A DNA stretch of 64,000 bases from an uncultured Lachnospiraceae bacterium (lineage in GTDB: Bacteria > Bacillota > Clostridia > Lachnospirales > Lachnospiraceae), in the NCBI GenBank assembly GCA_910577045.1, contig CAJTLB010000009.1, positions 19,561-83,560 of the forward strand, written 5' to 3'. Both the position numbers and the translations under genes were made by a program. Shown here piece after piece: positions 1 to 64,000 of this stretch (position 1 is the stretch's first letter; each line of letters begins with the position of its first letter). Below the pieces are notes generated by a model that made no database searches, was not told the origin of the DNA, and saw nothing but the letters and a program-made list of their open reading frames with translations.

Positions 1-131
1 GACTTACCGCAACCAGATGGGCCTACAAAAATAATAAACTCCTTATCTTCAATTTCAAGATTGAAATCCTTAACTGCTACAAATCCGTTAGGATAAACCT
101 TACAAATATTCTTCAGTGATAAACTAGCCAT
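1..131 (-). CDS. ABC transporter ATP-binding protein, N-terminal part (MsmX/UgpC/MalK-type sugar-importer ATPase); continues beyond the window edge
   Basis: Reverse-complement translation from the ATG at 129-131 gives MASLSLKNICKVYPNGFVAVKDFNLEIEDKEFIIFVGPSGCGKS, with Walker A GPSGCGKS. It is absent from the ORF track because the window truncates it. Confidence 0.8.
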   Translation of the reverse strand, partial: MASLSLKNICKVYPNGFVAVKDFNLEIEDKEFIIFVGPSGCGK

Positions 132-267
132 TTCTTTTCCTCCTAAATATAAATATAATCTGTTTTCTTTTATTAACTAAATCTATTGTACACTATTGAA
201 CAAAAAAAAGCCATATCCCAAATGTCAAAATTTCCTTTGGGCTTTTGGTTATTTTGTATACTGGTAT

Positions 268-1143
268 TTACTGGTGTTCCTCAATAAACCCTTCTCCAAA
301 AACTTCCCTTACATCACTTACTATCATAAAAGCATCCGCATCAATACGCCTGACAATATCTTTTACCTTTACAATTTCCTTTTTTGAGACTACGCAAAAT
401 AATACTTCTTTCTTTTCCCCAGAATACATGCCTACTGCATCCAGCCCGGTAGCCCCCCTGTCTAGCTCCTTCATAATCTGCTTTGCAATTTCCTCATAGT
501 GCTCAGAAATAATATAAGCCAGCTTTGAAAATTTAAGCCCTTCTAAAATCCCATCTGATACCTTAGATACCAAATAAATACAAATAATCGCATAAAGTGC
601 GCGGTTAATGCCAAATACCCAAGCACCTGCCAGCACAATCACCCCATCTAATACCTGCATAATCTGCGCTATTGAATAATGCCGTATAAAATGCTGTATA
701 ATAGCAGCCATTGTATCTGTGCCGCCTGTTGTTGCATTTGCCATTAATACTAAGCCAATTCCAAGCCCGCTTATTACGCCTCCAAAAACCGAAGCTAAGA
801 AAATATCATCTGGCATTAAGTTTTTTTCTGGCATATACCATAATGCTACCGACAACCAAATTGTTGCAAATATGGTTTTTGCAATATAACGCCAGCCTTT
901 TACTTTAATTGCAACTACAAATAAAGGAATATTTAAAAACAAGTTTGTTAGCCAAAGCGGGATGCCACCTTCTATGATTCCTTCTGTTATATTTTTTACA
1001 ATAATGGCAATCCCTGAAAACCCTCCTGTTACTAACGAAACAGGATCAAAAATCCCTTTAATTGCCAATGCCATTAAACTGGTTCCCGCCATAATTAAAA
1101 TATAATCCATCCATGCAGGCCTTAATTTCATACTACACCTCAC
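268..1143 (-). CDS. YitT-family integral membrane protein with C-terminal DUF2179 domain
   Basis: 291-aa ORF with multiple TM segments (GGFSGIAIIV motif). The soluble C-terminal domain (ATGLDAVGMYSGEKKEVLFCVVSKKE...MIVSDVREVFGEGF) is typical of YitT/DUF2179. Confidence 0.85.
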   Translation of the reverse strand: MRCSMKLRPAWMDYILIMAGTSLMALAIKGIFDPVSLVTGGFSGIAIIVKNITEGIIEGGIPLWLTNLFLNIPLFVVAIKVKGWRYIAKTIFATIWLSVALWYMPEKNLMPDDIFLASVFGGVISGLGIGLVLMANATTGGTDTMAAIIQHFIRHYSIAQIMQVLDGVIVLAGAWVFGINRALYAIICIYLVSKVSDGILEGLKFSKLAYIISEHYEEIAKQIMKELDRGATGLDAVGMYSGEKKEVLFCVVSKKEIVKVKDIVRRIDADAFMIVSDVREVFGEGFIEEHQ

Positions 1144-1263
1144 ACCTCATTCCTAAAAATCTGTCACATCCATTCTTCCCCCTTTCTTGCCCAAAAATTC
1201 CCTTTTCTTTTCCTAATTACTATGTTATACTTAGGCTAGGGTGGAAACCCCTACTTAATTATG

Positions 1264-1429
1264 TTTTAACAATTAATAGCAAGGATTCCCTTTTCTCTTA
1301 GGTAGGGGAGGAATTGCTTAAAACAAGTGTAACGGCAGTAGTGGGCGGAGCGAAGGTGGTATCCCCTACTGCCATAAGGCAATCCACGTAATTGTCTTGC
1401 TCCTAACTACCACGAGGGAATTGAAACAA
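1264..1429 (+). repeat. Copy 1 of a dispersed structured non-coding element of about 165 nt (unknown family), directly 5' of the yjfB-like gene
   Basis: About 95% identical to the reverse complement of 13137-13305 and about 70% to the reverse complement of 43307-43464. Starts TTTTAACAATTAATAGCAAGG and ends CACGAGGGAATTGAAACAA. Contains the hairpin GGCAGTAGTGGG...CCCCTACTGCC. No ORF. Confidence 0.75.
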
Positions 1430-1440
1430 GGAGGTATTAT

Positions 1441-1617
1441 ATGAATATTACTGCAATGCCTGGCTTAATGAATGCTGGGAAAGTTTCCTCTGAGATTGGC
1501 ACAGCCATATTAAGCAAAAATCTGGATACCATGGAAGATATGGGAGACAGCATGATTAAAATGATGGAGCAATCTGTTTATCCACACCTTGGACAGAATA
1601 TTGATGCAACTGTATAA
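1441..1617 (+). CDS. YjfB-family small protein (putative motility-associated protein), 58 aa
   Basis: Hand-translated as MNITAMPGLMNAGKVSSEIGTAILSKNLDTMEDMGDSMIKMMEQSVYPHLGQNIDATV. SD AAGGAGG lies 7 nt upstream. The ...MMEQS..PHLG.NID.. tail matches my memory of B. subtilis YjfB-like proteins. Below the 60-aa cutoff of the ORF track. Confidence 0.7.
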   Translation: MNITAMPGLMNAGKVSSEIGTAILSKNLDTMEDMGDSMIKMMEQSVYPHLGQNIDATV

Positions 1618-1627
1618 ACTCAGAAAA

Positions 1628-1656
1628 ATGAGTGCGCACTTAATAGGCGCACTCAT
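1628..1656. terminator. Bidirectional intrinsic terminator between the yjfB-like gene and ridA
   Basis: 10-bp stem ATGAGTGCGC / GCGCACTCAT with a 9-nt loop, flanked by an A-run upstream and T-rich sequence downstream. Confidence 0.6.
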
Positions 1657-1660
1657 AACT

Positions 1661-2035
1661 TTATTTAAGTGCTATTGCCTCAATTTCGATTAATACATCT
1701 TTTGGGAGTCTTGCCACTTCTACACAAGATCGCGCTGGATATACGCCTTGGAAATATTTTGCATAAATCTCATTTATCTTTGCAAAGTCTTCCATATCCT
1801 TAATAAATACTGTTGTTTTAATTACTTGCGCCGTACTGCTGCCAGACTCCTCTAAAAGTGCGGCAAGGTTACTAATTGCCTGTGTAGCCTGCGCCTCAAT
1901 CCCTTCTGGTATTTCTCCTGTAGATGGCACTACTGGAATAATCCCAGAAGTATAAATTATATTGTTTACCTCGATTGCCTGAGAATATGGCCCAATTGCC
2001 TTTGGGGCCTTATCTGTACTTATTGCTTTTTTCAT
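1661..2035 (-). CDS. ridA: RidA family protein (YjgF/TdcF enamine/imine deaminase)
   Basis: 124 aa. [21 protein letters not shown]...[22 protein letters not shown] is the canonical RidA/YjgF signature. Confidence 0.9.
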
Positions 2036-2053
2036 TTCTTTTCTCCTTTTTTA

Positions 2054-2887
2054 TTAAATTCGTTCTATTGTATGATCTGTAATTTTTACTTTATTTTCCT
2101 TTAACAATCTTCCTATTGCCCGTTTAAAAGCATTTTTACTTATCTGGAACTCCTTCTTTACCTGCTCTGCATCTACACTTTTATCTGTAAATGGAAGGAC
2201 CCCTTTGTATTTTTCCATAACTTTTAATATCTTTTCACAGTCTTCATCCATTTGAAGATATGCTTTTTTTCTTACACTTAAATTTAATTTGCCATCTTCC
2301 CGCACTTCTGTTACCCTTGCTTCTACTAAGTCTCCAGGTACAAAATTCCCAAATACCTCTTTTGCCGGGATTACACCATGATATTTATTATCAATTGCAA
2401 CAAATACACCTATTTCTCTATGCACTTCATAAACTGTGCCATGTACCATATCATCTTTTTTATACGGCGCACTATCTTGCAAAAAATCATAAACGCGCAT
2501 TGTACCACATAACCGGTTGCTTTTATCTACATAAAGCGCCACCAAATATGACTTTCCTATTTTAGGGGTAAAAAGTTGTTCTTTATATGGGACGAATAAA
2601 TCCTTTTCCAGCCCCCAATCACAAAAAGCCCCTACTTGGTTTACCTCTTTTACAGCAAGAAGCGCAATTTCGCCTAACTGCATTTTGGGTTCTCTTGTTG
2701 TAGCAATTAAACGATCTTCTGAATCTCGGTAAATAAACACTGTAAGCGTATCACCAATTTTACTATTTTCTGGCACCTGTTTTTTAGGAAGCAAAACCTT
2801 TTCTTCCTTCCCTAGTTCACCCAAATATACACCAAAATCAACTTCTTTAACAATAACCAATCTTTGTTTTATTCCTATTTTTATCAT
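2054..2887 (-). CDS. cvfB: CvfB/YitL-family S1-like RNA-binding protein
   Basis: 277 aa with repeated S1-like segments (VDFGVYL..., GAFCDWGLEKDLFVP, IGVFVAIDNKYHGVIP) and a C-terminal winged-helix-like tail, as in CvfB. Confidence 0.8.
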   Translation of the reverse strand: MIKIGIKQRLVIVKEVDFGVYLGELGKEEKVLLPKKQVPENSKIGDTLTVFIYRDSEDRLIATTREPKMQLGEIALLAVKEVNQVGAFCDWGLEKDLFVPYKEQLFTPKIGKSYLVALYVDKSNRLCGTMRVYDFLQDSAPYKKDDMVHGTVYEVHREIGVFVAIDNKYHGVIPAKEVFGNFVPGDLVEARVTEVREDGKLNLSVRKKAYLQMDEDCEKILKVMEKYKGVLPFTDKSVDAEQVKKEFQISKNAFKRAIGRLLKENKVKITDHTIERI

Positions 2888-2933
2888 ATATTCCTCCGCC
2901 GCATTATTCTGCTTTGCCAGCCTTTTACCCTAC

Positions 2934-3638
2934 CTATGCGGCAAATGCAATAACGGCATATGCTTTTCCTTCTTTATCATTTAAAGATACTGTATATCCT
3001 TCCTCTGTCTTTATCACTACTGGATAAATACAATCCCCAAAAACAGCCGATTTTTTATACTCAGCCCGTAACCCAGTAACAGCAGATAACGTTGGGATAC
3101 ATTCTTGTGCCATTCGGATATATTGCCCATTATTAACATGGCCATTTGTATCAATTTGATATTGCCGAACTGGAAAGGGATCTTTTTGTATCCCTCCCTC
3201 TGGCATAGGGACTTTCCGCCCAGCATACTCCATATCCAGCTTTGGCTCATTACCATATGCCTTTAATGTTTCTTCTGTAATTTTTGATGGCCTTCCCTTT
3301 TCTAAATCATAAAACACCCAAATAGAATTAGCTTTTACTAAATGTTCCTCATTTTTATTATTTATAACAAAATTACGATAGCCATACATTCCTTCAAACC
3401 CATACGCCCATGTCCCAACCGTAATTCTTTCCCCAAGTAAGGGAAGCTTTTCAATCTGTAATTGCCATGAATTTAAAAGCCATACTTTTTTCTGCTCTTT
3501 TAAATATTCTACACCTATCCCTAGATCCTCTGACTGGAATGTACTACAGTCCTGCATATAGTTAATGATAGAACTTAATGCTAGTGTACCTTCCTTACTA
3601 ATCTCACTATAGCGCACCCGGCTGTCAAATGTATACAT
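2934..3638 (-). CDS. Acyl-ACP thioesterase
   Basis: 234 aa. The N-terminus MYTFDSRVRYSEISKEGTLALSSIINYMQDCSTFQSEDLGIG and the double hotdog layout are typical of bacterial FatA/B-like acyl-ACP thioesterases. Confidence 0.85.
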   Translation of the reverse strand: MYTFDSRVRYSEISKEGTLALSSIINYMQDCSTFQSEDLGIGVEYLKEQKKVWLLNSWQLQIEKLPLLGERITVGTWAYGFEGMYGYRNFVINNKNEEHLVKANSIWVFYDLEKGRPSKITEETLKAYGNEPKLDMEYAGRKVPMPEGGIQKDPFPVRQYQIDTNGHVNNGQYIRMAQECIPTLSAVTGLRAEYKKSAVFGDCIYPVVIKTEEGYTVSLNDKEGKAYAVIAFAA

Positions 3639-3668
3639 ACTCCCTCGTTTCTGCCTTATGTCCTTATC

Positions 3669-4163
3669 TTAGTTTGCATAATAACTAGCTTCATATTCTT
3701 CAATAATCGTTTTCAGTGAATCAAACCTTCCACTGTAAATAATCTCTAGTAAATCATTTAACTGTAACAAAGACATTTGTAGCTCTTCTCTTGTAACCAG
3801 GCCTTCTTTATCTGCCACAGCTAACTCATCCAAATCTACAACTTGTACCATGCCATCTGGCATTATAATCACATCAGCCAGCAAATCGGTAAACACATAT
3901 ACATTTGTTTCTTTATTAAAATCTGTTTTAATAATATCACAATACCAATAATAGAGTGAACCATCTTTCTTTATTCTCTTTGATACTTTAATTCCTTTTT
4001 CTAAAAAATAACAAGAAAATCCCTCTGAAAATTCTACCCTTGGCTTTAAGCTTTTCCAATGAGTAACCATTAATTCTTTATCCAGCCTTAGGATTTCATC
4101 ATCCTTTAATTCTATACATTCCTTAGGAATCATGCGTTTCCTATAAAGTTTCACTTCCTTCAT
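3669..4163 (-). CDS. DUF402 domain protein (nucleoside tri/diphosphatase-like)
   Basis: The ORF track gives 3669-4190. I trimmed the start to the ATG (MKEVKLYRK...) that lies 6 nt after SD AGGGGG. The ...YYWYCDIIK...DLLADVIIMPDG..VVDLDELA core resembles DUF402. Confidence 0.7.
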   Translation of the reverse strand: MKEVKLYRKRMIPKECIELKDDEILRLDKELMVTHWKSLKPRVEFSEGFSCYFLEKGIKVSKRIKKDGSLYYWYCDIIKTDFNKETNVYVFTDLLADVIIMPDGMVQVVDLDELAVADKEGLVTREELQMSLLQLNDLLEIIYSGRFDSLKTIIEEYEASYYAN

Positions 4164-4193
4164 GCACATCCCCCTATTCCTTTTATACAATCC

Positions 4194-4679
4194 CTATACC
4201 ATTAATGTAATATCCCGGTTTGTATGCACATATTGATAATACTGGATGCCTGCAGCATCAAACATCCTTTTTGACGCAATAACAGCAGGCGTATTTGCAT
4301 ACTTATCACTATCATACACTACTGTTTTAATGCCTGCCTGTATAATTGCCTTTGCACATTCATTACATGGAAAAAGTGTAACATAAATTTTCGCGCCTTC
4401 TAAACTACCTCCCCGGTAATTTAAAATGGCATTAAGCTCGCCATGAGTAGAATAAAAATATTTATTGTCAGGCGCGTCCCCTTCCCTGCACCATGGGAAT
4501 TCACTATCCGAACAGCCATTTGGGAATCCATTATACCCCATTGACAAAATCTTATTATCCTCACTGACAATACATGCCCCTACTTGGGTGCCTGGATCTT
4601 TTGACCTCATTCCAGATAAAATTGCTACCCCCATAAAATACTCATCCCATGAAATATAATCTGTCCTTTTCCCCTCCAT
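4194..4679 (-). CDS. comEB: dCMP deaminase (ComEB-type)
   Basis: The true start is MEGKRTDYISWDEYFMGVA. It has the zinc motifs HGELNA and PCNECAKAI. The ORF-track N-terminal extension to 4961 overlaps upp and is an artefact. Confidence 0.85.
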   Translation of the reverse strand: MEGKRTDYISWDEYFMGVAILSGMRSKDPGTQVGACIVSEDNKILSMGYNGFPNGCSDSEFPWCREGDAPDNKYFYSTHGELNAILNYRGGSLEGAKIYVTLFPCNECAKAIIQAGIKTVVYDSDKYANTPAVIASKRMFDAAGIQYYQYVHTNRDITLMV

Positions 4680-4693
4680 TGTTCCCACCTCAC

Positions 4694-5323
4694 TTACTTT
4701 GTACCAAAAATACGGTCTCCAGCATCCCCAAGCCCTGGGACAATATATCCATGCTCGTTTAAACAAGAATCCAATGCCCCTATATAAATATCTACATCTG
4801 GATGTTCCCTTTGCATCTTCTCCATTCCTTCTGGAGCCGCTATAATACACATAAACCGGATTTTTCCTACTCCTCTTTCTTTTAAAAGGCGAATCGCTGC
4901 AACAGAAGACCCTCCTGTTGCAAGCATAGGATCTACTACAAAAACATCTCTTTCTGCACAATCCTCTGGCAGCTTACAATAATATTCCACTGGCTCTAAC
5001 GTCTCTGGATCACGGTATAGCCCTATATGCCCTACTTTTGCTGCTGGGACCATAGTAAGCATACCTTCTACCATGCCGAGCCCTGCACGTAAGATTGGCA
5101 CAATTGCCAGCTTTTTTCCTTGTAACTCTTTTGCAGCCATCTTTGCTATTGGTGTCTCAATTTCTATATCCGAAAGCTTTAAATCCCTAGTTGCCTCATA
5201 ACACATTAACATAGCAATTTCACTAATCATTTCCCGGAATTCTTTTGACCCGGTTTCCTTCCTGCGTATAATCCCGATTTTATGTTGTATTAATGGATGA
5301 TCCATCACAAATACATTGGACAT
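4694..5323 (-). CDS. upp: Uracil phosphoribosyltransferase
   Basis: 209 aa. [20 protein letters not shown]...[11 protein letters not shown]...[17 protein letters not shown] is the canonical Upp sequence. Confidence 0.95.
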
Positions 5324-5332
5324 ATAACCCTC

Positions 5333-5761
5333 CTATTGTTCTATCAAGCATATCCTTCTCATATGCCTTTCATCATTTGAAAAAGGGGTATCTAAAAAAG
5401 TATCTACAATTTTTAAAGCTAATCCTGCCCCTACTACTCTTCCGCCAAGGCACAACACATTTGCATCATTATGCTGCCTTGTAGCCTCTGCACAAAAACA
5501 ATCTGTACATAATGCGGCGCGTATTCCTGGTACTTTATTCGCTGCTATAGAAATCCCTATCCCTGTCCCACAAATAAGGATGCCTTTTTCACAATTCCCT
5601 TCTGTTATTTCTTTTGTTACTAACTTTGCATAAACAGGATAATCACAAGAATCTTCATTATAACAGCCAAAATCCTGATATTCGATCCCTTTTTTCTCCA
5701 AATGCTTTATAACTTCTTGTTTTAAAGCATACCCGCCATGATCACTTCCTATTGCAATCAT
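5333..5761 (-). CDS. rpiB: Ribose-5-phosphate isomerase B
   Basis: 142 aa. MIAIGSDHGGYALKQEVIKHL...ILICGTGIGISIAANK...RQHNDANVLCLGGRV is the RpiB/LacAB signature. Confidence 0.9.
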   Translation of the reverse strand: MIAIGSDHGGYALKQEVIKHLEKKGIEYQDFGCYNEDSCDYPVYAKLVTKEITEGNCEKGILICGTGIGISIAANKVPGIRAALCTDCFCAEATRQHNDANVLCLGGRVVGAGLALKIVDTFLDTPFSNDERHMRRICLIEQ

Positions 5762-6227
5762 TTCTAACCTCCTTTTCTTCTTCTAAAAATAATTTTTCAG
5801 CAACTAGCTTTACCAATACACTAACCCGTTCAAAACACTCTGTATATACTTGCAAATCTCCGCCGGCTGGATCTTCTACATCGCCTTCCCCATCTAAAAA
5901 CTCATTGATAGTATATACATTAATAGCAGTTTCATATTGCTCATAAATACTTCTTTTTTGCTGCTCTGTCATAGTCAGCACTAACGTACGCTCATTTAGG
6001 TCCTCTTCCTGGAAAGGTATGGAACTTGGATGGACAAGAGGTATGCCAAACCCTTCCGCTGCCATTGCAGCCTTTGGGTTAATTGGTTCTGGGAATAACA
6101 CTACCATACCCCTTGAAGCTGTTGTAAGCTCCTTCCCTTTAATTAATTCCCGCATAACTCCTTCTGCCATAGGACCTTTACATGTGTCATCTGATGATAC
6201 AAAAATTACCCTATCATATTTTTCCAT
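5742..6227 (-). CDS. Low-molecular-weight phosphatase (YwlE-like) homologue with a degenerate CX5R(S/T) P-loop
   Basis: 161 aa in the conserved ywlC-ywlE-rpiB-upp context. The P-loop reads VIFVSSDDTCKGPMAEG where YwlE-type enzymes have FVCTGNTCRSPMAE. The acid motif DVEDPAGG is retained. Confidence 0.7.
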   Translation of the reverse strand: MEKYDRVIFVSSDDTCKGPMAEGVMRELIKGKELTTASRGMVVLFPEPINPKAAMAAEGFGIPLVHPSSIPFQEEDLNERTLVLTMTEQQKRSIYEQYETAINVYTINEFLDGEGDVEDPAGGDLQVYTECFERVSVLVKLVAEKLFLEEEKEVRNDCNRK

Positions 6228-6238
6228 TCAGTGTCTCC

Positions 6239-7291
6239 TTACAGCCTGATAATCTGATGCCCTGCCGCTTTTATCAGGCGGTTCATAATGGCCTGTCCCA
6301 GGTTTTCCTCCGAAAATGCTTCCGAAAAAATATACTCTGTTCCCATTTTATCAAATTCTCTAAGTACAGAAAATAAATGTTTTGCTATACTTGCTTCATC
6401 TTTCCTTGTCCCGATTACCCTTACACTATCCCCACAATAAAAACCTTTTGTTTCCTCTGTAGCAATAATGCCTATTTTATATCCTTGTTTCCTCTTTTCC
6501 TCTGCTAAATAATTAATTTTTGCAACAACCTGCGATAATTCCCCTTCTACAATAAAAAGCTCCGCCTTTGGCGCATAATGGCGGTATTTCATGCCAGGCG
6601 CTTTTGGTTTCACTGGTTCTTTCATATCCCCAGCAAGAAAAGGATCTACCTGTATCTTTCCAATGGCTTGTTCTAACATTGGCATAGTAATATAACCAGG
6701 CCGAAGCAGCATAGGTGGTTCCACGGTCATATCCATAATAGTAGATTCTATCCCAATCCCTACATTTCCCCCGTCAATAAGCATATCGATCTTACCATAT
6801 AAATCTTCTTTCACATGGGAAGCTTGTGTCGGGCTTGGTTTTCCTGAAGTATTGGCACTAGGGGCAGCAATCACTGTCCTACTCTCTTTTATTAATTTTT
6901 GCGCTACTGGATGTGACGGCATACGGACAGCCACTGTATCCAGGCCTCCTGTTGTTTCAAAGGGAACTTCCTTCTTTTTCCTAAAAATAAGCGTCAAAGG
7001 CCCCGGCCAAAACTCCTTCATTAGCTTTTTTGCCTTTTCATTCACCTCCTCTGCAACCCGTCCAAGTTCTTCAACCTCTGCGATATGAATAATTAAAGGA
7101 TTATCAGATGGCCTGCCTTTTGCCTGGTAGATTTGTGCTGCTGCTGCCTTATTCATGGCATCTGCCCCCAAGCCATAAACTGTCTCTGTAGGAAAAGCCA
7201 CAAGCCCTCCATTATGGATAATCTGTGCCGCCTGCTGATAGACTTCCTTATCCTCTGGAGAATTTGTTATCTTCTTTATAATTGTATCCAT
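6239..7291 (-). CDS. tsaC: L-threonylcarbamoyladenylate synthase (Sua5/YwlC type, with C-terminal Sua5 domain)
   Basis: 350 aa. GGLVAFPTETVYGLGADA...KGRPSDNPLIIH...VAVRMPSHPVA...IAAPSANTSGKPSPT are canonical YrdC/Sua5 motifs. Confidence 0.9.
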   Translation of the reverse strand: MDTIIKKITNSPEDKEVYQQAAQIIHNGGLVAFPTETVYGLGADAMNKAAAAQIYQAKGRPSDNPLIIHIAEVEELGRVAEEVNEKAKKLMKEFWPGPLTLIFRKKKEVPFETTGGLDTVAVRMPSHPVAQKLIKESRTVIAAPSANTSGKPSPTQASHVKEDLYGKIDMLIDGGNVGIGIESTIMDMTVEPPMLLRPGYITMPMLEQAIGKIQVDPFLAGDMKEPVKPKAPGMKYRHYAPKAELFIVEGELSQVVAKINYLAEEKRKQGYKIGIIATEETKGFYCGDSVRVIGTRKDEASIAKHLFSVLREFDKMGTEYIFSEAFSEENLGQAIMNRLIKAAGHQIIRL

Positions 7292-7396
7292 TATTCCCTC
7301 ATTTCTGCATATATCAACCGCCAGAGTTTGTAATTATTATTCAGCATGAGTATACCACATAGTTTCCATTTATGCAAATTTTTGTTAAAAGCTGCC

Positions 7397-9256
7397 CTAT
7401 CCCTCTTCTTTATGGAAAAACTGATACACCTGTTTTGCTGCCCGTTCATTCATGCTAGGGACTTCCTTTAAAGTTTTGATATCTGCCTTCCTAATCTCAT
7501 CTAAACCTTTAAAATACTTCATTAAAGCCCTGCGCCTTGTTGCCCCAATCCCCTCTATATCATCCAAAATAGAATGGACTTGATCTTTCGACCGCAGGCT
7601 CCTATGGTATTCAATTGCAAACCTATGTGCCTCATCCTGGATTCTTGTAATTAAACGGAACCCTTCACTATTCCGTTCTATTGGTATTTCTTTATTTTGG
7701 TAATATAACCCCCTTGTATGGTGGTTCTCATCTTTTACCATGCCACAGACAGGAATCACAAGCCCTAATTCTTTTAACACCTTTAATGCCACATTTACCT
7801 GCCCCCGCCCGCCATCCATCATAATTAAATCCGGGAAACGGACAAAACTGCCAAAACCATCTGGTTCCTTCCTTATCTCTTCCAAGCCATGCTCAAACCG
7901 TCTCCTTAATACTTCCTCCATACTTGCATAATCATCTGGCCCTATTACTGTCTTTATTTTAAACTTACGGTAATCGCTCCTCTTTGGCTTCCCATCTTCA
8001 TAAACTACCATAGAACCCACTGATTCCATGCCGCTTGTATTGGATATATCAAATGCTTCTATCCTTTTTACTCCTGTTATCCCTATCCATTCTTCTATTT
8101 GGCGTATTGCCCCAAATGTCCTTAATTCTTCCCTTTTTATTTTTTCCTTATCTTGCTCTAATACCATGCTGGCATTTTTAAATGCTAATTCTACTAAGCG
8201 TTCTTTTTGCCCTTTCTTGGGTACATGGATATAAACTTTAGAACCCTTTTTCTTAGAAAGCCACTCTGCTAAAAGCCCTTCTTCCTCTGGGGCTGCCTGA
8301 AGCATAAGTTCCCTTGGGATAAAGGGAGTCCCAGCATAATACTGTTTAATAAAACTGTTAAGGATCTGCTTTTTTTCTTCTTGTACAGCGACATTTAGGT
8401 GAAAATGCTCCCTTCCTATTAATTTCCCGCCTCGTATAAAAAATACTTGTACTACTGCATCAGGCCCGTCACAAGAACAGGCAATCACATCCCTGTCTTC
8501 TATATCGCTGCTAGTAATCTTCTGTTTTTGGGATATTTGTTTTACACTATTTAATAAATCCCGATATTCCATTGCTTGTTCATATTCCATTGCCTCAGAA
8601 GCCGCCAGCATTTTTTCTTCCAAATTTTTTAAAATCCCATCATAATTCCCATTTAAAAAATCCATTGCCTTCCTAATGGATTCCCTATACTCCTCTTTTG
8701 AAATATATCCTTGACAGGGAGCTTTACATTGTTTAATATGAAAATTTAAACATGGCCGGCTTTTCCCTATATCCTTAGGCAAATTCCTATTACAAGTCCG
8801 TATTTGATAAAGCTTCCTTAAAAGTTCCAATATATTTTTAACTGCCCAAGCACTTGTATAGGGGCCGTAATATTTGGATTTATCCTTCTTCATTGTATGG
8901 GAAAATAAAATTCTAGGATATTCTTCTGATACTGTCACCTTAATGTATGGATAACCTTTGTCATCTTTTAGCATAGTATTATACCGTGGCCTATGTTCTT
9001 TTATTAAATTACATTCTAATACTAATGCCTCTAGCTCTGAATCTGTAATAATATACTCAAAACGGCGGATATGGGATACCATCTGTTCAATTTTTGCCGT
9101 TTTATTCCTGCTTTGCTGGAAATACTGGCGCACCCGGTTTTTTAACACTACCGCCTTGCCGATATAAATAATTTCATCTTTTTCTCCGTGCATAATATAC
9201 ACGCCTGGCTTTGCCGGCAGTTTCTTTAATTCCTCTTCAATATTAAACATCGCCAC
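7397..9256 (-). CDS. uvrC: Excinuclease ABC subunit C
   Basis: 619 aa with an N-terminal GIY-YIG ([19 protein letters not shown]...), a UVR domain, an endonuclease V-like domain and a C-terminal (HhH)2. Confidence 0.95.
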
Positions 9257-9259
9257 TCC

Positions 9260-10210
9260 TTACTTTATTGTTAAAAATGCTGCTTCCTTTGCATATTCAT
9301 TTAGTTGTGCAATTTCTTGCCCTGTAAAATTATAATATTCCTTAATAAACGTATATTCCCTATCAAGGCTTGTGTTAGAAACTGTCCTATTATCTGTATT
9401 AATTGTAATTCGTACTCCCTGTTCATACAATTCCCGTATTGGATACCTACTAATTTCCGTAGCAAGCTTTGTATGGAAATTACTAATTGGGCATACTTCT
9501 AAAACAATCTTTTCTTTTATAATTTGTTGTACCAAACTTTGATCCTCGATTGCCCGGATTCCATGCCCTATCCGTTTTGCACCAAACTCTATTGCCTTTC
9601 TTACACTATCTGCACCATCTGCTTCTCCTGCATGTATAGTAAATGGTATTCCTGCTTTCTTGGTTTCCCTAAATAATTCTTTATAATTTCCTGTTGGGAA
9701 TAATGCCTCTGCCCCAGCCAAATCAACTGCAAGCACTTCTTTCCCATAATATTTTTTTGCTGCCATAAGAGTTTCTTTATTTAATGCTTGGTTTTCTGCT
9801 CCTCTCATATAACATAAAATTAATCCTGCCTGTATTGTTTTATAACATGCTAACCCCTTCTTTAAGCCTTGGATTGCTGCTTTTACGGCTTCCTCTATTG
9901 TCATTCCATCTTTTATGGAAAGCTGCGGCGCAAACCGAATTTCCGCATAAGTAACCCCTTCAAAAGCCAAATCCTCTATCAGTTCAAATGTCACTCTTTC
10001 TAATGCCTCCGGTTTTTGTAATACCAACAAAGGCAAATCAAAACATTTTAAATATTCATTCAAACTTTGGCAATCCTCTGGCACCTGTAAAAGAGAAGTT
10101 AATTCTTCTTTTGATGCTGCAGGAAGTGTAATTTTCTGTTCTTTTGCCAGCTCCCATACCGTACTAGGACGTAATGAACCGTCTAAATGCAGATGCAAAT
10201 CTATTTTCAT
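9260..10210 (-). CDS. add: Adenosine deaminase
   Basis: 316 aa. KIDLHLHLDGS, FTIHAGE and ITINTDN are metal and catalytic motifs of adenosine deaminase. Confidence 0.9.
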   Translation of the reverse strand: MKIDLHLHLDGSLRPSTVWELAKEQKITLPAASKEELTSLLQVPEDCQSLNEYLKCFDLPLLVLQKPEALERVTFELIEDLAFEGVTYAEIRFAPQLSIKDGMTIEEAVKAAIQGLKKGLACYKTIQAGLILCYMRGAENQALNKETLMAAKKYYGKEVLAVDLAGAEALFPTGNYKELFRETKKAGIPFTIHAGEADGADSVRKAIEFGAKRIGHGIRAIEDQSLVQQIIKEKIVLEVCPISNFHTKLATEISRYPIRELYEQGVRITINTDNRTVSNTSLDREYTFIKEYYNFTGQEIAQLNEYAKEAAFLTIK

Positions 10211-10244
10211 TATAAGCCCCCCTTTTCTTATATTTCCTTTATAA

Positions 10245-10282
10245 CCGAAACAGCCTGCTGGAAATCTTTTGTCAGCAGGCTG
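10245..10282 (-). terminator. Intrinsic terminator after the ftsH-GH43 ORF
   Basis: 10-bp stem CAGCCTGCTG / CAGCAGGCTG, followed on the minus strand by TTTCGGTT. It starts 16 nt after the stop codon. Confidence 0.6.
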
Positions 10283-10297
10283 CCATTGGCATTTTTA

Positions 10298-13036
10298 TTA
10301 ATTTACATATAACGTATTATTTTCTTCCCGTATATGGTAAAAAGCAGGATGTTCTTCTAACTTTTTATTCGGCGAATGTAAGGTCAAATATAACTTTCCA
10401 TCTAAACCAGTAAATAACATGCCGTGCCCTCCATCTTTTGAGAACAACAATCTGTTATCCTGAATCCATTTTCCTGTTATATCACCATTATCTGAATATG
10501 CCAAAGCTTCTGTATACCCTTCTGCACCAAAGCTAGACCATAAAAGGATTAACCTTCCAGATTTTGTACGGTACAAGAAAGGCCCATCTGTTACATAATT
10601 CTTACCTGGGCGGTTCGGGTTTTCATGTGCCACTACCCATTCTTCTGCTTCAGAAGCGGCAAATAATTGGAATGGCTCACCCACTGCATGGGTTAAATCC
10701 GCAGACAATTCTATTGCACAAATTGTCCCATCTTGGATCTGCACCCATTCATGCACAAATACCATATATGGCTTTCCTTCTGGGCTTACATAAAAAGTCC
10801 CATCTATACATTCCCAGTCCTTTGGGGTTATCTGGCGGATACTGTGTTCCACAAACGGCCCTAACGGGCTTTCTGCCTTTAAAATCTGTGTCCCGCCAAT
10901 AATCTCTTCTCCTTTAAATGTAGCGAACATATAAAATGCACCCTTATAAAAATGTACCTCTGGTGCCCAACAATTTTTATCTGCCCAAAAATCTTCTGGC
11001 TTATGGAATACCTCATAAGGCCCTTCCCAATCTTCTAAGTTAGTCCCTACATAACAGTCAAAGCCAGTTGCCTTGCCCCAGCAAGTTTCTGCCCTAGTCC
11101 CATACATATAATACTTTCCTTCATATACTAGCACAAATGGGTCCCGAATATTAATTTCATTATTTTTCAATTGTTTCACGCCCTTTTTTTCTTTTTGTAC
11201 TTTATGGAAAATATCCATAAACTCTTTTCCAGTAATAGTCTCTTTTTCAAATAAGAATTCTGCAATTCTATCTAAAATTTCTCTATTCTGGGAAAGCAGC
11301 TTCTTTGATTTATCAAAAGCTGTTTTTAATAATTTCATTACTTCCTGGTCAATTTCTGCCGCTGTCGCATCCCCACAATTTAAAACTGCATTTCCATCTA
11401 AATAACGGTTTTCTATATTTTCCAAACTCATTAAGCCAAATTTCTCTGACATGCCATATTGAGTAACCATTGCCCTTGCAATCTGGGTTGCTTTTTCGAT
11501 ATCATTTGAGGCACCCGTTGTCACTGTATCAAATACTAATTCCTCCGCTGCACGCCCAGCAAGCAAGGTAACAAGTCTTGCTTCCAATTCATCTTTTGTC
11601 ATCATATATTTTTCTTCTTCAGGCACCTGCATAACATAGCCAAGGGAGCCCATAGTCCTTGGCACAATGGTAATTTTTTGCACTGGTTCCGCGTCTTTTT
11701 GGAGTGCTGTCACTAAGGCATGGCCTACTTCATGATAAGCCACTGTCCGTTTTTCCTTTTCTCCAAGGATCCTATCTTTCTTCTCTTTCCCAGCAATAAC
11801 TACTTCCACAGATTCAAATAAATCTGCCTGGCTTACCACATTCCTTCCTTGTTTTACAGCTAAAATAGCAGCCTCGTTTATCATATTAGCAAGATCAGAA
11901 CCAACTGCCCCCGATGTCGCCAGCGCAATTTCCTCTAAATCCACGCTGTCATCCATTAATACATTTTTGGAATGGACTTTTAGTGTTTCCAACCTTCCTT
12001 TTAAATCTGGCTTATCTACAATAATCCGCCTATCAAAACGTCCTGGGCGCAACAATGCTTTATCCAGCACTTCTGGGCGGTTAGTTGCTGCCAAGATTAA
12101 AAGTCCTTTCGAGGTATCAAAACCATCCATTTCTGACAAAAGCTGGTTTAACGTCTGTTCTCTTTCATCATTTCCACCATACCTCGTATCACGGGTTTTT
12201 CCTATTGCATCGATTTCATCAATAAAAATAATACATGGTGCCATCTGTTGTGCCTGTTTAAATAAATCTCTTACACGGGACGCCCCTACACCTACAAACA
12301 TTTCTACAAAATCAGAACCTGCAAGGGAAAAAAATGGTACTTTTGCTTCACCTGCAACAGCCTTGGCAAGCAATGTCTTTCCAGTCCCAGGAGGCCCAAC
12401 AAGTAAGGCTCCTTTTGGGAGTTTTGCGCCAATCTTTACATATTTGCCCGGGTTATGCAGAAAATCCACAATTTCCGTTAAAGATTCTTTTGCCTCATCC
12501 TGCCCTGCCACATCTTTAAATGTAACACCTGTGGATTTCTCCACATATACCTTGGCAGTACTTTTCCCTACTCCCATCATGCCCCCGCCGCCCCGGGTCA
12601 TTCTTCTTACAAAAAACCCAAGCACTGCATACATTAAGACAATAGGCAATACCCAGATTAATAAAAAATCTAAAATAGCTGATCCAGAATCCTGAACAGG
12701 CACGTCAAACTGGACTCCATTCTTGGCACACGCCTCATAAAGAGTAGTCCTATCTACGCCAAAACCAGTATAATAAGTAAATTCTAGCATTGGGCTAACC
12801 TGTTTTTTTGGTACAATCACAATCCTATCTGACTCTACCCGTACTGCATCAATCTCTCCAGCTTCCATCTTACTTACAAATTCTGTATATGAAATGTACT
12901 TCGTTGTACTGCTCTTAATCCAGCTATTCATAAAGCTGACTAAGGTCAGCATAAGCAATCCAGAAATCACCAGAATAATAATAGTCTGGGTATTTTTCGG
13001 CAGCTTATTGCTGTTTTTGTTTTTATTTTCGTCCAT
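10298..13036 (-). CDS. ftsH: ATP-dependent zinc metalloprotease FtsH fused in frame to a C-terminal glycoside hydrolase family 43-like beta-propeller domain (912 aa)
   Basis: The first ~625 aa form a complete FtsH: two TM segments, Walker A GPPGTGKT, Walker B IIFIDEIDA, SRH ATNRPEVLDKALLRPGRFDR, and the zinc site HEVGHAL. The last 285 aa (nt ~10301-11155) begin INIRDPFVLVYEGKYYMYGT and continue WAPEVHFYKGAFYMF...ECIDGTF...VTDGPFLY...DGGHGMLF, which is GH43-like. There is no stop codon or ATG at the junction. Confidence 0.85.
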   Translation of the reverse strand: MDENKNKNSNKLPKNTQTIIILVISGLLMLTLVSFMNSWIKSSTTKYISYTEFVSKMEAGEIDAVRVESDRIVIVPKKQVSPMLEFTYYTGFGVDRTTLYEACAKNGVQFDVPVQDSGSAILDFLLIWVLPIVLMYAVLGFFVRRMTRGGGGMMGVGKSTAKVYVEKSTGVTFKDVAGQDEAKESLTEIVDFLHNPGKYVKIGAKLPKGALLVGPPGTGKTLLAKAVAGEAKVPFFSLAGSDFVEMFVGVGASRVRDLFKQAQQMAPCIIFIDEIDAIGKTRDTRYGGNDEREQTLNQLLSEMDGFDTSKGLLILAATNRPEVLDKALLRPGRFDRRIIVDKPDLKGRLETLKVHSKNVLMDDSVDLEEIALATSGAVGSDLANMINEAAILAVKQGRNVVSQADLFESVEVVIAGKEKKDRILGEKEKRTVAYHEVGHALVTALQKDAEPVQKITIVPRTMGSLGYVMQVPEEEKYMMTKDELEARLVTLLAGRAAEELVFDTVTTGASNDIEKATQIARAMVTQYGMSEKFGLMSLENIENRYLDGNAVLNCGDATAAEIDQEVMKLLKTAFDKSKKLLSQNREILDRIAEFLFEKETITGKEFMDIFHKVQKEKKGVKQLKNNEINIRDPFVLVYEGKYYMYGTRAETCWGKATGFDCYVGTNLEDWEGPYEVFHKPEDFWADKNCWAPEVHFYKGAFYMFATFKGEEIIGGTQILKAESPLGPFVEHSIRQITPKDWECIDGTFYVSPEGKPYMVFVHEWVQIQDGTICAIELSADLTHAVGEPFQLFAASEAEEWVVAHENPNRPGKNYVTDGPFLYRTKSGRLILLWSSFGAEGYTEALAYSDNGDITGKWIQDNRLLFSKDGGHGMLFTGLDGKLYLTLHSPNKKLEEHPAFYHIREENNTLYVN

Positions 13037-13082
13037 GAATTCCTCCTATAGTCCATATGTACTGGCAGCGCCAGTCTACTCC

Positions 13083-13111
13083 ATTATAGGATTTGTCGCC
13101 GGATAAATCAA
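13083..13111 (-). promoter_or_regulatory. Sigma-70-type promoter for ftsH
   Basis: The minus strand reads TTGATT - 17 nt - TATAAT, about 45 nt upstream of the ftsH ATG. It lies between repeat copy 2 and the gene. Confidence 0.5.
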
Positions 13112-13136
13112 TATACATATTATAAAATTTTCATTT

Positions 13137-13305
13137 TGTTTCAATCCACTCGTGATAGTTAGGAGCAAGACAATTACGTGGATTGCCTCATGGCAGTAGG
13201 GGATACCACTTTCGCTCCGCCCACTACTGCCGTTACACTTGTTTTGAGCAATTCCTCCCCCCCCTACCTAAGAGAAAAGGGAATCCTTGCTATTAATTGT
13301 TAAAA
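13137..13305 (-). repeat. Copy 2 of the dispersed ~165-nt structured element, between the NADAR gene and ftsH
   Basis: The reverse complement is about 95% identical to 1264-1429. It ends ...GTCTTGCTCCTAACTATCACGAGTGGATTGAAACAA and carries a G8 tract where copy 1 has G4. Its first ~38 nt supply the last 12 codons and the stop of the NADAR ORF. Confidence 0.75.
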
Positions 13306-14164
13306 TTTCTTTATCGCATAAATTTTCATTTTGGCAAACTCTTTTTAGTTCATCTCTAACTTCCATTAATGCAAAGCCAAGTAAATTTTTTCCTCTCCAT
13401 TCCTTAGGGTTTTTTACATTTTCTTCTGACTCAGACATTTGGATTCCCCATATCCCATCATATGGGCTGGCTTCTACTAAAATACAATCCCCAGTAGAAA
13501 GCAAGAATTGCTTTAATACAGGATTTTGTGAAAATTTCATATAATTTCCATTTAAAACAACCGAATATTTTACCTTATCCCATATGCTTTCTTTAAAATT
13601 CTTTACTTTCCGCCCCAATGCTTTTATTTTTCTTGGGTCCTTACAATCTAAAATCTGTTGTAATACTTCTTTATCCTGAAATAGCTCTGCCTTTTTTGCC
13701 ATCATAAATTGTTCCATACAACCATAAGTATGGTTCGCAGACCAAAAATCCGCTTTCCACCATTGGCTAAGACAGCCTTTTGTAATACGCTTTTCTGAAG
13801 AAGCATGGGCTCCCCAAAACATTATAAAATCCATTTTCTTTCCCTTAGAATACTCTTTTTGTATTTGCACTAATGAATATTTCGGCTTACCGCCCTTTTG
13901 CCAGAAATCAATCCAAAAATCCCCTTTTTCATAATACTCATCTTCTTCCTCTTCTACATCTTCATCCCAATATCCTCGCCATGTAACTGGTTCAGGAAAT
14001 AATTTTTGATATTCTTCTGCCTCTTTCTCTGGAAGATTGTCATACCAATCTCCCCACTTTATTATATAAGATTCCCCATATCCCATGCGCCAGCCAATCG
14101 AATACCTTTCAATTTCAGGATAAGCAAGCCATGGTGGCGGCAACAACTTTTTCTCTTCCAGCAT
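13268..14164 (-). CDS. NADAR (YbiA/DUF1768) family protein with an N-terminal Trp-rich extension of about 110 aa
   Basis: 298 aa. The C-terminal ~170 aa (FWGAHA...LSQWW...GCMEQFMMAKKAELF...ALGRKV...WDKVKYSVVLNGNYMKFSQNP...LLSTGDCILVEASPYDGIWGI...GKNLLGFALMEVRDEL) match the NADAR signature. Confidence 0.8.
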   Translation of the reverse strand: MLEEKKLLPPPWLAYPEIERYSIGWRMGYGESYIIKWGDWYDNLPEKEAEEYQKLFPEPVTWRGYWDEDVEEEEDEYYEKGDFWIDFWQKGGKPKYSLVQIQKEYSKGKKMDFIMFWGAHASSEKRITKGCLSQWWKADFWSANHTYGCMEQFMMAKKAELFQDKEVLQQILDCKDPRKIKALGRKVKNFKESIWDKVKYSVVLNGNYMKFSQNPVLKQFLLSTGDCILVEASPYDGIWGIQMSESEENVKNPKEWRGKNLLGFALMEVRDELKRVCQNENLCDKEILTINSKDSLFS

Positions 14165-14336
14165 TTCCTATTCTACTCCCTTTCTTTACTTGTTATAAAA
14201 TACCTATTATGATATAGTTTTTATATAGTTTTTTTCTAATATAAAATATATCATATTTTTGTTTATTAGAAAAGTCCTTATAAAATATTACAAACAACAA
14301 TAAATACTTATCTTGCCTATTCAGAAAGGAGTTTTT

Positions 14337-14849
14337 ATGGACGAATTTAACCCTCGCAATTATGGGGCTACTGGCAATGGCATTACCTATGACACAAACG
14401 CCATCCAAGCTGCCATTGACGCTGCTGCCTTAGTAAAAGGCACTGTTACCCTTACAGCAGGCACTTATCTTACTAGCTCTCTCTTTCTCAAAAGCAATAT
14501 TACCTTCCATATGGAAGAGGGTGCTACCTTACTTGGCACTACAGAAGAATCTATGTATCCTATCCTGCGCACTAGAGTAGCTGGTATTGAAATGGACTGG
14601 TATGGAGGAATATTAAATATTAACCACGAGTCAAATGTAAAAATAACTGGCAAAGGTATTATTGACGGGCAAGGCCCATATTGGTGGGAAAAATATCGGG
14701 GTACCGACCGGAAAGGCGGGATGCGCAAAACCTATGAAGCACAAGGGCTCCGTTGGTGTGTGGATTATGACTGCAGGCGTGTCCAAAACTGGAGCTGGAA
14801 CAATATAGAACTAGAAATTATAGAAGATTCTTCTAAGGCCATACTATGA
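14337..14849 (+). pseudogene. N-terminal fragment of a GH28 (pectate_lyase_3 / polygalacturonase-like) gene, truncated after about 150 aa
   Basis: MDEFNPRNYGATGNGITYDTNAIQAAIDAA...LFLKSNITFHMEEGATLLGT...RVAGIEMDW...IDGQGPYWWEKY...GLRWCVDYDC matches the N-terminus of GH28 enzymes of about 450-520 aa. After DYDC the sequence diverges and stops. The ATG follows SD GAAAGGAG; the track start at 14313 is a TTG. Confidence 0.65.
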
Positions 14850-15250
14850 ACTGGGAAAGATTAAATTTTAATGAGATTGGTTATTTTTGTAAAAGTACAA
14901 AAGCAAATACTGATTTTGCCTGTTACCCACTTAGTATAAAAATAGAGTGTATTATGGGGATTTTATCCTATTATGGAATCTATTCCTTTCAGGTGAATGA
15001 TATAAAACAGTTCTTTTCCCTTCTACAAATAAAAAGTATCCACACTGGAACTATTTTTGTTCCTTCTATTAAAAAAATACAAACCATACTAGAAAAAATG
15101 GTTGACAGACATCAATTAAGCATAAAAGAATCTTATTTTTTTATTTCTGGTTTTCAGATGGACGAAGAAATTTATGCTTCAAAAATAAAGGAAGGATACC
15201 AAAAGGATTTTATTAATGGCTGGCTTTTATATAAAAAAAAGAATCCATAA
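14846..15250 (+). CDS. Hypothetical protein (134 aa), AT-rich, no recognisable domain
   Basis: ORF whose ATG overlaps the stop of the GH28 fragment (ATGA). I recognise no motifs, and it sits in the AT-rich segment that replaces the rest of GH28. Confidence 0.4.
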   Translation: MNWERLNFNEIGYFCKSTKANTDFACYPLSIKIECIMGILSYYGIYSFQVNDIKQFFSLLQIKSIHTGTIFVPSIKKIQTILEKMVDRHQLSIKESYFFISGFQMDEEIYASKIKEGYQKDFINGWLLYKKKNP

Positions 15251-15285
15251 AGAAAGAGGCGGGATCACTCCCTCCTCTTTAAAGC

Positions 15286-17115
15286 CTATCTATACCATTT
15301 TGCCTGTGCCTGGTACAGTTCATAATATTTTCCATTCTTATCCATTAATTCATTATGTGTCCCCATCTCTACAATACGGCCTGCATCCATTACAATAATC
15401 CTATCTGCAATTTTCGCTGATCCCAGCCTATGGGTTACAATAAATGCTGTTTTATCTTTAGATATTTCTGCAAATTTGTAATAAATATTTGCTTCTTCCA
15501 ACGGATCAATTGCTGCTGTTGGCTCATCTAAAACGATCATATCATGGGCACGGTACAGCCCTCTTGCAATAGCAAGCCTCTGCCACTGTCCGCCAGATAA
15601 ATCTATCCCGCCAAAATCCTTCCCTAACATTGTCTCTGTCCCATCTATAAATTTCCCATTTTCTAAAGGGAAATCCGCCTTTTCTAAAACTTCTTTTATA
15701 TCTTCTGTTTTCTGGGCATCAGAAAGTTGTACATTTTCTGCTACTGTCATTTTATAACACTGGTATTTCTGGAATACGGCTGAAATTCCTTGATACAAAG
15801 TCTCTGGTGCCATTTCTTTTATATCTTTTCCGTCAATCAATATTTTTCCCTTTGTCGGTAAATATAGGCCCATTAATAACCTAGTAAGCGTTGACTTGCC
15901 AGATCCATTTACGCCTACAATGGCAACTGTCTCCCCTTTATCTATTGTAAAATTAACGTTCTCTAAAGCATTTTTTGTACTATTGGGATATGCAAAAGAC
16001 ACTTCTTTTAATTCTAACCTTTCTCGTTTTAACCTTTCTTTTTGCTTTCCTTCCCTCTCTTTTAAATTCAAAAATGCGTAATAATTCTGTGCTGCACCAA
16101 AATTACTTGTAATATTGCCAATCTGATAATTAAATACTCCTTCCATCCGGTCAAACATTTGATCTAAAGAAGAAAATACTGCTGCAAAAGCACCTATACT
16201 AATTTCTCCTTGGAATAAATAATAAAATAGCATAATAATCGTGCCCACATAACCGCTTAATAAAAAGAACCTTAAAGCAAGCTCCATTAATTCAGAATGT
16301 TTTGTCGTTTTCCATCGCAACTTAGTATATGTGCCTAAATTATCCTGATATAATTTCTTTAAATATCCCTCTGCCTTCCACAACCTCGTTTCTTTTGCAT
16401 ATTCCCTTGTACAAATACATTTTTCAAAATATTCATATTTCCTACGGTACGGCGCAGATAGATTTTCCATCTTAGCATACATGTGCCTGCGGATTATAGA
16501 GCCTATTATAGTAGGCAGAAACGACAATCCAAACATAATAAGCAATGCTGGTTTTATAGAAAAAAAATAACAACCCATAAACAAAAAATAGGCAATTTCT
16601 TGTATTCCAATTTCTAAAGTAGAAAATACAACAGAAACAGCCGCTTCAAGCCCTACATATGCCTTATTAATATGGTCTAAAAATTGATTATTTTCATATA
16701 CAATTGGATCAATCCGGGCTGCTTTCTCATTTAAGCTTTTCCCCAAATGCCCTTTTACCACCATACTAAAATTTTCTTGGATTAAATCATTTAATGCCCG
16801 TATTACTAAGACACCTATTAAAAACAATGCCATAGCAATGCCGCTTCCTAAAGCAAGCCCAATTGTCCCTTTCCCTTGGAGTAAAAGTTCTACTTTATTA
16901 AAAAAACTCTGTTTAAAAAATACATTACCTGCCGTACATACCCCTGCGCTAATTAAAAACAAGAAAAAAAGCAGGAACATTCCGGGGCTTTTCTTTAAAG
17001 CAAGCCCTGTAATATGGCATATCATTTGTATTAACCCATATAGTTTTTTAGTTGCTTTCTTTTCCACCCGTTTCTCCCTCCCCTTCTTTGGTATACCAGC
17101 TTTGCTGTGTTTCAT
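15286..17115 (-). CDS. ABC exporter, fused permease/ATPase (type I exporter half-transporter)
   Basis: 609 aa with an N-terminal six-helix TMD, Walker [10 protein letters not shown], signature LSGGQWQR and Walker B MIVLDEPTAAID. The start is uncertain because the ORF overlaps the upstream partner by 68 nt. Confidence 0.85.
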   Translation of the reverse strand: MKHSKAGIPKKGREKRVEKKATKKLYGLIQMICHITGLALKKSPGMFLLFFLFLISAGVCTAGNVFFKQSFFNKVELLLQGKGTIGLALGSGIAMALFLIGVLVIRALNDLIQENFSMVVKGHLGKSLNEKAARIDPIVYENNQFLDHINKAYVGLEAAVSVVFSTLEIGIQEIAYFLFMGCYFFSIKPALLIMFGLSFLPTIIGSIIRRHMYAKMENLSAPYRRKYEYFEKCICTREYAKETRLWKAEGYLKKLYQDNLGTYTKLRWKTTKHSELMELALRFFLLSGYVGTIIMLFYYLFQGEISIGAFAAVFSSLDQMFDRMEGVFNYQIGNITSNFGAAQNYYAFLNLKEREGKQKERLKRERLELKEVSFAYPNSTKNALENVNFTIDKGETVAIVGVNGSGKSTLTRLLMGLYLPTKGKILIDGKDIKEMAPETLYQGISAVFQKYQCYKMTVAENVQLSDAQKTEDIKEVLEKADFPLENGKFIDGTETMLGKDFGGIDLSGGQWQRLAIARGLYRAHDMIVLDEPTAAIDPLEEANIYYKFAEISKDKTAFIVTHRLGSAKIADRIIVMDAGRIVEMGTHNELMDKNGKYYELYQAQAKWYR

Positions 17116-18886
17116 ACATTACAGCATATACCCCTTGTTTCTCTAAAAGCTCCCTGTGTGTCCCTTGTTCTGCCACACAGCCATTTTTTAATACGTAAAT
17201 ATGGTCAGCAAGTTTTATAGAACCCAGCCTATGGCTAATAAAAATCGTAGCACGCCCTCTGCTAATTTCCCCAAACTTTTCATACAGCTCACTTTCACTA
17301 ATGGGATCTAACGCTGCCGTAGGCTCGTCTAATAAAAGTATGGGCGCGTCATTCATAAGAGCCCTTCCCATCACAAGCCGCTGCCACTGCCCTCCTGAAA
17401 GATCCACGCTATCTTTATCTAATTTCCCTAACCGGGTCTTATAACCATACTTTAAAGCAGCTATTTCCTTATGTATCCCCAGCTTCTTTAAAATTTCCTG
17501 CATATCCTCCTTTTTATTGGCTCCCTCCATATTCCTGCTTCCTATCCCAATATTTTCTTCTACTGACAAATAATAACGGGCAAAATCTTGGAACGTACAA
17601 GAAAAAATTTGGAACCAATCCTGTTCTTTAAAACTCCTCATCTCCATTCCATTATATAAAATTTCTCCCTCATAATCCCTGTAAAGCCCTGTTAAAAGTT
17701 TAATTAATGTAGATTTACCTGCTCCATTCTCCCCTACAACCGCATAATGGGCTCCCTTTTTTAACACCATAGAAAATCCCTTTAGAATATCCACATCCGA
17801 TCCGGGATAATGGAAAGTAACATTCCGAAATTCTAACTGCTCAAATTCTGGAACCTTTTGGGCAATATCCCCAGAAGTTTCCTTCCTTTCTGGCAGGGCT
17901 GCAAATTTTGTTAAATCCCTCATATATTCCTTGAACTTTGCAATTTGGGATACTGCCCTTGTCATCTCCCAGCCCATTAAATTTACTAAATCATAAATAG
18001 CAGTAGATAAGGAAACAAATAACCCAAGGCTTAAAGCCCCTGAAACAGCAAGCGGCACCATAATCAAACAAATAATAGAAGCCAAGATGCTAGTTACCAT
18101 ACTTCCGCCCTGCATATTAGCAGCAAATATAGCAGTCGCTTTAATATTTATTTTTCTGGCAGTTTCATATTGGTTATGCCACTGTTCATTTACTTTTTTT
18201 GTATATCCAAACAAGCTTCTTTCTTCTACTGTTTCACGCCCAGTCAATACATCAAATAAATACTTATGGCGCCTTTCATAAATAGCGGCCTCTTTATTTG
18301 CATGGTATATCTTCTGCCCGCCGCGCATAGAAATAAAAATTAATGGAATTGTCATTACCATAACTACAATAGCAAGCCACCATACATGTAAAGCAATAAT
18401 AAACAAGACGCCCACAATTCTTGGAATATAAACGACAAAAAAATTTAAAAACCGCTGGAGCATTTCATTCAAATTATTCTCTACGTTATTCAATACACGG
18501 TTCGTTAATTCTTCTGTTTCTGGATCTTCTAAAAGATAATAGGAAAGACGGTCTCGTTTTTCTGTACACTCACAAAGTACCTGTTTATTCCCGCGGATCA
18601 CAAAATGTTTTGTAAAGATTCTCCCAATATTATAAGATATTCTTTTCCAGCTAACAATTAATAACATTAATACAAACCAGACAATTACTTCTTTATTAAA
18701 CGACTGGTTTACTACTGCCTGTACCATTTTATCTAAAAATTCTGCTACAACAACTACCTGAAAAACATTTACTAAAGCAGTTATTGCCTTTTGTATTGTT
18801 ACGGCTATTGTACTAACAGGATCACAGGAAAATGGTATTTTATACATATCTAACCATGTATATTTCCTTTCTTTTAAAACAAACAT
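17048..18886 (-). CDS. ABC exporter, fused permease/ATPase (partner half-transporter)
   Basis: 612 aa with Walker A GENGAGKST, signature LSGGQWQR and Walker B ILLLDEPTAALD. The adjacent paralogue suggests a heterodimeric exporter. Confidence 0.85.
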   Translation of the reverse strand: MFVLKERKYTWLDMYKIPFSCDPVSTIAVTIQKAITALVNVFQVVVVAEFLDKMVQAVVNQSFNKEVIVWFVLMLLIVSWKRISYNIGRIFTKHFVIRGNKQVLCECTEKRDRLSYYLLEDPETEELTNRVLNNVENNLNEMLQRFLNFFVVYIPRIVGVLFIIALHVWWLAIVVMVMTIPLIFISMRGGQKIYHANKEAAIYERRHKYLFDVLTGRETVEERSLFGYTKKVNEQWHNQYETARKINIKATAIFAANMQGGSMVTSILASIICLIMVPLAVSGALSLGLFVSLSTAIYDLVNLMGWEMTRAVSQIAKFKEYMRDLTKFAALPERKETSGDIAQKVPEFEQLEFRNVTFHYPGSDVDILKGFSMVLKKGAHYAVVGENGAGKSTLIKLLTGLYRDYEGEILYNGMEMRSFKEQDWFQIFSCTFQDFARYYLSVEENIGIGSRNMEGANKKEDMQEILKKLGIHKEIAALKYGYKTRLGKLDKDSVDLSGGQWQRLVMGRALMNDAPILLLDEPTAALDPISESELYEKFGEISRGRATIFISHRLGSIKLADHIYVLKNGCVAEQGTHRELLEKQGVYAVMYETQQSWYTKEGEGETGGKESN

Positions 18887-18906
18887 AAAAAGATCCCCCT
18901 TTTTAT

Positions 18907-19671
18907 TTACTTAGAAATTAACACCCCAAGGCTTCCTTCCGCATGCCCAAAGCCAAAAGAACCTTCTATAAATTCAATACAAATTTGTTCCTCCCAATAA
19001 TACCAATTTATCCTATTATTATTTAGTGCATCTAGGATTTCCTGTTCCATCTGTATATTGCTAAAATCAATTTCTGGGTAATTTTCATAAAGCTGGTTTT
19101 CAATAGTTCCTGCTAATTCTTTGTCTATCGTTACTATATCAGATAATTGTATAGCCTCCCCTGTTTCTGCATTTAAATTATATGTATGGGTATAATTATT
19201 TGGATGAGGCCCGCCTTCTTCTACAGTACTTGAAATTACGATACAGACAACTTCCCTATCACACCTAGTAACCGTTGCTTCTGTAACTTGCCCAAACTGA
19301 TAAGTGGCATCTATTGCTTGATAATCCTTAGCAAATGCTTCTGTACTATCCAAAAAATTTGTACTTTGTTCCTTCCATTCTTTATTAATATTCTCAATTG
19401 CTATTGATAACGCCTGATAATTATCCCCACTCACAGAAAAAGCAGGATACTCAGCATAAATAAGTTCCTGTCCTGAACTGTCTTTTCTTGTATCCCGGAT
19501 AATTTTATAAGAGATCTCTGGAACTAAACTATCATTTGTTGTTTGTTTTATTGTATTTTCTACATTTAAAGTTGTCTCATTCTTACCTATACTTTCCCCC
19601 TTACTACAGCCTGTAAAAATTATGCACAAAAAAAATAAGGCACTCCACAATTTTATAATTCTCTTTTTCAT
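18907..19671 (-). CDS. Lipoprotein with DUF4163/DUF3298-like domains
   Basis: 254 aa. Signal peptide with lipobox IIFTG-C. The GGPHPNNYTHTYNLNAETGE segment resembles DUF3298. Confidence 0.7.
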   Translation of the reverse strand: MKKRIIKLWSALFFLCIIFTGCSKGESIGKNETTLNVENTIKQTTNDSLVPEISYKIIRDTRKDSSGQELIYAEYPAFSVSGDNYQALSIAIENINKEWKEQSTNFLDSTEAFAKDYQAIDATYQFGQVTEATVTRCDREVVCIVISSTVEEGGPHPNNYTHTYNLNAETGEAIQLSDIVTIDKELAGTIENQLYENYPEIDFSNIQMEQEILDALNNNRINWYYWEEQICIEFIEGSFGFGHAEGSLGVLISK

Positions 19672-19792
19672 TTTACTCCTCCCCCAAACATAATTTCTTA
19701 ATCATAAAGTCTATCATAAAATAAAAGAATATACAAGAAAAAACGGTATAGTCCCCTACACCGTTTTTTCTGCTTCTCTTATATAAATTTAT

Positions 19793-22099
19793 TTATGGCA
19801 TCCATGCTCCATTTGCATCCACTCTATAGCCATCTGGTGTGATGGTATCCATATAACATGCCCCATCTGCCCCCAGATAATACCATTTTCCGTCTGCTGT
19901 CTGAACCCAGCCAACTTTCATGGAACCATTTCCATTTAAGAAATACCATTTTCCATTTGTATCCTGCAGCCAGCCAGTTTTCATATCTCCATTTATATTA
20001 TCTAAATAATACCACGTGCTGCCTATATTTTGCCAGCCAGTAGCCATCTCACAGTTATCCTTTAAAAAATACCATGTCCCATTTGGGTCCTGGTACCAAC
20101 CTGTAAGTAATACACTATCTGCCCCTGCATAATACCAAAGGTTCCCCTTCATTACCCATTCTGATTTTGCATAAGCCCCATCTGCCTTTACAAAACGCCT
20201 AATACCATTATAACTATATACTCCTGTGCCCCTAGTAGAAACCGCTACACTTGAAGAACTGCTGTCATCAGAATCATCACTGCTGCTGTTGTTATTATTG
20301 CCTGGCTTATCATTATTTCCTGGTTTATTATCCTCGCCTGGTTTGTCGCCTTCCTCCGGCTTATTGTCTGGGCTGTCACTATTATCAGAATCACCATTAT
20401 ATTGTACTAAATTTGCAAATACAAACGTACTAAAACTTGTTACAGAAAAAGTAATCGTCCCATCTGCATTTTTGGCTGGATAGATTGGTTCATAAGTCCC
20501 ATCTGCATGATAATGGAGGATTACTAATTTATTCAACAGTACTCCTTCTGGCGGAAGCATTGTAATTGTTACAGGGCATGTTAATTTACCAGAAACCGCT
20601 GTCCCATTCTTTTCCAATTCAATACTTACCTGTACAATATTTTCATATAATTTCTCATTAACTTCTTTTTCTTCTCCTGCTTCCAGTTTACCAAAATTCA
20701 CTCCTACTACTTTAGCAGCCGCTGAACCGCCAGTCACTGCTTCTGATGCAATTCCTGCCCCTACTATCTGGATACTGTCTTTATTAATTCCTTCATGTGT
20801 TACGGACGTTTCCTGCATGGTTATTCCATTTTTTTCAATATATTCTTTTTCCAAGCTGGCTATCTGTCCTAAAAGCTCTTTATCTGTCTGCATAGCGGAG
20901 GCTACGCTTTCTATCCCCGCTTCAGAAATCACTGTTGTAATATTGTCTGTTGTTGCATCTTGGAACGCTTCCTTTACTTCCCCTACAATATCACTTACTT
21001 CAAAACCGCCAGCACTTACTTCGGAATCTGGCAAAGAATTCGCAACTACCTCAATATTTCCAGAAAGTGCCCTTACTGTACTATCAAACGTTACTCCCTC
21101 TCCTTCTTCTGTCATAGCCTTACGGATTGTTTTCTCCCAATCTGTTGATGTTACAAGCCCTTCATCCTTATTATAAACTTCCCTTATATAATAATGATTC
21201 CTACCCTTTCCATCCATCACAATCAAGTTTATCTCATAACCGCCTGCCCCCGCAACTGGCTCCCAATTAATAATTGTCGGCAATGTTTCTCCTTCTTTTG
21301 CAGTCCACCATACTTTTGTTGTGTTACCAACCCTTTCTTCTGGTTCAGTATAAACATATGGCTCTGACACAACACTTTCACTATCTCCGCATGTCTTATC
21401 ACCTACTGAAATAATCTCTACTGTGTATGTCCCACTCTTATTAATATGGCTTGCATAATTAAGCTTTCCTTTATTATTGTAGGTTGCTGTACTAATTTTT
21501 ACTTTACCATCACAAAGTAAAGCAATGTCATATCTCCCGTCTGCCTCTTCTACAGTGGTAAACATAATTTTACCTGGCTCCTCGCTTCCACTCCATTTTA
21601 CATCTGACACAGCAGGAATAGCAGGAAGTACCTTAGCAGAACATGTATATGTATATTTTTCATCCTTAAAATAACTGTCCCATGTTTCCCTTATAATAGA
21701 TAGATAACCATTTTCTCCAAGATTAGTATATTTAAAATACTCGTTATTTTTGCTAATCTCTACTGTATCCGTATCTGTTGTTATCCAAAGCATTTTTCCA
21801 CTATAAGCACTGCGGAGCCCATACCGGAACTCTATTGTGCCAACTTTACTATTACTACTATTATAAATAGTAATTGTATACAATTTAGCTTGTTCCTCAG
21901 CTTTCTCCAAGCTTATCCTTACTTCACCAGAATCTATCTGCACTTCTTTTTTCTCTTCCACTTCTCCCGGGCGTACTATACTGCCATCCTCTGTTTCAGT
22001 TGAACCTGTTGCCATTACTGCAAAATTTGACATACAAAATAATACCATTACTGCTGTCATTATACTAAAATGACCCCATATACGTTTTAAAAATCTCAT
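19793..22099 (-). CDS. Secreted surface protein with C-terminal cell-wall-binding (CW_binding_1 / choline-binding-like) repeats
   Basis: 768 aa with an N-terminal signal peptide and a low-complexity D/S/N/P/G linker (DSDNSDSPDNKPEEGDKPGEDNKPGNNDKPGNNNNSSSDDSDDSSSSS). About six GW..D.NG.WYYL repeats follow at the C-terminus. Confidence 0.8.
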   Translation of the reverse strand: MRFLKRIWGHFSIMTAVMVLFCMSNFAVMATGSTETEDGSIVRPGEVEEKKEVQIDSGEVRISLEKAEEQAKLYTITIYNSSNSKVGTIEFRYGLRSAYSGKMLWITTDTDTVEISKNNEYFKYTNLGENGYLSIIRETWDSYFKDEKYTYTCSAKVLPAIPAVSDVKWSGSEEPGKIMFTTVEEADGRYDIALLCDGKVKISTATYNNKGKLNYASHINKSGTYTVEIISVGDKTCGDSESVVSEPYVYTEPEERVGNTTKVWWTAKEGETLPTIINWEPVAGAGGYEINLIVMDGKGRNHYYIREVYNKDEGLVTSTDWEKTIRKAMTEEGEGVTFDSTVRALSGNIEVVANSLPDSEVSAGGFEVSDIVGEVKEAFQDATTDNITTVISEAGIESVASAMQTDKELLGQIASLEKEYIEKNGITMQETSVTHEGINKDSIQIVGAGIASEAVTGGSAAAKVVGVNFGKLEAGEEKEVNEKLYENIVQVSIELEKNGTAVSGKLTCPVTITMLPPEGVLLNKLVILHYHADGTYEPIYPAKNADGTITFSVTSFSTFVFANLVQYNGDSDNSDSPDNKPEEGDKPGEDNKPGNNDKPGNNNNSSSDDSDDSSSSSVAVSTRGTGVYSYNGIRRFVKADGAYAKSEWVMKGNLWYYAGADSVLLTGWYQDPNGTWYFLKDNCEMATGWQNIGSTWYYLDNINGDMKTGWLQDTNGKWYFLNGNGSMKVGWVQTADGKWYYLGADGACYMDTITPDGYRVDANGAWMP

Positions 22100-22149
22100 A
22101 ATTGCTCTCCCTTCTTAAAATTATGATATTATTATAGTATAAAAATCTC

Positions 22150-22322
22150 CTTTTTGTATAAATTCGGCACAGTTCGCACTTTTTAGGGTATGGTTTGCAG
22201 AGATACAGTCTTTGCAGTCTGAATATGACAGTATCAGTAAGGAGCAGACCAAGACCGCCACCGAATTAGCGTATGCGGAGGTAATCGGCTACAACAGGAA
22301 GAACCTTGCGAGGGAGCTTTAG
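22150..22322 (+). pseudogene. Start-less coding remnant (about 55 codons ending in TAG), GC-richer than its surroundings; probably the 3' end of a mobile-element gene
   Basis: The open frame reads ...AEIQSLQSEYDSISKEQTKTATELAYAEVIGYNRKNLAREL*. It has no start codon or RBS, and its composition differs from flanking DNA. Confidence 0.35.
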
Positions 22323-22483
22323 AACGAGAGCCGACAGTATAAAACAGCAAATCAAAACAAAGCGGATGGAGGAAATTTAATGTGAATTTTATTGTAAAGG
22401 CAAGTGTTTTTTTGTATAATAGAGATACGATAGGAGCAAGCTGTATTGTATCTTCTGCTGAATTGCAATAGCGAGGTGGTAAA

Positions 22484-23338
22484 ATGGCACAAAACACGCC
22501 AAAGCGTAAAATAAAAGACAGCGTGTTCACAAATTTATTTCAAGACAAAAAGTATCTGCTCCGACTGTATAAGGTGCTTCACCCAGAGGACAATAATGTA
22601 ACAGAAGAAGATATAAAAGATGTTACTATCAAGCACATACTGGTAGACGCAGACTATAACGACCTTGGATTTTCAGTTGGTGGCAGACTTATCATTTTAG
22701 TTGAAAATCAGTCAACATGGTCATTGAATATTATAATACGTGCGCTGATGTATCTTATACAAACATATCACGATTTTTTCAAGCGTACCAAGCAAAATCT
22801 GTATGGTTCTAAAAAAGTGAATATGCCAAAACCTGAACTATATGTGATATTTACGGGTGAAAAACCGAAAAATCCGCTCGACATTATATCGCTTTCAAAA
22901 GACTTTTTTGATGGTGAAAAGATAGCGGTAGATGCAGAAGTCAAGGTACTTTATCAAGAGGACGAAAGCAACATAATCGGGCAGTATATTATTTTCTGTA
23001 AAGTATATAATGAGCAGAGAAAGAAATATGGGCAGACAAAGAAAGCGGTAACGGAAACAATCCGTATCTGTAAAAACCGAAACGTGTTAAAAGAATATCT
23101 TGAAAGTAAAGAACAGGAGGTTGTAGACATTATGATGACATTATTTGATGATGAGCAGGTTTTGGAAGCATATGCAAAGGATATTGATGATAACGCTACA
23201 CATAGGGAAGCAAGAGAAACAGCGAAACGAATGATAAAAAAGGGTAAAATGACACTGGAAGAAATTGCAGATTATGTTCCTTCATTGCCATTTGAAGAAT
23301 TAAGAGAACTTGAAACAGAGGTTATGCAGTTGGTATAA
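22484..23338 (+). CDS. Rpn/YhgA-like PD-(D/E)xK recombination-promoting nuclease / putative transposase
   Basis: 284 aa. The N-terminal DSVFTNLF, the YNDLGF...LIILVENQSTWS (E-x-Q variant of the nuclease motif) and the C-terminal helical tail (REARETAKRMIKKGKMTLEEIADY) are as in Rpn-family proteins. Confidence 0.75.
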   Translation: MAQNTPKRKIKDSVFTNLFQDKKYLLRLYKVLHPEDNNVTEEDIKDVTIKHILVDADYNDLGFSVGGRLIILVENQSTWSLNIIIRALMYLIQTYHDFFKRTKQNLYGSKKVNMPKPELYVIFTGEKPKNPLDIISLSKDFFDGEKIAVDAEVKVLYQEDESNIIGQYIIFCKVYNEQRKKYGQTKKAVTETIRICKNRNVLKEYLESKEQEVVDIMMTLFDDEQVLEAYAKDIDDNATHREARETAKRMIKKGKMTLEEIADYVPSLPFEELRELETEVMQLV

Positions 23339-23375
23339 TTAGTGAAACAACTTAATATCAAAATAACAGCGTAAA

Positions 23376-23400
23376 GGCGCATGGAACCATGCGTCTTTTT
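23376..23400 (+). terminator. Intrinsic terminator after the Rpn-like gene
   Basis: GGCGCATGG-AA-CCATGCGTC hairpin followed by TTTTT. Confidence 0.6.
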
Positions 23401-23605
23401 GCACCTAAAAGGAGGAACATGAGTGACAATATTCAGACCAACACCACAGGGCCATTAATATCCTGTTTACAACAGAAGATTGATAAGACAAGGTATTTAG
23501 TCGAGGTAGTAATTTTTTCTATACTTGTGGCTACCTTAAGCCACCGTCTAAAGCCAGTGGAATTGCGGTAGCCTTATTTCAAACTGCAAAACAATTTCTT
23601 GCTAT

Positions 23606-25072
23606 TTATTTTTCCATTAGGTATTCTGATACTACCTCTTCCTCTGAAAAATAATGTTTTACTCCTTGGATTTCTTGGTAACTCTCATGCCCTTTCCCAA
23701 TCAATGCCACAATATCCCCTTTTCCACAGTGATCCATTAAATAGTGGATTGCTTCTTTTCGGTCTACAATCACTTTATAATTGCCATTGTAGACTTTCAT
23801 GCCTTCTATAATATCTTGGTTAATTTGCTCCACTGTCTCATATCTTGGGTTATCCATCGTTAAAATACTTAAGTTGGCATATTTCCCAGCAATCTCCCCC
23901 ATATCAAACCGCCTTTGTTTTGGCTTATTGCCGCCGCCGCCAAACAAACAGATTAAGCGTTTTGGCTGGTATGCTTTTAAGGTCTGCAAAAGACTTTCCA
24001 TACTTAAGGCATTATGTGCATAATCAATTAAAAATGTAGAAAAATTAACATCTTTTAGTACTTGAGTCCTTCCTTTTACTAATACTTTCTTTAAAGCCGC
24101 TTGGATAACTTCTATCCCCACTCCTAAAGAAGATGTAATTGCTATTGCTACTAACGCATTTTCCACATTAAACCTTCCTGGCATATGCAGCACAATAGGA
24201 AGCTTTTGTCCTTCCCCTTTTTTCTTTAACTGGAAAGATACGCCTAAAACTCCCGGTTCCCAAATATTTTGTATCTCTTCCCCCATAAAATCAGCTTCTG
24301 TGGAAGTAGATATAGTAATTAATTCCTCTTGTTCTCCTACAATTTCCTTCCAATGAAGCTCATCAATATTAGCAACTACCTGTTTACATTGTGAAAACAT
24401 CATCTTTTTGCAAGCTAGGTACTCTGCAAAATCTGCATGTTCTCCTTCTCCTATATGATCTGGTGAAATATTTAAAAATGCCCCATAATCAAAGCAGATC
24501 CCTTTTGTCCGCCCTTGTTTTAAACCTTGGGATGACACCTCCATTACTACATGGCTGCATCCCTCCTCTAGCATATGGGCAAACAAAGAATGTAATTCAT
24601 AAGACTCTGGCGTTGTATTTTTTAAAGTAATCTTTTCTTCGCCGACAAAAGCCCCCACTGTCCCTATCATTCCTACCTTTTTACCAGCTTCTTCTAATAT
24701 TTTCTTTATCATATGGGTAGTGGTAGTCTTGCCCTTTGTCCCTGTTAAGCCAATTACTGTCATCTGCCTTGCTGGATAATGAAACCATGTAGCAGAAATC
24801 CCTGCAAGGGCAATCCTGCTATCTTTCACTAAAACTACTGACAGATGATCCATAGGTATTTCTGGCATTTCTTCTGTTACAATCGCCTTTACCCCTGCCT
24901 GCACAGCTTGGGCAATATATTTATTTCCATCGGCCTGCTGCCCCCGGATGCAGACAAACAAAGCTCCTGGTACTGCTTTTCTAGAATCATATACCACCTC
25001 TGTAATCTCTGCCTGGTTATCCCCCAAAAAAGATAGCACCTCTATATCAGCCAGTAATTGTTTTAGTTTCAT
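23606..25072 (-). CDS. murE: UDP-N-acetylmuramoyl-L-alanyl-D-glutamate--2,6-diaminopimelate ligase
   Basis: Has the Mur ligase P-loop GLTGTKGKTTT and the DAP-specific DNPR motif (LTMDNPRYE). I trimmed the start to the ATG (MKLKQLL) 7 nt after SD AAGGGGAG; the track start at 25096 is a TTG. Confidence 0.95.
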   Translation of the reverse strand: MKLKQLLADIEVLSFLGDNQAEITEVVYDSRKAVPGALFVCIRGQQADGNKYIAQAVQAGVKAIVTEEMPEIPMDHLSVVLVKDSRIALAGISATWFHYPARQMTVIGLTGTKGKTTTTHMIKKILEEAGKKVGMIGTVGAFVGEEKITLKNTTPESYELHSLFAHMLEEGCSHVVMEVSSQGLKQGRTKGICFDYGAFLNISPDHIGEGEHADFAEYLACKKMMFSQCKQVVANIDELHWKEIVGEQEELITISTSTEADFMGEEIQNIWEPGVLGVSFQLKKKGEGQKLPIVLHMPGRFNVENALVAIAITSSLGVGIEVIQAALKKVLVKGRTQVLKDVNFSTFLIDYAHNALSMESLLQTLKAYQPKRLICLFGGGGNKPKQRRFDMGEIAGKYANLSILTMDNPRYETVEQINQDIIEGMKVYNGNYKVIVDRKEAIHYLMDHCGKGDIVALIGKGHESYQEIQGVKHYFSEEEVVSEYLMEK

Positions 25073-25913
25073 AACCATACTCCCCTTTATATACAATATG
25101 CGCTGGGCCTGTCATATACACTTCATCTTGTTTATCCCATTCTACAAAAAGTTCTCCTCCTGGCTGGGAACAAGTAACCTCTCTTTCACATTTCCCTAAT
25201 AAATTAGCAGCCACCACGGCTGAACAGCATCCTGTCCCACACCCTAACGTTTCTCCTGTCCCACGTTCCCATTCCCGGATTCGGATATGTCCCTTGTCCA
25301 AAACTTGGGCAAAAGTAACATTGGTACGCTTTGGGAAACATTCCATATATTCCACAAACTTCCCATATTTTTCTACGTCAAGGCTCCCCACATCTTCCAC
25401 AAATAATACGGTATGGGGATTTCCCCAAGAAAGAGAAGAAACTGTAAACTCCCGATCTAATATTGTTATCTTTTGGTTTAAAAAAGTTTCTTCATTGGTA
25501 TTTACTGGAATTTTTTTAGCACAAAACTCTGGCTTCCCTATACAGGCACGAATATTTACTACTTCCCCATTTTTCACCTCTAACCAGACTCTTTGTACCC
25601 CTCCCAATGTTTCCACTGTTAAAAACTCTTTTTCTACTAAATGATAAAAATAAACAAATTTTGATGAACTTCGTAAGGCATTTCCACACATTTCTGCTTC
25701 TGTGCCATCTGGATTAAATATCCGCATTTTAAAATCACAAGAATCAGATGGGCAAATCAATACTAACCCATCTGATCCTACGCCAAAATGGCGATCTGAT
25801 ATTTTTTTCGCTAATTCTCCTGGCTCTTTAATTTCCTGGTGGATTGCATCCATATAAATATAATCATTGCCATATGCTTGCATTTTTGTAAAAAATAATG
25901 GTTGTATTGCCAT
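25047..25913 (-). CDS. dapF: Diaminopimelate epimerase
   Basis: 288 aa with YGNDYIY and the two catalytic Cys motifs MCGNALRS and GCGTGCCS. Confidence 0.95.
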   Translation of the reverse strand: MAIQPLFFTKMQAYGNDYIYMDAIHQEIKEPGELAKKISDRHFGVGSDGLVLICPSDSCDFKMRIFNPDGTEAEMCGNALRSSSKFVYFYHLVEKEFLTVETLGGVQRVWLEVKNGEVVNIRACIGKPEFCAKKIPVNTNEETFLNQKITILDREFTVSSLSWGNPHTVLFVEDVGSLDVEKYGKFVEYMECFPKRTNVTFAQVLDKGHIRIREWERGTGETLGCGTGCCSAVVAANLLGKCEREVTCSQPGGELFVEWDKQDEVYMTGPAHIVYKGEYGYETKTITG

Positions 25914-25925
25914 AATGCTTCCCCC

Positions 25926-27056
25926 TTAGCCAAGTGCCTGTTTTAAATCAGCAATAATATCCCCTGCATCCTCAATCCCTATGGATATCCGCAAGAAACG
26001 CTCATTAATCCCAAGTGCCTCCCTTACAGCAGGAGGCGTAGATTCATGAGTTTGGGTTAAAGGGTAAGTAATTAATGTTTCTGCCCCTCCAAGGCTTTCA
26101 GCAAATAAAATCATCTGTACATCAGAAAGCACATGTTTTACCGTTTCTAGACTATCCACCTCAAAGGAAATCATGCCTCCTACCCCTGCATAATTTAATT
26201 TCTTTACCTTTGGATGGGTTTTTAACCATGCTGCTACTTTTTTTGCATTACTGTCATGCCGTTCCATACGAAGTGACAACGTCTTCAATCCACGTAATAA
26301 TAGCCAAGAATCCCATGGGGCCAGCCCATTCCCCCTAGATTTCATCTGTAGCCTAAAATGATCCGCCAATTCTTGCGTAGATACTACCACAATCCCAGCG
26401 ATTACATCATTGTGCCCACATAAATACTTTGTCCCACTATGCAGCACAATATCTGCCCCTAATGTAAGCGGCCTTTGGAAATAAGGTGTTAAAAATGTAT
26501 TATCTACTACTAACAGTACATGATGCTTTTTTGCAATCTTTGCAATAGCAGAAATATCTGCTACCTTCATCATTGGGTTCGTAGGGGTTTCTACAAATAA
26601 TAATTTTGTAGAAGGGCGGATTGCCTTCTCTAAATTCTCCAAATCAGACATATCCAGATACGTAAACTCACAATCTAGTTTACTAAAAATATCTGCACAA
26701 ATACGATACGTCCCGCCATATATATCATCTGAAAGAATTACATGATCCCCTTTTTCTAATAGCCCAAATACTGACATACTTGCTGCCTGCCCGCTGGAAT
26801 AAGCAAAGCCTTCTAACCCTTCCTCCAAAATCGCCATTGTCCGTTCTAATTCTTCTCTTGTAGGGTTCTGCAGCCTGGAATAATTATAGCCTGTCGATAT
26901 ATCAAAGCTACGATGGCGGAAAGTCGCTGTTTGGAAAACAGGGAAACTAACTGCCCCTGTAATAGGATCACACCCCAGCCCGCCATGCACTACCTTAGAA
27001 TCAAAATGTAGCTTTTCTTTTCTGTCATACTTATCATAATAGCAGTCATTTATCAT
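25926..27056 (-). CDS. PLP-dependent trans-sulfuration enzyme (cystathionine beta-lyase / gamma-synthase family)
   Basis: 376 aa. YSRLQNPTREELE and the PLP-lysine motif HSGTKYLCGHNDVIAG place it in the Cys/Met metabolism PLP family. Exact specificity cannot be determined from the sequence. Confidence 0.85.
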   Translation of the reverse strand: MINDCYYDKYDRKEKLHFDSKVVHGGLGCDPITGAVSFPVFQTATFRHRSFDISTGYNYSRLQNPTREELERTMAILEEGLEGFAYSSGQAASMSVFGLLEKGDHVILSDDIYGGTYRICADIFSKLDCEFTYLDMSDLENLEKAIRPSTKLLFVETPTNPMMKVADISAIAKIAKKHHVLLVVDNTFLTPYFQRPLTLGADIVLHSGTKYLCGHNDVIAGIVVVSTQELADHFRLQMKSRGNGLAPWDSWLLLRGLKTLSLRMERHDSNAKKVAAWLKTHPKVKKLNYAGVGGMISFEVDSLETVKHVLSDVQMILFAESLGGAETLITYPLTQTHESTPPAVREALGINERFLRISIGIEDAGDIIADLKQALG

Positions 27057-27186
27057 TCTTTTTCCTCCTATACAATTCCTCTATCTATCCATCTATTTCC
27101 TTGTCTTTCGCTTCTTCACTTCCATTGCTATTATAGAGTATGTTTCTTTAATATGCAACACTATTTCAATAAAAAGCAGCCAGTAC

Positions 27187-28530
27187 CTAAATCTGGCTGC
27201 CCATTCTGCTATCTTCATTTTCTGGTAAAGGTATATTCATAATTAACCGGAAAACAAACACACCATTGTCATTTTTAAAGTCATACTCCCCATCATATTT
27301 TTTTGCAGTTTTTGTAATGCTTAACACGCCAACCCCGCCTGTAAACTCTGGCTTTGGCTGCCCATTTTTAAGTTCTGTCTCTATCCTACAAGTATTACTG
27401 CAGCAAATTACTAACTTATTCTTCTTTTTCTTCAACATAAGGTGAATAAAACATTCCCTCTCTTTTGACTGTTTTTTTACCTCTATGCAGCCATAAATTG
27501 CATTTTCATAGGCATTTGCCAATATTGCAACTAAATCAATACTTGGTATTGGCAAATTTTTTTCTAATTCTACATCTAAAGTTACCTTTATCTGCTCTTT
27601 TCTCGCCCTCCTTGTATAAGCAGACAAAATATTATTAACTGCCATATTGGCACATATAATTTCTGGTATGCCTGTATCCATTTCTTTTTCATATTCTTTC
27701 AAATATTGTAATAATTCTTGGTTCTGCCCCCTATGTATATATTCTGCAATTACTGCATTATGATGCCTAGCATCATGCCGGATTCTCCTGCCAGATTCTA
27801 CTGACTCCTCCATAAGTTCTACATTTCTTTCTAATAGCCGGTGGTTCATCTGCATTAACTGGTTCTCTCTTTGATATTCTTTCTCTTTCCCAATATGCAA
27901 ATAAAGCCGGAATACCAAAAGTTGTAATGCACCAGTTAAAAAGAAATTGATAATAATCTGAAAAAGGCGGTATGGTGTTTGCTCTTTAATATCCGGGTTT
28001 AAAATAAAGCCAATCCCAAATAGTATACTAATTACCATAACTGCTATACTAAAATGATCCAGCTCACTTTCTACATAATACCCAAACGCCCGTATAGAAT
28101 TTTTTATTTTCTTATCAATAAATACTACCATAATCCCAATTAAAATAATACGAGTAACAATATCTGCCCAAACATTTCTATTAAAAAAAATAATAGACAC
28201 TTCAATTCCGCCAATTAAAAATACAGCAAGTAAATAAAATATAAGCGCCAATTTATATATGCTTAAAAAAACATGGTCTTTACTTATTAAAATAGAAAAG
28301 ACACAAAAACCTATATACATTACAAAAGCTACTATCCTAACACAACTTTCTTGGTCTATCATATACCAAATACATGCCCCTGTAATTAAAAGCAAGCCAA
28401 ATCCGATATAATATGTAATCGTTTGTTTTTTATTAAACCGTGATTCTGTCATTAAAAAAAACAATATCACAACTCCTGCGAAACTTATCCCAAATCGAAT
28501 TAATGCAACATATACTGGTCCACCCAACAT
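27187..28530 (-). CDS. Membrane sensor histidine kinase, GHKL/AgrC-like (HPK10-type)
   Basis: 447 aa with about 6-7 N-terminal TM helices, an H-box RRIRHDARHHN and a C-terminal GHKL ATPase (GGVGVLSITK...). No cognate LytTR or other response regulator is adjacent. Confidence 0.75.
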   Translation of the reverse strand: MLGGPVYVALIRFGISFAGVVILFFLMTESRFNKKQTITYYIGFGLLLITGACIWYMIDQESCVRIVAFVMYIGFCVFSILISKDHVFLSIYKLALIFYLLAVFLIGGIEVSIIFFNRNVWADIVTRIILIGIMVVFIDKKIKNSIRAFGYYVESELDHFSIAVMVISILFGIGFILNPDIKEQTPYRLFQIIINFFLTGALQLLVFRLYLHIGKEKEYQRENQLMQMNHRLLERNVELMEESVESGRRIRHDARHHNAVIAEYIHRGQNQELLQYLKEYEKEMDTGIPEIICANMAVNNILSAYTRRARKEQIKVTLDVELEKNLPIPSIDLVAILANAYENAIYGCIEVKKQSKERECFIHLMLKKKKNKLVICCSNTCRIETELKNGQPKPEFTGGVGVLSITKTAKKYDGEYDFKNDNGVFVFRLIMNIPLPENEDSRMGSQI

Positions 28531-28668
28531 ATTTTGTACCTCTTCTTTGTCCTATAGTAATTCTCTACGAATTATACACTCTTTTTATATACTAACTATA
28601 CCAAATATGGCTTTAAAAAATATATCTCTGGTACAATTCGCATTTTTTTGGGTATACTTTGCAGTTTT

Positions 28669-29490
28669 TTATTTTTTCAATATTTTCTTTTTGGTATAGC
28701 CACAAGCCAAACATGTAAGTGCTATAATCAATATTATAAATATTGACAAAATATCCCATATGTCAAAAACAGGTTCTGCTATCATCCTTGATAATATAAA
28801 ATTAATGATAACCTCTAATGGAATTAATAATAAAAATGCTATCCCCATTGAAACCAATTTCCTAGTTTCTCCTAACCGTTGAAAAATAAATAATACTACC
28901 CACAAATATGCCATTGAAACTATTGCCATCACTGTCCCTATTGAAAATACTGCCTTTACTTTTATTAATTTACTCAATATATAAAGATATGGGACAATAA
29001 AAATACTAAAGGATAATAAGCTTTTAGCAATTCTTTTACCCTCTAATAAAATAGCTGGCACAAAAACTAGCCAAGTAAAAATAATAGAACTTACTGGAAT
29101 CAGCGACCATTTTAAAGAACCAGATATTGCTAAATCACAAATAACACATACCATGCTCCCTATAAAAAGTATGGCAGAAAAAATAATAAAAACCACTATA
29201 TTTTTGGTAAGATTACTTTCATTCTTTTTTGTTAGCTCAATCAAATTTTCCTCTGCCTTTTTTTCAAAATCTTCCACATCGACATTTTCTCCACTTAATA
29301 ATTCATTTACTGTAATCCCCAGTATGCTACAAAGTTCCAACATAATAGAAGAATCTGGCATACTTTTTCCTGTCTCCCATTTTGATACTGCCCTGTCTGT
29401 AATATTTAATTGTTCTGCTAACTGTGCCTGGGTTAGTTTTTTCTCTTTACGGCACTTAGCAATAAATTTTCCAATTTCTATTTGATCCAT
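28669..29490 (-). CDS. Xre-family HTH regulator fused to a multi-pass membrane domain
   Basis: The N-terminus MDQIEIGKFIAKCRKEKKLTQAQLAEQLNITDRAVSKWETGKSMPD is an HTH_3 domain. About five predicted TM helices follow. The start is trimmed to the ATG after SD GAAAGGAGA. Confidence 0.75.
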   Translation of the reverse strand: MDQIEIGKFIAKCRKEKKLTQAQLAEQLNITDRAVSKWETGKSMPDSSIMLELCSILGITVNELLSGENVDVEDFEKKAEENLIELTKKNESNLTKNIVVFIIFSAILFIGSMVCVICDLAISGSLKWSLIPVSSIIFTWLVFVPAILLEGKRIAKSLLSFSIFIVPYLYILSKLIKVKAVFSIGTVMAIVSMAYLWVVLFIFQRLGETRKLVSMGIAFLLLIPLEVIINFILSRMIAEPVFDIWDILSIFIILIIALTCLACGYTKKKILKK

Positions 29491-29673
29491 GCTTGTATCT
29501 CCTTTCACCTAGGATTTTACACCTAATTATCCTTTATGGATACAAACTATAGGTAGGATTTTTAACATTCAACCTATGGTTGAGAAGTAAAAAGAGTTAA
29601 TTACCCTATATTCCTGCCCTTGAAAACCTACTAAATATATGTTATTATAGGGTTATAATAACTGTTGAGGTGA

Positions 29674-30117
29674 TTGCCAATGAAAATTTCTACAAAAGGC
29701 CGCTATGCCTTACGTATGCTCCTTGATCTAGCCGAACATCAAAATTGTGGCTTTATTGCCCTTAAGGATATTGCAGAGCGCCAAAATATATCCAAAAAAT
29801 ATTTAGAACAAATTATCCCTCTTTTTAACAAATCTGGCATTTTAAAAACAACCCGCGGCTCACAAGGTGGATACCAATTATCTAAAACACCGGATAAATA
29901 TACTGTAGGAAATATCCTACGGCTAACAGAAGGCTCCTTGTCCCCCATTACATGTTTAGAACAAGACCCCATTGGATGCGAACGTAGCAGCCAATGCTCC
30001 ATGCTCCCTATATGGCAGGGCCTTTCTCGTGTAATCAATGAATATCTTGACAACATTACCTTACAAGATATCCTAGATCAGCAAAAAGAACACTATGCTA
30101 ATAACTATATTATTTAA
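29674..30117 (+). CDS. Rrf2-family transcriptional regulator (IscR/CymR-like)
   Basis: 147 aa. MKISTKGRYALRMLLDLA...RGSQGGYQL is the Rrf2 signature. Three Cys (C..C.....C) could ligate an Fe-S cluster. Confidence 0.85.
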   Translation: MPMKISTKGRYALRMLLDLAEHQNCGFIALKDIAERQNISKKYLEQIIPLFNKSGILKTTRGSQGGYQLSKTPDKYTVGNILRLTEGSLSPITCLEQDPIGCERSSQCSMLPIWQGLSRVINEYLDNITLQDILDQQKEHYANNYII

Positions 30118-30199
30118 CCCAACATTTTCTATTTCCTATAAAAAATTCTGCCTGTTTTTATTACTTCTAAACTTAAAAGTATAAAAACAGGCAATTTTT

Positions 30200-31129
30200 C
30201 TATTCTGTAAACATTGGGGTTGAAAGATAACGTTCGCCCGTATCTGGAAGCAATGCTACAATAATTTTACCATTATTCTCTGGCCGCTTTGCCAGCACAG
30301 TTGCTACAAACACGGCTGCCCCGGACGAAATTCCAACCAATAGCCCTTCCTTTCTTGCAAGAACCCTCCCTGCCTCAAAAGCATCTTCATTCTCTACTAC
30401 TATAATCTCATCATACACTTTTGTATTTAAAGTCTCTGGCACAAAACCTGCACCAATCCCTTGGATTTTATGGGGCCCTGCGGTCCCTTTAGAAAGTACA
30501 GGAGAGCCGGCAGGTTCCACTGCCACAACCTTAATATTAGGGTTCTGGCTTTTCAAATATTCCCCTACGCCTGAGATTGTGCCGCCTGTCCCTACACCAG
30601 CCACAAAAATATCCACCTTGCCATCTGTATCCTTCCAAATTTCTGGCCCAGTCGTTGCGCGATGCGCTGCTGGGTTTGCCATATTGGTAAACTGGCTAGG
30701 GATAAAACTATTTGGTGTTTTTGCAGCAAGTTCTTCTGCCTTTTCAATAGCACCTGTCATTCCTTTAGCACCATCTGTAAGAACTAATTGTGCACCATAT
30801 GCCTTTAAAAGATTACGGCGCTCCACGCTCATTGTTTCTGGCATAGTAAGAATAACCTTATACCCCCTAGATGCTGCTACTGCTGCAAGCCCAATTCCTG
30901 TATTCCCGCTAGTTGGCTCTATAATAACTGATCCAGGTTTTAAAACCCCTTTTTCTTCTGCTTCATCAACCATTGCTTTTGCAATTCTGTCCTTCACACT
31001 CCCAGCCGGGTTAAAATACTCTAACTTGCCATAAATTGTAGCTTCCAGGTTATTTTGCGCACTATAATTTTTCAAATGGAACAATGGCGTGCCGCCAATT
31101 AAATCTGTAATTTTATCAAATGTCCTCAT
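30200..31129 (-). CDS. cysK: Cysteine synthase A (O-acetylserine sulfhydrylase)
   Basis: [13 protein letters not shown] (PLP lysine), [10 protein letters not shown] and [10 protein letters not shown] are present. The start is trimmed to [15 protein letters not shown] after SD AGGAGGG; the track start at 31231 adds 34 unlikely residues. Confidence 0.92.
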
Positions 31130-31195
31130 ACTATTTTTCCCTCCTAAACCTTTTCTTTTTAATATCCTACTATTCTTATATGTTTTATTTGCTTT

Positions 31196-31224
31196 ATAGT
31201 AACACTGAAATACTCTTTTGTCAA
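31196..31224 (-). promoter_or_regulatory. Candidate sigma-70 promoter for cysK
   Basis: The minus strand reads TTGACA - 17 nt - TACTAT, about 65 nt upstream of the cysK ATG. Confidence 0.45.
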
Positions 31225-31260
31225 TCTCCATTTCAAAAACTATTTTTTACTTTAGCAGGG

Positions 31261-31289
31261 TTGACAAATCAAGAAAAGCAAATTATAAT
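31261..31289 (+). promoter_or_regulatory. Consensus sigma-70 promoter for nifS-nifU
   Basis: TTGACA - 17 nt - TATAAT, about 50 nt upstream of the nifS ATG. Confidence 0.55.
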
Positions 31290-31341
31290 ATAGCCTATCA
31301 AATAGATAGGTATTATATATTTTACATAAGGAGAATACAAA

Positions 31342-32529
31342 ATGAACATATATGTAGATAATGCTGCCACCACAAAAGTAAGCGAAACTGCAATAACTGC
31401 CATGCTGCCATATTTTAACCAAGTATATGGCAATCCATCTAGCTTGCACAGTGCTGGACAACTTGCCGCAGAGTCCTTATTAATAGCAAGAGAAACCGTT
31501 GCCAATATATTAGGATGTAGCCCAAAAGAAATTATTTTTACTTCAGGGGGCAGCGAAGCAAATAACCAAGCACTTCTCTCTGCTGCTGAAATTGGGAAGA
31601 AGAAAAATAAAAAACATATTATATCAAGTACTATAGAACATCATTCCATACTCCATACCCTTGAAAAACTGAAAAAACAAGGGTTTGAAATTACTCTTCT
31701 TAATGCCCATAAAAATGGTATCATACATCCTGATGAGCTTATCGCTTCTATCCGCCCTGATACCATTTTCGTAACAATTATGTATGCAAATAATGAAATT
31801 GGCTCTATCCAGCCTATTGCAGAACTAGGAAAAATATGCCAAGAACATGGTATCCTCTTTCATACAGATGCTGTACAAGCCGCTGGACATATTAAAATTC
31901 ATGTAAAAAAAGAAAACATTGACATGCTTTCTCTATCTGCCCATAAATTCCATGGGCCAAAAGGGATTGGCATACTATATGCCAAACATGGTATTCCCCT
32001 GACTAACCTCATAGAAGGTGGCGCACAAGAAAGAGGGAAACGGGCTGGTACAGAAAACCTTCCAGCAATTATAGGAATGGCTGCCGCACTACAAGAAGCA
32101 GCAAAACATATAGATAAAACTGCGGCAAAGTTAATCCCCTTAAGGGATCGGTTAATAGAAGGCCTAACAGAAATCCCCCATACAGTCTTAAATGGTGATC
32201 CTATACAACGCTTGCCTAATAATATTCATGTATGTTTTGAAGGAATTGAAGGAGAATCTCTTCTTCTACTTTTAAATAACAAAGGGATTTACGCATCCTC
32301 TGGCTCCGCATGTACCTCTGGCTCCCTTGATCCAAGCCATGTTCTATTAGCAATTGGGCAGCCACATGAAATAGCACATGGCTCCTTACGCTTATCCTTG
32401 TCAGAGGAAAACACGATAGAAGAAGTAGAATCTATTATTAAAATCACGAAAGAATCTGTCACTTATTTACGGGGCATGTCCCCTATTTGGAAAGATTTAC
32501 AGGAGGGTAAAAGAAATTATGTTATATAG
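31342..32529 (+). CDS. nifS: Cysteine desulfurase (NifS/IscS type)
   Basis: 395 aa. GNPSSLHS, SAHKFHGPKGIG (PLP lysine) and SSGSACTSGS (catalytic Cys loop) are present. Confidence 0.9.
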   Translation: MNIYVDNAATTKVSETAITAMLPYFNQVYGNPSSLHSAGQLAAESLLIARETVANILGCSPKEIIFTSGGSEANNQALLSAAEIGKKKNKKHIISSTIEHHSILHTLEKLKKQGFEITLLNAHKNGIIHPDELIASIRPDTIFVTIMYANNEIGSIQPIAELGKICQEHGILFHTDAVQAAGHIKIHVKKENIDMLSLSAHKFHGPKGIGILYAKHGIPLTNLIEGGAQERGKRAGTENLPAIIGMAAALQEAAKHIDKTAAKLIPLRDRLIEGLTEIPHTVLNGDPIQRLPNNIHVCFEGIEGESLLLLLNNKGIYASSGSACTSGSLDPSHVLLAIGQPHEIAHGSLRLSLSEENTIEEVESIIKITKESVTYLRGMSPIWKDLQEGKRNYVI

Positions 32530-32944
32530 TAAAAAAGTTATGGATCATTTTACAAATCCACGAAATGTAGGCACTATTGAAGATGCAGACGGCATTGGGG
32601 AAGTTGGCAATGCAAAATGTGGCGATATTATGAAAATATATTTAAAAATCGAAGACAATATAATTACAGACGCAAAATTCAATACATTTGGATGCGGCAG
32701 TGCCATTGCCTCTAGCTCCATGGCAACCGAGCTAATAAAAGGAAAGCCTATTCCTGAAGCCTTACAGCTTACCAATAAAGCAGTTGCAGAAGCTTTAGAC
32801 GGCCTTCCTGCCCATAAAATACACTGTTCTGTCCTAGCAGAAGAAGCTATAAAAGAAGCTATTAAAGACTATTATAATAAAAACAATATTACTTATAACC
32901 ATACTATATTTCCTGATGGTACTTCTTGTGGGCATTGCTTATAG
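32519..32944 (+). CDS. nifU: Fe-S cluster assembly scaffold (NifU/IscU N-terminal type)
   Basis: 141 aa. HFTNPRNVG, NAKCGDIM, TFGCGSAIASSS and KIHCSVLAEEAI are the three cluster-ligating Cys motifs. Confidence 0.9.
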   Translation: MLYSKKVMDHFTNPRNVGTIEDADGIGEVGNAKCGDIMKIYLKIEDNIITDAKFNTFGCGSAIASSSMATELIKGKPIPEALQLTNKAVAEALDGLPAHKIHCSVLAEEAIKEAIKDYYNKNNITYNHTIFPDGTSCGHCL

Positions 32945-33189
32945 CTTGCCCACTTTATTTATCCTTAAGATTTTCTAGCTAATTAATTGCGTCATACACG
33001 TTAAAAAACGTTTTATAATTTGTATATAAACACTGATTTCATGCATCTGCATAATCTCCTACTGTATTGGGCTCATCAGCCATACTAAAAAGGAAAGCAA
33101 CAACCTTGGAAGCAAATATCTTATTAAAAAAATTGGAAAACCCATTATTTTTACAAAACTATAATTATAATATAATATAAATGTTTTTA

Positions 33190-36100
33190 TCAATTGGTAA
33201 GCATAAATTGTTTAGCTTCATTCTGCATAATCTCTCCTGTCTTTCGGCCATACTTCACTCCTCGTTCTACAGCAGCAAGCAATAACGCACTGCTTCGTGC
33301 ATATCCCATAGTCCGAATAGTTGCCTTTAACAAGCTATCTTTATCCATAGCCCCTTGTTCTTTCAAAGTAATGCAAACAGCATTTTTCAATTCCTGATAA
33401 CAAATTTCATCCATGATTCTCTTTTCTTCAGAATTTATATCGTTCCGATAAATCTTATATATCTCTGGCTCCTGATCTTTACGCCAATAAAACTTAACTC
33501 CCGCCTGTTTATTCACTTTTGCAGATACCTTCTTTAATGCCTTATCTGTTGCTTCCAATGTTTGTGAACTCGATCTAGTAATATTAAAAGCCCTTAATGT
33601 TTTTTTTATCAGGCGGTCATACATAATTGGTGCTTCTACATCTATAATCTGTTGCATCTTATTCGCAATAACCGCTAGATTTTCTTTTTTTACATAGTCT
33701 GTTGTAGATATATTTGTTACTTCAATATCTGCTGGCACATAATTTTCTATATGATAGTCTAAGTAAACGGAATCTATTTGAGTAACAGCTTCTAAAGCCT
33801 CTTTATCCCCTGAAGCCACCTTTTGATCTACAGCTTTAACAATAGTACTATCTATCACAAAGTATTCCTCTGTTCCCATTTTAAATTCTGGTTTATATTC
33901 CAATTCTGGATTATCCAAATGTCTTTCTATATAGATCTGGTATGCTGCCTCCTTCCTTTCGTTTAAAAGCTGCATAAGCTTAAAAATCTCCTTATCTCGG
34001 TTATCCCACCAATCCATTGTCCAGATACGATGCAATTCCCAGCCAAGGCCATTCAGCACACTAATTTGTGCCACTTCCCGATCCTTAGTATTTAATGATT
34101 GATAGTAAGATTCCCCATCTAACATAATACCAAGTAAATATTCCTCCTCATTATAAGGATTAATTACCGCAATATCAACTTTAAACTTAGAATGGCCCAC
34201 CGCTTTCTGGTATTTATATCCACCATCACTAATTGCTTGGCAAATATGTTCCATAATTCCCTGATCTCTCTGGACTCTAGTTTCCACATATTCACCTTGA
34301 AGTTTTCCCTTTTGCGCAAATTCCAAAAAATTCCTCAAAGATTCTACACCCTTGGCTTTCGTTCTCTTCAAATCAATCATATCTGCTATCATAGTAGTAA
34401 ATACTATCATTTCATTTCTTGCACGGGACACTGCTACATTCAGCCTTTTCCAGCCGCCATTTTTATTTAATGGTCCAAAATTCAACAACAGTTTTCCTTC
34501 TTCATCTGGTCCGAAAGCAATAGAAAATAAAATTACATCCCGTTCATCACCTTGTACATTCTCAAGATTCTTTACAAACATAGGTTCTTCACCAGCATTT
34601 GCCCATTTATCAAAAACTATATCTTTCTGATATTCTTCTTGAAGCATATCCTCAATCAATGTTTGTTGGCTAATATTAAATGTAACCACACCAATTGTTT
34701 GATTTGTTAGCTCTGGATCCTGATACCGCCTTTTAATTTCAGCGACAATTGCTTTTGCTTCTCCCTCATTTATACGGCCTCTTCCTCGATCAAAAAAACC
34801 TTCTACCTTCACTAACCTTACCTTCTTTTCACGGTCATTTACTGAGGGGAATGTCAACATAGAATTCTCATAAAATTCCTGGTTACTGAATGCAATAAGG
34901 CTTTCATGCCTGCTTCGGTAATGCCAATGCAGATATGCAGATGGCATTCCAAGTGCCAGACAGTCATCCAAAATACTATCTAAATCTTCAATATCCAAAT
35001 TATCTTCATCTACGGTATTGCCAGCAAAAAAACTAGTTGGCGGCATCTGATTGGGATCACCTACAATAACAGCATTTTTACCTCTTGCCAACACGCCAAC
35101 TGCCTTACAAGTAGGCAGCTGTGAAGCCTCATCAAAAACCACAATATCAAACAAATTATTTTCTGCTTTCAGATACTGTGCCGCTGAAATTGGGCTCATC
35201 AGCATACATGGACATAACCTCATAAGAATATGGGGAATCTGCTCAAACAATGTCCTAATAGACAAACCTCTTCCATTACTAATTGCCCTGCGCAAAATAT
35301 TTAGTTCTTTGCTGACTTCTACAGAATCATATGATGTTGGCAACTGATGTGTCAATTTGTAAAACATCTCATCTTTTGTCAGATTCATAAATTCCTGATC
35401 CAATTTCTTAAACTGTGCAATCTTTTCATTAAATCCAATACCAGTAAATGCGTTGAGTACTGGTTCATTTTCAATTACAGACAAAATAATTGTTTGATAT
35501 ATTGACCTCAAATATACTGTCATTACCTCATCATGGGGAAGTCCTGCTTCATAGGCATCACAGATTTGCTCAAGTCCTTTTTGCCTACATTCTGCTACAA
35601 ATTGCTGGTAAACAATCCAATCCTTGATAGATGATGTATTTTCCAAAATACAAGAACAAAGTGTAAGCCTGTTGTCTATCCAGTCTCCATCTACGTGCTC
35701 AAACGCAAGATCCAATAACCTTGCCACTTCCGCTTCTACCTTCTTTACATCGTCCAGCCCAGTAATTACATCTTTTGCCTTTTGTATACACAATTTAAGG
35801 CTTCCCAAAGTTTCCAGATTATGGATTTGATCAGAAAACTGTGCTATTATTTGTATCTGTCTTTTCACCTTATCCTTATATGTACGCAACGCTTCCATTA
35901 CTGGATAGCATTTAAGGATTTCTTTCCATTCATAGGAAAGCGAAGCTTCTGCCTCTGCTATTTCCTGTGCTTCCTGCTGATAAAAACTAATATCTGTCAA
36001 ATACGCTAAAATACGGTTTGGTTCTACTTGAAATAAAGCAAATGCCTGCAACTCTGATGTTAATGTTGCTAATGCTTTTCCCTTGCCAAAAAATTTCTTA

Positions 36101-39100
36101 TTTGCCAGATCATACTTATCCTTATAAGAATTCATATCCATTCGCAGGAAATTTTCGTTCCAATTTGACAAAAATTCTGTTTTCTTTACATCAAAGGCTT
36201 GTTTTTTAGATAAATAAGTTTCTGGTGCAGCAAATTCCTGTTCTATATTCTTTGAATTAAGCAAAAATACTGGTATTTCTTCTGCTATAATTACACTATA
36301 AGCATAATTACATATATTTTTCCACTCCTCTTCTGTTACTGGCTTTTGTACTCCCATCAATCCTACAAAATCCAATACACTATTCTGGAACTTTTCTAAC
36401 GAATCCATATATGCACGAATAATAGTATCCAAATCAAACTTCACACGTTGACTATATTCTGTCTTATGTACTGCCCTAAGAGGGTGATTATAAGGATGCC
36501 CTATTCCCTTGCCTGCTGCAATTAACCGTTCTAAACTATGTACCTGATGATCCAGATCACTTTCTGTAAGTGATGCCGCATAAGCATGATCAAACCGGAC
36601 ATTTTTATTTAATTCAGGAATCATCTCATAAATATCCATCAATTGACGCAAGCTCTTTCCAAAGGGCCGTTTTACATGCAGAGCTTTTACATAAGCATCC
36701 AGCTCTGCCCTCATCTTTTGAATATCTTGAATTTTCTTATCATAATCTGTTTTCATTCCCCATACGCCAATTTCTAGCCCACGTTTCAACTGATCCAATA
36801 CAGCCTTTTTCGTTGCCTTATTAGAATGTAGTTCCAAGCAAAAATCCTGGATACCAAGCGCAGCCAGCCTTTTTTGCACTACCTCAAGTGCAGCCATTTT
36901 TTCTGCCACAAAAAGGACTGTTTTTCCCTTAGTAAGTGCATTTGCTATCATAGCTGTAATTGTCTGTGATTTTCCTGTTCCTGGCGGCCCATGCAATACA
37001 AAACTTACTCCTGCTGCTGCCATATTAATGGCCCGCAGCTGAGAAGAGTCCACTGTTACTGGTAAGTAGGCTTCATCTGTATTGACGCTTTCTGGAATCA
37101 CACAATCCCAATCCAATGCACCAATCATTAAGCTGTGGACAATTTTACTATTTTCAAGAAAAGTATTGTTATTATGTATATCATTCCACATCATAAATTG
37201 AGAAAAAGAAAAGTTTCCGATAAATCCAGCTTCTACTACATCCCACATAGGAAGGTTCATAATTGCATGGCGAATAATAGCAAAAATCTTTGGGATATTT
37301 AATCCATGTTCGTCTGTTGGTGGAGGATTCAATCCATAAATTTGTATATCATAATTCTGCTTTAAGAATTCCAAAAGGGTAATATTAATCTGTGCATCCT
37401 CATCACGCATACGCATAGCATATCCTTTATTGGCAGATTTCCGCACAATATCAATAGGAACCAATACAATGGGAGCATACCTTATTGTAGTACTTTTCTT
37501 TTCTTCAAACCAGCGCAGCAGCCCTAATGCCAAATATAAAGTACTAGCCCCATTCTCTTCCATAGAGGATTTCGCAGAACGGTACATTTTTGTTAAACAA
37601 TTATTTAATTCTTTTTCTGCATACAGAGAATGAAGCCTCTTATGTTTGCTCTCCAGTGCAATAAAATCTGCAAAAGGCCCTAACTGTCCTAGTGCTTCTA
37701 CTGGAACTCCACCATCTCCGGCAATAGACATATCTGTTGGCCGCGGCATTACCTGGAACTCTTCACCATCAGACAATGCATCTTCCAAAACACTGACATC
37801 AGAAGCCAGCAATGGAACTACCATTTTTGTCATACGCATATTAATTAACATATTCCGAAGGCTAAGATCCAACAACTTACGCTCCCACTGCGTTAATTTT
37901 GTTACTTTATCCTTCTGTGTAGAATTAGGAAGATCAAAAATCTCTACTTTATTTTGTGATACATTGGTAACTTCTTTCTCTTTTCGGTCTTCATGTTGTA
38001 CTTCAAACCCACTTGCTGTTTTTACACGAACTGGAAGAGGCTTTATTCCCATGCTTCTAGCACGTTTCACATCAATTACAAATATAAAATCTCCATAATG
38101 TGATACATTTGCTTTCGCTATAGCAACTGCCTCGTCAAAACTTCTGCTCTTCCCAGCACACATTGCCGTACATTCTACAACAATCATTTCATGAATACCC
38201 TTAGACATACGCTTTTCCAGCTGAGAAGGATCTTCCATAATCATGTCTATAAAAGATTCTTCTACTAGCCAAACACCAGCAAAAATATGGCCCTTCATCA
38301 TCACCATAACAGGATTCAATCCCATCGCTTCTATACATGCTACATACAACAATGTCATATCCATACAAGTACCAAGATGCTGATCCAATATAGCATCTGC
38401 CAAACGGATCCTTTGCCCAAACGCTTCAAAACTCGAAGGCGGTTCTGCATAAGTAATATTTTTCTGCTGAATTGCTGCATAGGCTGCTGTAGCCATATCT
38501 TTAACCCGGTTTGGATCTTTGAATTGATATCCTGCCAGTGACGGATCCCCAGTCCATTTTTCCAAATATTTTGCTGCTAATTGAATCATACTTATTACTA
38601 CTGGATGATTTGGCATAGAAAATGCTGTTAAAAGTTCTGGCGTATACTGTAACCCCGGCCACTGATCGTATGCCAATACTATAATATTTATAGTCTTTTT
38701 TATTAACTGATTTTCTTCAAAACAAATAATAATACTTATTTGGCAAGAACTTCTTTCTGTAAGAGATGCCAGATATTCCGCATTAATAGAAACATCTAAA
38801 TTTTTAAGATGAACTTCCTCGCCTGGCTTAATTTTATCAATGCCTATGTCAAAATTTTCTACAAGCTGATTACTGGAACAGATCCGAACTGTTAGATATT
38901 GAAAATCTTCTTCAGAAATATTTTTTACACATATATCCCGAACAATATGTACACCATTATGAATAATCGCATAAGTAAGTACATCATCAATATCGCAAGT
39001 AAGCTCCAAACCATTCTTTGTTGCATCAATGGTACTCTGTTTTGTTTTTTCTGTGCTATTACGCTCAGCTAATAATTCCTTTTCCTGATTATCTATCTCT

Positions 39101-39456
39101 ATGGCTTGTACTATCTGCATAGAATCAGCTTTCTTTTCTTCTTGAATTTCTTCTACACCTGTTATTTCAGCTTCTTTTGGCATATCTTCTTCAATATTTT
39201 TTATACAATTTTCCCAAGCCAACATGACTGCAGCCATATGCTTACAATTATTACCTACTTTAGCATATGGGCAACTACAATCCATAGACAAAATAGAATC
39301 TCTACTTACTTGTATATCTACATTAAAATCTTCTATCCCAATAACCTTTGCTGTAACCCTATCTTCCTTTATTAAGAGCTCCTGAACCGAATCACTCTGG
39401 ATATAGCCTTGTGCCCCATTTAATACATCTTCTTTAAAAAGTTCCCTCCATTCCAC
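33190..39456 (-). CDS. 2088-aa multidomain protein: SWIM zinc finger, transglutaminase-like Cys-protease fold, DUF4011, Upf1/DNA2-like SF1 helicase (AAA_11/AAA_12), Vsr-like PD-(D/E)xK endonuclease, DUF3320
   Basis: GTG start 7 nt after SD AAGGGGG.
- SWIM CxC...CxH: C60, C62, C71, H73 (nt ~39217-39294).
- TGase-like LGTC364MDMTLLYVACIEAMGL...GH390IFAGVW (nt ~38152-38439).
- DUF4011-like LLDLSLRNMLINM (from aa ~525).
- Walker A GPPGTGK829S (nt ~36970-36993) and Walker B VVFDEASQ (nt ~35131), separated by about 600 aa of mostly helical insert.
- Helicase motifs VGDPNQMPP, HYRSRHESLIAF, VQGDERDVILFS, LNVAVSRAR.
- Nuclease-like GYKYQKAVGHSKFKVDIAV...LGIMLDGESYY...HRIW (nt ~34000-34240).
- DUF3320-like C-terminus (nt ~33230-33670). 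Confidence 0.85.
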   Translation of the reverse strand: MEWRELFKEDVLNGAQGYIQSDSVQELLIKEDRVTAKVIGIEDFNVDIQVSRDSILSMDCSCPYAKVGNNCKHMAAVMLAWENCIKNIEEDMPKEAEITGVEEIQEEKKADSMQIVQAIEIDNQEKELLAERNSTEKTKQSTIDATKNGLELTCDIDDVLTYAIIHNGVHIVRDICVKNISEEDFQYLTVRICSSNQLVENFDIGIDKIKPGEEVHLKNLDVSINAEYLASLTERSSCQISIIICFEENQLIKKTINIIVLAYDQWPGLQYTPELLTAFSMPNHPVVISMIQLAAKYLEKWTGDPSLAGYQFKDPNRVKDMATAAYAAIQQKNITYAEPPSSFEAFGQRIRLADAILDQHLGTCMDMTLLYVACIEAMGLNPVMVMMKGHIFAGVWLVEESFIDMIMEDPSQLEKRMSKGIHEMIVVECTAMCAGKSRSFDEAVAIAKANVSHYGDFIFVIDVKRARSMGIKPLPVRVKTASGFEVQHEDRKEKEVTNVSQNKVEIFDLPNSTQKDKVTKLTQWERKLLDLSLRNMLINMRMTKMVVPLLASDVSVLEDALSDGEEFQVMPRPTDMSIAGDGGVPVEALGQLGPFADFIALESKHKRLHSLYAEKELNNCLTKMYRSAKSSMEENGASTLYLALGLLRWFEEKKSTTIRYAPIVLVPIDIVRKSANKGYAMRMRDEDAQINITLLEFLKQNYDIQIYGLNPPPTDEHGLNIPKIFAIIRHAIMNLPMWDVVEAGFIGNFSFSQFMMWNDIHNNNTFLENSKIVHSLMIGALDWDCVIPESVNTDEAYLPVTVDSSQLRAINMAAAGVSFVLHGPPGTGKSQTITAMIANALTKGKTVLFVAEKMAALEVVQKRLAALGIQDFCLELHSNKATKKAVLDQLKRGLEIGVWGMKTDYDKKIQDIQKMRAELDAYVKALHVKRPFGKSLRQLMDIYEMIPELNKNVRFDHAYAASLTESDLDHQVHSLERLIAAGKGIGHPYNHPLRAVHKTEYSQRVKFDLDTIIRAYMDSLEKFQNSVLDFVGLMGVQKPVTEEEWKNICNYAYSVIIAEEIPVFLLNSKNIEQEFAAPETYLSKKQAFDVKKTEFLSNWNENFLRMDMNSYKDKYDLANKKFFGKGKALATLTSELQAFALFQVEPNRILAYLTDISFYQQEAQEIAEAEASLSYEWKEILKCYPVMEALRTYKDKVKRQIQIIAQFSDQIHNLETLGSLKLCIQKAKDVITGLDDVKKVEAEVARLLDLAFEHVDGDWIDNRLTLCSCILENTSSIKDWIVYQQFVAECRQKGLEQICDAYEAGLPHDEVMTVYLRSIYQTIILSVIENEPVLNAFTGIGFNEKIAQFKKLDQEFMNLTKDEMFYKLTHQLPTSYDSVEVSKELNILRRAISNGRGLSIRTLFEQIPHILMRLCPCMLMSPISAAQYLKAENNLFDIVVFDEASQLPTCKAVGVLARGKNAVIVGDPNQMPPTSFFAGNTVDEDNLDIEDLDSILDDCLALGMPSAYLHWHYRSRHESLIAFSNQEFYENSMLTFPSVNDREKKVRLVKVEGFFDRGRGRINEGEAKAIVAEIKRRYQDPELTNQTIGVVTFNISQQTLIEDMLQEEYQKDIVFDKWANAGEEPMFVKNLENVQGDERDVILFSIAFGPDEEGKLLLNFGPLNKNGGWKRLNVAVSRARNEMIVFTTMIADMIDLKRTKAKGVESLRNFLEFAQKGKLQGEYVETRVQRDQGIMEHICQAISDGGYKYQKAVGHSKFKVDIAVINPYNEEEYLLGIMLDGESYYQSLNTKDREVAQISVLNGLGWELHRIWTMDWWDNRDKEIFKLMQLLNERKEAAYQIYIERHLDNPELEYKPEFKMGTEEYFVIDSTIVKAVDQKVASGDKEALEAVTQIDSVYLDYHIENYVPADIEVTNISTTDYVKKENLAVIANKMQQIIDVEAPIMYDRLIKKTLRAFNITRSSSQTLEATDKALKKVSAKVNKQAGVKFYWRKDQEPEIYKIYRNDINSEEKRIMDEICYQELKNAVCITLKEQGAMDKDSLLKATIRTMGYARSSALLLAAVERGVKYGRKTGEIMQNEAKQFMLTN

Positions 39457-39623
39457 TTTAGAGCCCCCTTACTGTATTTATAATTTTACCAGCATATAAT
39501 ACTGCCTATTGTTTCTTATCTTTCTTCTTATCATCTAAATATCCATCTATTACATTCCTGCAATAAGCTAAGCTTAATAGATATTGGCTCATTAATTGTC
39601 TTTCTGCCTACTAATACGTTTTC

Positions 39624-39839
39624 TTAAACTTGACTTAACAATTTATACAATTTTTGTACTTCTTCCTTTGTCAAAGTAATTCCTTTACCCATCTTTTCAT
39701 GCCCTGGTGCCCAGTCACGAATATCATACTTCGGCTCCCCGCCATTCCAAGATACCAAATTCAATTCCTTCCTCCAGCCTTTTAGGCTCTCGGAAATAAC
39801 GCCAAGTTCTTCTTTAATTTCATATTTAATGTCTGCCAT
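39624..39839 (-). CDS. YdbC-like / PC4-fold ssDNA-binding protein (71 aa)
   Basis: MADIKYEIKEELGVISESLKGWRKELNLVSWNGGEPKYDIRDWAPGHEKMGKGITLTKEE closely resembles my memory of Lactococcus YdbC (KGWRKELNRVSWN..EPKYDIR.W.P.HEKMGKGITL), which has a PC4-like fold. Confidence 0.85.
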   Translation of the reverse strand: MADIKYEIKEELGVISESLKGWRKELNLVSWNGGEPKYDIRDWAPGHEKMGKGITLTKEEVQKLYKLLSQV

Positions 39840-40519
39840 AATTACCTCTCCTTGTATGATTTAGGTATTTTAATTATCAACTCTTTTTTTATTATATACT
39901 AAAATAATATAATACTATAACAAATATCCATATCTTTTTATTTCTATATTTTTATAAAGCAAGTATATCACAAGCTATTACTTTTGGCTACCTTAACCCA
40001 CTCTATGAAAATGGCTCTAGTAAGTAGCTGTAAAATACTTTCGCTTGTACGAAATTCGTCTGGCGTTTTTCGGCTGCCAGATAGCCAGATAATCCATAAC
40101 AGATACTTTTTCGAATTTCAGAAAAGCATAGAAGGAACTTGCTATCATCTGATTTTAAATGTTCGCACTTGGCAGCAGGAGACATTACAAGCCCCATACA
40201 GGCATTTTTATACTGCTGCCTTATCATTTTCAATACAATGATTTAACTTTCTGTATGGGTCAAATTCGGGCAACTGTATCCATATTTTTGAGCTGCTTTT
40301 TATAATTTCCCGTAGTTCGCCCGTGGTTCGTTTCTTTTTTCTCTTGCTTCACTCTCGCTTCACTTCTTAAATTTAGCTTTTACATTGATATTAGAAGATG
40401 GTTTTAAGAAAACAGAAAGCAAATATCTTAATAGCGAAAAAACTCTAGTTTTCCCTAGTTTTTTACAGAAGGCAGCAACCGATCCACTCAACCATAATAT
40501 ATAAACGTATGTTCTATAC

Positions 40520-40657
40520 TTGAATCTTGCTGCTAGATATGTTATAGTAAAGACAGAAAAAGGGAAAGCCATAGAAGCGGCTACCCCCAAATAATTACAA
40601 TGTAACCGCTAAAAGCAACAAGCCGTCACTATTGGTAGTAGTGGCGGCTATTTTCTT
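40520..40657 (+). ncRNA. Candidate antisense sRNA (type I antitoxin), with its promoter, convergent with the holin-like toxin ORF
   Basis: Promoter TTGAAT (40520-40525) - 17 nt with TGn - TATAGT (40543-40548). Terminator stem AGCCGTCACTA / TAGTGGCGGCT (40621-40649) followed by ATTTTCTT. The predicted transcript of about 100 nt is fully complementary to the 3' UTR and stop region of the toxin mRNA. Confidence 0.35.
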
Positions 40658-40740
40658 CCCTTAAAAATCTCATAACAAAGACCTACAAGGGCAACAATGA
40701 ATATTCCTATCTGGATTAGTTCCTGATATGTAACATACAT
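40648..40740 (-). CDS. Putative holin-like toxin family peptide (type I toxin), 30 aa
   Basis: MYVTYQELIQIGIFIVALVGLCYEIFKGRK is a single TM helix with a basic tail. It has its own SD (AAAGGAGGG, 8 nt before the ATG). It resembles Hol-Tox peptides of Firmicute mobile elements. Confidence 0.6.
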   Translation of the reverse strand: MYVTYQELIQIGIFIVALVGLCYEIFKGRK

Positions 40741-40986
40741 AGATTTCGCCCTCCTTTCTTTCGTCTGAAGGGCATTGATAACACCCTCCGAAAAAAAGAG
40801 GGGTAACCGCCTATTTTTGTCTAGATCATTCTCTTTGATACCTTCCCCTTCTTTTGGTCTATGTCCATTTCTATATTCGTATAAAGGGCAATTTTTCACA
40901 GGACACAATCGAACTTCCTTCCATTGTCCATTACTACATTCTAAGCATTCCGCCCTAATTGCTTTTATTGGCGTTAATTTTGCCAT
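40648..40986 (-). CDS. 112-aa ORF whose N-terminal ~45 aa form a small Cys-rich Zn-ribbon protein typical of ICE/phage DNA; it reads through in frame into the toxin peptide
   Basis: MAKLTPIKAIRAECLECSNGQWKEVRLCPVKNCPLYEYRNGHRP (CxxC...CxxxxC). No stop separates it from the toxin frame. The middle segment has no recognisable features, so the true C-terminus is unclear. Confidence 0.5.
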   Translation of the reverse strand: MAKLTPIKAIRAECLECSNGQWKEVRLCPVKNCPLYEYRNGHRPKEGEGIKENDLDKNRRLPLFFSEGVINALQTKERRAKSMYVTYQELIQIGIFIVALVGLCYEIFKGRK

Positions 40987-41294
40987 ACCTCTGCTTCATG
41001 GTTCCAAGACAATATAACACTTGAATTTTCTTCTTTTAAGACTTTTAAATTTATTTATAAACTAATAAAATTATTTTCTTATATTATATTTTCAGATATA
41101 ATATCAATATAATGCACACTCTATCATATATTAATTACTCTTCTATTCTCTAAAGATTTTTCTTACTTTTTTGTAAATGTGCTATAATAGAAATATCAAC
41201 ATAAAAATTGAGTTCTTATAAAATAATGAAACATTATAAATTTTAAATATAAGATATATAACCACATACAATAATGAAGAAAGGAAGTGAATCC

Positions 41295-41852
41295 ATGTTA
41301 GCATTACAGCCAGAAACTATTAACCTAACACAGTATGAAGCTCTTCCAGAAGATATAAGGATAGAAGTCTTTGATGGAGTAATTTATAATATGGCCAGCC
41401 CATCACAAATTCACCAATCAATACTTTTAGAGCTTAGTACATTGCTCAATACTTATATCAAAAGAAAAAGAGGAGATTGTAAGGTTTTTCTCGCTCCATT
41501 TGATGTATTACTTTCTGACAATCCCCTTACAATCGTGCAACCTGATATTATGATTGTCTGTGATAAAAACAAGTTAGATGAAAAACGTTGCAATGGTGCC
41601 CCTGACTTTATTATTGAAATTGTTTCTCCCAGCAATCCATCAGATGACTATATCCGCAAACTCTACTACTACAAAAATACTGGCATTCGTGAATATTGGA
41701 TTATAGATCTACGCCGCAAAACAGTAACTATCAACTATTTTGAGAAAAATTTGCTGAACATCCAATATTCCTTTGAATCCACAATCAAAGTTAATATTTA
41801 TGACGATTTATATATTAATTTTTCTGATATTGCTAATTTATTGAATATTTAA
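41295..41852 (+). CDS. Uma2-family (DUF820) PD-(D/E)xK endonuclease
   Basis: YEALPEDIRIEVFDGVIYNMASPSQIHQ...QPDIMIVC...GAPDFIIEIVSPSN...KLYYYKNTGIREYWIID is the canonical Uma2 pattern. The start is trimmed to the ATG after SD GAAAGGAAG. Confidence 0.85.
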   Translation: MLALQPETINLTQYEALPEDIRIEVFDGVIYNMASPSQIHQSILLELSTLLNTYIKRKRGDCKVFLAPFDVLLSDNPLTIVQPDIMIVCDKNKLDEKRCNGAPDFIIEIVSPSNPSDDYIRKLYYYKNTGIREYWIIDLRRKTVTINYFEKNLLNIQYSFESTIKVNIYDDLYINFSDIANLLNI

Positions 41853-41859
41853 AAAACAG

Positions 41860-41888
41860 TTGCCCACCTGTAAAATTTAGGTGGGCAA
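41860..41888. terminator. Bidirectional terminator between the Uma2 gene and rlmD
   Basis: 10-bp stem TTGCCCACCT / AGGTGGGCAA with a 9-nt loop, between convergent stops. Confidence 0.6.
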
Positions 41889-41937
41889 ATTGGGAGCATC
41901 TCTCACTTTTTCTCTTTTTCAAACATTAAATATTCCA

Positions 41938-43293
41938 TTATTTCCTAATTATTTGGCACACCACCTCCACCGCCACCGTCTGAGGAAACATGTCCACTGG
42001 CTGTACTATTTCTGTTTTATACCCCATCTCTTCCAATATGCCCAAATCCCTTGCCAATGTTGCAGAATCGCAAGAGACATATACAATCCGTTCTGGCTGC
42101 ATCTTTACCATTGTATGAAGAAGTATTTCATCGCATCCTTTCCTTGGCGGGTCTACTACAATGACATCCACATGTTCTTTTGTAGTTTCATACCATGCTG
42201 GGACTACTTCTTCTGCTTTGCCTACAAAGAATTCCACATTTTCTATTCCATTCCTCTTTGCATTTTGTTTTGCATTTTCTATTGCTTCTGCTACAATTTC
42301 CACTCCATACACTTTTTTTGCTTTTTTCGCTAAAAAAAGAGAGATTGTGCCAATGCCGCAGTACATATCCCATACCACTTCTTTTCCAGAAAGCCCAGCA
42401 AATTCTAATGCCTTCTGGTATAATTTTTCTGTCTGTATTGGATTTACCTGGTAAAAAGACAAAGGCGAAATTTCAAATACTATTTCGCCAATCCTATCCT
42501 TAATTGCCCACTCTCCCCAAAGTTTCTTAATTTCCTTCCCCAGAATTACATTTGTCTTTTCTTTATTAATACTATACATAATACTTTTCATTCCCGGAAT
42601 AACAGCAAGCCTTTCTGCCAATACCTCACCATATGGAAGCTTTACACCATTAATTATTATACATACCATAATTTCCCCTGTATGGTATCCCTTTCTTATT
42701 AACACATGACGGATTAAACCAGTATATGTTTTTTCGTTATATGGCTCTAAGCTATATTCCATCATAAAATTTTTTATTATTGTAAGGATCTCTTGATTTT
42801 CTTCTACCCCTATTAAACACTCCTTACATGCTATAATAGAATGTGTCCTTCCTGCATAAAACCCAGTAATTAAATTTCCTTCTTTATCTTTTCCTACTGG
42901 GAATTGGGCCTTATTGCGGTAATGCCAAGGATCTTCCATAGCAATTATAGGCCTATATTCACAATCTTTCACTTTCCCAATACGTCCTAAATTATTCTTT
43001 ACCTTATTTTCTTTAAAAATAAGCTGCTCTTTATAAGAATAAGCCTGGAGCTGGCATCCGCCACACTGGCTTGCTATTTGGCAGCGTGGCTGTACCCTTT
43101 TTTCTGAGGGTATAACTAGCTCTACCAACTTCCCATAGCCATAATTCTTCTTTGCTTTTATTATTTTTACCTTGGCAATATCCCCAATTACAGTATCTTT
43201 AATAAAGAGGGTATAGCCGTCAACCTTCCCTATACCCTCTCCATCTTGATTTATATCTGTAATTGCCACTGTTACTATATCATTTTTATTCAT
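41938..43293 (-). CDS. rlmD: 23S rRNA (uracil-5-)-methyltransferase RlmD/RumA family
   Basis: 451 aa with an N-terminal TRAM domain, an Fe-S Cys cluster (C...CGGCQLQ), the SAM motif DMYCGIGTISL, DPPRKG and the catalytic YVSCD. Confidence 0.9.
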   Translation of the reverse strand: MNKNDIVTVAITDINQDGEGIGKVDGYTLFIKDTVIGDIAKVKIIKAKKNYGYGKLVELVIPSEKRVQPRCQIASQCGGCQLQAYSYKEQLIFKENKVKNNLGRIGKVKDCEYRPIIAMEDPWHYRNKAQFPVGKDKEGNLITGFYAGRTHSIIACKECLIGVEENQEILTIIKNFMMEYSLEPYNEKTYTGLIRHVLIRKGYHTGEIMVCIIINGVKLPYGEVLAERLAVIPGMKSIMYSINKEKTNVILGKEIKKLWGEWAIKDRIGEIVFEISPLSFYQVNPIQTEKLYQKALEFAGLSGKEVVWDMYCGIGTISLFLAKKAKKVYGVEIVAEAIENAKQNAKRNGIENVEFFVGKAEEVVPAWYETTKEHVDVIVVDPPRKGCDEILLHTMVKMQPERIVYVSCDSATLARDLGILEEMGYKTEIVQPVDMFPQTVAVEVVCQIIRK

Positions 43294-43306
43294 ATTTTTT
43301 CACCTA

Positions 43307-43464
43307 TTTCAATCCACTCGCGGCAGTTAGGACAATTATATGGACTGCCTTACGGCAGCAAAAGATACCGCTTTTGCTCTGCCCGCTGCTACTGTTATGG
43401 TTGTTTTTGGCAATTCCTTCCCCTCCCTAAGAGGAAAAGGAATCCTCACTGTTAATTATTACAG
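43307..43464 (-). repeat. Copy 3 (divergent) of the dispersed structured element; fills the yhaM-rlmD spacer
   Basis: The reverse complement aligns end to end with copies 1 and 2 at about 70% identity, with a 7-nt deletion. It ends ...GTCCTAACTGCCGCGAGTGGATTGAAAT, about 13 nt before the rlmD ATG, and starts 3 nt after the yhaM stop. Confidence 0.65.
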
Positions 43465-43467
43465 TTG

Positions 43468-44421
43468 TTATTTTAAATAATCAGATGTTTTGCGCAAATT
43501 GGAATCTGCAAAGCGGTTAAACCCAAGCCAGCCTTCATTTCCATCTGCGTTTTCTAGGATTTCTTTCATCATTTCCAATTTATCATCTGCCACATCTGCA
43601 AAATTTAATGCCATTGCTTCTACCAATGCCGGCTTTTTTGGGGAACCAAATTCCAACTCACCATGATGTGCTAAAATACAATGTTTTAATTCACTTGCCA
43701 TTTTAGGCGGAAAGCCTTCTATCTTTCTAATTCGCTCCCCAACCAATTCACATCCTATGGCAATATGGCCTAAAAGCTGCCCATCATCTGTATAGTCATT
43801 TTCTGGGAATGGGGATATTTCCCAGATTTTCCCTATATCATGGAACATAGCGGCAGGTATTAATAAATCATACTGTAAAATCTTATAATGTTCTGTAAAA
43901 AAATTACAGATTCTAGTAACCCCTAGGGTATGTTCTAATAATCCCCCAATAAACCCATGATGTACTGTTTTTGCTGCGGAATGTTTTTTAAACTTGCTAA
44001 TAAATTCCTTATCCTCTACAAAAAAACTATCCACTAATTTTTTCATATAAGGGTTTTTAATTTTTGATACATATTTCATTAACTCTTGGTACATTTCTTC
44101 AATATCCCTGCTGCTTACTGGAAGATAATCCGCTGGATTACATTCTTCCTGGGAAACTCTTCGAATACGCTTAATATTTAACTGTTTTGCACCATTAAAT
44201 ATAGTTACTTCACCTACCACACTTACATAATCCATTGCATCAAATTCATCAATGCCCATCGAATTTGGCTCCCAAACTTTTGCATCTAAAGTACCTGTTT
44301 TATCCTGCAAAATTACATTGTCATAGGCTTTCCCATTTTTTGTCACTGCTGACTGTTTATATTTGCATAAATAAATATCTTGTACCCGTTCCCCTTCACT
44401 CATATCCTTAATATATCTCAT
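43468..44421 (-). CDS. yhaM: 3'-5' exoribonuclease YhaM (OB-fold + HD domain)
   Basis: 317 aa with an N-terminal OB fold (VILQDKTGTLDAKVWE) and HD motifs (LLEHTLGV, MFHDIGK, ILAHHG). Confidence 0.85.
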   Translation of the reverse strand: MRYIKDMSEGERVQDIYLCKYKQSAVTKNGKAYDNVILQDKTGTLDAKVWEPNSMGIDEFDAMDYVSVVGEVTIFNGAKQLNIKRIRRVSQEECNPADYLPVSSRDIEEMYQELMKYVSKIKNPYMKKLVDSFFVEDKEFISKFKKHSAAKTVHHGFIGGLLEHTLGVTRICNFFTEHYKILQYDLLIPAAMFHDIGKIWEISPFPENDYTDDGQLLGHIAIGCELVGERIRKIEGFPPKMASELKHCILAHHGELEFGSPKKPALVEAMALNFADVADDKLEMMKEILENADGNEGWLGFNRFADSNLRKTSDYLK

Positions 44422-44442
44422 ATTTCTTCCTTCCTGCCCTTA

Positions 44443-45825
44443 TTATTGTGCACTAATTGTTACATCAAATTCAATCTCAATATATCCTTCCCGTCCCATG
44501 CGCATTACTTTAATATGCACTGTATCACCAGAATGATGGTTTTCCAAAAGATTACGGAATACCCTCATATTACGTACTTCTACTCCCCCAAAGTCTACTA
44601 ACACATCCCCACTCTGGACTCCTGCCTGATAAACTGGGGAGCCTGCTACTGCTTCTGTAATATAAACTCCCTCTGGCAGCCCTGTTTCTTTTGCAATATC
44701 TGCGGTTACATCCTGCCCCCGGATCCCAAAATATACTATTTCTTGATCATTAGACAACCGTTCTATCACCCCTTTTAAATCGGAAATCGCGAGTGCTGTT
44801 GTAATGCCATTTGCTGCATCACTTTTATAGGTTTTTGTAATAATACCCATAATTTCCCCCTTAGTATTAATTAAAAAACCCCCGCCTGTCGGCCCCTCTA
44901 AAATATCTGTATTAATGACCCGATAATTAATATCAACTGCCTGGGCCGTATTTTTTACAGAAGAAACAATCCCATACGACATAGAATAATTATAGCCAAA
45001 GGGGTTCCCTACTGTTATTGCAATTTCCCCCTGTTTCATTGTATAAGAATTTCCTAATACAGCTACTGGATATAAAGTTAAATCCTCCCCTAACTGGCCT
45101 GTATCAATGACTAGCACAGCTAATCCTGATACAGGATCTGTTTTTCTTAATACTGCTTCACATTCTACTCCATTTAAAAATGTCACCCATATATTATCAG
45201 CCGAGTGTAATACCTTCCCATCTGTCAGAATTAATATCTCTGAATCTGTTTTATTAAAAATAAGCCCTGCCGCCTCATCCTTTAATTCATATGGTTTATT
45301 AAACAAATCCAGCTTGCTTTCTGCAGAAGTAACTGTTACAATCGACTGGTTGACCGATGCCACCACCTCATACATAGCACTATAAAGTGTTTTATAATCT
45401 TCCAATGTCAAACTTCTCTCTGACAATACACTTTCTACAATACTTTCTATTGGCTCTGTGGTTTCTGTTTCTGTCTCTGTTTCCGTTTCCTTCTCTGTCG
45501 CCGGCTCTGTAGACGGCATACTGCTTTGCGGCTCTGAAGCGGTAGGCAGCTCATCTCTTGGTATGGTAATTGATTCCCGCACATGGTCATCCTCTCTTTT
45601 GTCCCTCGGCACATACAAAAGCACAAGGGCAAAACTTACCCCCGCGGTAATCCCGAATATCATTGCCAAAACCATTGTCTTAAGAATCTTCAACAGCCAC
45701 CGTTTCCTGCCTGACTGTTTCACAATTTGCTCTGTGACAAAAGGAATCTCCCGAGGAATTTCCTTTTGTCCATCCCCATTTTTGTCAGCCATACGTTTCT
45801 CCTTTGCATCCCCGGACTGGAACAT
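44443..45825 (-). CDS. Membrane-anchored HtrA/DegP-like trypsin-fold + PDZ protein, catalytic triad apparently degenerate
   Basis: 460 aa with an N-terminal TM helix, an acidic (ET)n linker, a trypsin-like fold and a C-terminal PDZ (GVYITEAVAGSPVYQAGVQSGDVLV). Aligned by eye, the triad positions read K/G/G rather than H/D/S (see finding). Confidence 0.75.
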   Translation of the reverse strand: MFQSGDAKEKRMADKNGDGQKEIPREIPFVTEQIVKQSGRKRWLLKILKTMVLAMIFGITAGVSFALVLLYVPRDKREDDHVRESITIPRDELPTASEPQSSMPSTEPATEKETETETETETTEPIESIVESVLSERSLTLEDYKTLYSAMYEVVASVNQSIVTVTSAESKLDLFNKPYELKDEAAGLIFNKTDSEILILTDGKVLHSADNIWVTFLNGVECEAVLRKTDPVSGLAVLVIDTGQLGEDLTLYPVAVLGNSYTMKQGEIAITVGNPFGYNYSMSYGIVSSVKNTAQAVDINYRVINTDILEGPTGGGFLINTKGEIMGIITKTYKSDAANGITTALAISDLKGVIERLSNDQEIVYFGIRGQDVTADIAKETGLPEGVYITEAVAGSPVYQAGVQSGDVLVDFGGVEVRNMRVFRNLLENHHSGDTVHIKVMRMGREGYIEIEFDVTISAQ

Positions 45826-45968
45826 ACCTTTATGTACTATTATACTAACATTTTATGAACATTTTATGAATGAATGTTAAAAAACTATATTCAAATAGTA
45901 AAAATTCGTGTATACTGTAACAGAACATGAAAAAATATTGTTATAATTCTGTTATGAAAGGAACAGTT

Positions 45969-48332
45969 ATGAACGAAAAAGTATTAAAAACTCTTGAATT
46001 TAACAAGATACTTTCTCAGCTTGAGGAATATGCTTCTTCTGAGGCTGCTAAACATATGTGCCATAACCTAACTCCATCTACTGATATAGAAGACATTAGG
46101 ATAAACCAGTCACATACCAGTGATGGCTTACGCCGTATTTTCCAAAAAGGAAGTATCTCTTTTTCAGGTATCCGGGATGTACGCGCATCCCTGAAACGTC
46201 TTTCTATTGGAAGCGTACTTGGCATGGGAGAATTACTTGCTATTAGTTCTTTATTAGACGTAGCTGGGCGCGTAAAAGCTTTTTCCAGGAACCCAGACAC
46301 AGATGCGCCAGAAGATTCACTAGATGCCTTTTTTTCTGCATTAGAGCCTCTAACGCCACTTAATAATGAATTAAAACGTTGCATTATTTCCGAAGAAGAA
46401 ATCAGCGATGATGCAAGCCCTGGCCTTAAAAATATACGCCGCCAGATGCAGCTTGCAAACGAACGGATAAGAAGCCAGTTAAATTCTATGGTAAACAGCC
46501 AAACTACCCGTACTTACCTACAGGAAAATGTTGTTACTATGAGGAATGGAAGATATTGTATTCCTGTAAAGCAAGAATACCGTGGGCAAGTCCCTGGCAT
46601 GATCCACGATCAATCTTCCACTGGTTCCACCTTATTTATCGAACCTATGGCGATTGTAAAACTAAACAATGACCTAAAAGAATTTTCCTTAAAAGAACAG
46701 GAAGAAATTGAAAAAGTCCTTTCTGAATTAAGTAATTTAACCGCGGCCCATATAGAAGAAATAGAGGAAGATTTCCACTTGCTTACCCAATTAGACTTTA
46801 TTTTTGCAAAAGCTTCCCTCTCCCGTTCTTATCATGGAAGCGAGCCTATTTTTAATACAAAAGGCATTATCCGCCTTAAACAAGCAAGGCATCCATTGTT
46901 AGATGCAAAAAAGGTAGTCCCTTCTGATATCCATTTAGGTGAAGACTTTAGCCTTTTAATTGTTACTGGCCCAAATACTGGCGGAAAAACAGTATCTTTA
47001 AAAACGGTTGGCCTGCTTACCTTAATGGGACAAGCAGGGCTGCATATCCCCGCATTTGATGGCTCTAAACTTGCTGTCTTTGAAGAAGTTTATGCCGATA
47101 TTGGAGACGAACAAAGTATAGAGCAAAGCTTAAGTACCTTTTCTTCCCATATGACAAATATTGTATCTATCTTGGAAAAAGCAGATTATAAGTCTTTAGT
47201 ACTTTTTGACGAACTTGGTGCTGGTACAGATCCCACAGAGGGTGCCGCGCTTGCTATTTCTATCTTATCTTTCCTTCACAATATGCAGATAAGGACTATG
47301 GCAACCACCCACTACAGCGAATTAAAATTATATGCCCTTTCCACAGAAGGAGTAGAAAATGCTTGTTGTGAATTCAATGTGGAGACCCTCCGCCCTACTT
47401 ACCGCCTATTAATTGGCATCCCGGGAAAAAGTAATGCGTTTGCTATTTCAAGCAAACTTGGGCTTCCTAATTTTATTATTGAAGAAGCAAAAAAACATGT
47501 TACAGAACAAGATATTGCCTTTGAAGATGTTATTGCCGACTTAGAAACCAGCCGGATTACTATTGAGCAAGAACGAAAAGAATTAGAACATTATAAGGCA
47601 GAAATAGAAGATTTAAAAAAGAAGCTGGAACAGAAACAAGAACAGTTTGATAAGCAAAAAGAACGGATTCTACGTGAGGCAAATGAAAAAGCAAGAGATA
47701 TTTTACAAGACGCAAAAGACTATGCAGATGAAACTATACGCAAATTTAATAAAGGCCTTTCTGGTAAAGAAATGGAACAAGAACGAAACAAAGTACGTGA
47801 AAAACTTTCTTCTGCCAATGAAAAATTAGCCTATAAAACTAAAACAGTGAAGAAAAACAACAAAGCCGAAGATTTCCACATAGGAGATGCCGTAAAAGTA
47901 TTATCCTTAAACCTTACTGGGACAGTAAGCACATTGCCAAATGGGAAAGGAGACCTCTTTGTGCAAATGGGAATCCTCCGGTCACAAGTAAATATAAAAG
48001 ATTTGGAACGGATTGATGAGCCAGTTATTACTGGGCCAAATTTATCCCGTACTTCCTCTGGTAAAATCAAAATGTCAAAAACAGCAACTATTTCACCAGA
48101 AATTAACCTAATTGGTAAAACAGTAGACGAAGCACTGTCTGTCCTAGACAAGTATTTAGATGATGCTTACCTATCCCATTTATCACAGGTACGGGTTGTA
48201 CATGGCAAAGGCACTGGGGCACTCCGCCAAGCAGTCCATTCCCATTTAAAACACCTAAAAAATGTAAAGTCATACCACCTTGGTGCTTTTGGAGAAGGCG
48301 ATGCCGGCGTGACTATTGTTGAATTCAAATAA
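45969..48332 (+). CDS. mutS2: Endonuclease MutS2 (MutS domain + C-terminal Smr)
   Basis: Walker A GPNTGGKT, DELGAGTDP, a coiled-coil region and a C-terminal Smr domain (VRVVHGKGTGALR). The start is trimmed to MNEKVLKTLEFNKIL. Confidence 0.92.
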   Translation: MNEKVLKTLEFNKILSQLEEYASSEAAKHMCHNLTPSTDIEDIRINQSHTSDGLRRIFQKGSISFSGIRDVRASLKRLSIGSVLGMGELLAISSLLDVAGRVKAFSRNPDTDAPEDSLDAFFSALEPLTPLNNELKRCIISEEEISDDASPGLKNIRRQMQLANERIRSQLNSMVNSQTTRTYLQENVVTMRNGRYCIPVKQEYRGQVPGMIHDQSSTGSTLFIEPMAIVKLNNDLKEFSLKEQEEIEKVLSELSNLTAAHIEEIEEDFHLLTQLDFIFAKASLSRSYHGSEPIFNTKGIIRLKQARHPLLDAKKVVPSDIHLGEDFSLLIVTGPNTGGKTVSLKTVGLLTLMGQAGLHIPAFDGSKLAVFEEVYADIGDEQSIEQSLSTFSSHMTNIVSILEKADYKSLVLFDELGAGTDPTEGAALAISILSFLHNMQIRTMATTHYSELKLYALSTEGVENACCEFNVETLRPTYRLLIGIPGKSNAFAISSKLGLPNFIIEEAKKHVTEQDIAFEDVIADLETSRITIEQERKELEHYKAEIEDLKKKLEQKQEQFDKQKERILREANEKARDILQDAKDYADETIRKFNKGLSGKEMEQERNKVREKLSSANEKLAYKTKTVKKNNKAEDFHIGDAVKVLSLNLTGTVSTLPNGKGDLFVQMGILRSQVNIKDLERIDEPVITGPNLSRTSSGKIKMSKTATISPEINLIGKTVDEALSVLDKYLDDAYLSHLSQVRVVHGKGTGALRQAVHSHLKHLKNVKSYHLGAFGEGDAGVTIVEFK

Positions 48333-48355
48333 TCTTTATTTGTATGGGAGGAATT

Positions 48356-49060
48356 ATGGCTGTAAAGCAAAAAATATTAATTGTAGATGATGATGTCAAT
48401 ATTGCAGAACTAATTTCTTTGTATCTACTAAAAGAATGTTTTGATACAATGATTGTAAACGATGGGGAAGAAGCTCTTTCTGTTTTTCCTACTTACCAGC
48501 CAAACTTGGTATTACTCGATCTTATGCTGCCAGGCATGGATGGCTACCAAGTCTGCCGGGAATTGCGGAAAGACTCCTCTGTCCCAATTATTATGCTTTC
48601 TGCGAAGGGTGAGATCTTTGACAAAGTATTAGGGCTGGAATTAGGCGCTGATGACTATATTATCAAACCTTTTGACTCTAAAGAACTTGTAGCTAGGGTA
48701 AAGGCTGTTTTGCGCCGTTACCAGCCTACTGTACAAGAACCAGAAATCCCCAAAGGGAACTATGTAGAATACCCTGATTTAATTATTAACCTTACCAATT
48801 ATTCTGTATTATATAAAGGCAACTCTGTAGAAATGCCACCTAAGGAATTAGAGCTTTTATATTTCCTTGCCTCTTCCCCCAACCAAGTGTTTACTAGGGA
48901 ACAGCTTCTTGACCATATTTGGGGCTATGAATATGTCGGGGATACCCGTACTGTAGATGTACATATTAAAAGGCTCCGCGAAAAAATTAAAGACCATGAT
49001 AATTGGAGCTTATCTACAGTTTGGGGGATTGGCTATAAATTTGAGGTGCGCACAAGATGA
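48356..49060 (+). CDS. OmpR-family response regulator
   Basis: Receiver domain (ILIVDDD...LDLMLPGMDG) plus a winged-helix trans_reg_C domain (...TVWGIGYKF). The ATG follows SD GGGAGG. Confidence 0.9.
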   Translation: MAVKQKILIVDDDVNIAELISLYLLKECFDTMIVNDGEEALSVFPTYQPNLVLLDLMLPGMDGYQVCRELRKDSSVPIIMLSAKGEIFDKVLGLELGADDYIIKPFDSKELVARVKAVLRRYQPTVQEPEIPKGNYVEYPDLIINLTNYSVLYKGNSVEMPPKELELLYFLASSPNQVFTREQLLDHIWGYEYVGDTRTVDVHIKRLREKIKDHDNWSLSTVWGIGYKFEVRTR

Positions 49061-50463
49061 GAGGGACCGTTTACACCAAATTTATTATTGGCTACCTTCT
49101 TTTTGGGCTATTTAGCTTCCTTACCATTGCTATCCTAACTTCTAACTGGACTTTTAAACATCTGGCAAAGGAACGTGCTCAAGAGCTCTATAATGAAGCA
49201 AACTTAATTGCCAACCAATATGGTTCTGAATACTATAATAACCAAATGACCCGTTCTGAGGTGTCCATTCAGCTTAAGGCTGTGGATACCTTTTTGAACG
49301 TACAAATTTGGATGGTGGATACAGAGGGAAATATTATTATTAATACTAGGGACTCTTCTCTTACTACCTCGGCAATCCCTGATTTTGATCCGGCGTTTAT
49401 TGGAAGAAGCCTGTACCAAATTGGTTCCTATTATAATATGTTCCCAGAAGAAATGATTACGGTATCCGCCCCAATTACTTCCAATTTTAGGACTAGGGGA
49501 TATATTATTATCCATTCCTCTATCCGATCTTTAAAAAGCGCGAAAGATGCCTTATTAAATATTTCTTATATTACGTTACTTGTAATATTCCTTTTATCCT
49601 TAATCTTTCTTGTGGTATTTACTATTATTATCTACCGCCCACTTAAAAAGATTACGGCTGCCGCCAATGCCTATGCTGCAGGCGATTTAAAATATAAGGT
49701 AAACTGCCATAGTAATGATGAAATGGGGTATCTGGCTGCCACGCTAAACTATATGGCACATGAATTAAATAAATCAGAAGAATACCAAAAAAACTTTATT
49801 GCCAATGTCTCCCATGACTTCCGTTCTCCGCTTACTTCTATTAAAGGCTATGTGGAAGCAATGAAAGACGGGACAATCCCCTATGAAATGCAGGAAAAGT
49901 ATTTAGATATTGTTATTTTTGAAACAGAACGGCTGCGGAAACTTACAAGCAGCCTTCTTACCTTAAACTCCTATGACTCACGTGCCGTATTATTAGATAT
50001 TAGTACTTTTGATATTAACCAAGTCATTAAAAATACTCTTGCTGCCTTTGAAGGCATTTGCGGCAAGAAGAAAATATCTTTTGTGCTCACTCTAGATGAA
50101 AAGGTTAAGCTGGTTTCTGCTGATATGGGGAAAATCCAGCAAGTCTTATATAACCTTATTGACAATGCCATTAAATTTAGCCACAATAATTCTTCTATAA
50201 AAATTACTGTAAGTGAGCTAAATGGAAAGGTATTTGTGTCTGTGAAAGATAGTGGGATTGGCATACCAAAAGATTCCATTGGGAAGATCTGGGATCGGTT
50301 TTATAAAACGGATTTATCCAGAGGAAAAGATAAGAAAGGGACTGGGCTAGGGCTTTCTATTACAAAAGAAATTATCCAGAGCCATAATGAAAATATAGAC
50401 GTAATTTCTACAGAAGGGGTTGGGACAGAATTTATTTTTACACTTCCAAAACAGAAAAATTAA
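49057..50463 (+). CDS. Sensor histidine kinase (two TM helices, HAMP, HisKA, HATPase_c)
   Basis: 468 aa with H-box SHDFRSPLTSI, N-box DNAIKFS and G-boxes DSGIGIP and GTGLGLSI. It overlaps the regulator stop by 4 nt. Confidence 0.9.
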   Translation: MRGTVYTKFIIGYLLFGLFSFLTIAILTSNWTFKHLAKERAQELYNEANLIANQYGSEYYNNQMTRSEVSIQLKAVDTFLNVQIWMVDTEGNIIINTRDSSLTTSAIPDFDPAFIGRSLYQIGSYYNMFPEEMITVSAPITSNFRTRGYIIIHSSIRSLKSAKDALLNISYITLLVIFLLSLIFLVVFTIIIYRPLKKITAAANAYAAGDLKYKVNCHSNDEMGYLAATLNYMAHELNKSEEYQKNFIANVSHDFRSPLTSIKGYVEAMKDGTIPYEMQEKYLDIVIFETERLRKLTSSLLTLNSYDSRAVLLDISTFDINQVIKNTLAAFEGICGKKKISFVLTLDEKVKLVSADMGKIQQVLYNLIDNAIKFSHNNSSIKITVSELNGKVFVSVKDSGIGIPKDSIGKIWDRFYKTDLSRGKDKKGTGLGLSITKEIIQSHNENIDVISTEGVGTEFIFTLPKQKN

Positions 50464-50464
50464 A

Positions 50465-50495
50465 AAGGGATCGGAAAATTTCCGATTCCCTTTCG
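50465..50495. terminator. Bidirectional terminator between the histidine kinase and trmL
   Basis: GGGATCGGAAA / TTTCCGATTCCC hairpin, flanked by an A-run and a T-run. Confidence 0.6.
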
Positions 50496-50497
50496 CT

Positions 50498-50995
50498 TTA
50501 TTCCCTCCACTGCAACCGATGTAACTGTCCTTCTGTCTGCATAGCCAAAAACTCATGCTGGCGCAATGCCTCATATAACAAAACCGCTACCGAATTTGAT
50601 AAATTTAGCGACCGGATTTCTTCTTTCATAGGTATCCGCACTGAGGTTTCTTGGTATTGTAACAAAATTTCTTCTGGTATCCCAGCACTTTCTTTTCCAA
50701 ACATAAGATAGGCATTATCTGGATATTCCACTTCTGTATATAGTTTCCTTGCCTTTGTAGTTGCCATAAATAAAATAGCCTCTGGGTTTTTTTGGAGAAA
50801 ATCTTTAAAATTCTCATAAACTGTTACATCTAAATCCTTCCAGTAATCCAGCCCAGCACGTTTTAATTCTTTTTCTTCTAAACGAAAGCCAAGCGGTTTT
50901 ATTAAATGCAGCCTGCTCCCTGTTGCTACACAAGTCCTGCCAATATTTCCTGTATTAGCAGGAATCTCTGGCTCCAATAATACAATATTTATCAT
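50498..50995 (-). CDS. trmL: tRNA (cytidine/uridine-34 2'-O)-methyltransferase TrmL (SpoU family)
   Basis: 165 aa. MINIVLLEPEIPANTGNIGRTC...FGKESAGIP...IPM...RSLNLSNSVAV is the canonical TrmL/YibK sequence. Confidence 0.85.
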   Translation of the reverse strand: MINIVLLEPEIPANTGNIGRTCVATGSRLHLIKPLGFRLEEKELKRAGLDYWKDLDVTVYENFKDFLQKNPEAILFMATTKARKLYTEVEYPDNAYLMFGKESAGIPEEILLQYQETSVRIPMKEEIRSLNLSNSVAVLLYEALRQHEFLAMQTEGQLHRLQWRE

Positions 50996-52161
50996 TGTCT
51001 TTCCTCCAAACGTTTTACAAAACGTTCTAAGCGTCCCAAAGCACGCTTTAAGTCTTCTAGGGAATACGCATAAGAAATCCGCAAAAATCCTTCTCCACAG
51101 CTTCCAAATGCTGTTCCAGGCACAATCGCCACTTTTTCTTCATTTAACAGCCGAGTTGCAAATTCATCTGAAGTAAGCCCAAATTTCTTAATACATGGGA
51201 ACGCATAAAATGCCCCAAATGGCTCAAAGCAGGAAAGCCCCATATCACGCAAGGTATGTACTAAATATCTCCGCCGTTGGTCATAGGATTCCCGCATAAT
51301 TTGAATATCTTTATCCCCATTTTTTAATGCCTCTACCGCAGCATACTGGCTATTGGTCGGCGCACACATAATGGCAAATTGATGGATTTTTAACATTTGC
51401 TCCATAATTTCAGCAGGCCCTGCCGCATAGCCTAAACGCCATCCTGTCATAGCATAAGCTTTTGAAAACCCATTAATTAAAATTGTCCTTTCTTTCATCC
51501 CTGGAAAAGATGCAATAGACACATGAGGCGTGCCATAAGTTAATTCTGAATAAATTTCATCTGACAACACCAAAATATCTTTTTCTATAATAACTTGCAC
51601 AATTTCCTCTAAGTCTTTTCTTTCCATAATTGCGCCAGTTGGGTTATTTGGGAATGGAAATACTAATACCTTTGTTTTCGGCGTAATATGGGAAAGAAGC
51701 TGTTCTTTTGTCAGCCTGAATTCATTTTCTTCTTTTAATTCAATAATAACAGGAGTTGCCCCCGCCAATACTGCACATGGCAAATAAGATACAAAGCTAG
51801 GCTGTGGGATTAAAACCTCATCACCAGGGTTAATTACTGCCCGGAACACAAGGTCAATCGCTTCGCTCCCACCCACTGTTATAATAACTTCTTTCTGGCT
51901 GTTATACTGGATTTGGCTGCGCCTAGCCAGATAATTACAAATCTCCTCCCTTAATTCCTTTAGCCCCGCATTTGACGTGTAAAAAGTCCTTCCTCTTTCC
52001 AAAGAATAAATCCCTTCCTCACGGATATGCCATGGCGTATCAAAATCTGGCTCCCCTACCCCTAAGGAAATCGCATCTTTCATTTCACTTACAATATCAA
52101 AAAATTTTCTAATGCCCGAAGGCTCTATCCCTATAATTTTATCTGATAAAAAATTCCTCAA
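50992..52161 (-). CDS. Class I/II PLP-dependent aminotransferase (AspC-like)
   Basis: 389 aa. NNPTGA and the PLP-lysine motif SFSKAYAMTGWRLGY are present. Confidence 0.85.
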   Translation of the reverse strand: MRNFLSDKIIGIEPSGIRKFFDIVSEMKDAISLGVGEPDFDTPWHIREEGIYSLERGRTFYTSNAGLKELREEICNYLARRSQIQYNSQKEVIITVGGSEAIDLVFRAVINPGDEVLIPQPSFVSYLPCAVLAGATPVIIELKEENEFRLTKEQLLSHITPKTKVLVFPFPNNPTGAIMERKDLEEIVQVIIEKDILVLSDEIYSELTYGTPHVSIASFPGMKERTILINGFSKAYAMTGWRLGYAAGPAEIMEQMLKIHQFAIMCAPTNSQYAAVEALKNGDKDIQIMRESYDQRRRYLVHTLRDMGLSCFEPFGAFYAFPCIKKFGLTSDEFATRLLNEEKVAIVPGTAFGSCGEGFLRISYAYSLEDLKRALGRLERFVKRLEERQ

Positions 52162-52640
52162 GGCGTCACCAACATCCTTTCATCCCGGACACTATCTACT
52201 AATATAGTACCATGGTCTTTATATTTCTTTAATACAAAATGTGTTGCTGTACTTAAGATTGCATCCATAGGCGCAAGCTTGTCAGAAACAAATTGTGCTA
52301 CTTCACGCATAGTCCTTTCCTCAATAATTACAGTAAAGTCAAACCCGCCTGACATTAGATACACAGCATTTACTTCTGGGAAATTATAAATACGCTCTGC
52401 AATTTTATCAAAACCTTGTCCCCTTTGTGGCGTCACTTTTACTTCAATAAGGGCTGTTACTTTCTCTTCCCCAGTATTATCCCAATTAATTAATGTATGG
52501 TAGCCGCAGATAATTTTTTCTTTCTCCATATCAGCAATTTCATTTGCAATGGCTGTTTCTGGCTCACCAAGCAACAATGCCAAATCCTTTATATCAATCC
52601 TGCTGTTTTTTTCTATAACAGCTAAAATTTTTTCTCTCAT
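52158..52640 (-). CDS. Lrp/AsnC-family transcriptional regulator
   Basis: 160 aa with an N-terminal HTH and a C-terminal RAM/ACT-like domain. It is coupled by a 4-nt overlap to the aminotransferase, which is a common gene pair. Confidence 0.85.
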   Translation of the reverse strand: MREKILAVIEKNSRIDIKDLALLLGEPETAIANEIADMEKEKIICGYHTLINWDNTGEEKVTALIEVKVTPQRGQGFDKIAERIYNFPEVNAVYLMSGGFDFTVIIEERTMREVAQFVSDKLAPMDAILSTATHFVLKKYKDHGTILVDSVRDERMLVTP

Positions 52641-52642
52641 AC

Positions 52643-53641
52643 TTAATTGTCCTCTTCTCCTAATTCATTCATTTTTGGCAGTTCTAAGAAACGCTTTTCT
52701 TCCCCATTTAATAATACTCGTTCACTTTTATCTGTTAAAACGCCTATTACAGTAGAAGGGATCCCCGCATTTAAAAGCTCCCATTTTAATTGCTCCCCAT
52801 GTTCTACTACTATTAACAGGCTTCCTGCTGATGGTAGTTTATAAGGGTTTTTATGATAAAGCTCACAAATTTCTATTGTTTCTTGTTTTATTGGAATATC
52901 CTTTGCCCTTACTTCTAAACCTAGGCCTGCCCCTTTTGCAAGTTCCCAAAGCGTCCCAAAGATACCACCTTCCTCTATAGGAAGCATGGCTTTTACACCA
53001 TGCTTAACCGCGACTAAAGCCTCTGGTACAACAGATATATACTTCAGCAATTTCTGTGCATTGCCTAAAAATACTGGGGTAAAATGGCTTAAAAGCTCCT
53101 TCTCATACTTCCTTGCAAGCAATACTGTGGATTCTATTGCTATCCATTTTGTAAGTAAAAGTTCCTGCCCTGCTTCTATTTTATAATAAGGTTCTTCTGT
53201 TTTAACAGCCCCTATTCCATTTAACACTAAATATGGCGCATATACAAATGATGACGATTCTATTTTCCCTGGAACTAAAGAAATACCAAGTTTTTCTGCT
53301 TCTTCTTTTAAAGAACTCATTAACGCCTTTAAATCCGATTCCATAAATGCCAAAGGGCACAAAAGTTGAACCTGTACCGCCACAGGTTTTGCACCCATGG
53401 CAGCACAGGCATTCACCGCCCGGTGAAAAAGAATTTTACCTGATATATCCCTATTATAGGGTGATGAATCCCATAAAAGAAAATCTGCCTCAGAAGAAAC
53501 TATTGTATATGGTTCCCCAGTTTTAAATATATTCCCTATTCTTCCCAGCCCTACCCCAGAAACGATATTTTCCTTCCTAGTTACTATTCCTTTTAATACA
53601 GAACGCTCCCAAACAGGCTCTGATAATTTTCCTTCCTTCAT
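52643..53641 (-). CDS. AIR synthase-related (PurM/ThiL/HypE superfamily) protein
   Basis: 332 aa. The two-domain PurM-like pattern is recognisable by eye only, and the exact family is uncertain. Confidence 0.7.
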   Translation of the reverse strand: MKEGKLSEPVWERSVLKGIVTRKENIVSGVGLGRIGNIFKTGEPYTIVSSEADFLLWDSSPYNRDISGKILFHRAVNACAAMGAKPVAVQVQLLCPLAFMESDLKALMSSLKEEAEKLGISLVPGKIESSSFVYAPYLVLNGIGAVKTEEPYYKIEAGQELLLTKWIAIESTVLLARKYEKELLSHFTPVFLGNAQKLLKYISVVPEALVAVKHGVKAMLPIEEGGIFGTLWELAKGAGLGLEVRAKDIPIKQETIEICELYHKNPYKLPSAGSLLIVVEHGEQLKWELLNAGIPSTVIGVLTDKSERVLLNGEEKRFLELPKMNELGEEDN

Positions 53642-53666
53642 ACCCCTATCCTATCTTTCCTAATCT

Positions 53667-55436
53667 TTATCCCACTGGTTGGACACTATCAAATGGATAA
53701 CTTGGTTGGTTCCCATTATCCCATGGATACTGTTGTACACCTGGATAATTTGTATAATCTCCCGGATTACTTGGCTGATTGCCACTATCTGTTGGGTTGC
53801 CCGGCTGTACGCCTGGCTGGTTCCCACTATCTGTTGGGTTGTTTGGCTGTACGCCTGGCTGGTTCCCACTATCTGTTGGGTTGTTTGGCTGTGCACCTGG
53901 CTGGTTCCCGTTGTCTGTTGGGTTGTTTGGCTGTGCACCTGGCTGGTTCCCGTTGTCTGTTGGGTTGCTTGGCTGATCCCCTGGCTGGTTTGGCTGTGGT
54001 TCTGATGGGACTACATTAACTGCTGGTACATTTGGATCTCCTTCTGGTGTAGGTTCCTCTGAAATTAATGTGCCTGGGCCTACCGATACATAATTTGGCG
54101 CAGGCGCATAATAACTGGAATTTACCTGCTCCTTTGAAACTTGTTGCCCATCTACATAGACATACTTATACAATTCTGCCCTATATCCAGTATGGGAACC
54201 TTGCGTCACTTTCCTTGCCCCCTCTGGCAAAGATGGATCTTCTTTTATTACATCTTCTGGTGGGCTAATTACTTGGATTACCACGCTTTTATACTCTATT
54301 TTCCGGTTTGCTGGCCTTTCATCCATTCCATAAATATTAAAAGTCACATGTTTATCCTTTGTATATCCTTCAATATAGATTGGGGCATTTGTGTTATTTG
54401 TAAAAATAAAGTCCATTCCACTGCTTTCTGCTACTGCTGCATCAGAAGAAAGTGGGACATAAGCTACCGTTAAACCATGGTTATACCGTTGGTTGACTTC
54501 TAGTTCCGACAACAAAACAGCATTATACAAAGTAGTGGATACTTGGCATACGCCACCGCCATAACTGTCTACCAACATTCCATTAAAATAAGATCCTGCT
54601 GGGAAATACCCATTTTCTGCTGAAAAAGGAACCATATACTCTAAACAGGAAAACTTTTGCCCCGGCATAAGAATTGCCCCATTAATTTTCTCTACTGCCA
54701 CATCAATATTTTTACATCTAGAAGAACTAGAGGATGTATAAGAGGTAGTATACGCCCCCATTGGCACAGCCCCTATTTTTTCACATTCTGCCTTTGTAAT
54801 GGTAGGGTTTGTAACCGTCCCTACTAATGCAATGGTACAATCCTCATAATTCCATTCCTTTGTTAAATATTCTTTTACAGCCAATACAGAAGCTTCTATA
54901 TCTACTGTGCTCCCCACTTGTTCTGGCGTAATCGAAAACCCTTCTTCTGTTTTTTGCATTACTGCATCTACTGCTGGGCTTTCTAATATTGCATGGTTAG
55001 ACTCAATCCATGCTTTTATTTTAGCCTCATCTACAGAAAATTCTAATGAAAAACTCCCTCCAGAATTCGTAATGTCTTTTTTTGTTTTATATCGGTATAT
55101 CACATTCCCTGATCTCCCAAGACGGTCAATTTCATCAATTACCTGCGGGTTTGCCCATGTTAAACCAGTATCGCCTATTAATGCCTCTATTTTTTTATCA
55201 CTTCCTTCTAGTGATAAAGTAATCTTTTTTGCCAGCAATCCTTCTATATAAGCCTCTACTGCTGCCTTTGCCTCTTCCTTTGTCATGCCGCCGATTTCTA
55301 CCGGTCCTACCTTTATGCCATCATATACTGCTGTTTGGATTACTTCTTCTGCACACACCGGATATGTCGCCTGGATAATTGCTGCTGCACCTAGCATAAT
55401 TGCTGCCGCGATTCCATACGCATGATTCTTATTCAT
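53667..55436 (-). CDS. VanW-family protein with a signal/anchor sequence and a C-terminal Pro/Asn/Gln-rich tandem-repeat tail
   Basis: VanW core motifs (GGGVCQVSTTLYNA..., NHGLTVAYVPLSSDAAV), a G5-like segment, then (NPTD[NS]GNQPG[AV]QPN)n. The start is trimmed to MNKNHAYG after SD GGAGG. Confidence 0.8.
   Translation of the reverse strand: MNKNHAYGIAAAIMLGAAAIIQATYPVCAEEVIQTAVYDGIKVGPVEIGGMTKEEAKAAVEAYIEGLLAKKITLSLEGSDKKIEALIGDTGLTWANPQVIDEIDRLGRSGNVIYRYKTKKDITNSGGSFSLEFSVDEAKIKAWIESNHAILESPAVDAVMQKTEEGFSITPEQVGSTVDIEASVLAVKEYLTKEWNYEDCTIALVGTVTNPTITKAECEKIGAVPMGAYTTSYTSSSSSRCKNIDVAVEKINGAILMPGQKFSCLEYMVPFSAENGYFPAGSYFNGMLVDSYGGGVCQVSTTLYNAVLLSELEVNQRYNHGLTVAYVPLSSDAAVAESSGMDFIFTNNTNAPIYIEGYTKDKHVTFNIYGMDERPANRKIEYKSVVIQVISPPEDVIKEDPSLPEGARKVTQGSHTGYRAELYKYVYVDGQQVSKEQVNSSYYAPAPNYVSVGPGTLISEEPTPEGDPNVPAVNVVPSEPQPNQPGDQPSNPTDNGNQPGAQPNNPTDNGNQPGAQPNNPTDSGNQPGVQPNNPTDSGNQPGVQPGNPTDSGNQPSNPGDYTNYPGVQQYPWDNGNQPSYPFDSVQPVG
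53771..53980. repeat. Five tandem copies of a 42-nt unit (encoding 14-aa repeats) inside the VanW-family gene
   Basis: The unit CTGGCTGGTTCCCACTATCTGTTGGGTTGTTTGGCTGTACGC repeats head to tail with few substitutions. It explains the run of repetitive shadow ORFs in three plus-strand frames at 53679-54019. Confidence 0.9.
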
Positions 55437-55533
55437 ACTCTGCCTCCATACTTTCCTTACTATCTTAATTAAAACTTGGCATCTCATCAATTTTCCTTAA
55501 GAGTTGACGCCACAACCAATTTCAGTTATACTT

Positions 55534-55638
55534 CTATTGTAATGCGCCAAGCATCATCGGAAGTATCATAGAAATAACTAAAAGTGCGATGATGACTGCA
55601 GATATTATCTTTTTTGTTTTTGAGTTATTAAAATTCAT
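55534..55638 (-). CDS. Possible small membrane peptide (about 34 aa)
   Basis: MNFNNSKTKKIISAVIIALLVISMILPMMLGALQ sits within track ORF 55534-55815, and its ATG is preceded by GAGGTG. Coordinates are approximate (+/- 1-2 nt). Confidence 0.35.
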   Translation of the reverse strand: MNFNNSKTKKIISAVIIALLVISMILPMMLGALQ

Positions 55639-55672
55639 ATAATTCACCTCTTTCATGATTGGAGAAATAGTT

Positions 55673-56272
55673 ATGCGCTTTCCTACTTTTTTTGCAATAT
55701 TTGTCACTTTTTTAGTTTGGCTCAGCATCAAACTACGTAAAACCAATAAAAAAGACGATTCCTTTTGGCAGCGGGAAGCTGAAGCCAACAATGTCCGCAA
55801 ACAAACATTAGACAATCTTGATTATATCACAATTCCAATAGATTCCCTACCCTTTTTTTATGGAATTGATAAAAATCTAGAAGAACTGCAAAATACAATT
55901 ACTTCACTTTCTTCCTGCACCATTGTAAACTTAAGCAATTATACAAATACGGAGCTAAAACTCATGTACGGCCCAGGAAACCTTGCCGATCTTACGGAAT
56001 ATGACCAAAATTTCACTCTTCTTGTCCGTACACTGCATAAATGGGGAGAACAATTATCCACCCTTGGATACGAAAAAGAAGCAATCCAGGTATTGGAATA
56101 TGCTGTTTCTATTAAAAGTGACGTCACTGCTGGTTATCTGCTCCTTGGCAAACTTTATCTAAAACAAGGGCAGCCACAAAAATTAGACACATTACTCTCT
56201 GCAGCCTCCTCCTTAGATACCCTATTAAAAGACAGTTTAATAAAACAACTAAAAACACTTAAAAAATCATAA
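55673..56272 (+). CDS. Hypothetical membrane-anchored protein with a helical-repeat (TPR-like) C-terminal region
   Basis: MRFPTFFAIFVTFLVWLSIKL is an N-terminal TM helix. The C-terminus ...AIQVLEYAVSIKSDVTAGYLLLGKLYLKQGQ looks TPR-like. The ATG follows SD GGAGA. Confidence 0.5.
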   Translation: MRFPTFFAIFVTFLVWLSIKLRKTNKKDDSFWQREAEANNVRKQTLDNLDYITIPIDSLPFFYGIDKNLEELQNTITSLSSCTIVNLSNYTNTELKLMYGPGNLADLTEYDQNFTLLVRTLHKWGEQLSTLGYEKEAIQVLEYAVSIKSDVTAGYLLLGKLYLKQGQPQKLDTLLSAASSLDTLLKDSLIKQLKTLKKS

Positions 56273-56296
56273 GTTTTACGTTTTCCAGGCGGCTTT

Positions 56297-57019
56297 TTAT
56301 CTTCTGCCTGGAATTTTTCCATAATTTAAAATAATCCCGTCAATAATCCTAGACGCCTCGCTTTTTGTTAAACTCTCTGCCTGTATCTTTAAATCAATTT
56401 TATGGTAATCTAACAACGCATATAAATACTTTACTTGCGCATCGGTAATAGGGCTTTCCTTTTTTACTCGGCAAATAAGCTGTTTTGGGACAAATAAACT
56501 ATCTATTTCTTTCCCATAACACTCTTCCTTTAGGCAAAAATACAATTCCACAGTTGCCCTTGCATCGTCACAAGCCCGGTGCGCATGTACATTCTTAATA
56601 TGATAATGCCCGCATAAGCTGCTAAGGCTATAAGATTCCAGCCCTGGCAAAGCCTTTCTCGCAATCTTTAATGTATCCATGCCCAACCGTTCAAAATTTC
56701 CTCTTATATTTACAATATTTTTCTTTAAAAAACTATAATCAAAAGAAAGATGGTGCCCTAATAATATATCTTCCCCAACAAATTCCAAAAAATGTGGCAA
56801 GGCCTCTTGTATAGTAAGCGCATTTTCTAACATGGCATCTGTAATCCCTGTTAAGCCAGTAATAAAACTGCTTAACTGCCTTCCTGGGTTAATTAACATA
56901 TCAAATTCGCCTGTAATCTTCCCATTCTCCACAGATACAGCGCCTATTTCTATAATACGCTCTGTTGTTGGGTTTAGTCCTGTTGTTTCAATATCGACTG
57001 CAACAAATTTCTCTGCCAT
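56297..57019 (-). CDS. DnaQ-like 3'-5' exonuclease (DEDDh) with an extra C-terminal domain
   Basis: Exo I FVAVDIETTGL, Exo II LLGHHLSFDYSFL and Exo III HRACDDA are present. The start is trimmed to MAEKF after SD AGGAGG, which removes the apparent overlap with nth. Confidence 0.8.
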   Translation of the reverse strand: MAEKFVAVDIETTGLNPTTERIIEIGAVSVENGKITGEFDMLINPGRQLSSFITGLTGITDAMLENALTIQEALPHFLEFVGEDILLGHHLSFDYSFLKKNIVNIRGNFERLGMDTLKIARKALPGLESYSLSSLCGHYHIKNVHAHRACDDARATVELYFCLKEECYGKEIDSLFVPKQLICRVKKESPITDAQVKYLYALLDYHKIDLKIQAESLTKSEASRIIDGIILNYGKIPGRR

Positions 57020-57027
57020 GCCTCCTC

Positions 57028-57672
57028 CTATATTTCTGCCCCTTGGCACAGTTTTTGTAAAAAACACTCCTTGCATCTTGGGTTCCTGGCAGGGCAAATG
57101 CCTCTTCCATGGGTAATAATTTGTATATTAAACAAAATCCAATGATCCTTCGGCAGTATCTTCATTAAGTCATATTCTACTTTAACGGGATCATCCTCTT
57201 TTGTAAAGCCTAGTTTTTTGGAAATTCTTTTTACATGTGTATCAACCACAATACTTGGTTCATGGTAAATATTCCCTCTAATTACATTTGCAGTCTTTCT
57301 GCCTACGCCTGCCAGGCTTATCAAGCTTTCCAGATCACTTGGGACTTCACCGCCATAATTTGTAATAAGTGACTGTGTACATAATATAATATTCCTTGCC
57401 TTATTATGGTAGAAGCCTATAGAATGAATATCCTTCTCTAATTCTTTTAAAGAAGCATTTGCAAAAGATTCTAACGTAGGGTACTTTACAAATAAATCTT
57501 TTGTTACTATATTTACCCTGGCATCGGTACATTGTGCGCTTAATATTGTAGCAATTAAAAGCTGCCAAGGCGTTTCATAATGTAAATAACATTTATACTC
57601 TGTGGTATAATGTTCATCTAACAACTCCAATATCTGCCTAACCTTTTTCTTCGATATGGTTCGTAAAGGCAT
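57028..57672 (-). CDS. nth: Endonuclease III
   Basis: 214 aa with HhH-GPD (LISLAGVGRKTANVI) and the C-terminal 4Fe-4S motif C-x6-C-x2-C-x5-C (CPARNPRCKECFLQKLC). Confidence 0.92.
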   Translation of the reverse strand: MPLRTISKKKVRQILELLDEHYTTEYKCYLHYETPWQLLIATILSAQCTDARVNIVTKDLFVKYPTLESFANASLKELEKDIHSIGFYHNKARNIILCTQSLITNYGGEVPSDLESLISLAGVGRKTANVIRGNIYHEPSIVVDTHVKRISKKLGFTKEDDPVKVEYDLMKILPKDHWILFNIQIITHGRGICPARNPRCKECFLQKLCQGAEI

Positions 57673-59401
57673 ATAAATCCCCTTTCCGTAATTCTATTAC
57701 CGCAGCATCATAACTTAGCGGGTTTCTTTTGTTATAATCAAATAGCAAAAATATCTCTTGTTTTTCCTCTGTAAGTGGATGGCAGGAAAAATGCTCCAAA
57801 TGTGTCATCCTAGCAAGCTGTTTCCCATCAAACCCCTGATAATCTGGTAAATAATATCTTTCCTTTGCTTCTGTTTGATAAAAAGCCTTTATTATCTTTT
57901 TATATGGCTCTATACTCTTTGCAAACTCTGGCCTGCTTTTTCTATTTTCTCTTACATATAAATCATAAACCAAACATTCCACAAACTTTCCATATTCTGT
58001 TTCTGGCATAACTTTTTCTGCAAATATACGTAATAAATTATAATTCTCTAAACGGTTCTGCTTTTTTTCCTCAAACCCTTGATCCCTATAAAATTCTGCT
58101 AAAGCATAATACATAGCAAAAGGAGTTTTAAAATAAGCTTGTAATCTTTTTATACTTGCAGAAAACTGTGCGCTATTATAATAAATTTCCACCATCTCTT
58201 CTACGCCTTTTAACAAAATAATATCCTGGTAAGATAACCAATCTGTAAACAGTACTTCATATGGGGGCGTATCATGGAATACAAGCCCATACTCTGCTGT
58301 TTTAGAAAGCATGTCTGTCCCTGAAAGCACTTTTAAAAACCCAAGCTGTAACTGGTCTGGCTCCATAGCATACACATCGTTAAAAGACTGGCAGAAACTA
58401 CCATAATCCTCATAAGGCAGCCCTGCAATTAAATCCAAATGCACATGGATATTCCTATTTTTATGGATTTCTTTTACCACTTGGCTTACCTTTCCTATAT
58501 CCATAGTACGGCATATTTCCTTTATTGTCTGCCTATTAGTTGACTGTATCCCAATTTCAAGCTGGACTAACCCTGGCCGCATCTGCTGTAACAAAGTAAT
58601 CTCCGCCTCTGTAAGCAAATCTGCCGCAATTTCAAAATGAAAATTTGTCACGCCATTATCATGGTTAAAAATATACTGCCAAATAGCCATTGCATGTGTA
58701 TGCCAGACATTAAACGTCCTGTCCACAAATTTGACTTGTTTTACTTTTCTATCCAAAAAAAATTGCAATTCTTTTTCTACTAATTCTAAATTACGGAACC
58801 GCAGCTTTTTTTCTACAGAAGAAAGGCAATAACTGCAAGAATATGGGCACCCTCTACTACTTTCATAATAAATAATCCGATTTTCGAACTTTTCCATATC
58901 CTCGTAAGGAAATGGCACTTCTGAAAGTGCAAGAAGAGGGCCCTGTTTATTTTTATGGATTCCTTTATTATCTTGGTAAACTAAGTTTTGTACCTCACAT
59001 AATGCCCGGTTCTTCGTTATATAATGCTCCATTAACTGCAAAAAGGCCTGTTCTCCCTCTCCTACCATTACCCCTTGCAAATATGGATGTTGTTTTAACA
59101 AAGCTTCTGCCCGGTAAGACACTTCAGGGCCGCCAAGCCAAATTTTTGTATCTGGCAATACCTTATAAATTTCCCTTATTAAAACTTCCACTATTGCAAT
59201 GTTCCAGATATAACAAGAAAATGCAACCGCATCTGGATTTTTCCTATATAAATCAGCAAGAATATATTCTATATTGTGATTAATAGTATATTCTGCAAGC
59301 TCAATATGTTCCTTATATTGCTGGCAATATGCTTTTAAATCATAAATTGCCAAGTTAGAATGGATATATTTGGCATTGATCGCTGTTAATATAAACTTCA
59401 A
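57638..59401 (-). CDS. B12-binding-domain radical SAM protein (DUF4080 C-terminal domain)
   Basis: 587 aa with an N-terminal B12-binding-like domain and the radical SAM motif CPYSCSYC. TTG start 7 nt after SD GGAGGTGG. Confidence 0.85.
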   Translation of the reverse strand: MKFILTAINAKYIHSNLAIYDLKAYCQQYKEHIELAEYTINHNIEYILADLYRKNPDAVAFSCYIWNIAIVEVLIREIYKVLPDTKIWLGGPEVSYRAEALLKQHPYLQGVMVGEGEQAFLQLMEHYITKNRALCEVQNLVYQDNKGIHKNKQGPLLALSEVPFPYEDMEKFENRIIYYESSRGCPYSCSYCLSSVEKKLRFRNLELVEKELQFFLDRKVKQVKFVDRTFNVWHTHAMAIWQYIFNHDNGVTNFHFEIAADLLTEAEITLLQQMRPGLVQLEIGIQSTNRQTIKEICRTMDIGKVSQVVKEIHKNRNIHVHLDLIAGLPYEDYGSFCQSFNDVYAMEPDQLQLGFLKVLSGTDMLSKTAEYGLVFHDTPPYEVLFTDWLSYQDIILLKGVEEMVEIYYNSAQFSASIKRLQAYFKTPFAMYYALAEFYRDQGFEEKKQNRLENYNLLRIFAEKVMPETEYGKFVECLVYDLYVRENRKSRPEFAKSIEPYKKIIKAFYQTEAKERYYLPDYQGFDGKQLARMTHLEHFSCHPLTEEKQEIFLLFDYNKRNPLSYDAAVIELRKGDLYAFTNHIEEKG

Positions 59402-59515
59402 TTAGGCCCCACCTCCACGTGAAACAGTATAACACATTTTATTTAAAAAAACTATACAGGAAACTATTGCATTTTTAGCCACTTTATGTTATAGTTATAC
59501 AAGCCTTATAAATAA

Positions 59516-59601
59516 GCCGGCGTGGCGGAACTGGCAGACGCACAGGACTTAAAATCCTGCGGGATTAATCTCCCGTACCGGTTCGATTCCGGTCGCCGGC
59601 A
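59516..59601 (+). tRNA. tRNA-Leu (anticodon UAA), class II with a long variable arm; CCA not encoded
   Basis: Acceptor stem GCCGGCG/CGCCGGC plus discriminator A. Anticodon stem-loop CAGGA-CTTAAAA-TCCTG. Variable arm CGGGATTAATCTCCCG. T-arm ACCGG-TTCGATT-CCGGT. Confidence 0.95.
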
Positions 59602-59602
59602 T

Positions 59603-59637
59603 AAAAAAACATCACATTTTCAGTGATGTTTTTTTTA
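59603..59637. terminator. Bidirectional terminator between tRNA-Leu and glnA
   Basis: ACATCAC-ATTTTCA-GTGATGT hairpin, flanked by A7 upstream and T8 downstream. Confidence 0.65.
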
Positions 59638-59641
59638 TTCT

Positions 59642-61756
59642 TTATACTTCAAAAATCAAATCCCCATAAGATGGCATTGGCCACGCTTCTTTATCTACTA
59701 ACATTTCCAATTTATCCACAGGTGCCCTTAATGCTGCCATAGCAGGCATTACAATATCTTTATACGCATATGCCATATCCTTGCCGGCTTCCTTTTGGGA
59801 CGCTTCTGCTACAGCCTTCTTTAACACAGTAAGTGCTGTTTTCGTTTCTGCCAGCAGGTCTGAAACTTCTATTAATAATTCTTTCTGTACACTTACATTT
59901 GCCGCTTCACATGCTGCTTTTACTGCACTTAAAGAATTTGCCAATGTAATTGTATATTTCACTACAGCAGGGATAATCTGTTTTGTTGCCATATCTATCA
60001 TTGTTAATGCTTCAATATTAATGCTTTTTGCATAAGTCTCATATAAAATTTCTTCCCTAGACTCTAATTCTGCCTTAGTAAAAATACCAAACTTTTCAAA
60101 TAGGCGAATCGATTTTTCAGTAGTCAAAGTTGCTGTGGCATCTACCATCGACTTAATATTTGGAAGCCCTCTCCTTTCTGCTTCCTTTACCCAGTCCTCT
60201 GAATACCCATCTCCATTAAATACAATTCTTTGATGTTCTGTCATATACTTCTTAATTAAATCATGGACAGCCATATCAAAATCCTCTGCTTTTTCTAGCT
60301 CATCTGCCGCCTCGCAAAACGCCTCCGCTACAATGGCATTTAACGTAGTATTTGGGCTTGCTATAGAGTCAGAAGAACCTACCATGCGGAATTCAAACTT
60401 ATTCCCAGTAAAAGCAAATGGCGAAGTCCTATTTCTATCTGTAGCATCTTTATCTAAATCAGGAAGGGTAGATACGCCAGTCTGTAATTTTCCACCATGT
60501 AAGCTATGCGTAGCTTCTCCTGTTTCTACCAACTGTTTTACTACATCTTCTAGCTGTTCCCCAAGGAACATTGAAATAATAGCAGGAGGTGCCTCATTTG
60601 CGCCTAATCTATGGTCATTCCCCACATCTGATGCGGACTGGCGGAGCAAATCTGCATGTCTGTCAACTGCCTTCATAATACAAGCTAACACTAATAAAAA
60701 TTGGATATTCTCATTTGGCGTATCACCAGGATCTAACAAATTTACGCCATTATCTGTAGTTAATGACCAGTTATCATGTTTGCCAGAACCATTTACGCCT
60801 GCAAATGGTTTTTCATGGAGCAAACATGCCATACCATGGTGTTCTGCTACTCTTCTCATGGTTTCCATAATTAACTGATTATGGTCAACTGCTATATTAG
60901 CTGTTTCATAAATTGGTGCTAACTCATGTTGTGCTGGTGCTACTTCATTGTGTTGTGTTTTCGCTGTTACGCCAAGTTTCCACAACTCAATATTTAAGTC
61001 TTTCATATAGGCACCTATACGCTCACGGATTACTCCAAAATAATGATCTTCCATCTCCTGCCCTTTTGGGGCTGCAGCACCAAACAAAGTACGTCCTGCA
61101 TAGATTAAATCTTTTCTTTGTAAATATTTCTTCCTATCTACTAAAAAATACTCTTGTTCTGGGCCTACAGAAGCTGTAACCCTAGTTGCGTCTGTATTGC
61201 CAAATAAACGCACAATACGGAGTGCCTGTTCATTAATTGCCTCCATAGAACGAAGCAGTGGTGTTTTCTTATCTAAAGCTTCTCCTTTATAAGAACAAAA
61301 TGCTGTTGGGATACAAAGAATTGGCCCTGTGCCACTTTCTTTTACAAATGCTGGGGAAGTACAGTCCCATGCCGTATAGCCCCTAGCTTCAAAAGTTGCC
61401 CGTAACCCACCAGACGGAAAAGAAGAAGCATCTGGTTCACCTTTAATCAGTTCCTTACCGGAAAATTCCATTAACATCTTTCCCTCTTCATCTGGATGGG
61501 TTACAAATGAATCATGTTTTTCAGCCGTAATCCCCGTTAATGGCTGGAACCAATGGGTATAATGTGTAGCACCCTTTTCTACTGCCCAGTCTTTCATCGC
61601 TTTTGCTACTACATCTGCCGCAGCCAGGGACAATTCCCCGCCACATTCCATTACTCTCTTTACCTCTGCAAATACCTTTCTTGGCAGGCGTTCTTTCATT
61701 TTACCAAGAGTAAACACATTTTCCGCAAAAATTTCCTCTACATTTAATTTGCTCAT
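59642..61756 (-). CDS. glnA: Glutamine synthetase type III
   Basis: 704 aa, the size and N-terminal domain typical of GS-III. Catalytic-domain motifs include [11 protein letters not shown] and [10 protein letters not shown]. Confidence 0.92.
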
Positions 61757-61858
61757 ACTTTCTCCTCTCCACTCTTTTCCTTAAGCTAACAAATATTACT
61801 GCCATTCTTTCAAGCACCTGTCTGCTTCCACTATATTTTCTTTAGATGCCCATGTGCA

Positions 61859-61893
61859 TAAAAAAAGGCGTTCTGATAGCAAGCTATTAGAAC
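61859..61893 (-). terminator. Intrinsic terminator between srtB and glnA; either the srtB terminator or a glnA leader attenuator
   Basis: The minus-strand RNA forms GUUCUAAUAGC-UU-GCUAUCAGAAC (10 of 11 pairs) followed by GCCUUUUUU. It lies 107 nt after the srtB stop and about 100 nt before the glnA ATG. Confidence 0.5.
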
Positions 61894-61999
61894 ACCTTTG
61901 TTCAACCACGGTTTTATGGATAGCAAGTAATCTTGTTATCACTATGCAATTAAGATACATCAAAATCAACAAAATTGCAAGCATTATTTTTAAAAGTTT

Positions 62000-62863
62000 C
62001 TATTTTTGCTCCTCTTCTGGCTCAATCCGTTTTGCCTGTACCACAAAACGCCCGTTATTGCTGCCTGAACATGTCGATAGTGTCATAATCTTATCATCTG
62101 CTGACACCTCTACCCCTGTATCATAAAGAGACAACCCTTTCATCCGATCAATATACTCCAAAAAACTTTCTTCACTGCCAAAGTCTGGAATATACACATT
62201 ACTGCCCGCTGTTGTTGTAAATGCTGCATAAATAGCATATTCATAAGCCCCGTTTTCTGTATAAACCAAAAATGCCGGATAATTTTTAAACATTTGCTCA
62301 TTTTTATAATAAGCAAGTGTACCAAACATAGAACCATTCCTCATATTATGGCCATAAACAATTACATTCTTGCCTTCCATTCCCTCTTCAATAGCAGCGT
62401 CAATAAAAACAGAACCTGCCGCATTTGCTTTTTTATTAAAAGTATGGTGGAGGTAAAAATCATTATCTTCACCCTGCAAAACAGGATAATTAATATTTGT
62501 CCCATAAAGAATAATCCATGCAACAGAATCCTCATTCATCTCTTTTAATGTTGCAAAATCCACATAATTCATCTGTGCTTCCTGCTGTAAATTTACCACT
62601 GTTTCTTCCTGTAGTCCAGGCTGGGTTTCTGTTATATCCTGCTTTTCCTCTGTTTGTTTTGGTTCTGCTTGCTCTGTTATCCTGGCTGGCGGCTGTGTCG
62701 GCATCTGCGCAAACACTAAATTTTCTAAATTATCATATTCTTCTGTACCCTGTCTGTATTCTAAAAATGTAGAAATAAGCTGATAAGCAGAATAACAAAA
62801 CAACACAACTGCCACAACAATAACCAATCTCCTCGCTATACCTGCCAGCTTCTTTTTCCCCAT
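62000..62863 (-). CDS. srtB: Class B sortase
   Basis: 287 aa with an N-terminal TM anchor, IVYGHNM and the catalytic TLSTC motif. Confidence 0.85.
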   Translation of the reverse strand: MGKKKLAGIARRLVIVVAVVLFCYSAYQLISTFLEYRQGTEEYDNLENLVFAQMPTQPPARITEQAEPKQTEEKQDITETQPGLQEETVVNLQQEAQMNYVDFATLKEMNEDSVAWIILYGTNINYPVLQGEDNDFYLHHTFNKKANAAGSVFIDAAIEEGMEGKNVIVYGHNMRNGSMFGTLAYYKNEQMFKNYPAFLVYTENGAYEYAIYAAFTTTAGSNVYIPDFGSEESFLEYIDRMKGLSLYDTGVEVSADDKIMTLSTCSGSNNGRFVVQAKRIEPEEEQK

Positions 62864-62868
62864 ATTTC

Positions 62869-63732
62869 TTATGCCTTATTTACCGATCCGAATAACTCCA
62901 TTTTTTCTTTTACAGTAGCTTTAATTGCCTCTGCGCCAGGAGCTAACAGTTTTCTTGGATCAAAGCCTTTCCCCTGCAAATCTTTCCCAGCTTCAATATA
63001 CTCCCTTGTTGCTGCAGCAAAAGAAAGCTGGCACTCTGTATTTACATTAATTTTAGCCACGCCAAGAGAAATTGCCTTCTTAATCATATCTTCTGGTATT
63101 CCTGTACCACCATGCAATACTAATGGCATCTCCCCTGTTAATTCCTGTACAGCAGCAAGGGTTTCAAAACTTAATCCTTTCCAGTTTTCTGGATACTTTC
63201 CATGGATATTCCCAATCCCTGCTGCAAGCATTGTAACACCTAAATCGGCAATTGCCTTACACTCTTGTGGATCGGCACATTCTCCTGCGCCAACTACACC
63301 ATCTTCTTCACCACCAATAGAACCTACTTCTGCTTCCAAAGACATACCTTTTTTTGCACAGATATCTACCAGTTCACGGGTCTTTGCCACATTCTCCTCT
63401 ATTGGATAATGGGAGCCATCAAACATAATAGAAGAAAATCCTGCTTCTACACATTTTAAACATCCTTCATATGTCCCATGGTCTAAATGGAGTGCTACAG
63501 GAACTGTAATTTTCATTTCTTCTAACATGCCATTTACCATGCCCACTACTGTTTTAAAACCTGTCATATATTTGCCTGCGCCCTCAGATACTCCCAATAT
63601 TACTGGGGAATTCATCTCCTGTGCTGCAGCAAGTACTGCCTTTGTCCATTCCAGGTTATTAATATTAAACTGACCAACTGCATACTTACCTGCTTTTGCT
63701 TTCTGAAGCATTTCTTGTGCTGAAACCAACAT
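62869..63732 (-). CDS. fba: Class II fructose-1,6-bisphosphate aldolase
   Basis: YAVGQFNINNLEW, LHLDHG, MFDGS and VLHGGTG are present. The start is trimmed to MLVSAQEM after SD GGAGGT. Confidence 0.92.
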   Translation of the reverse strand: MLVSAQEMLQKAKAGKYAVGQFNINNLEWTKAVLAAAQEMNSPVILGVSEGAGKYMTGFKTVVGMVNGMLEEMKITVPVALHLDHGTYEGCLKCVEAGFSSIMFDGSHYPIEENVAKTRELVDICAKKGMSLEAEVGSIGGEEDGVVGAGECADPQECKAIADLGVTMLAAGIGNIHGKYPENWKGLSFETLAAVQELTGEMPLVLHGGTGIPEDMIKKAISLGVAKINVNTECQLSFAAATREYIEAGKDLQGKGFDPRKLLAPGAEAIKATVKEKMELFGSVNKA

Positions 63733-63879
63733 ACTTTTACTACCTCCATTCATCATTCATCAAAAGTTGTGCCTAAACCTGCCTGGCACATGCTTATTGT
63801 CTATGCGCCCATTATATCATTTTCACTGTTAAAAGGGAATAGCATGGAACAAGTTTTTCCTACAAATCCTATTGTATTC

Positions 63880-64000
63880 TTATTGGTAAGTAATAAATTC
63901 ATTTCCTGCCCTTTGGAATAATTCTGTCCCATCCTCCAACCCTATTCGATATGCTTTCCGCCCACTAGTATCCAAAAGGACTGCATTGTATGCGTCAAAA
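63880..64000 (-). CDS. C-terminal 39 codons of an unidentified protein that enters from the right window edge
   Basis: The minus-strand frame reads ...FDAYNAVLLDTSGRKAYRIGLEDGTELFQRAGNEFITYQ* and is open to the window edge. No family assignment is possible. Confidence 0.3.
   Translation of the reverse strand, partial: FDAYNAVLLDTSGRKAYRIGLEDGTELFQRAGNEFITYQ

Follow-up and report, generated by a model that had tools for sequence, protein, structure and literature searches.

The window (the whole stretch of 64,000 nucleotides of DNA that was analysed) carries three copies of a structured repeat ending in the sequence of the type I-C crRNA 5′ handle or a variant of it. The repeat belongs to a family with dispersed chromosomal copies and with longer, promoter-bearing relatives on mobile genetic elements (MGEs) of the gut. 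On balance, we favour the view that this family is a handle-terminated leader RNA module of type I-C systems (a 'repeat-0'), which has spread in a MITE-like manner in this chromosome; we infer both the mobilising mechanism and the chromosomal function. It would be a dispersed genomic repeat linked to CRISPR-Cas proteins in a manner that we did not find described in the literature.

Copies, anatomy and folding

A sequence-only reading of this DNA had described three homologous copies, all of which were recovered (w1, w2 and w3, Table 1); a covariance model run over the whole window without filters gave no further ones. The identities are close to those first given (94–96% between w1 and w2, against about 95%; 74–78% between w3 and either, against about 70%), but the deletion in w3 spans 6 nt (CTTGCT) instead of 7 nt, and w1 ends in CGAGGGAATTGAAAC, not in CGAGTGGATTGAAAC. 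Judged by its sequence, w3 is an older, more diverged copy than w1 and w2.

Table 1. Element copies in the window and their parts
Feature	Position	Strand	Evidence or remark
w1 (W subfamily, promoter-less)	1264..1427	+	covariance model, 197.8 bits
w1 5′ motif TTTTAACAATTAATAG	1264-1279	+	
w1 hairpin 1	1278-1318	+	
w1 hairpin 2	1334-1373	+	
w1 hairpin 3	1380-1423	+	
w1 handle-like 3′ terminus GGGAATTGAAAC	1416..1427	+	2 changes versus family consensus GTGGATTGAAAC
w2	13138..13305	-	covariance model, 196.9 bits
w2 3′ terminus GTGGATTGAAAC	13138..13149	-	equals type I-C repeat 3′ end, source of crRNA 5′ handle (PMC4645204, PMC6519985)
w3	43306..43464	-	covariance model, 159.6 bits; 74-78% identity, lacks CTTGCT
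w3 3′ terminus GTGGATTGAAAT	43306..43317	-	equals last 12 nt of the Roseburia hominis and B. halodurans type I-C repeats

The first copy lies in the spacer between the divergent yitT-like (-) and yjfB-like (+) genes, on the strand of yjfB; a Shine-Dalgarno sequence (AAGGAGG) follows its terminus immediately and the yjfB-like ATG stands at 1441. Upstream of w2, a NADAR ORF (13268-14164, -) runs 37 nt inside the element and ends at an internal TAG, while the ftsH ATG (13036) is found 99 nt downstream, after a promoter-like site of ftsH itself. On its 5′ side the third copy is bordered by the stop codon of an HD-domain gene (43468-44421, -), and on its 3′ side by the Shine-Dalgarno sequence of rlmD (41938-43293, -). 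The distances previously given to the downstream starts are confirmed (13 nt from GAAAC to the yjfB-like ATG; 12 nt in the case of the rlmD ATG; 99 nt for ftsH). The rule that the element is always 5′ of a gene start tells only part of the story; a tighter one is that its 5′ end touches or overlaps the stop codon of an upstream gene on the same strand. The window was rightly said to have no array, cas gene or transposase, as judged from its annotated ORFs other than a 2088-aa ORF and several small ones. Its three copies are dispersed and single and have no second repeat downstream, unlike the members of a type I-C array, in which repeats of 32-33 nt stand in tandem between unique spacers of ~33-37 nt.

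Read from 5′ to 3′, the element has the terminal motif TTYAAYAAYTAA, then a promoter insert of about 85 nt that may be absent, hairpins 1, 2 and 3 and a handle of 11-12 nt. The conserved domain ahead of the handle, with its three hairpins, measures 150-260 nt; hairpin 2 is highly conserved (core GGGCGGAG.GAAA..GGUAUCCCC) and hairpin 3 is long and variable, and the 11-12 nt right after it are the type I-C crRNA 5′ handle sequence. Two subfamilies, W (window) and M (mobile-element), align end to end in alignment A8 save for a promoter-like insert of about 85 nt, which M has and the window copies lack.

The three hairpins are kept across the family with compensatory changes. Standard pairs fill 95.4% of the alignment cells, against at most 52.5% in every slid control, and two-sided changes occur at 7 pairs, against 1.9 ± 1.2 in shuffles (1/500); at locus L037, the hairpin 1 stem is rewritten throughout. 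Both pairings proposed from the letters were borne out, namely that of AATCCAC with GTGGATT, including the AGTCCAT variant of the third copy with its two G-U pairs, and the GGCAGTAG-GGG/CCC-CTACTGCC hairpin. As had been suspected, the element matches no Rfam family: there was none in a search of the whole window at gathering thresholds, and at E<=10 the first copy gave only a chance match to FMN (13.9 bits against a threshold of 66.2 bits). Nothing consistent was found within the element in the way of a promoter, a terminator or an anti-Shine-Dalgarno sequence. The predicted folds of the subfamilies differ at the handle, the 5′ half of which pairs with AAUCCAC in W, whereas in M its 3′ half pairs with the 5′ end of the element; hence, the accessibility of the handle to Cas5d is not evident from them. 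An 'anti-handle' covariation between the subfamilies was considered and rejected, as it came from a model-fitted alignment and the independent W and M folds pair the handle differently.

Distribution, insertion and orientation

Homologues were found in other Lachnospiraceae MAGs, in metagenomes containing a close relative of the window organism (at least 12 distinct loci with different flanks) and on contigs labelled as phage or MGE. Counting the window, Lachnospiraceae MAGs and metagenome contigs together, covariance model R1 gave 23 matches, many of which stood at contig ends. A scan of genome contigs with the 5′ pattern returned three true and four chance matches, the window's own species not being among them. 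The phage database yielded one divergent copy and relatives also occur on IMG/VR contigs, while a blastn search (distant mode) of the plasmid database gave no match to the element.

The MutS2-HtrA-HD-RlmD synteny is kept in two sister species, in which the HD-rlmD spacer measures 29 and 18 nt, compared to 174 nt in the window; the site is empty at L043, L044 and L045. Since this site is empty in the sister species, w3 is, on the comparison of these sequences, an insertion. There was no strain polymorphism at w1, w2 or w3, every strain seen having all three. Strains or MAGs can differ in the upstream flank, which is exchanged at the element (L023 versus the window; L033 versus L034). None of 16 junctions had a target-site duplication, nor did one emerge when filled and empty sites were compared; no convincing terminal inverted repeat was seen beyond a 4-7 nt imperfect terminal complementarity (GTTTxA.../...TxAAAC), and neither the window nor about 400 kb of related loci showed a related transposase. 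The element is therefore MITE-like in being short, non-coding and multicopy with filled and empty sites, and it lacks the terminal inverted repeats and target-site duplications of a MITE. The earlier proposal of a MITE-like element thus stands as far as behaviour goes (many near-identical copies, assembly breaks and an empty site).

Insertion is oriented with respect to genes. A co-oriented ORF lies upstream at 13 of 16 copies, and in 12 of these it ends between -37 and +21 nt from the 5′ end of the element; a co-oriented gene lies downstream at about 11 of 13 copies, its start usually 10-30 nt from the element end. Each copy is co-oriented with an adjacent gene, and none is antisense to both neighbours. 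The replication strand was rejected as the cause of this orientation, as w1 and the copies L024, L031 and L010b run against the local skew yet match the adjacent gene. The downstream genes (yjfB, ftsH, rlmD, nusB, oppB, rtcB, integrases and others) are functionally unrelated, which rules out a shared regulon and with it the suggestion of a common cis-regulatory leader; the combination of related downstream genes and an expression platform that marks a riboswitch or cis-leader is not found.

The type I-C terminus and a proposed mechanism

Type I-C repeats have the 3′ end GTGGATTGAAA(C/T), including one from a Lachnospiraceae member, and the Roseburia hominis repeat is GTCGCTCCCTGTGAGGGGAGCGTGGATTGAAAT (PMC4645204); a further I-C repeat is known from B. 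halodurans (PMC6519985). The sequence-only reading had given this repeat end correctly, and it proved the key lead. The form (G)UGGAUUGAAA(C/U), source of the 11-nt crRNA 5′ handle, is present in w2 (GTGGATTGAAAC) and w3 (GTGGATTGAAAT); w1 deviates from it (GGGAATTGAAAC). Beyond the last 12 nt, the similarity to the R. hominis and B. halodurans repeats is weak (GTC..GCTCC agrees only weakly), the palindrome of the repeat itself, which would form a hairpin just 5′ of the handle, is absent, with at most a 5-bp CTTGC/GCGAG stem in some copies, and the Rfam CRISPR-DR models gave no match at E<=10. The last 34 nt are accordingly not taken as homologous to the I-C repeat over their full length; the agreement is robust for the terminal 12 nt alone. 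The handle is mutated in individual young copies (GGGAATT.. in w1, GTAGATT.. in L023, GTAGACT.. in L011), as would be expected from the neutral decay of a selfish repeat.

The terminus co-varies with the cognate repeat, as W ends in the canonical I-C sequence and M, the longer, promoter-bearing subfamily of gut MGEs, ends in GGGGATTAAAAC, exactly as does the CRISPR repeat carried by the same contigs. At L046 and L064, the only relatives in which true arrays were seen, the element ends in GGCTGGGGATTAAAAC and the arrays have the repeat ATCGTACCCTTCGTGGGTACGGGGATTAAA[AG][CT] with spacers of 33-37 nt. One MGE copy is followed 18 nt further on by array B. At L064 (12360-12596), a 30-nt spacer-like sequence and a single full repeat separate the element handle from cas5d-cas8c. 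The element also adjoins a type I-C Cas7/Csd2 gene (Pfam E=4e-75; NCBIfam TIGR02589 299.8 bits, cut-off 182), the closest homologues of which belong to cas7-cas5d-csd1 clusters of MGEs in which a degenerate element separates cas7 from cas5d. Four kinds of downstream context occur on MGEs: a Shine-Dalgarno sequence and ATG (the latter 16-45 nt past the end of the element), a stretch of spacer length (26-38 nt) and then a terminator hairpin, 9 nt and then a terminator, and a CRISPR array; many protein-coding operons are also headed by the element.

These associations concern the M form: no array or cas gene was seen adjoining any W-subfamily copy, and no copy with the canonical handle was found beside an array in viral contigs, the match at L061 being due to chance. 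The array spacers and the spacer-like sequences after elements have no target in the DNA examined, and no cas3 was found in the DNA seen of the MGEs with type I-C cas7-cas5d-cas8c. The suggestion of a solitary-repeat or crRNA mimic comes closest to what the relatives show, in that their terminal 12 nt equal the end of the co-resident repeat and the element stands in for the first 'repeat' both of an array and of a single-spacer unit near cas7, cas5d and cas8c; its omega-RNA version lacks support, there being no conserved target motif, no TnpB and no IS605-orfB or HEARO match on the element.

We propose that the element acts at the RNA level. Hairpin 3 and the handle would mimic the hairpin-plus-handle substrate of the Cas5d endoribonuclease, which might cut transcripts at the handle, between G and a new 5′ end beginning UGGAUUGAAAC, or might merely bind there. 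The downstream sequence would in this way become a handle-tagged crRNA-like RNA, which could be loaded by Cas5, Cas8c and Cas7. In front of arrays, the first spacer would be made usable; solo copies may titrate the Cas proteins or put the downstream 5′-UTR under their control. The window copies would depend on read-through transcription from the upstream gene, since they lack the promoter insert, which is consistent with their position at upstream stop codons. A bolder extension, which we think unlikely as a whole, is that the promoter-leader-handle module of gut MGEs is a natural 'handle tag' placed ahead of arrays, of the cas genes and of numerous accessory operons; each transcript would be cut by Cas5d, and Cascade subunits would coat its first ~35 nt (with the RBS and start codon), giving post-transcriptional control, and the escaped promoter-less form would wire housekeeping genes such as ftsH, rlmD and yjfB to the same Cas-protein input.

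Alternative readings, known systems and significance

The family could instead be a plain selfish MITE at the DNA level, its hairpins and termini being the sites of a transposase or recombinase, its 12-mer a fragment picked up while an ancestor stood beside an array, the 12-mer or the array association having no RNA function, and its sense bias reflecting purifying selection against antisense insertion. We consider this unlikely, though it accounts for much: the near-identical copies at which assemblies break, the existence of an empty site, the two cases of swapped upstream flanks (L023 versus the window, L033 versus L034), the short imperfect complementarity of the termini (GTTTxA.../...TxAAAC) and the mutated handles of young copies. 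It does not predict, however, that the terminal 12-mer follows the co-resident repeat variant in the second subfamily, where it takes the place of the first repeat, in register, both in an array and in a one-spacer unit adjoining cas genes, nor that G-U pairs are kept and covariation is strand-specific, which speaks for a single-stranded structure. Even where the local strand bias is opposite, the orientation is that of the neighbouring gene, and neither a target-site duplication nor a transposase was found in the junctions and loci examined. A recombination site (attC- or att-like, with a tyrosine or serine recombinase shuffling downstream cassettes), or a generic MGE promoter-leader such as an antitermination RNA whose handle seeds arrays, would suit the gene-element-gene-element layout on MGEs with its single orientation and mosaic breaks at elements, the tyrosine integrase genes 19 and 299 nt downstream of two chromosomal copies, a start motif resembling RYYYAAC and the promoter-like insert of the M form. 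Such a reading is nevertheless very unlikely: the GTTRRRY partner is absent, no integron-type integrase was found, the window copies are flanked by conserved housekeeping genes in fixed synteny, and a terminus equal to the crRNA handle of the local repeat would be left unexplained. An integron attC in particular was rejected, as only some copies have a start that fits RYYYAAC, the element terminates in ATTGAAAC or ATTAAAAC, no IntI-type gene was found and the flanks are syntenic housekeeping genes.

An RNA anti-CRISPR decoy would be a stabilised mimic of a solitary repeat, whose handle sequesters the I-C Cas5, Cas8c or Cas7 and shields the carrier MGE, with the chromosomal copies as parasitic spill-over. 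There is a precedent in RacrIC1, a type I-C solitary-repeat RNA that is co-transcribed with an acr gene and inhibits I-C immunity (PMC10651486), and like Racrs, the family is derived from a CRISPR repeat outside arrays, occurs on phages and MGEs, would be transcribed with neighbouring genes and is matched to the subtype (I-C). Numerous MGE copies lie near methyltransferases, an ImmA/IrrE-type M78 peptidase and small ORFs, and in several a terminator just 9 nt past the handle gives the layout of a spacer-less small RNA. We nevertheless regard a decoy as improbable, because the same MGEs bear arrays with the same handle together with cas7, cas5d and cas8c, which it would poison. Racrs also correspond to about one whole repeat matched at full length, including its hairpin (PMC10651486), whereas the family here matches only the last 11-12 nt, which are fused to a three-hairpin domain; about 12 of 32-33 nt of the repeat agree (12/32), compared to a coverage of at least 90% of a known CRISPR repeat for a full match in SRUFinder (PMC10651486). 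Racrs are placed on a virus, prophage or plasmid, often beside acr genes, whereas the window copies lie between syntenic chromosomal housekeeping genes, and the family differs further in standing at the head of true arrays on MGEs with genes for Cas7, Cas5d and Cas8c and in being a multicopy chromosomal repeat. Hardly credible is an IS200/IS605-type PATE with an omega-RNA-like scaffold, the 3′ flank of which would guide a TnpB/IscB-type nuclease supplied in trans. The subterminal hairpins, strand-specific insertion, lack of target-site duplication and scaffold-then-flank geometry, with the scaffold boundary at the element end, are reminiscent of it, and one IscB gene lies at an MGE locus that also bears elements. 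That IscB has its own HEARO RNA separate from the element (L046 6921-7170, 113.7 bits), on which ground we reject the link, and the HEARO and IS605-orfB families have no match on the element. There is no conserved 4-5 nt target (TAM) 5′ of the element and no TnpA, TnpB or other partner nuclease gene in the window or the examined loci; the orientation tracks genes, not the replication strand, and the terminal motif belongs to class 1 (Cascade) and not to a single-effector nuclease.

The handle-terminated leader that we favour resembles several other systems in part. In mini-arrays (CreA, crlRNA, viral Cracr), a repeat-like element beside cas genes gives a single crRNA-like RNA (PMC10120712, bioRxiv 10.1101/2024.10.29.618823), which is comparable to the handle, 30-nt spacer-like sequence and single repeat before cas5d-cas8c at L064. 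Mini-arrays, however, have two repeat-like sequences and a spacer partly matching a promoter in the cas locus or close to it, neither of which is seen at the window copies; here a large structured leader replaces the first 'repeat', no spacer target was found in the DNA examined and most element copies are without a second repeat. The leader RNAs of CRISPR arrays include the type II-A leader RNA, which pairs with the first repeat, and boxA antitermination leaders. They too are transcribed, structured sequences directly 5′ of the first repeat, but the leader here ends in a handle, substitutes for a repeat and is reused before non-CRISPR genes and as dispersed solo copies. Among dispersed repeats, bcr1 of the Bacillus cereus group, ERIC and Correia/NEMIS are non-coding, multicopy intergenic sequences of 100-200 nt, co-transcribed with their flanks and with stable predicted RNA structure. 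The family is like them in being short, multicopy, intergenic and structured, and differs in having no target-site duplication or clear inverted repeat, an MGE-borne promoter-bearing form and a 3′ CRISPR handle that varies with the local repeat.

RNAs that derive from repeats but lie outside arrays (tracrRNA, CreA/crlRNA, Racr, Cracr) are an emerging regulatory and counter-defence layer of CRISPR-Cas. To our knowledge, the class 1 examples described so far are all essentially whole repeats or mini-arrays. What differs here is that the handle alone is kept and is fused to a conserved structured domain with an optional promoter; the family stands before arrays and cas genes of MGEs and occurs as a dispersed chromosomal repeat. 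Even if it is only a selfish DNA repeat, the family would still be a structured repeat of gut Lachnospiraceae not catalogued before, one that breaks metagenome assemblies and either promotes rearrangements or yields chimeric joins in MAGs. If it is functional as RNA, its hairpin and handle would be a compact natural part for Cas5d-based RNA processing, the type I-C cas7-cas5d-cas8c clusters of MGEs, with no cas3 seen in the DNA examined, would gain a role, and there would be a new route from ordinary mRNAs to crRNA-like or Cas-bound RNAs.

Copies, termini and folded structure

Scoring with a covariance model of the element (R1) upheld the claim of three homologous copies in the window (w1 to w3, numbered by position), and a search with the model, filters off, found no fourth copy there. 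The w1 and w2 copies are 94-96% identical, close to the 95% of the sequence-only reading, whereas w3, which had been put at about 70%, shares 74-78% identity with each of them and has a 6-nt deletion (CTTGCT) rather than one of 7 nt. The copies terminate in CGAGGGAATTGAAAC (w1), GTGGATTGAAAC (w2) and GTGGATTGAAAT (w3), the end of the first copy having been misread. As anticipated, no Rfam family matches the element, the sole match at E≤10 being a chance FMN alignment (13.9 bits, against a threshold of 66.2 bits). The annotated window ORFs (all but the 2088-aa ORF and a number of small ones) are ordinary housekeeping genes, among which, in agreement with the earlier statement, there is no cas gene, array or transposase. 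At 912 aa, the FtsH ORF is far above the expected length for a bacterial FtsH, and an unusual C-terminal fusion is possible. The anticodon loop CUUAAAA, read by eye, suggests that the tRNA gene is a tRNA-Leu(UAA). The HicA/HicB region of L001 is unalignable with the window, the strains diverging beyond window position ~40300.

Coordinates of element copies and other features in the window and in related DNA stretches (L numbers)
Feature	Sequence	Position	Strand	Remarks
w1	window	1264-1427	+	R1 197.8 bits
w2	window	13138-13305	-	R1 196.9 bits
w3	window	43306-43464	-	R1 159.6 bits
Small hairpin	window	1237-1253		5′ of w1; compare L033 below
FtsH ORF	window	10298-13036	-	912 aa; precomputed Pfam, Glyco_hydro_43 after Peptidase_M41
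Largest gene	window	33190-39456	-	2088-aa ORF
Uma2-family endonuclease gene	window	41274-41852		adjoins rlmD
Five tandem 42-nt (14-aa) repeats	window	53727-53990	-	65-91% identical to reference copy; C-terminal end of VanW/G5/PG_binding_4 protein gene (ORF 53667-55490)
tRNA gene	window	59516-59601	+	long variable arm; Rfam tRNA, 57.9 bits
HicA/HicB toxin-antitoxin pair	L001 (strain variant)	13790-14464		window sequence differs there
Internally deleted copy	L010	2967-3090	-	most of hairpins 1 and 2 gone
Internally deleted copy	L011	6159-6286	-	deletion between two ACTGCC direct repeats removes hairpin 3
Tyrosine integrase gene	L024	2357-3625	-	19 nt downstream of chromosomal copy, co-oriented; lone gene wedged against convergent RumA-like gene
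Tyrosine integrase gene	L031	1540-2661	+	299 nt downstream of chromosomal copy, co-oriented
Start of w2-like copy	L033 (one MAG)	2686-2733		within T-run of chemoreceptor gene's intrinsic terminator (ccccgTTTTTTAACAATT...)
IscB-like gene with HEARO omega-RNA	L046	5619-7170	-	complete (RRXRR + HNH, 415 aa); Rfam HEARO, 113.7 bits; amid element-bearing MGE operons, unrelated to element
cas7-cas5d-csd1	L062	5422-9104		unusual type I-C effector order, MGE-borne
cas7-cas5d-csd1	L063	5397-9135		as L062
cas7-cas5d-csd1	L064	10001-16028		as L062
Cas9 gene	L064	17505 onwards		~1.5 kb downstream of cas7-cas5d-csd1

RNAalifold and single-sequence folds agreed on three hairpins. In 16 distinct copies, standard pairs occupy 95.4% of cells, compared to at most 52.5% in slid controls, and the covariation that had been looked for among the copies was found, with seven pairs changed on both sides where shuffles gave 1.9 ± 1.2 (1 of 500), a count from an alignment fitted to the model, which leans towards structure. 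A divergent copy from a phage-labelled record (L037) has a wholly rewritten inner stem in hairpin 1 (UUCCCU/GGGGAG to UCUCACC/GGUGAGA). Because G-U pairs are conserved, the modelled fold points to a structure formed by this strand alone, as RNA or as single-stranded DNA. Conservation within the family is highest in hairpin 2, CAGUAG-GGGCGGAG.GAAA..GGUAUCCCC-CUACUG. Hairpin 3 runs up to, or stops just short of, the terminal 11-12 nt (the handle), whose exposure differs between the predicted folds of the W subfamily, which includes the window copies, and those of the longer M subfamily.

Distribution, insertion and orientation

The window organism, a mouse-gut Lachnospiraceae, is known from MAGs only. 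In an exact-pattern genome scan with one genome per species, three uncultured Lachnospiraceae MAGs carried the element (L008 and L011, and L010 with two copies), and four further matches were due to chance. A metagenome scan returned 19 stretches, 14 of them matched by R1 and most from two assemblies (ERZ808040 and ERZ808051) that also hold contigs 97-98% identical to the window. Many metagenome copies lie at contig ends, as expected of a multicopy repeat that breaks assemblies, and at least 12 different flanks occur among the genome and metagenome copies. Another phage-labelled record, L013, is a temperate-phage-like contig with a copy in its early region; a plasmid search gave no match. Both internally deleted copies keep their termini.

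All three window copies are present in every strain seen. Two sister species share the MutS2-HtrA-HD-RlmD synteny (RlmD orthologues 74-76% identical), and the distance from the HD stop to the rlmD start is 29 and 18 nt in these species versus 174 nt in the window. The junction reads TAA-GCAGTT-AGGTGAAAGGCTATG in one of them (L045) and TAA-CAA-[w3]-AGGTGAAAAAATATG in the window. These empty sites show that w3 was inserted after a stop codon and ahead of the following Shine-Dalgarno sequence; comparison of the filled site with the empty one in L045 revealed no duplication.

A co-oriented upstream ORF was found at 13/16 evaluable loci, ending -37 to +21 nt from the element 5′ end at 12 of these 13; five upstream ORFs extend into the element and have their stop within it. 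The next co-oriented start often follows 10-30 nt after the 3′ end, and no copy at the 16 loci is antisense to both neighbours, confirming the co-orientation noted earlier. By GC skew, the leading strand is minus across the whole window, and w1 is nonetheless plus, like yjfB; likewise, the copies in L024, L031 and L010b follow the adjacent gene and oppose the local skew. The orientation is thus linked to transcription rather than to replication. The neighbouring genes (NADAR/FtsH, HD/RlmD, YitT/YjfB, OppA/OppB, Asp23/NusB, SEC-C/RtcB, ThrC, PARG, Schlafen, PyrI/AraA, Mrr/integrase and a chemoreceptor) are functionally unrelated, which rules out a common regulon, and with it the suggested shared cis-regulatory leader. 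Between strains or MAGs, the upstream flank can be swapped while the downstream flank stays the same (L023 versus the window, L033 versus L034), which could reflect either recombination among copies or chimeric joins in MAGs. The integrase genes by the L024 and L031 copies may mark the element as an integration site, or be a coincidence.

The M subfamily and type I-C arrays

A search of viral contigs with the core of hairpin 2 gave 16 stretches, 15 of them new, all 15 matched by R1 (32 matches, 29 in gene orientation). These M contigs are related mosaic MGEs of gut metagenomes with several copies per locus. The start of the M units lies ~85 nt upstream of the one suggested by the model; they open with the same 5′ terminal motif (TTYAAYAAYTAA) as the window copies, followed by a promoter-like insert (...TGATATATAT...) and then W-homologous sequence. 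The window copies are therefore the promoter-less form, in keeping with their position immediately after co-oriented genes. An L047-type copy consists of hairpins 2 and 3 and the handle only, and starts right after an ORF stop. Downstream of MGE copies lies either a Shine-Dalgarno sequence and ATG (16-45 nt past the element end), 26-38 nt and then a terminator hairpin (a spacer-length insert), 9 nt and then a terminator, or a CRISPR array.

The type I-C repeat end given in the sequence-only reading proved correct, as seen in the repeats of Roseburia hominis (GTCGCTCCCTGTGAGGGGAGCGTGGATTGAAAT, PMC4645204) and B. halodurans (GTCGCACTCTTCATGGGTGCGTGGATTGAAAT, PMC6519985). Genuine arrays occur on L046 and on the related 803-kb contig L064, with the repeat ATCGTACCCTTCGTGGGTACGGGGATTAAA[AG][CT] and spacers of 33-37 nt. 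The M copies end in GGCTGGGGATTAAAAC, and therefore the last 12 nt of element and local repeat are equal. Two positions separate this M terminus (GGGGATTAAAAC) from the canonical GTGGATTGAAAC carried by the W subfamily, so that the element terminus co-varies with the cognate repeat. Mutated handles occur in young copies.

On L064 the order is cas7, array A, element, 18 nt, array B, element, a 30-nt spacer-like sequence, one full repeat, cas5d and csd1 fragments, and this layout recurs in L046. Pfam (E=4e-75) and NCBIfam (TIGR02589, 299.8 bits where the cut-off is 182) identify the cas7 as a type I-C Cas7/Csd2, and its closest homologues (74-98% identity) make up an MGE clade. In L062 and L063, cas7-cas5d-csd1 lies beside topoisomerase, SSB and C5 methylase genes, with a degenerate element copy between cas7 and cas5d; no cas3, cas1, cas2 or cas4 was found within the 14 kb seen there, nor cas3 or adaptation genes in the DNA seen around the L062, L063 and L064 clusters. 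No targets of the array spacers or of the spacer-like sequences after elements were found among the sequences compared. The L064/L046 layout and the shared 12-nt end argue that the element acts as a putative 'repeat-0', supplying the handle both to an array's first spacer and to the one-spacer unit before the cas genes. A link of the family to type I-C systems is very probable.

Class and proposed mechanism

The element behaves like a MITE, as had been proposed, but lacks MITE ends: neither a TSD nor a clear TIR was found at the junctions or between filled and empty sites, nor a transposase among the annotated window ORFs. The proposed omega-RNA scaffold was rejected; the IscB of L046 comes with a HEARO RNA of its own. 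Among known kinds, the element is nearest to solitary repeat units, or solitary-repeat RNA anti-CRISPRs (Racrs), and to crRNA-like mini-arrays. The suggested solitary-repeat mimic agrees in the match of the handle to the I-C repeat end, but such units match a repeat over its full length, which the element does not, and mini-arrays have two repeats, unlike the element. We file it as a variant among CRISPR-repeat-derived non-array elements.

Cleavage by Cas5d in type I-C systems takes place at the 3′ base of the repeat hairpin and leaves an 11-nt handle on the crRNA. Cas5 is the processing enzyme of this type (PMC10651486). In the simplest reading, the element RNA is predicted to be a Cas5d/Cascade substrate mimic that would tag the downstream RNA with the handle, a mechanism in which we have moderate confidence. 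The unequal handle exposure in the W and M folds, the mutated handles of young copies and the lack of matching spacer targets count as caveats to this reading. Before arrays the handle tag would render the first spacer usable. Solo copies may titrate Cas proteins in a Racr-like manner, undergo Cas-dependent processing or mask the 5′-UTR, though our confidence in any role of the three chromosomal copies for their host is low.

Follow-up and report, generated by a model that had tools for sequence, protein, structure and literature searches.

A probable SWIM-bearing Lachnospiraceae member of the ProA family of putative anti-phage helicase-nucleases

ProA (NF058533.1; PADLOC candidate PDC-S37) and its sister Hhe (NF042953; PADLOC PDLC02194) are families of large helicase-nucleases. 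A canonical ProA of about 1950 aa consists of a beta-sandwich and a transglutaminase-like Cys-His-Asp module, DUF4011, an Upf1/DNA2-type SF1 helicase with a helical insertion of ~550 aa between its two RecA halves, an MTES_1575/Vsr-like PD-(D/E)xK nuclease and DUF3320. The putative anti-phage activity of this single-polypeptide family rests on its curated NCBI name and on genomic context. Hhe is likewise a single gene with DUF4011, an Upf1-like helicase, a Vsr-like nuclease and DUF3320, and its trigger is probably phage DNA-metabolism functions (bioRxiv 10.1101/2024.10.10.617714). The C-terminal half of the SF1B helicase of Mokosh MkoC and MkoA, as of other Upf1/DNA2-like defence helicases, is homologous to that of the protein described here (E 5e-25 and 1e-23, respectively). 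However, only the RecA2 part matches, neither a PLD nuclease nor the RNA-helicase architecture of Mokosh was found, and the protein does not belong to that system.

In the window (the whole stretch of 64,000 nucleotides that was analysed, from an uncultured Lachnospiraceae bacterium), the large gene is very probably an intact chromosomal member of the ProA family, belonging to a SWIM-bearing subfamily (Table 1). The ORF call and a Pfam search, which matched SWIM, DUF4011, AAA_11, AAA_12, MTES_1575 and DUF3320, bear out the sequence-only reading of a 2088-aa protein with a SWIM finger, DUF4011, a split SF1 helicase, a Vsr-like nuclease and DUF3320. AAA_11 is matched in two separate stretches, the first at residues 802-870, and AAA_12 at residues 1495-1686; the motif I region also matches SMUBP-2 and SEN1 in the PDB. 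K829 had correctly been read as Walker A, within GPPGTGKS, and the Walker B site was rightly placed, but its residues are D1442/E1443, one off from the proposed D1441/E1442. The helical insert splitting the helicase is present, although with ~550 aa rather than ~600, and it falls within the ProA and PDC-S37 models. No variation was seen among 20 full-length homologues at K829, D1442/E1443, D1761/D1780/E1794 (in the nuclease domain) or C364/H390, and the catalytic motifs are intact in all three enzymatic modules.

Table 1. Features of the ProA locus and its surroundings (positions in the window)
Feature	Position	Strand	Basis or detail
DUF3320 C-terminal domain, aa 1922-1963	33568..33693	-	Pfam E 5.5e-8
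MTES_1575 / Vsr-DUF559-like PD-(D/E)xK nuclease, aa 1736-1830	33967..34251	-	PF18741 E 1e-22
Helicase motif II (D1442/E1443) to AAA_12 (RecA2 domain)	34399..35187	-	
Helical insertion, ~550 aa, motif I/Ia to motif II	35197..36846	-	AAA_11 split in two
SF1 helicase motif I region (AAA_11 N-terminal part, GPPGTGKS, K829)	36847..37053	-	
DUF4011 domain, aa 527-698	37363..37878	-	Pfam E 7e-46
Transglutaminase-like (papain-like) domain, aa 262-495, C364/H390/D409	37972..38673	-	AlphaFold, Foldseek and residue invariance
Beta-sandwich (Ig/CARDB-like), aa 150-260, first canonical ProA domain	38677..39009	-	AlphaFold strands
Acidic low-complexity linker and long helix, aa 92-149	39010..39183	-	pLDDT below 50, residues 97-124
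SWIM zinc-finger module, aa 1-91	39184..39456	-	Pfam SWIM above gathering score
ProA-family helicase-nuclease ORF	33190..39456	-	2088 aa, GTG start, stop included
PC4-ProA spacer, 167 nt	39457..39623	-	AAGGGGG ribosome-binding site
PC4/YdbC-family ssDNA-binding protein gene, 71 aa	39624..39839	-	PF02229 at 50 bits
Variable 1.1-kb segment: Zn-ribbon/Hol-Tox-like ORF and two small ORFs	40010..41123	.	Absent from L091
Uma2-family putative endonuclease, edge of accessory stretch	41274..41852	+	PF05685 E 8e-30

The family assignment rests on the NCBIfam equivalog 'anti-phage protein ProA' (NF058533), whose full model (1-1903) is matched by residues 161-2054 with 1925.6 bits, above its cut-off of 1500 bits. 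The likeness thus runs end to end, from the beta-sandwich/transglutaminase-like region through DUF3320. The protein differs from ProA by ~160 aa (SWIM and linker) before model position 1, and it scores 1926 bits as opposed to ~2300 bits for canonical ~1950-aa members such as those of Pontibacter and Paenibacillus, whose residues 15-1923 map to the model. PADLOC also returned a defence family, but its best match is PDC-S37 (1120 bits, covering positions 8-1542 of a 1550-position model) and not Hhe. The core arrangement had been equated with that of Hhe, in which case the gene would be the Hhe system (Gao et al. 2020) plus an extra N-terminus. The DUF4011-SF1 helicase-Vsr-like nuclease-DUF3320 core is indeed held in common, and the Hhe models match strongly, with 715 bits in NCBIfam and 505 bits in PADLOC. 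However, the former score is far under the Hhe equivalog cut-off of 2000 bits, coverage is partial (two to three stretches, the best of them spanning query residues 1125-1846 in NCBIfam and PADLOC alike), and another equivalog, ProA, passes end to end. Moreover, plasmid genes annotated hhe match in the DUF4011 part only, with no match to the beta-sandwich/transglutaminase module at the sensitivity of tblastn. Hhe with an added N-terminus was therefore rejected and is extremely improbable; the idea of a single-protein helicase-nuclease of defence type, related to Hhe, stands, but not identity with Hhe.

The proposed transglutaminase-like Cys/His core (C364, H390) is supported by AlphaFold, Foldseek and residue invariance rather than by a Pfam match. 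Structure prediction, suggested earlier for the N-terminal part, gave a beta-sandwich whose strands have pLDDT above 90 and whose Foldseek matches are CARDB domains and transglutaminase/factor XIII chains, followed by a domain with pLDDT 90 that places the Cys at the N-terminal end of a helix and the His where a strand begins. The top-ranked Foldseek matches of aa 262-495 are mostly of the transglutaminase fold (PNGase, BDI_1141, PeiP, the Cytophaga Cys protease 3isr, CPR-C4, Rad4/XPC and TglA), with weak scores (E-values 3.6e-3 and worse, TM 0.27-0.37). Across 49 sequences, with identities as low as 29%, C364 and H390 never vary, and D409 is found in at least 90%. Transglut_core gave no Pfam match at E<=0.1 in the 2088-aa protein, and no sequence-profile match to transglutaminase-fold proteins was found for aa 262-495. 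The module shares its predicted fold and Cys-His-Asp arrangement with PNGase, Rad4/XPC, PeiP, BDI_1141-type Cys proteases and TG2/FXIII, and animal transglutaminases have the same domain order, beta-sandwich then core, but it differs from them in the missing profile match and weak Foldseek scores. We regard aa 262-495 as a predicted transglutaminase-like fold with a putative enzymatic activity.

The whole ~500-aa N-terminus had been considered novel. This holds for the ~160-aa SWIM extension, but fails for residues 161-520, because their architecture is already common in a known system: residue 161 onward is canonical ProA (model positions 1 onward), the region is found in every homologue examined, and ~3,457 (about 3,500) representative protein clusters from different phyla contain the beta-sandwich and transglutaminase-like region. 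What lies outside the described family is only the stretch of the first ~160 residues; they comprise a ~90-aa SWIM module at the extreme N-terminus and a flexible linker, and define a Lachnospiraceae subfamily of ProA. The SWIM finger itself was read correctly, with a Pfam match of 22.7 bits at residues 54-81 (the gathering score being 19.6), C60, C62, C71 and H73 in the arrangement CxC-x8-CxH, and pLDDT 92-98 in the AlphaFold model. CxC..CxH is kept in five other SWIM-type N-termini compared, and PADLOC PDC-S62 matches residues 13-138 (E 7e-11). The linker of aa 92-149 differs in sequence and length between homologues.

The setting between nifU and rlmD with Uma2 nearby was confirmed, one flank being nifS/nifU (TIGR03419) and the other Uma2 (PF05685) and rlmD (TIGR00479). 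The reported holin-like toxin is a 112-aa ORF with a Cys-rich Zn-ribbon N-terminus; its Hol_Tox/PepG1 likeness is only a sub-threshold match at the C-terminus. A comparison of the interval bears out the accessory position, since ProA is mostly lost in the sister strain L091, whose flanks have 93-95% nucleotide identity to this contig. An orthologue with 77% identity is likewise next to rlmD, its other neighbours being different. Oscillospiraceae, Bacteroidota, Paenibacillus and Synergistes have relatives of 37-45% identity, and at least 80% of the ProA N-terminal region is found in 76 plasmid records. Defence contexts of relatives include HsdR/GIY-YIG/Mrr (L044), HsdR/GmrSD/Macro (L173), DarT-Macro (L174) and integrase/Schlafen (L171), and the family shows swapping of modules at the N-terminus (none, SWIM, DUF4145, SWIM+DUF4145). 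ProA is thus accessory and horizontally spread, with relatives in defence islands. It is quite unlikely that the gene encodes instead a housekeeping genome-maintenance helicase-nuclease, active in repair or R-loop/replication-fork processing and not in immunity. Its position between housekeeping genes would fit such a role; no integrase, tRNA or flanking repeats were found at the locus, and the GC content there is like that of the flanks. Several MAGs have the identical protein in an unchanged context, the helicase is similar to DNA2, Upf1 and SEN1, and some DUF4011 genes are core in other species, e.g. P. aeruginosa (PMC10250203). However, the presence/absence polymorphism in the sister strain, the patchy cross-phylum spread with plasmid carriage, the relatives inside R-M, DarTG, GmrSD and Schlafen islands and the module swapping typical of defence proteins all argue against it.

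An unexpected observation was a SAP-domain protein gene immediately upstream in 7 of 13 SWIM-type ProA loci, 15-21 nt away in most such relatives; NCBIfam and PADLOC did not recognise it. A SAP or PC4 gene is upstream in 9/13 SWIM-type loci vs 1/53 others (Fisher p = 2e-7, phylogeny not corrected for). At the present locus SAP is absent and a PC4/YdbC ssDNA binder takes the upstream position.

This 71-aa gene, on the same strand 167 nt upstream as earlier stated, was confirmed by PF02229 and by the solved YdbC-type structures 3pm7 (E 5e-27), 2ltd (E 1e-25) and 2l3a. It aligns over its whole length with L. lactis YdbC (2ltd/2ltt) and S. pneumoniae SP_0782 (E 4e-19), and in NCBI its relatives bear the annotation 'PC4/YdbC family ssDNA-binding protein'. 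The literature on these proteins gives them no cellular role and notes only differing contexts (PMC3575825), whereas close relatives of this neighbour are concentrated in defence islands. Unexpectedly, PC4/YdbC genes themselves lie there beside R-M, pAgo, Gabija and SEFIR genes.

A dedicated two-gene system, in which PC4 would sense phage ssDNA and pass it to, or activate, ProA via the SWIM module, is possible but doubtful. In its favour, the two genes share a strand with a gap of 167 nt, no terminator-like hairpin was found in this spacer, a small DNA-binding gene tends to precede SWIM-type ProA in exactly this position, and a second, independent pairing exists in L044. There, only 15 nt separate the end of a PC4 gene of 75% identity from a SWIM+DUF4145 ProA, the context is a different one (R-M/Mrr), and the N-terminal module of that ProA is only ~42% identical. 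However, L044 is the only one of 58 ProA loci from other species with PC4 within 10 kb, an intact ProA is missing from all 80 loci with close PC4 relatives, and L091 keeps PC4 but only the last ~270 nt of ProA. As the same PC4 clade lies upstream of a wide range of unrelated effectors, and also downstream of R-M genes, chance within islands is expected to bring it next to any one defence gene. PC4 does not co-occur with ProA in general; it is a general defence-island resident and probably not a dedicated ProA partner.

For the ProA protein itself, the helicase would load on foreign DNA or replication intermediates and translocate with ATP, and the nuclease fused to it would cut. Licensing of the nuclease may fall to the invariant Cys-His-Asp module, acting as an enzyme (peptidase, isopeptidase or deamidase) in regulation or sensing. 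The SWIM module could add target or partner recognition, the partner in most SWIM-type relatives presumably being the upstream-encoded SAP-domain DNA-binding protein. Overall, the locus very probably contains a SWIM-tagged variant of an already catalogued system, of which the SWIM extension is the only part beyond the described family.

The 2088-aa helicase-nuclease ORF of the window is best described, from profile comparisons, as a SWIM-extended member of an anti-phage family already catalogued and named by NCBIfam, and not as an Hhe protein with a novel 500-aa sensor, as the sequence-only reading had proposed. It scored 1925.6 bits (E = 0) against the NCBIfam equivalog NF058533.1 'anti-phage protein ProA', passing the cut-off of 1500, and residues 161-2054 align in one stretch to positions 1-1903 of the 1903 in the model, with all domains in order. 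In Pontibacter and Paenibacillus, canonical ProA proteins (about 1956 aa) align to this model over residues 15-1923 and reach about 2300 bits. The top PADLOC model, the candidate single-gene system PDC-S37, is also covered nearly to its full length (1120.3 bits, residues 519-2080, model positions 8-1542 of 1550). The Hhe equivalog NF042953.1, on the other hand, gave 715.3 bits against a cut-off of 2000, in two stretches of which the best comprises residues 1125-1840, and the PADLOC Hhe model reached 505 bits with fragmentary matches only. Like Hhe, ProA unites DUF4011, an SF1 helicase, a Vsr-like nuclease and DUF3320 in one polypeptide according to Pfam. However, plasmid genes annotated as hhe match just the DUF4011 segment of query residues 161-700, which indicates that the beta-sandwich/transglutaminase-like module sets ProA apart from Hhe. 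With a score under the cut-off and a different architecture, Hhe membership was ruled out, and three libraries concur in placing the protein in the sister family. Mokosh was also rejected, as PADLOC returned partial matches to the helicase C-terminal half and Pfam no PLD domain. The anti-phage function is predicted through the family name; the publication introducing the name ProA was not found in the full-text literature searched (ProA, PDC-S37, DUF4011/DUF3320 and related terms).

The domain list read from the sequence was borne out by Pfam, which places SWIM, DUF4011, AAA_11, AAA_12, MTES_1575 and DUF3320 on one ORF, and C60, C62, C71, H73, C364, H390 and K829 are all present. The Walker B motif is there as well, but at D1442/E1443, one residue from the position first estimated. 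In the homologue alignment both Walker motifs are intact, and the acidic residues of the nuclease and the Cys-His-Asp set are invariant. The nearest solved relatives of the helicase are Upf1/DNA2/SEN1-type SF1B enzymes. The 71-aa upstream gene belongs to the PC4/YdbC family, as had been supposed (PF02229, 50 bits against a threshold of 25), with full-length similarity to the solved structures 3pm7 (E 5e-27) and 2ltd (E 1e-25). The flanks likewise agree with the first description, with cysK, nifS and nifU on one side and Uma2, rlmD and a yhaM-like HD protein on the other. Just past cysK, at 27187-29508 (-), a 279-aa HTH_3/XRE-type protein adjoins a 447-aa HATPase_c_5 protein. A 112-aa ORF at 40648-40986 (-) has a Cys-rich Zn-ribbon N-terminus (CLEC...CPVKNC) and a C-terminal hydrophobic peptide with sub-threshold matches to Hol_Tox and to the PepG1 type I toxin, and may represent two small genes in one reading frame. 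Positions 40621-40649 form a strong hairpin.

Location of the ProA gene, its upstream neighbour, the parts of the ProA protein and the SAP-domain genes of homologous loci
Feature	Sequence	Position	Strand	Basis or remark
ProA ORF	window	33190-39456	-	2088 aa, GTG start
PC4/YdbC ORF	window	39624-39839	-	71 aa, 167 nt upstream of ProA, same strand
SWIM	ProA	residues 54-81		Pfam, exceeds gathering score
DUF4011	ProA	residues 527-698		Pfam
AAA_11	ProA	residues 802-870 (first of two pieces)		Pfam
AAA_12	ProA	residues 1495-1686		Pfam
MTES_1575 (Vsr/DUF559-type PD-(D/E)xK nuclease)	ProA	residues 1736-1830		Pfam
DUF3320	ProA	residues 1922-1963		Pfam
Compact SWIM module	ProA	residues 1-91		AlphaFold
Disordered acidic linker and long helix	ProA	residues 92-149		AlphaFold
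Beta-sandwich	ProA	residues 150-260		AlphaFold
Alpha/beta domain	ProA	residues 273-490		AlphaFold
SAP gene	L085	2912-3979
SAP gene	L089	2913-3980
SAP gene	L171	1915-2985
SAP gene	L173	1582-2979
SAP gene	L174	1601-2983
SAP gene	L057	8786-9985
SAP gene	L087	1291-1941
SAP gene	L021	16050-17096

The N-terminal 500 residues or so had been regarded as unusual, but residues 161-520 are canonical ProA and only the first ~160 aa fall outside the model. The segment 161-520 is 62-84% identical in 133 of 134 proteins (top hits and cluster members), the exception being one truncated member, and 36-79% identical across the 58 species-level genome loci screened, which include Oscillospiraceae, Bacteroidota, Paenibacillus and Synergistes. 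Across the whole library, 3,457 representative clusters contain the module, 958 of them at E<=1e-30, and it mostly begins near residue 15-20 of a protein of ~1900-2000 aa.

AlphaFold resolved residues 1-520 into four parts (pLDDT 86). Since Foldseek gave mainly generic beta-sandwich matches for the whole 520-aa model, residues 262-500 were modeled separately (pLDDT 90). The top-ranked matches of this second model were mostly transglutaminase-fold proteins but weak (E of at least 3.6e-3, TM of at most 0.37), among them yeast and mouse PNGase, BDI_1141, PeiP, the Cytophaga cysteine protease 3isr, CPR-C4, Rad4/XPC and TglA. In it, C364 lies at a helix N-terminus, the following strand begins at H390, and D409 comes after the hairpin. 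C364 and H390 are invariant in 49 sequences down to 29% identity, with D409 kept in at least 90%, and the 20 full-length sequences share all three residues without exception. Thus, the transglutaminase-like core proposed from the sequence stands as a predicted fold that keeps Cys, His and Asp, but it has no sequence-profile counterpart: Pfam gave no match to Transglut_core or relatives at E<=0.1, and neither did an HMM profile search of PDB sequences. Conservation of the three residues supports the predicted transglutaminase-like fold, with its triad intact, and the module may have enzymatic activity. No published role for such a module in ProA was found.

The SWIM finger (PF04434) of ProA scores 22.7 bits against a gathering threshold of 19.6. 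Its signature CxCxnCxH, here C60-x-C62-x8-C71-x-H73, is retained in the SWIM-type N-termini of the homologous loci L006, L007, L010, L044 and L057. The segment is much less conserved than the remainder of ProA (31-66% identity) and also matches the N-terminus of the PADLOC candidate PDC-S62. Members of the family carry no N-terminal extension (the majority), SWIM, DUF4145 or SWIM plus DUF4145. The SWIM type is that of Lachnospiraceae, among them Blautia hominis, Enterocloster citroniae and Hungatella hathewayi, and most members of the DUF4145 type come from Oscillospirales-type MAGs, for example Faecousia and Acutalibacteraceae. The DUF4145 module, formed by the N-terminal ~180-340 aa, was seen in L021, L030, L032, L037, L041, L048 and L044, the last of which unites it with SWIM; in the one copy tested, that of L044, it resembles the N-terminus of a type I restriction endonuclease (PRK11448 positions 4-198). 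Such variation at the N-terminus fits a familiar pattern, in which sensor or targeting modules are exchanged while the defence effector itself stays fixed.

The adjacent PC4-like gene had been put forward as a partner of ProA. In tblastn and phmmer searches PC4 lies within 10 kb of ProA in only 1 of 58 other-species loci, tblastn of ProA found no intact copy in the 80 loci bearing close PC4 relatives, and PC4 outlives ProA in the sister-strain contig L091. A conserved partnership was therefore ruled out, and by these counts PC4 is apparently neither a dedicated nor a general partner of ProA. In the sole other pairing, L044, PC4 ends 15 nt before the SWIM+DUF4145 ProA, inside an R-M/Mrr island. 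The SWIM-type loci as a group show a different upstream neighbour: 7 of 13 (L085, L087, L089, L057, L171, L173 and L174) have a homologous SAP-domain gene. The gap between the end of this gene and ProA is 15-21 nt in six of these loci, and ~190 nt in L087. PC4 is found in two (the window and L044), and four have neither. Among 53 non-SWIM loci a SAP gene appears once, downstream of the DUF4145-type ProA of L021. For a SAP or PC4 gene, upstream in the SWIM-type loci, the counts of 9/13 SWIM and 1/53 non-SWIM loci give a Fisher p of 2e-7 with shared ancestry ignored. The SAP-domain proteins, 216-465 aa long and sharing 31-79% identity with that of L085, are recognised by neither NCBIfam nor PADLOC, and no SAP homologue was found in the window. 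Given this pattern in the SWIM-type loci, and since no terminator-like hairpin was seen between PC4 and ProA in the window, a functional link between the two through the SWIM module is conceivable, although rather unlikely.

Structures of YdbC/SP_0782-type PC4-like proteins have been solved. We surveyed 80 metagenome loci with PC4 genes 65-94% identical to that of the window (L091-L170; L175 and L176 were also noted); the flank sufficed to see the immediate upstream gene in 53 and the downstream gene in 53, the two sets not being identical. Upstream of PC4 there is an Eco57I-type IIG R-M enzyme in seven loci, HsdR in five, type III Res in four, HsdS in two, Csn2 in two and AIPR in one, and the R-M genes (types I, IIG and III) often end 0-30 nt before PC4. 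The downstream genes are mostly on the same strand, with the defence-type ones named here 16-125 nt away, and include genes for a SIR2-APAZ/pAgo fusion, bSEFIR, GajA (Gabija), JetA, GmrSD, Schlafen/AlbA_2 proteins, HEPN_Apea, SseB-Macro, DUF1016/YhcG, MkoA-like and PDC-S28 helicases, and RelA_SpoT. The pattern recurs on annotated plasmids: a Niallia plasmid has the order hsdM-hsdS-hsdR-PC4/YdbC followed by a restriction endonuclease, and an E. faecium plasmid has PC4/YdbC close to a DUF262 gene. In gut Firmicutes, then, close PC4/YdbC relatives cluster in defence islands. When the YdbC structure was published in 2013, it was remarked just that genomic contexts differ (PMC3575825), and our full-text search found no literature tying YdbC/PC4-like proteins to defence. 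DUF1016/YhcG PD-(D/E)xK nuclease genes adjoin both ProA (L085, 10600-11535) and PC4 (L101, 4450-5463).

We advance only tentatively, with the odds against it, the proposal that SWIM-type ProA is a two-component system and, more broadly, that PC4/YdbC binders are a widely shared accessory of many Firmicutes defence systems. In such a two-component system a small nucleic-acid binder encoded upstream may dock on SWIM as an infection sensor or adaptor, which may usually be the SAP-domain protein and, in the window and L044, the PC4/YdbC ssDNA binder. In the broader proposal PC4/YdbC may be an unrecognised sensor or regulator of defence systems; its genes are spaced as in an operon from type I, IIG and III R-M genes and from SIR2-pAgo, bSEFIR, GajA, GmrSD, Schlafen-type and ApeA-like genes.

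The pair had also been taken for an accessory islet. Several Lachnospiraceae MAGs encode a protein identical to that of the window, again in the nifU-rlmD setting, but nearly all of ProA has been lost in L091, a metagenome contig whose flanks are 93-95% identical to the window. Compared with window positions 33176-33441, 39619-40010 and 41123-41568, this contig retains PC4 and the Uma2 flank. Of ProA it has just the final ~270 nt (76% identity), and it lacks the 1.1-kb segment 40010-41123; thus, the spot underwent at least two indels. The 77%-identical orthologue, in L085, is also beside rlmD and the HD gene, with another upstream gene and DUF1016/YhcG downstream. Relatives of ProA are found among HsdR, Mrr, GIY-YIG, GmrSD, Macro, DarT and Schlafen genes, and on 76 plasmids. 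The loss in L091 and these contexts favor the islet, whereas the locus has no mobile-element signature, with no tRNA, integrase, flanking direct repeats or GC shift. A promoter scan was uninformative, with 33 sites against 33 expected. We conclude that this ProA gene is accessory, of defence type, and occupies a chromosomal position that varies. Not all DUF4011 helicase-nucleases are accessory, since P. aeruginosa has a large DUF4011 gene among its core genes, flanking the defence hotspot cDHS1 (PMC10250203).

Helicases of the Upf1/DNA2/SEN1 type (SF1B) move 5'-3' along single strands, and Vsr-type PD-(D/E)xK domains cut DNA. ProA would load onto phage DNA or replication intermediates, and would then translocate and cleave. 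The transglutaminase-like module could gate or sense, via proteolysis, deamidation or substrate capture, and SWIM would contribute DNA or partner recognition. In the case of Hhe, phage DNA-metabolism genes probably act as triggers (bioRxiv 10.1101/2024.10.10.617714).

The main gene opens no new class, and PGAP would already call it ProA. What it brings forward is a large cross-phylum defence family bearing an invariant Cys-His-Asp module without counterpart in Hhe, through which a protease-like step may license the helicase-nuclease. The defence-island setting gives the orphan YdbC/SP_0782-type family a testable biological context, and the correlation of the SWIM form with an upstream SAP-domain gene offers a tractable case of the addition of a sensor module to a fixed effector.
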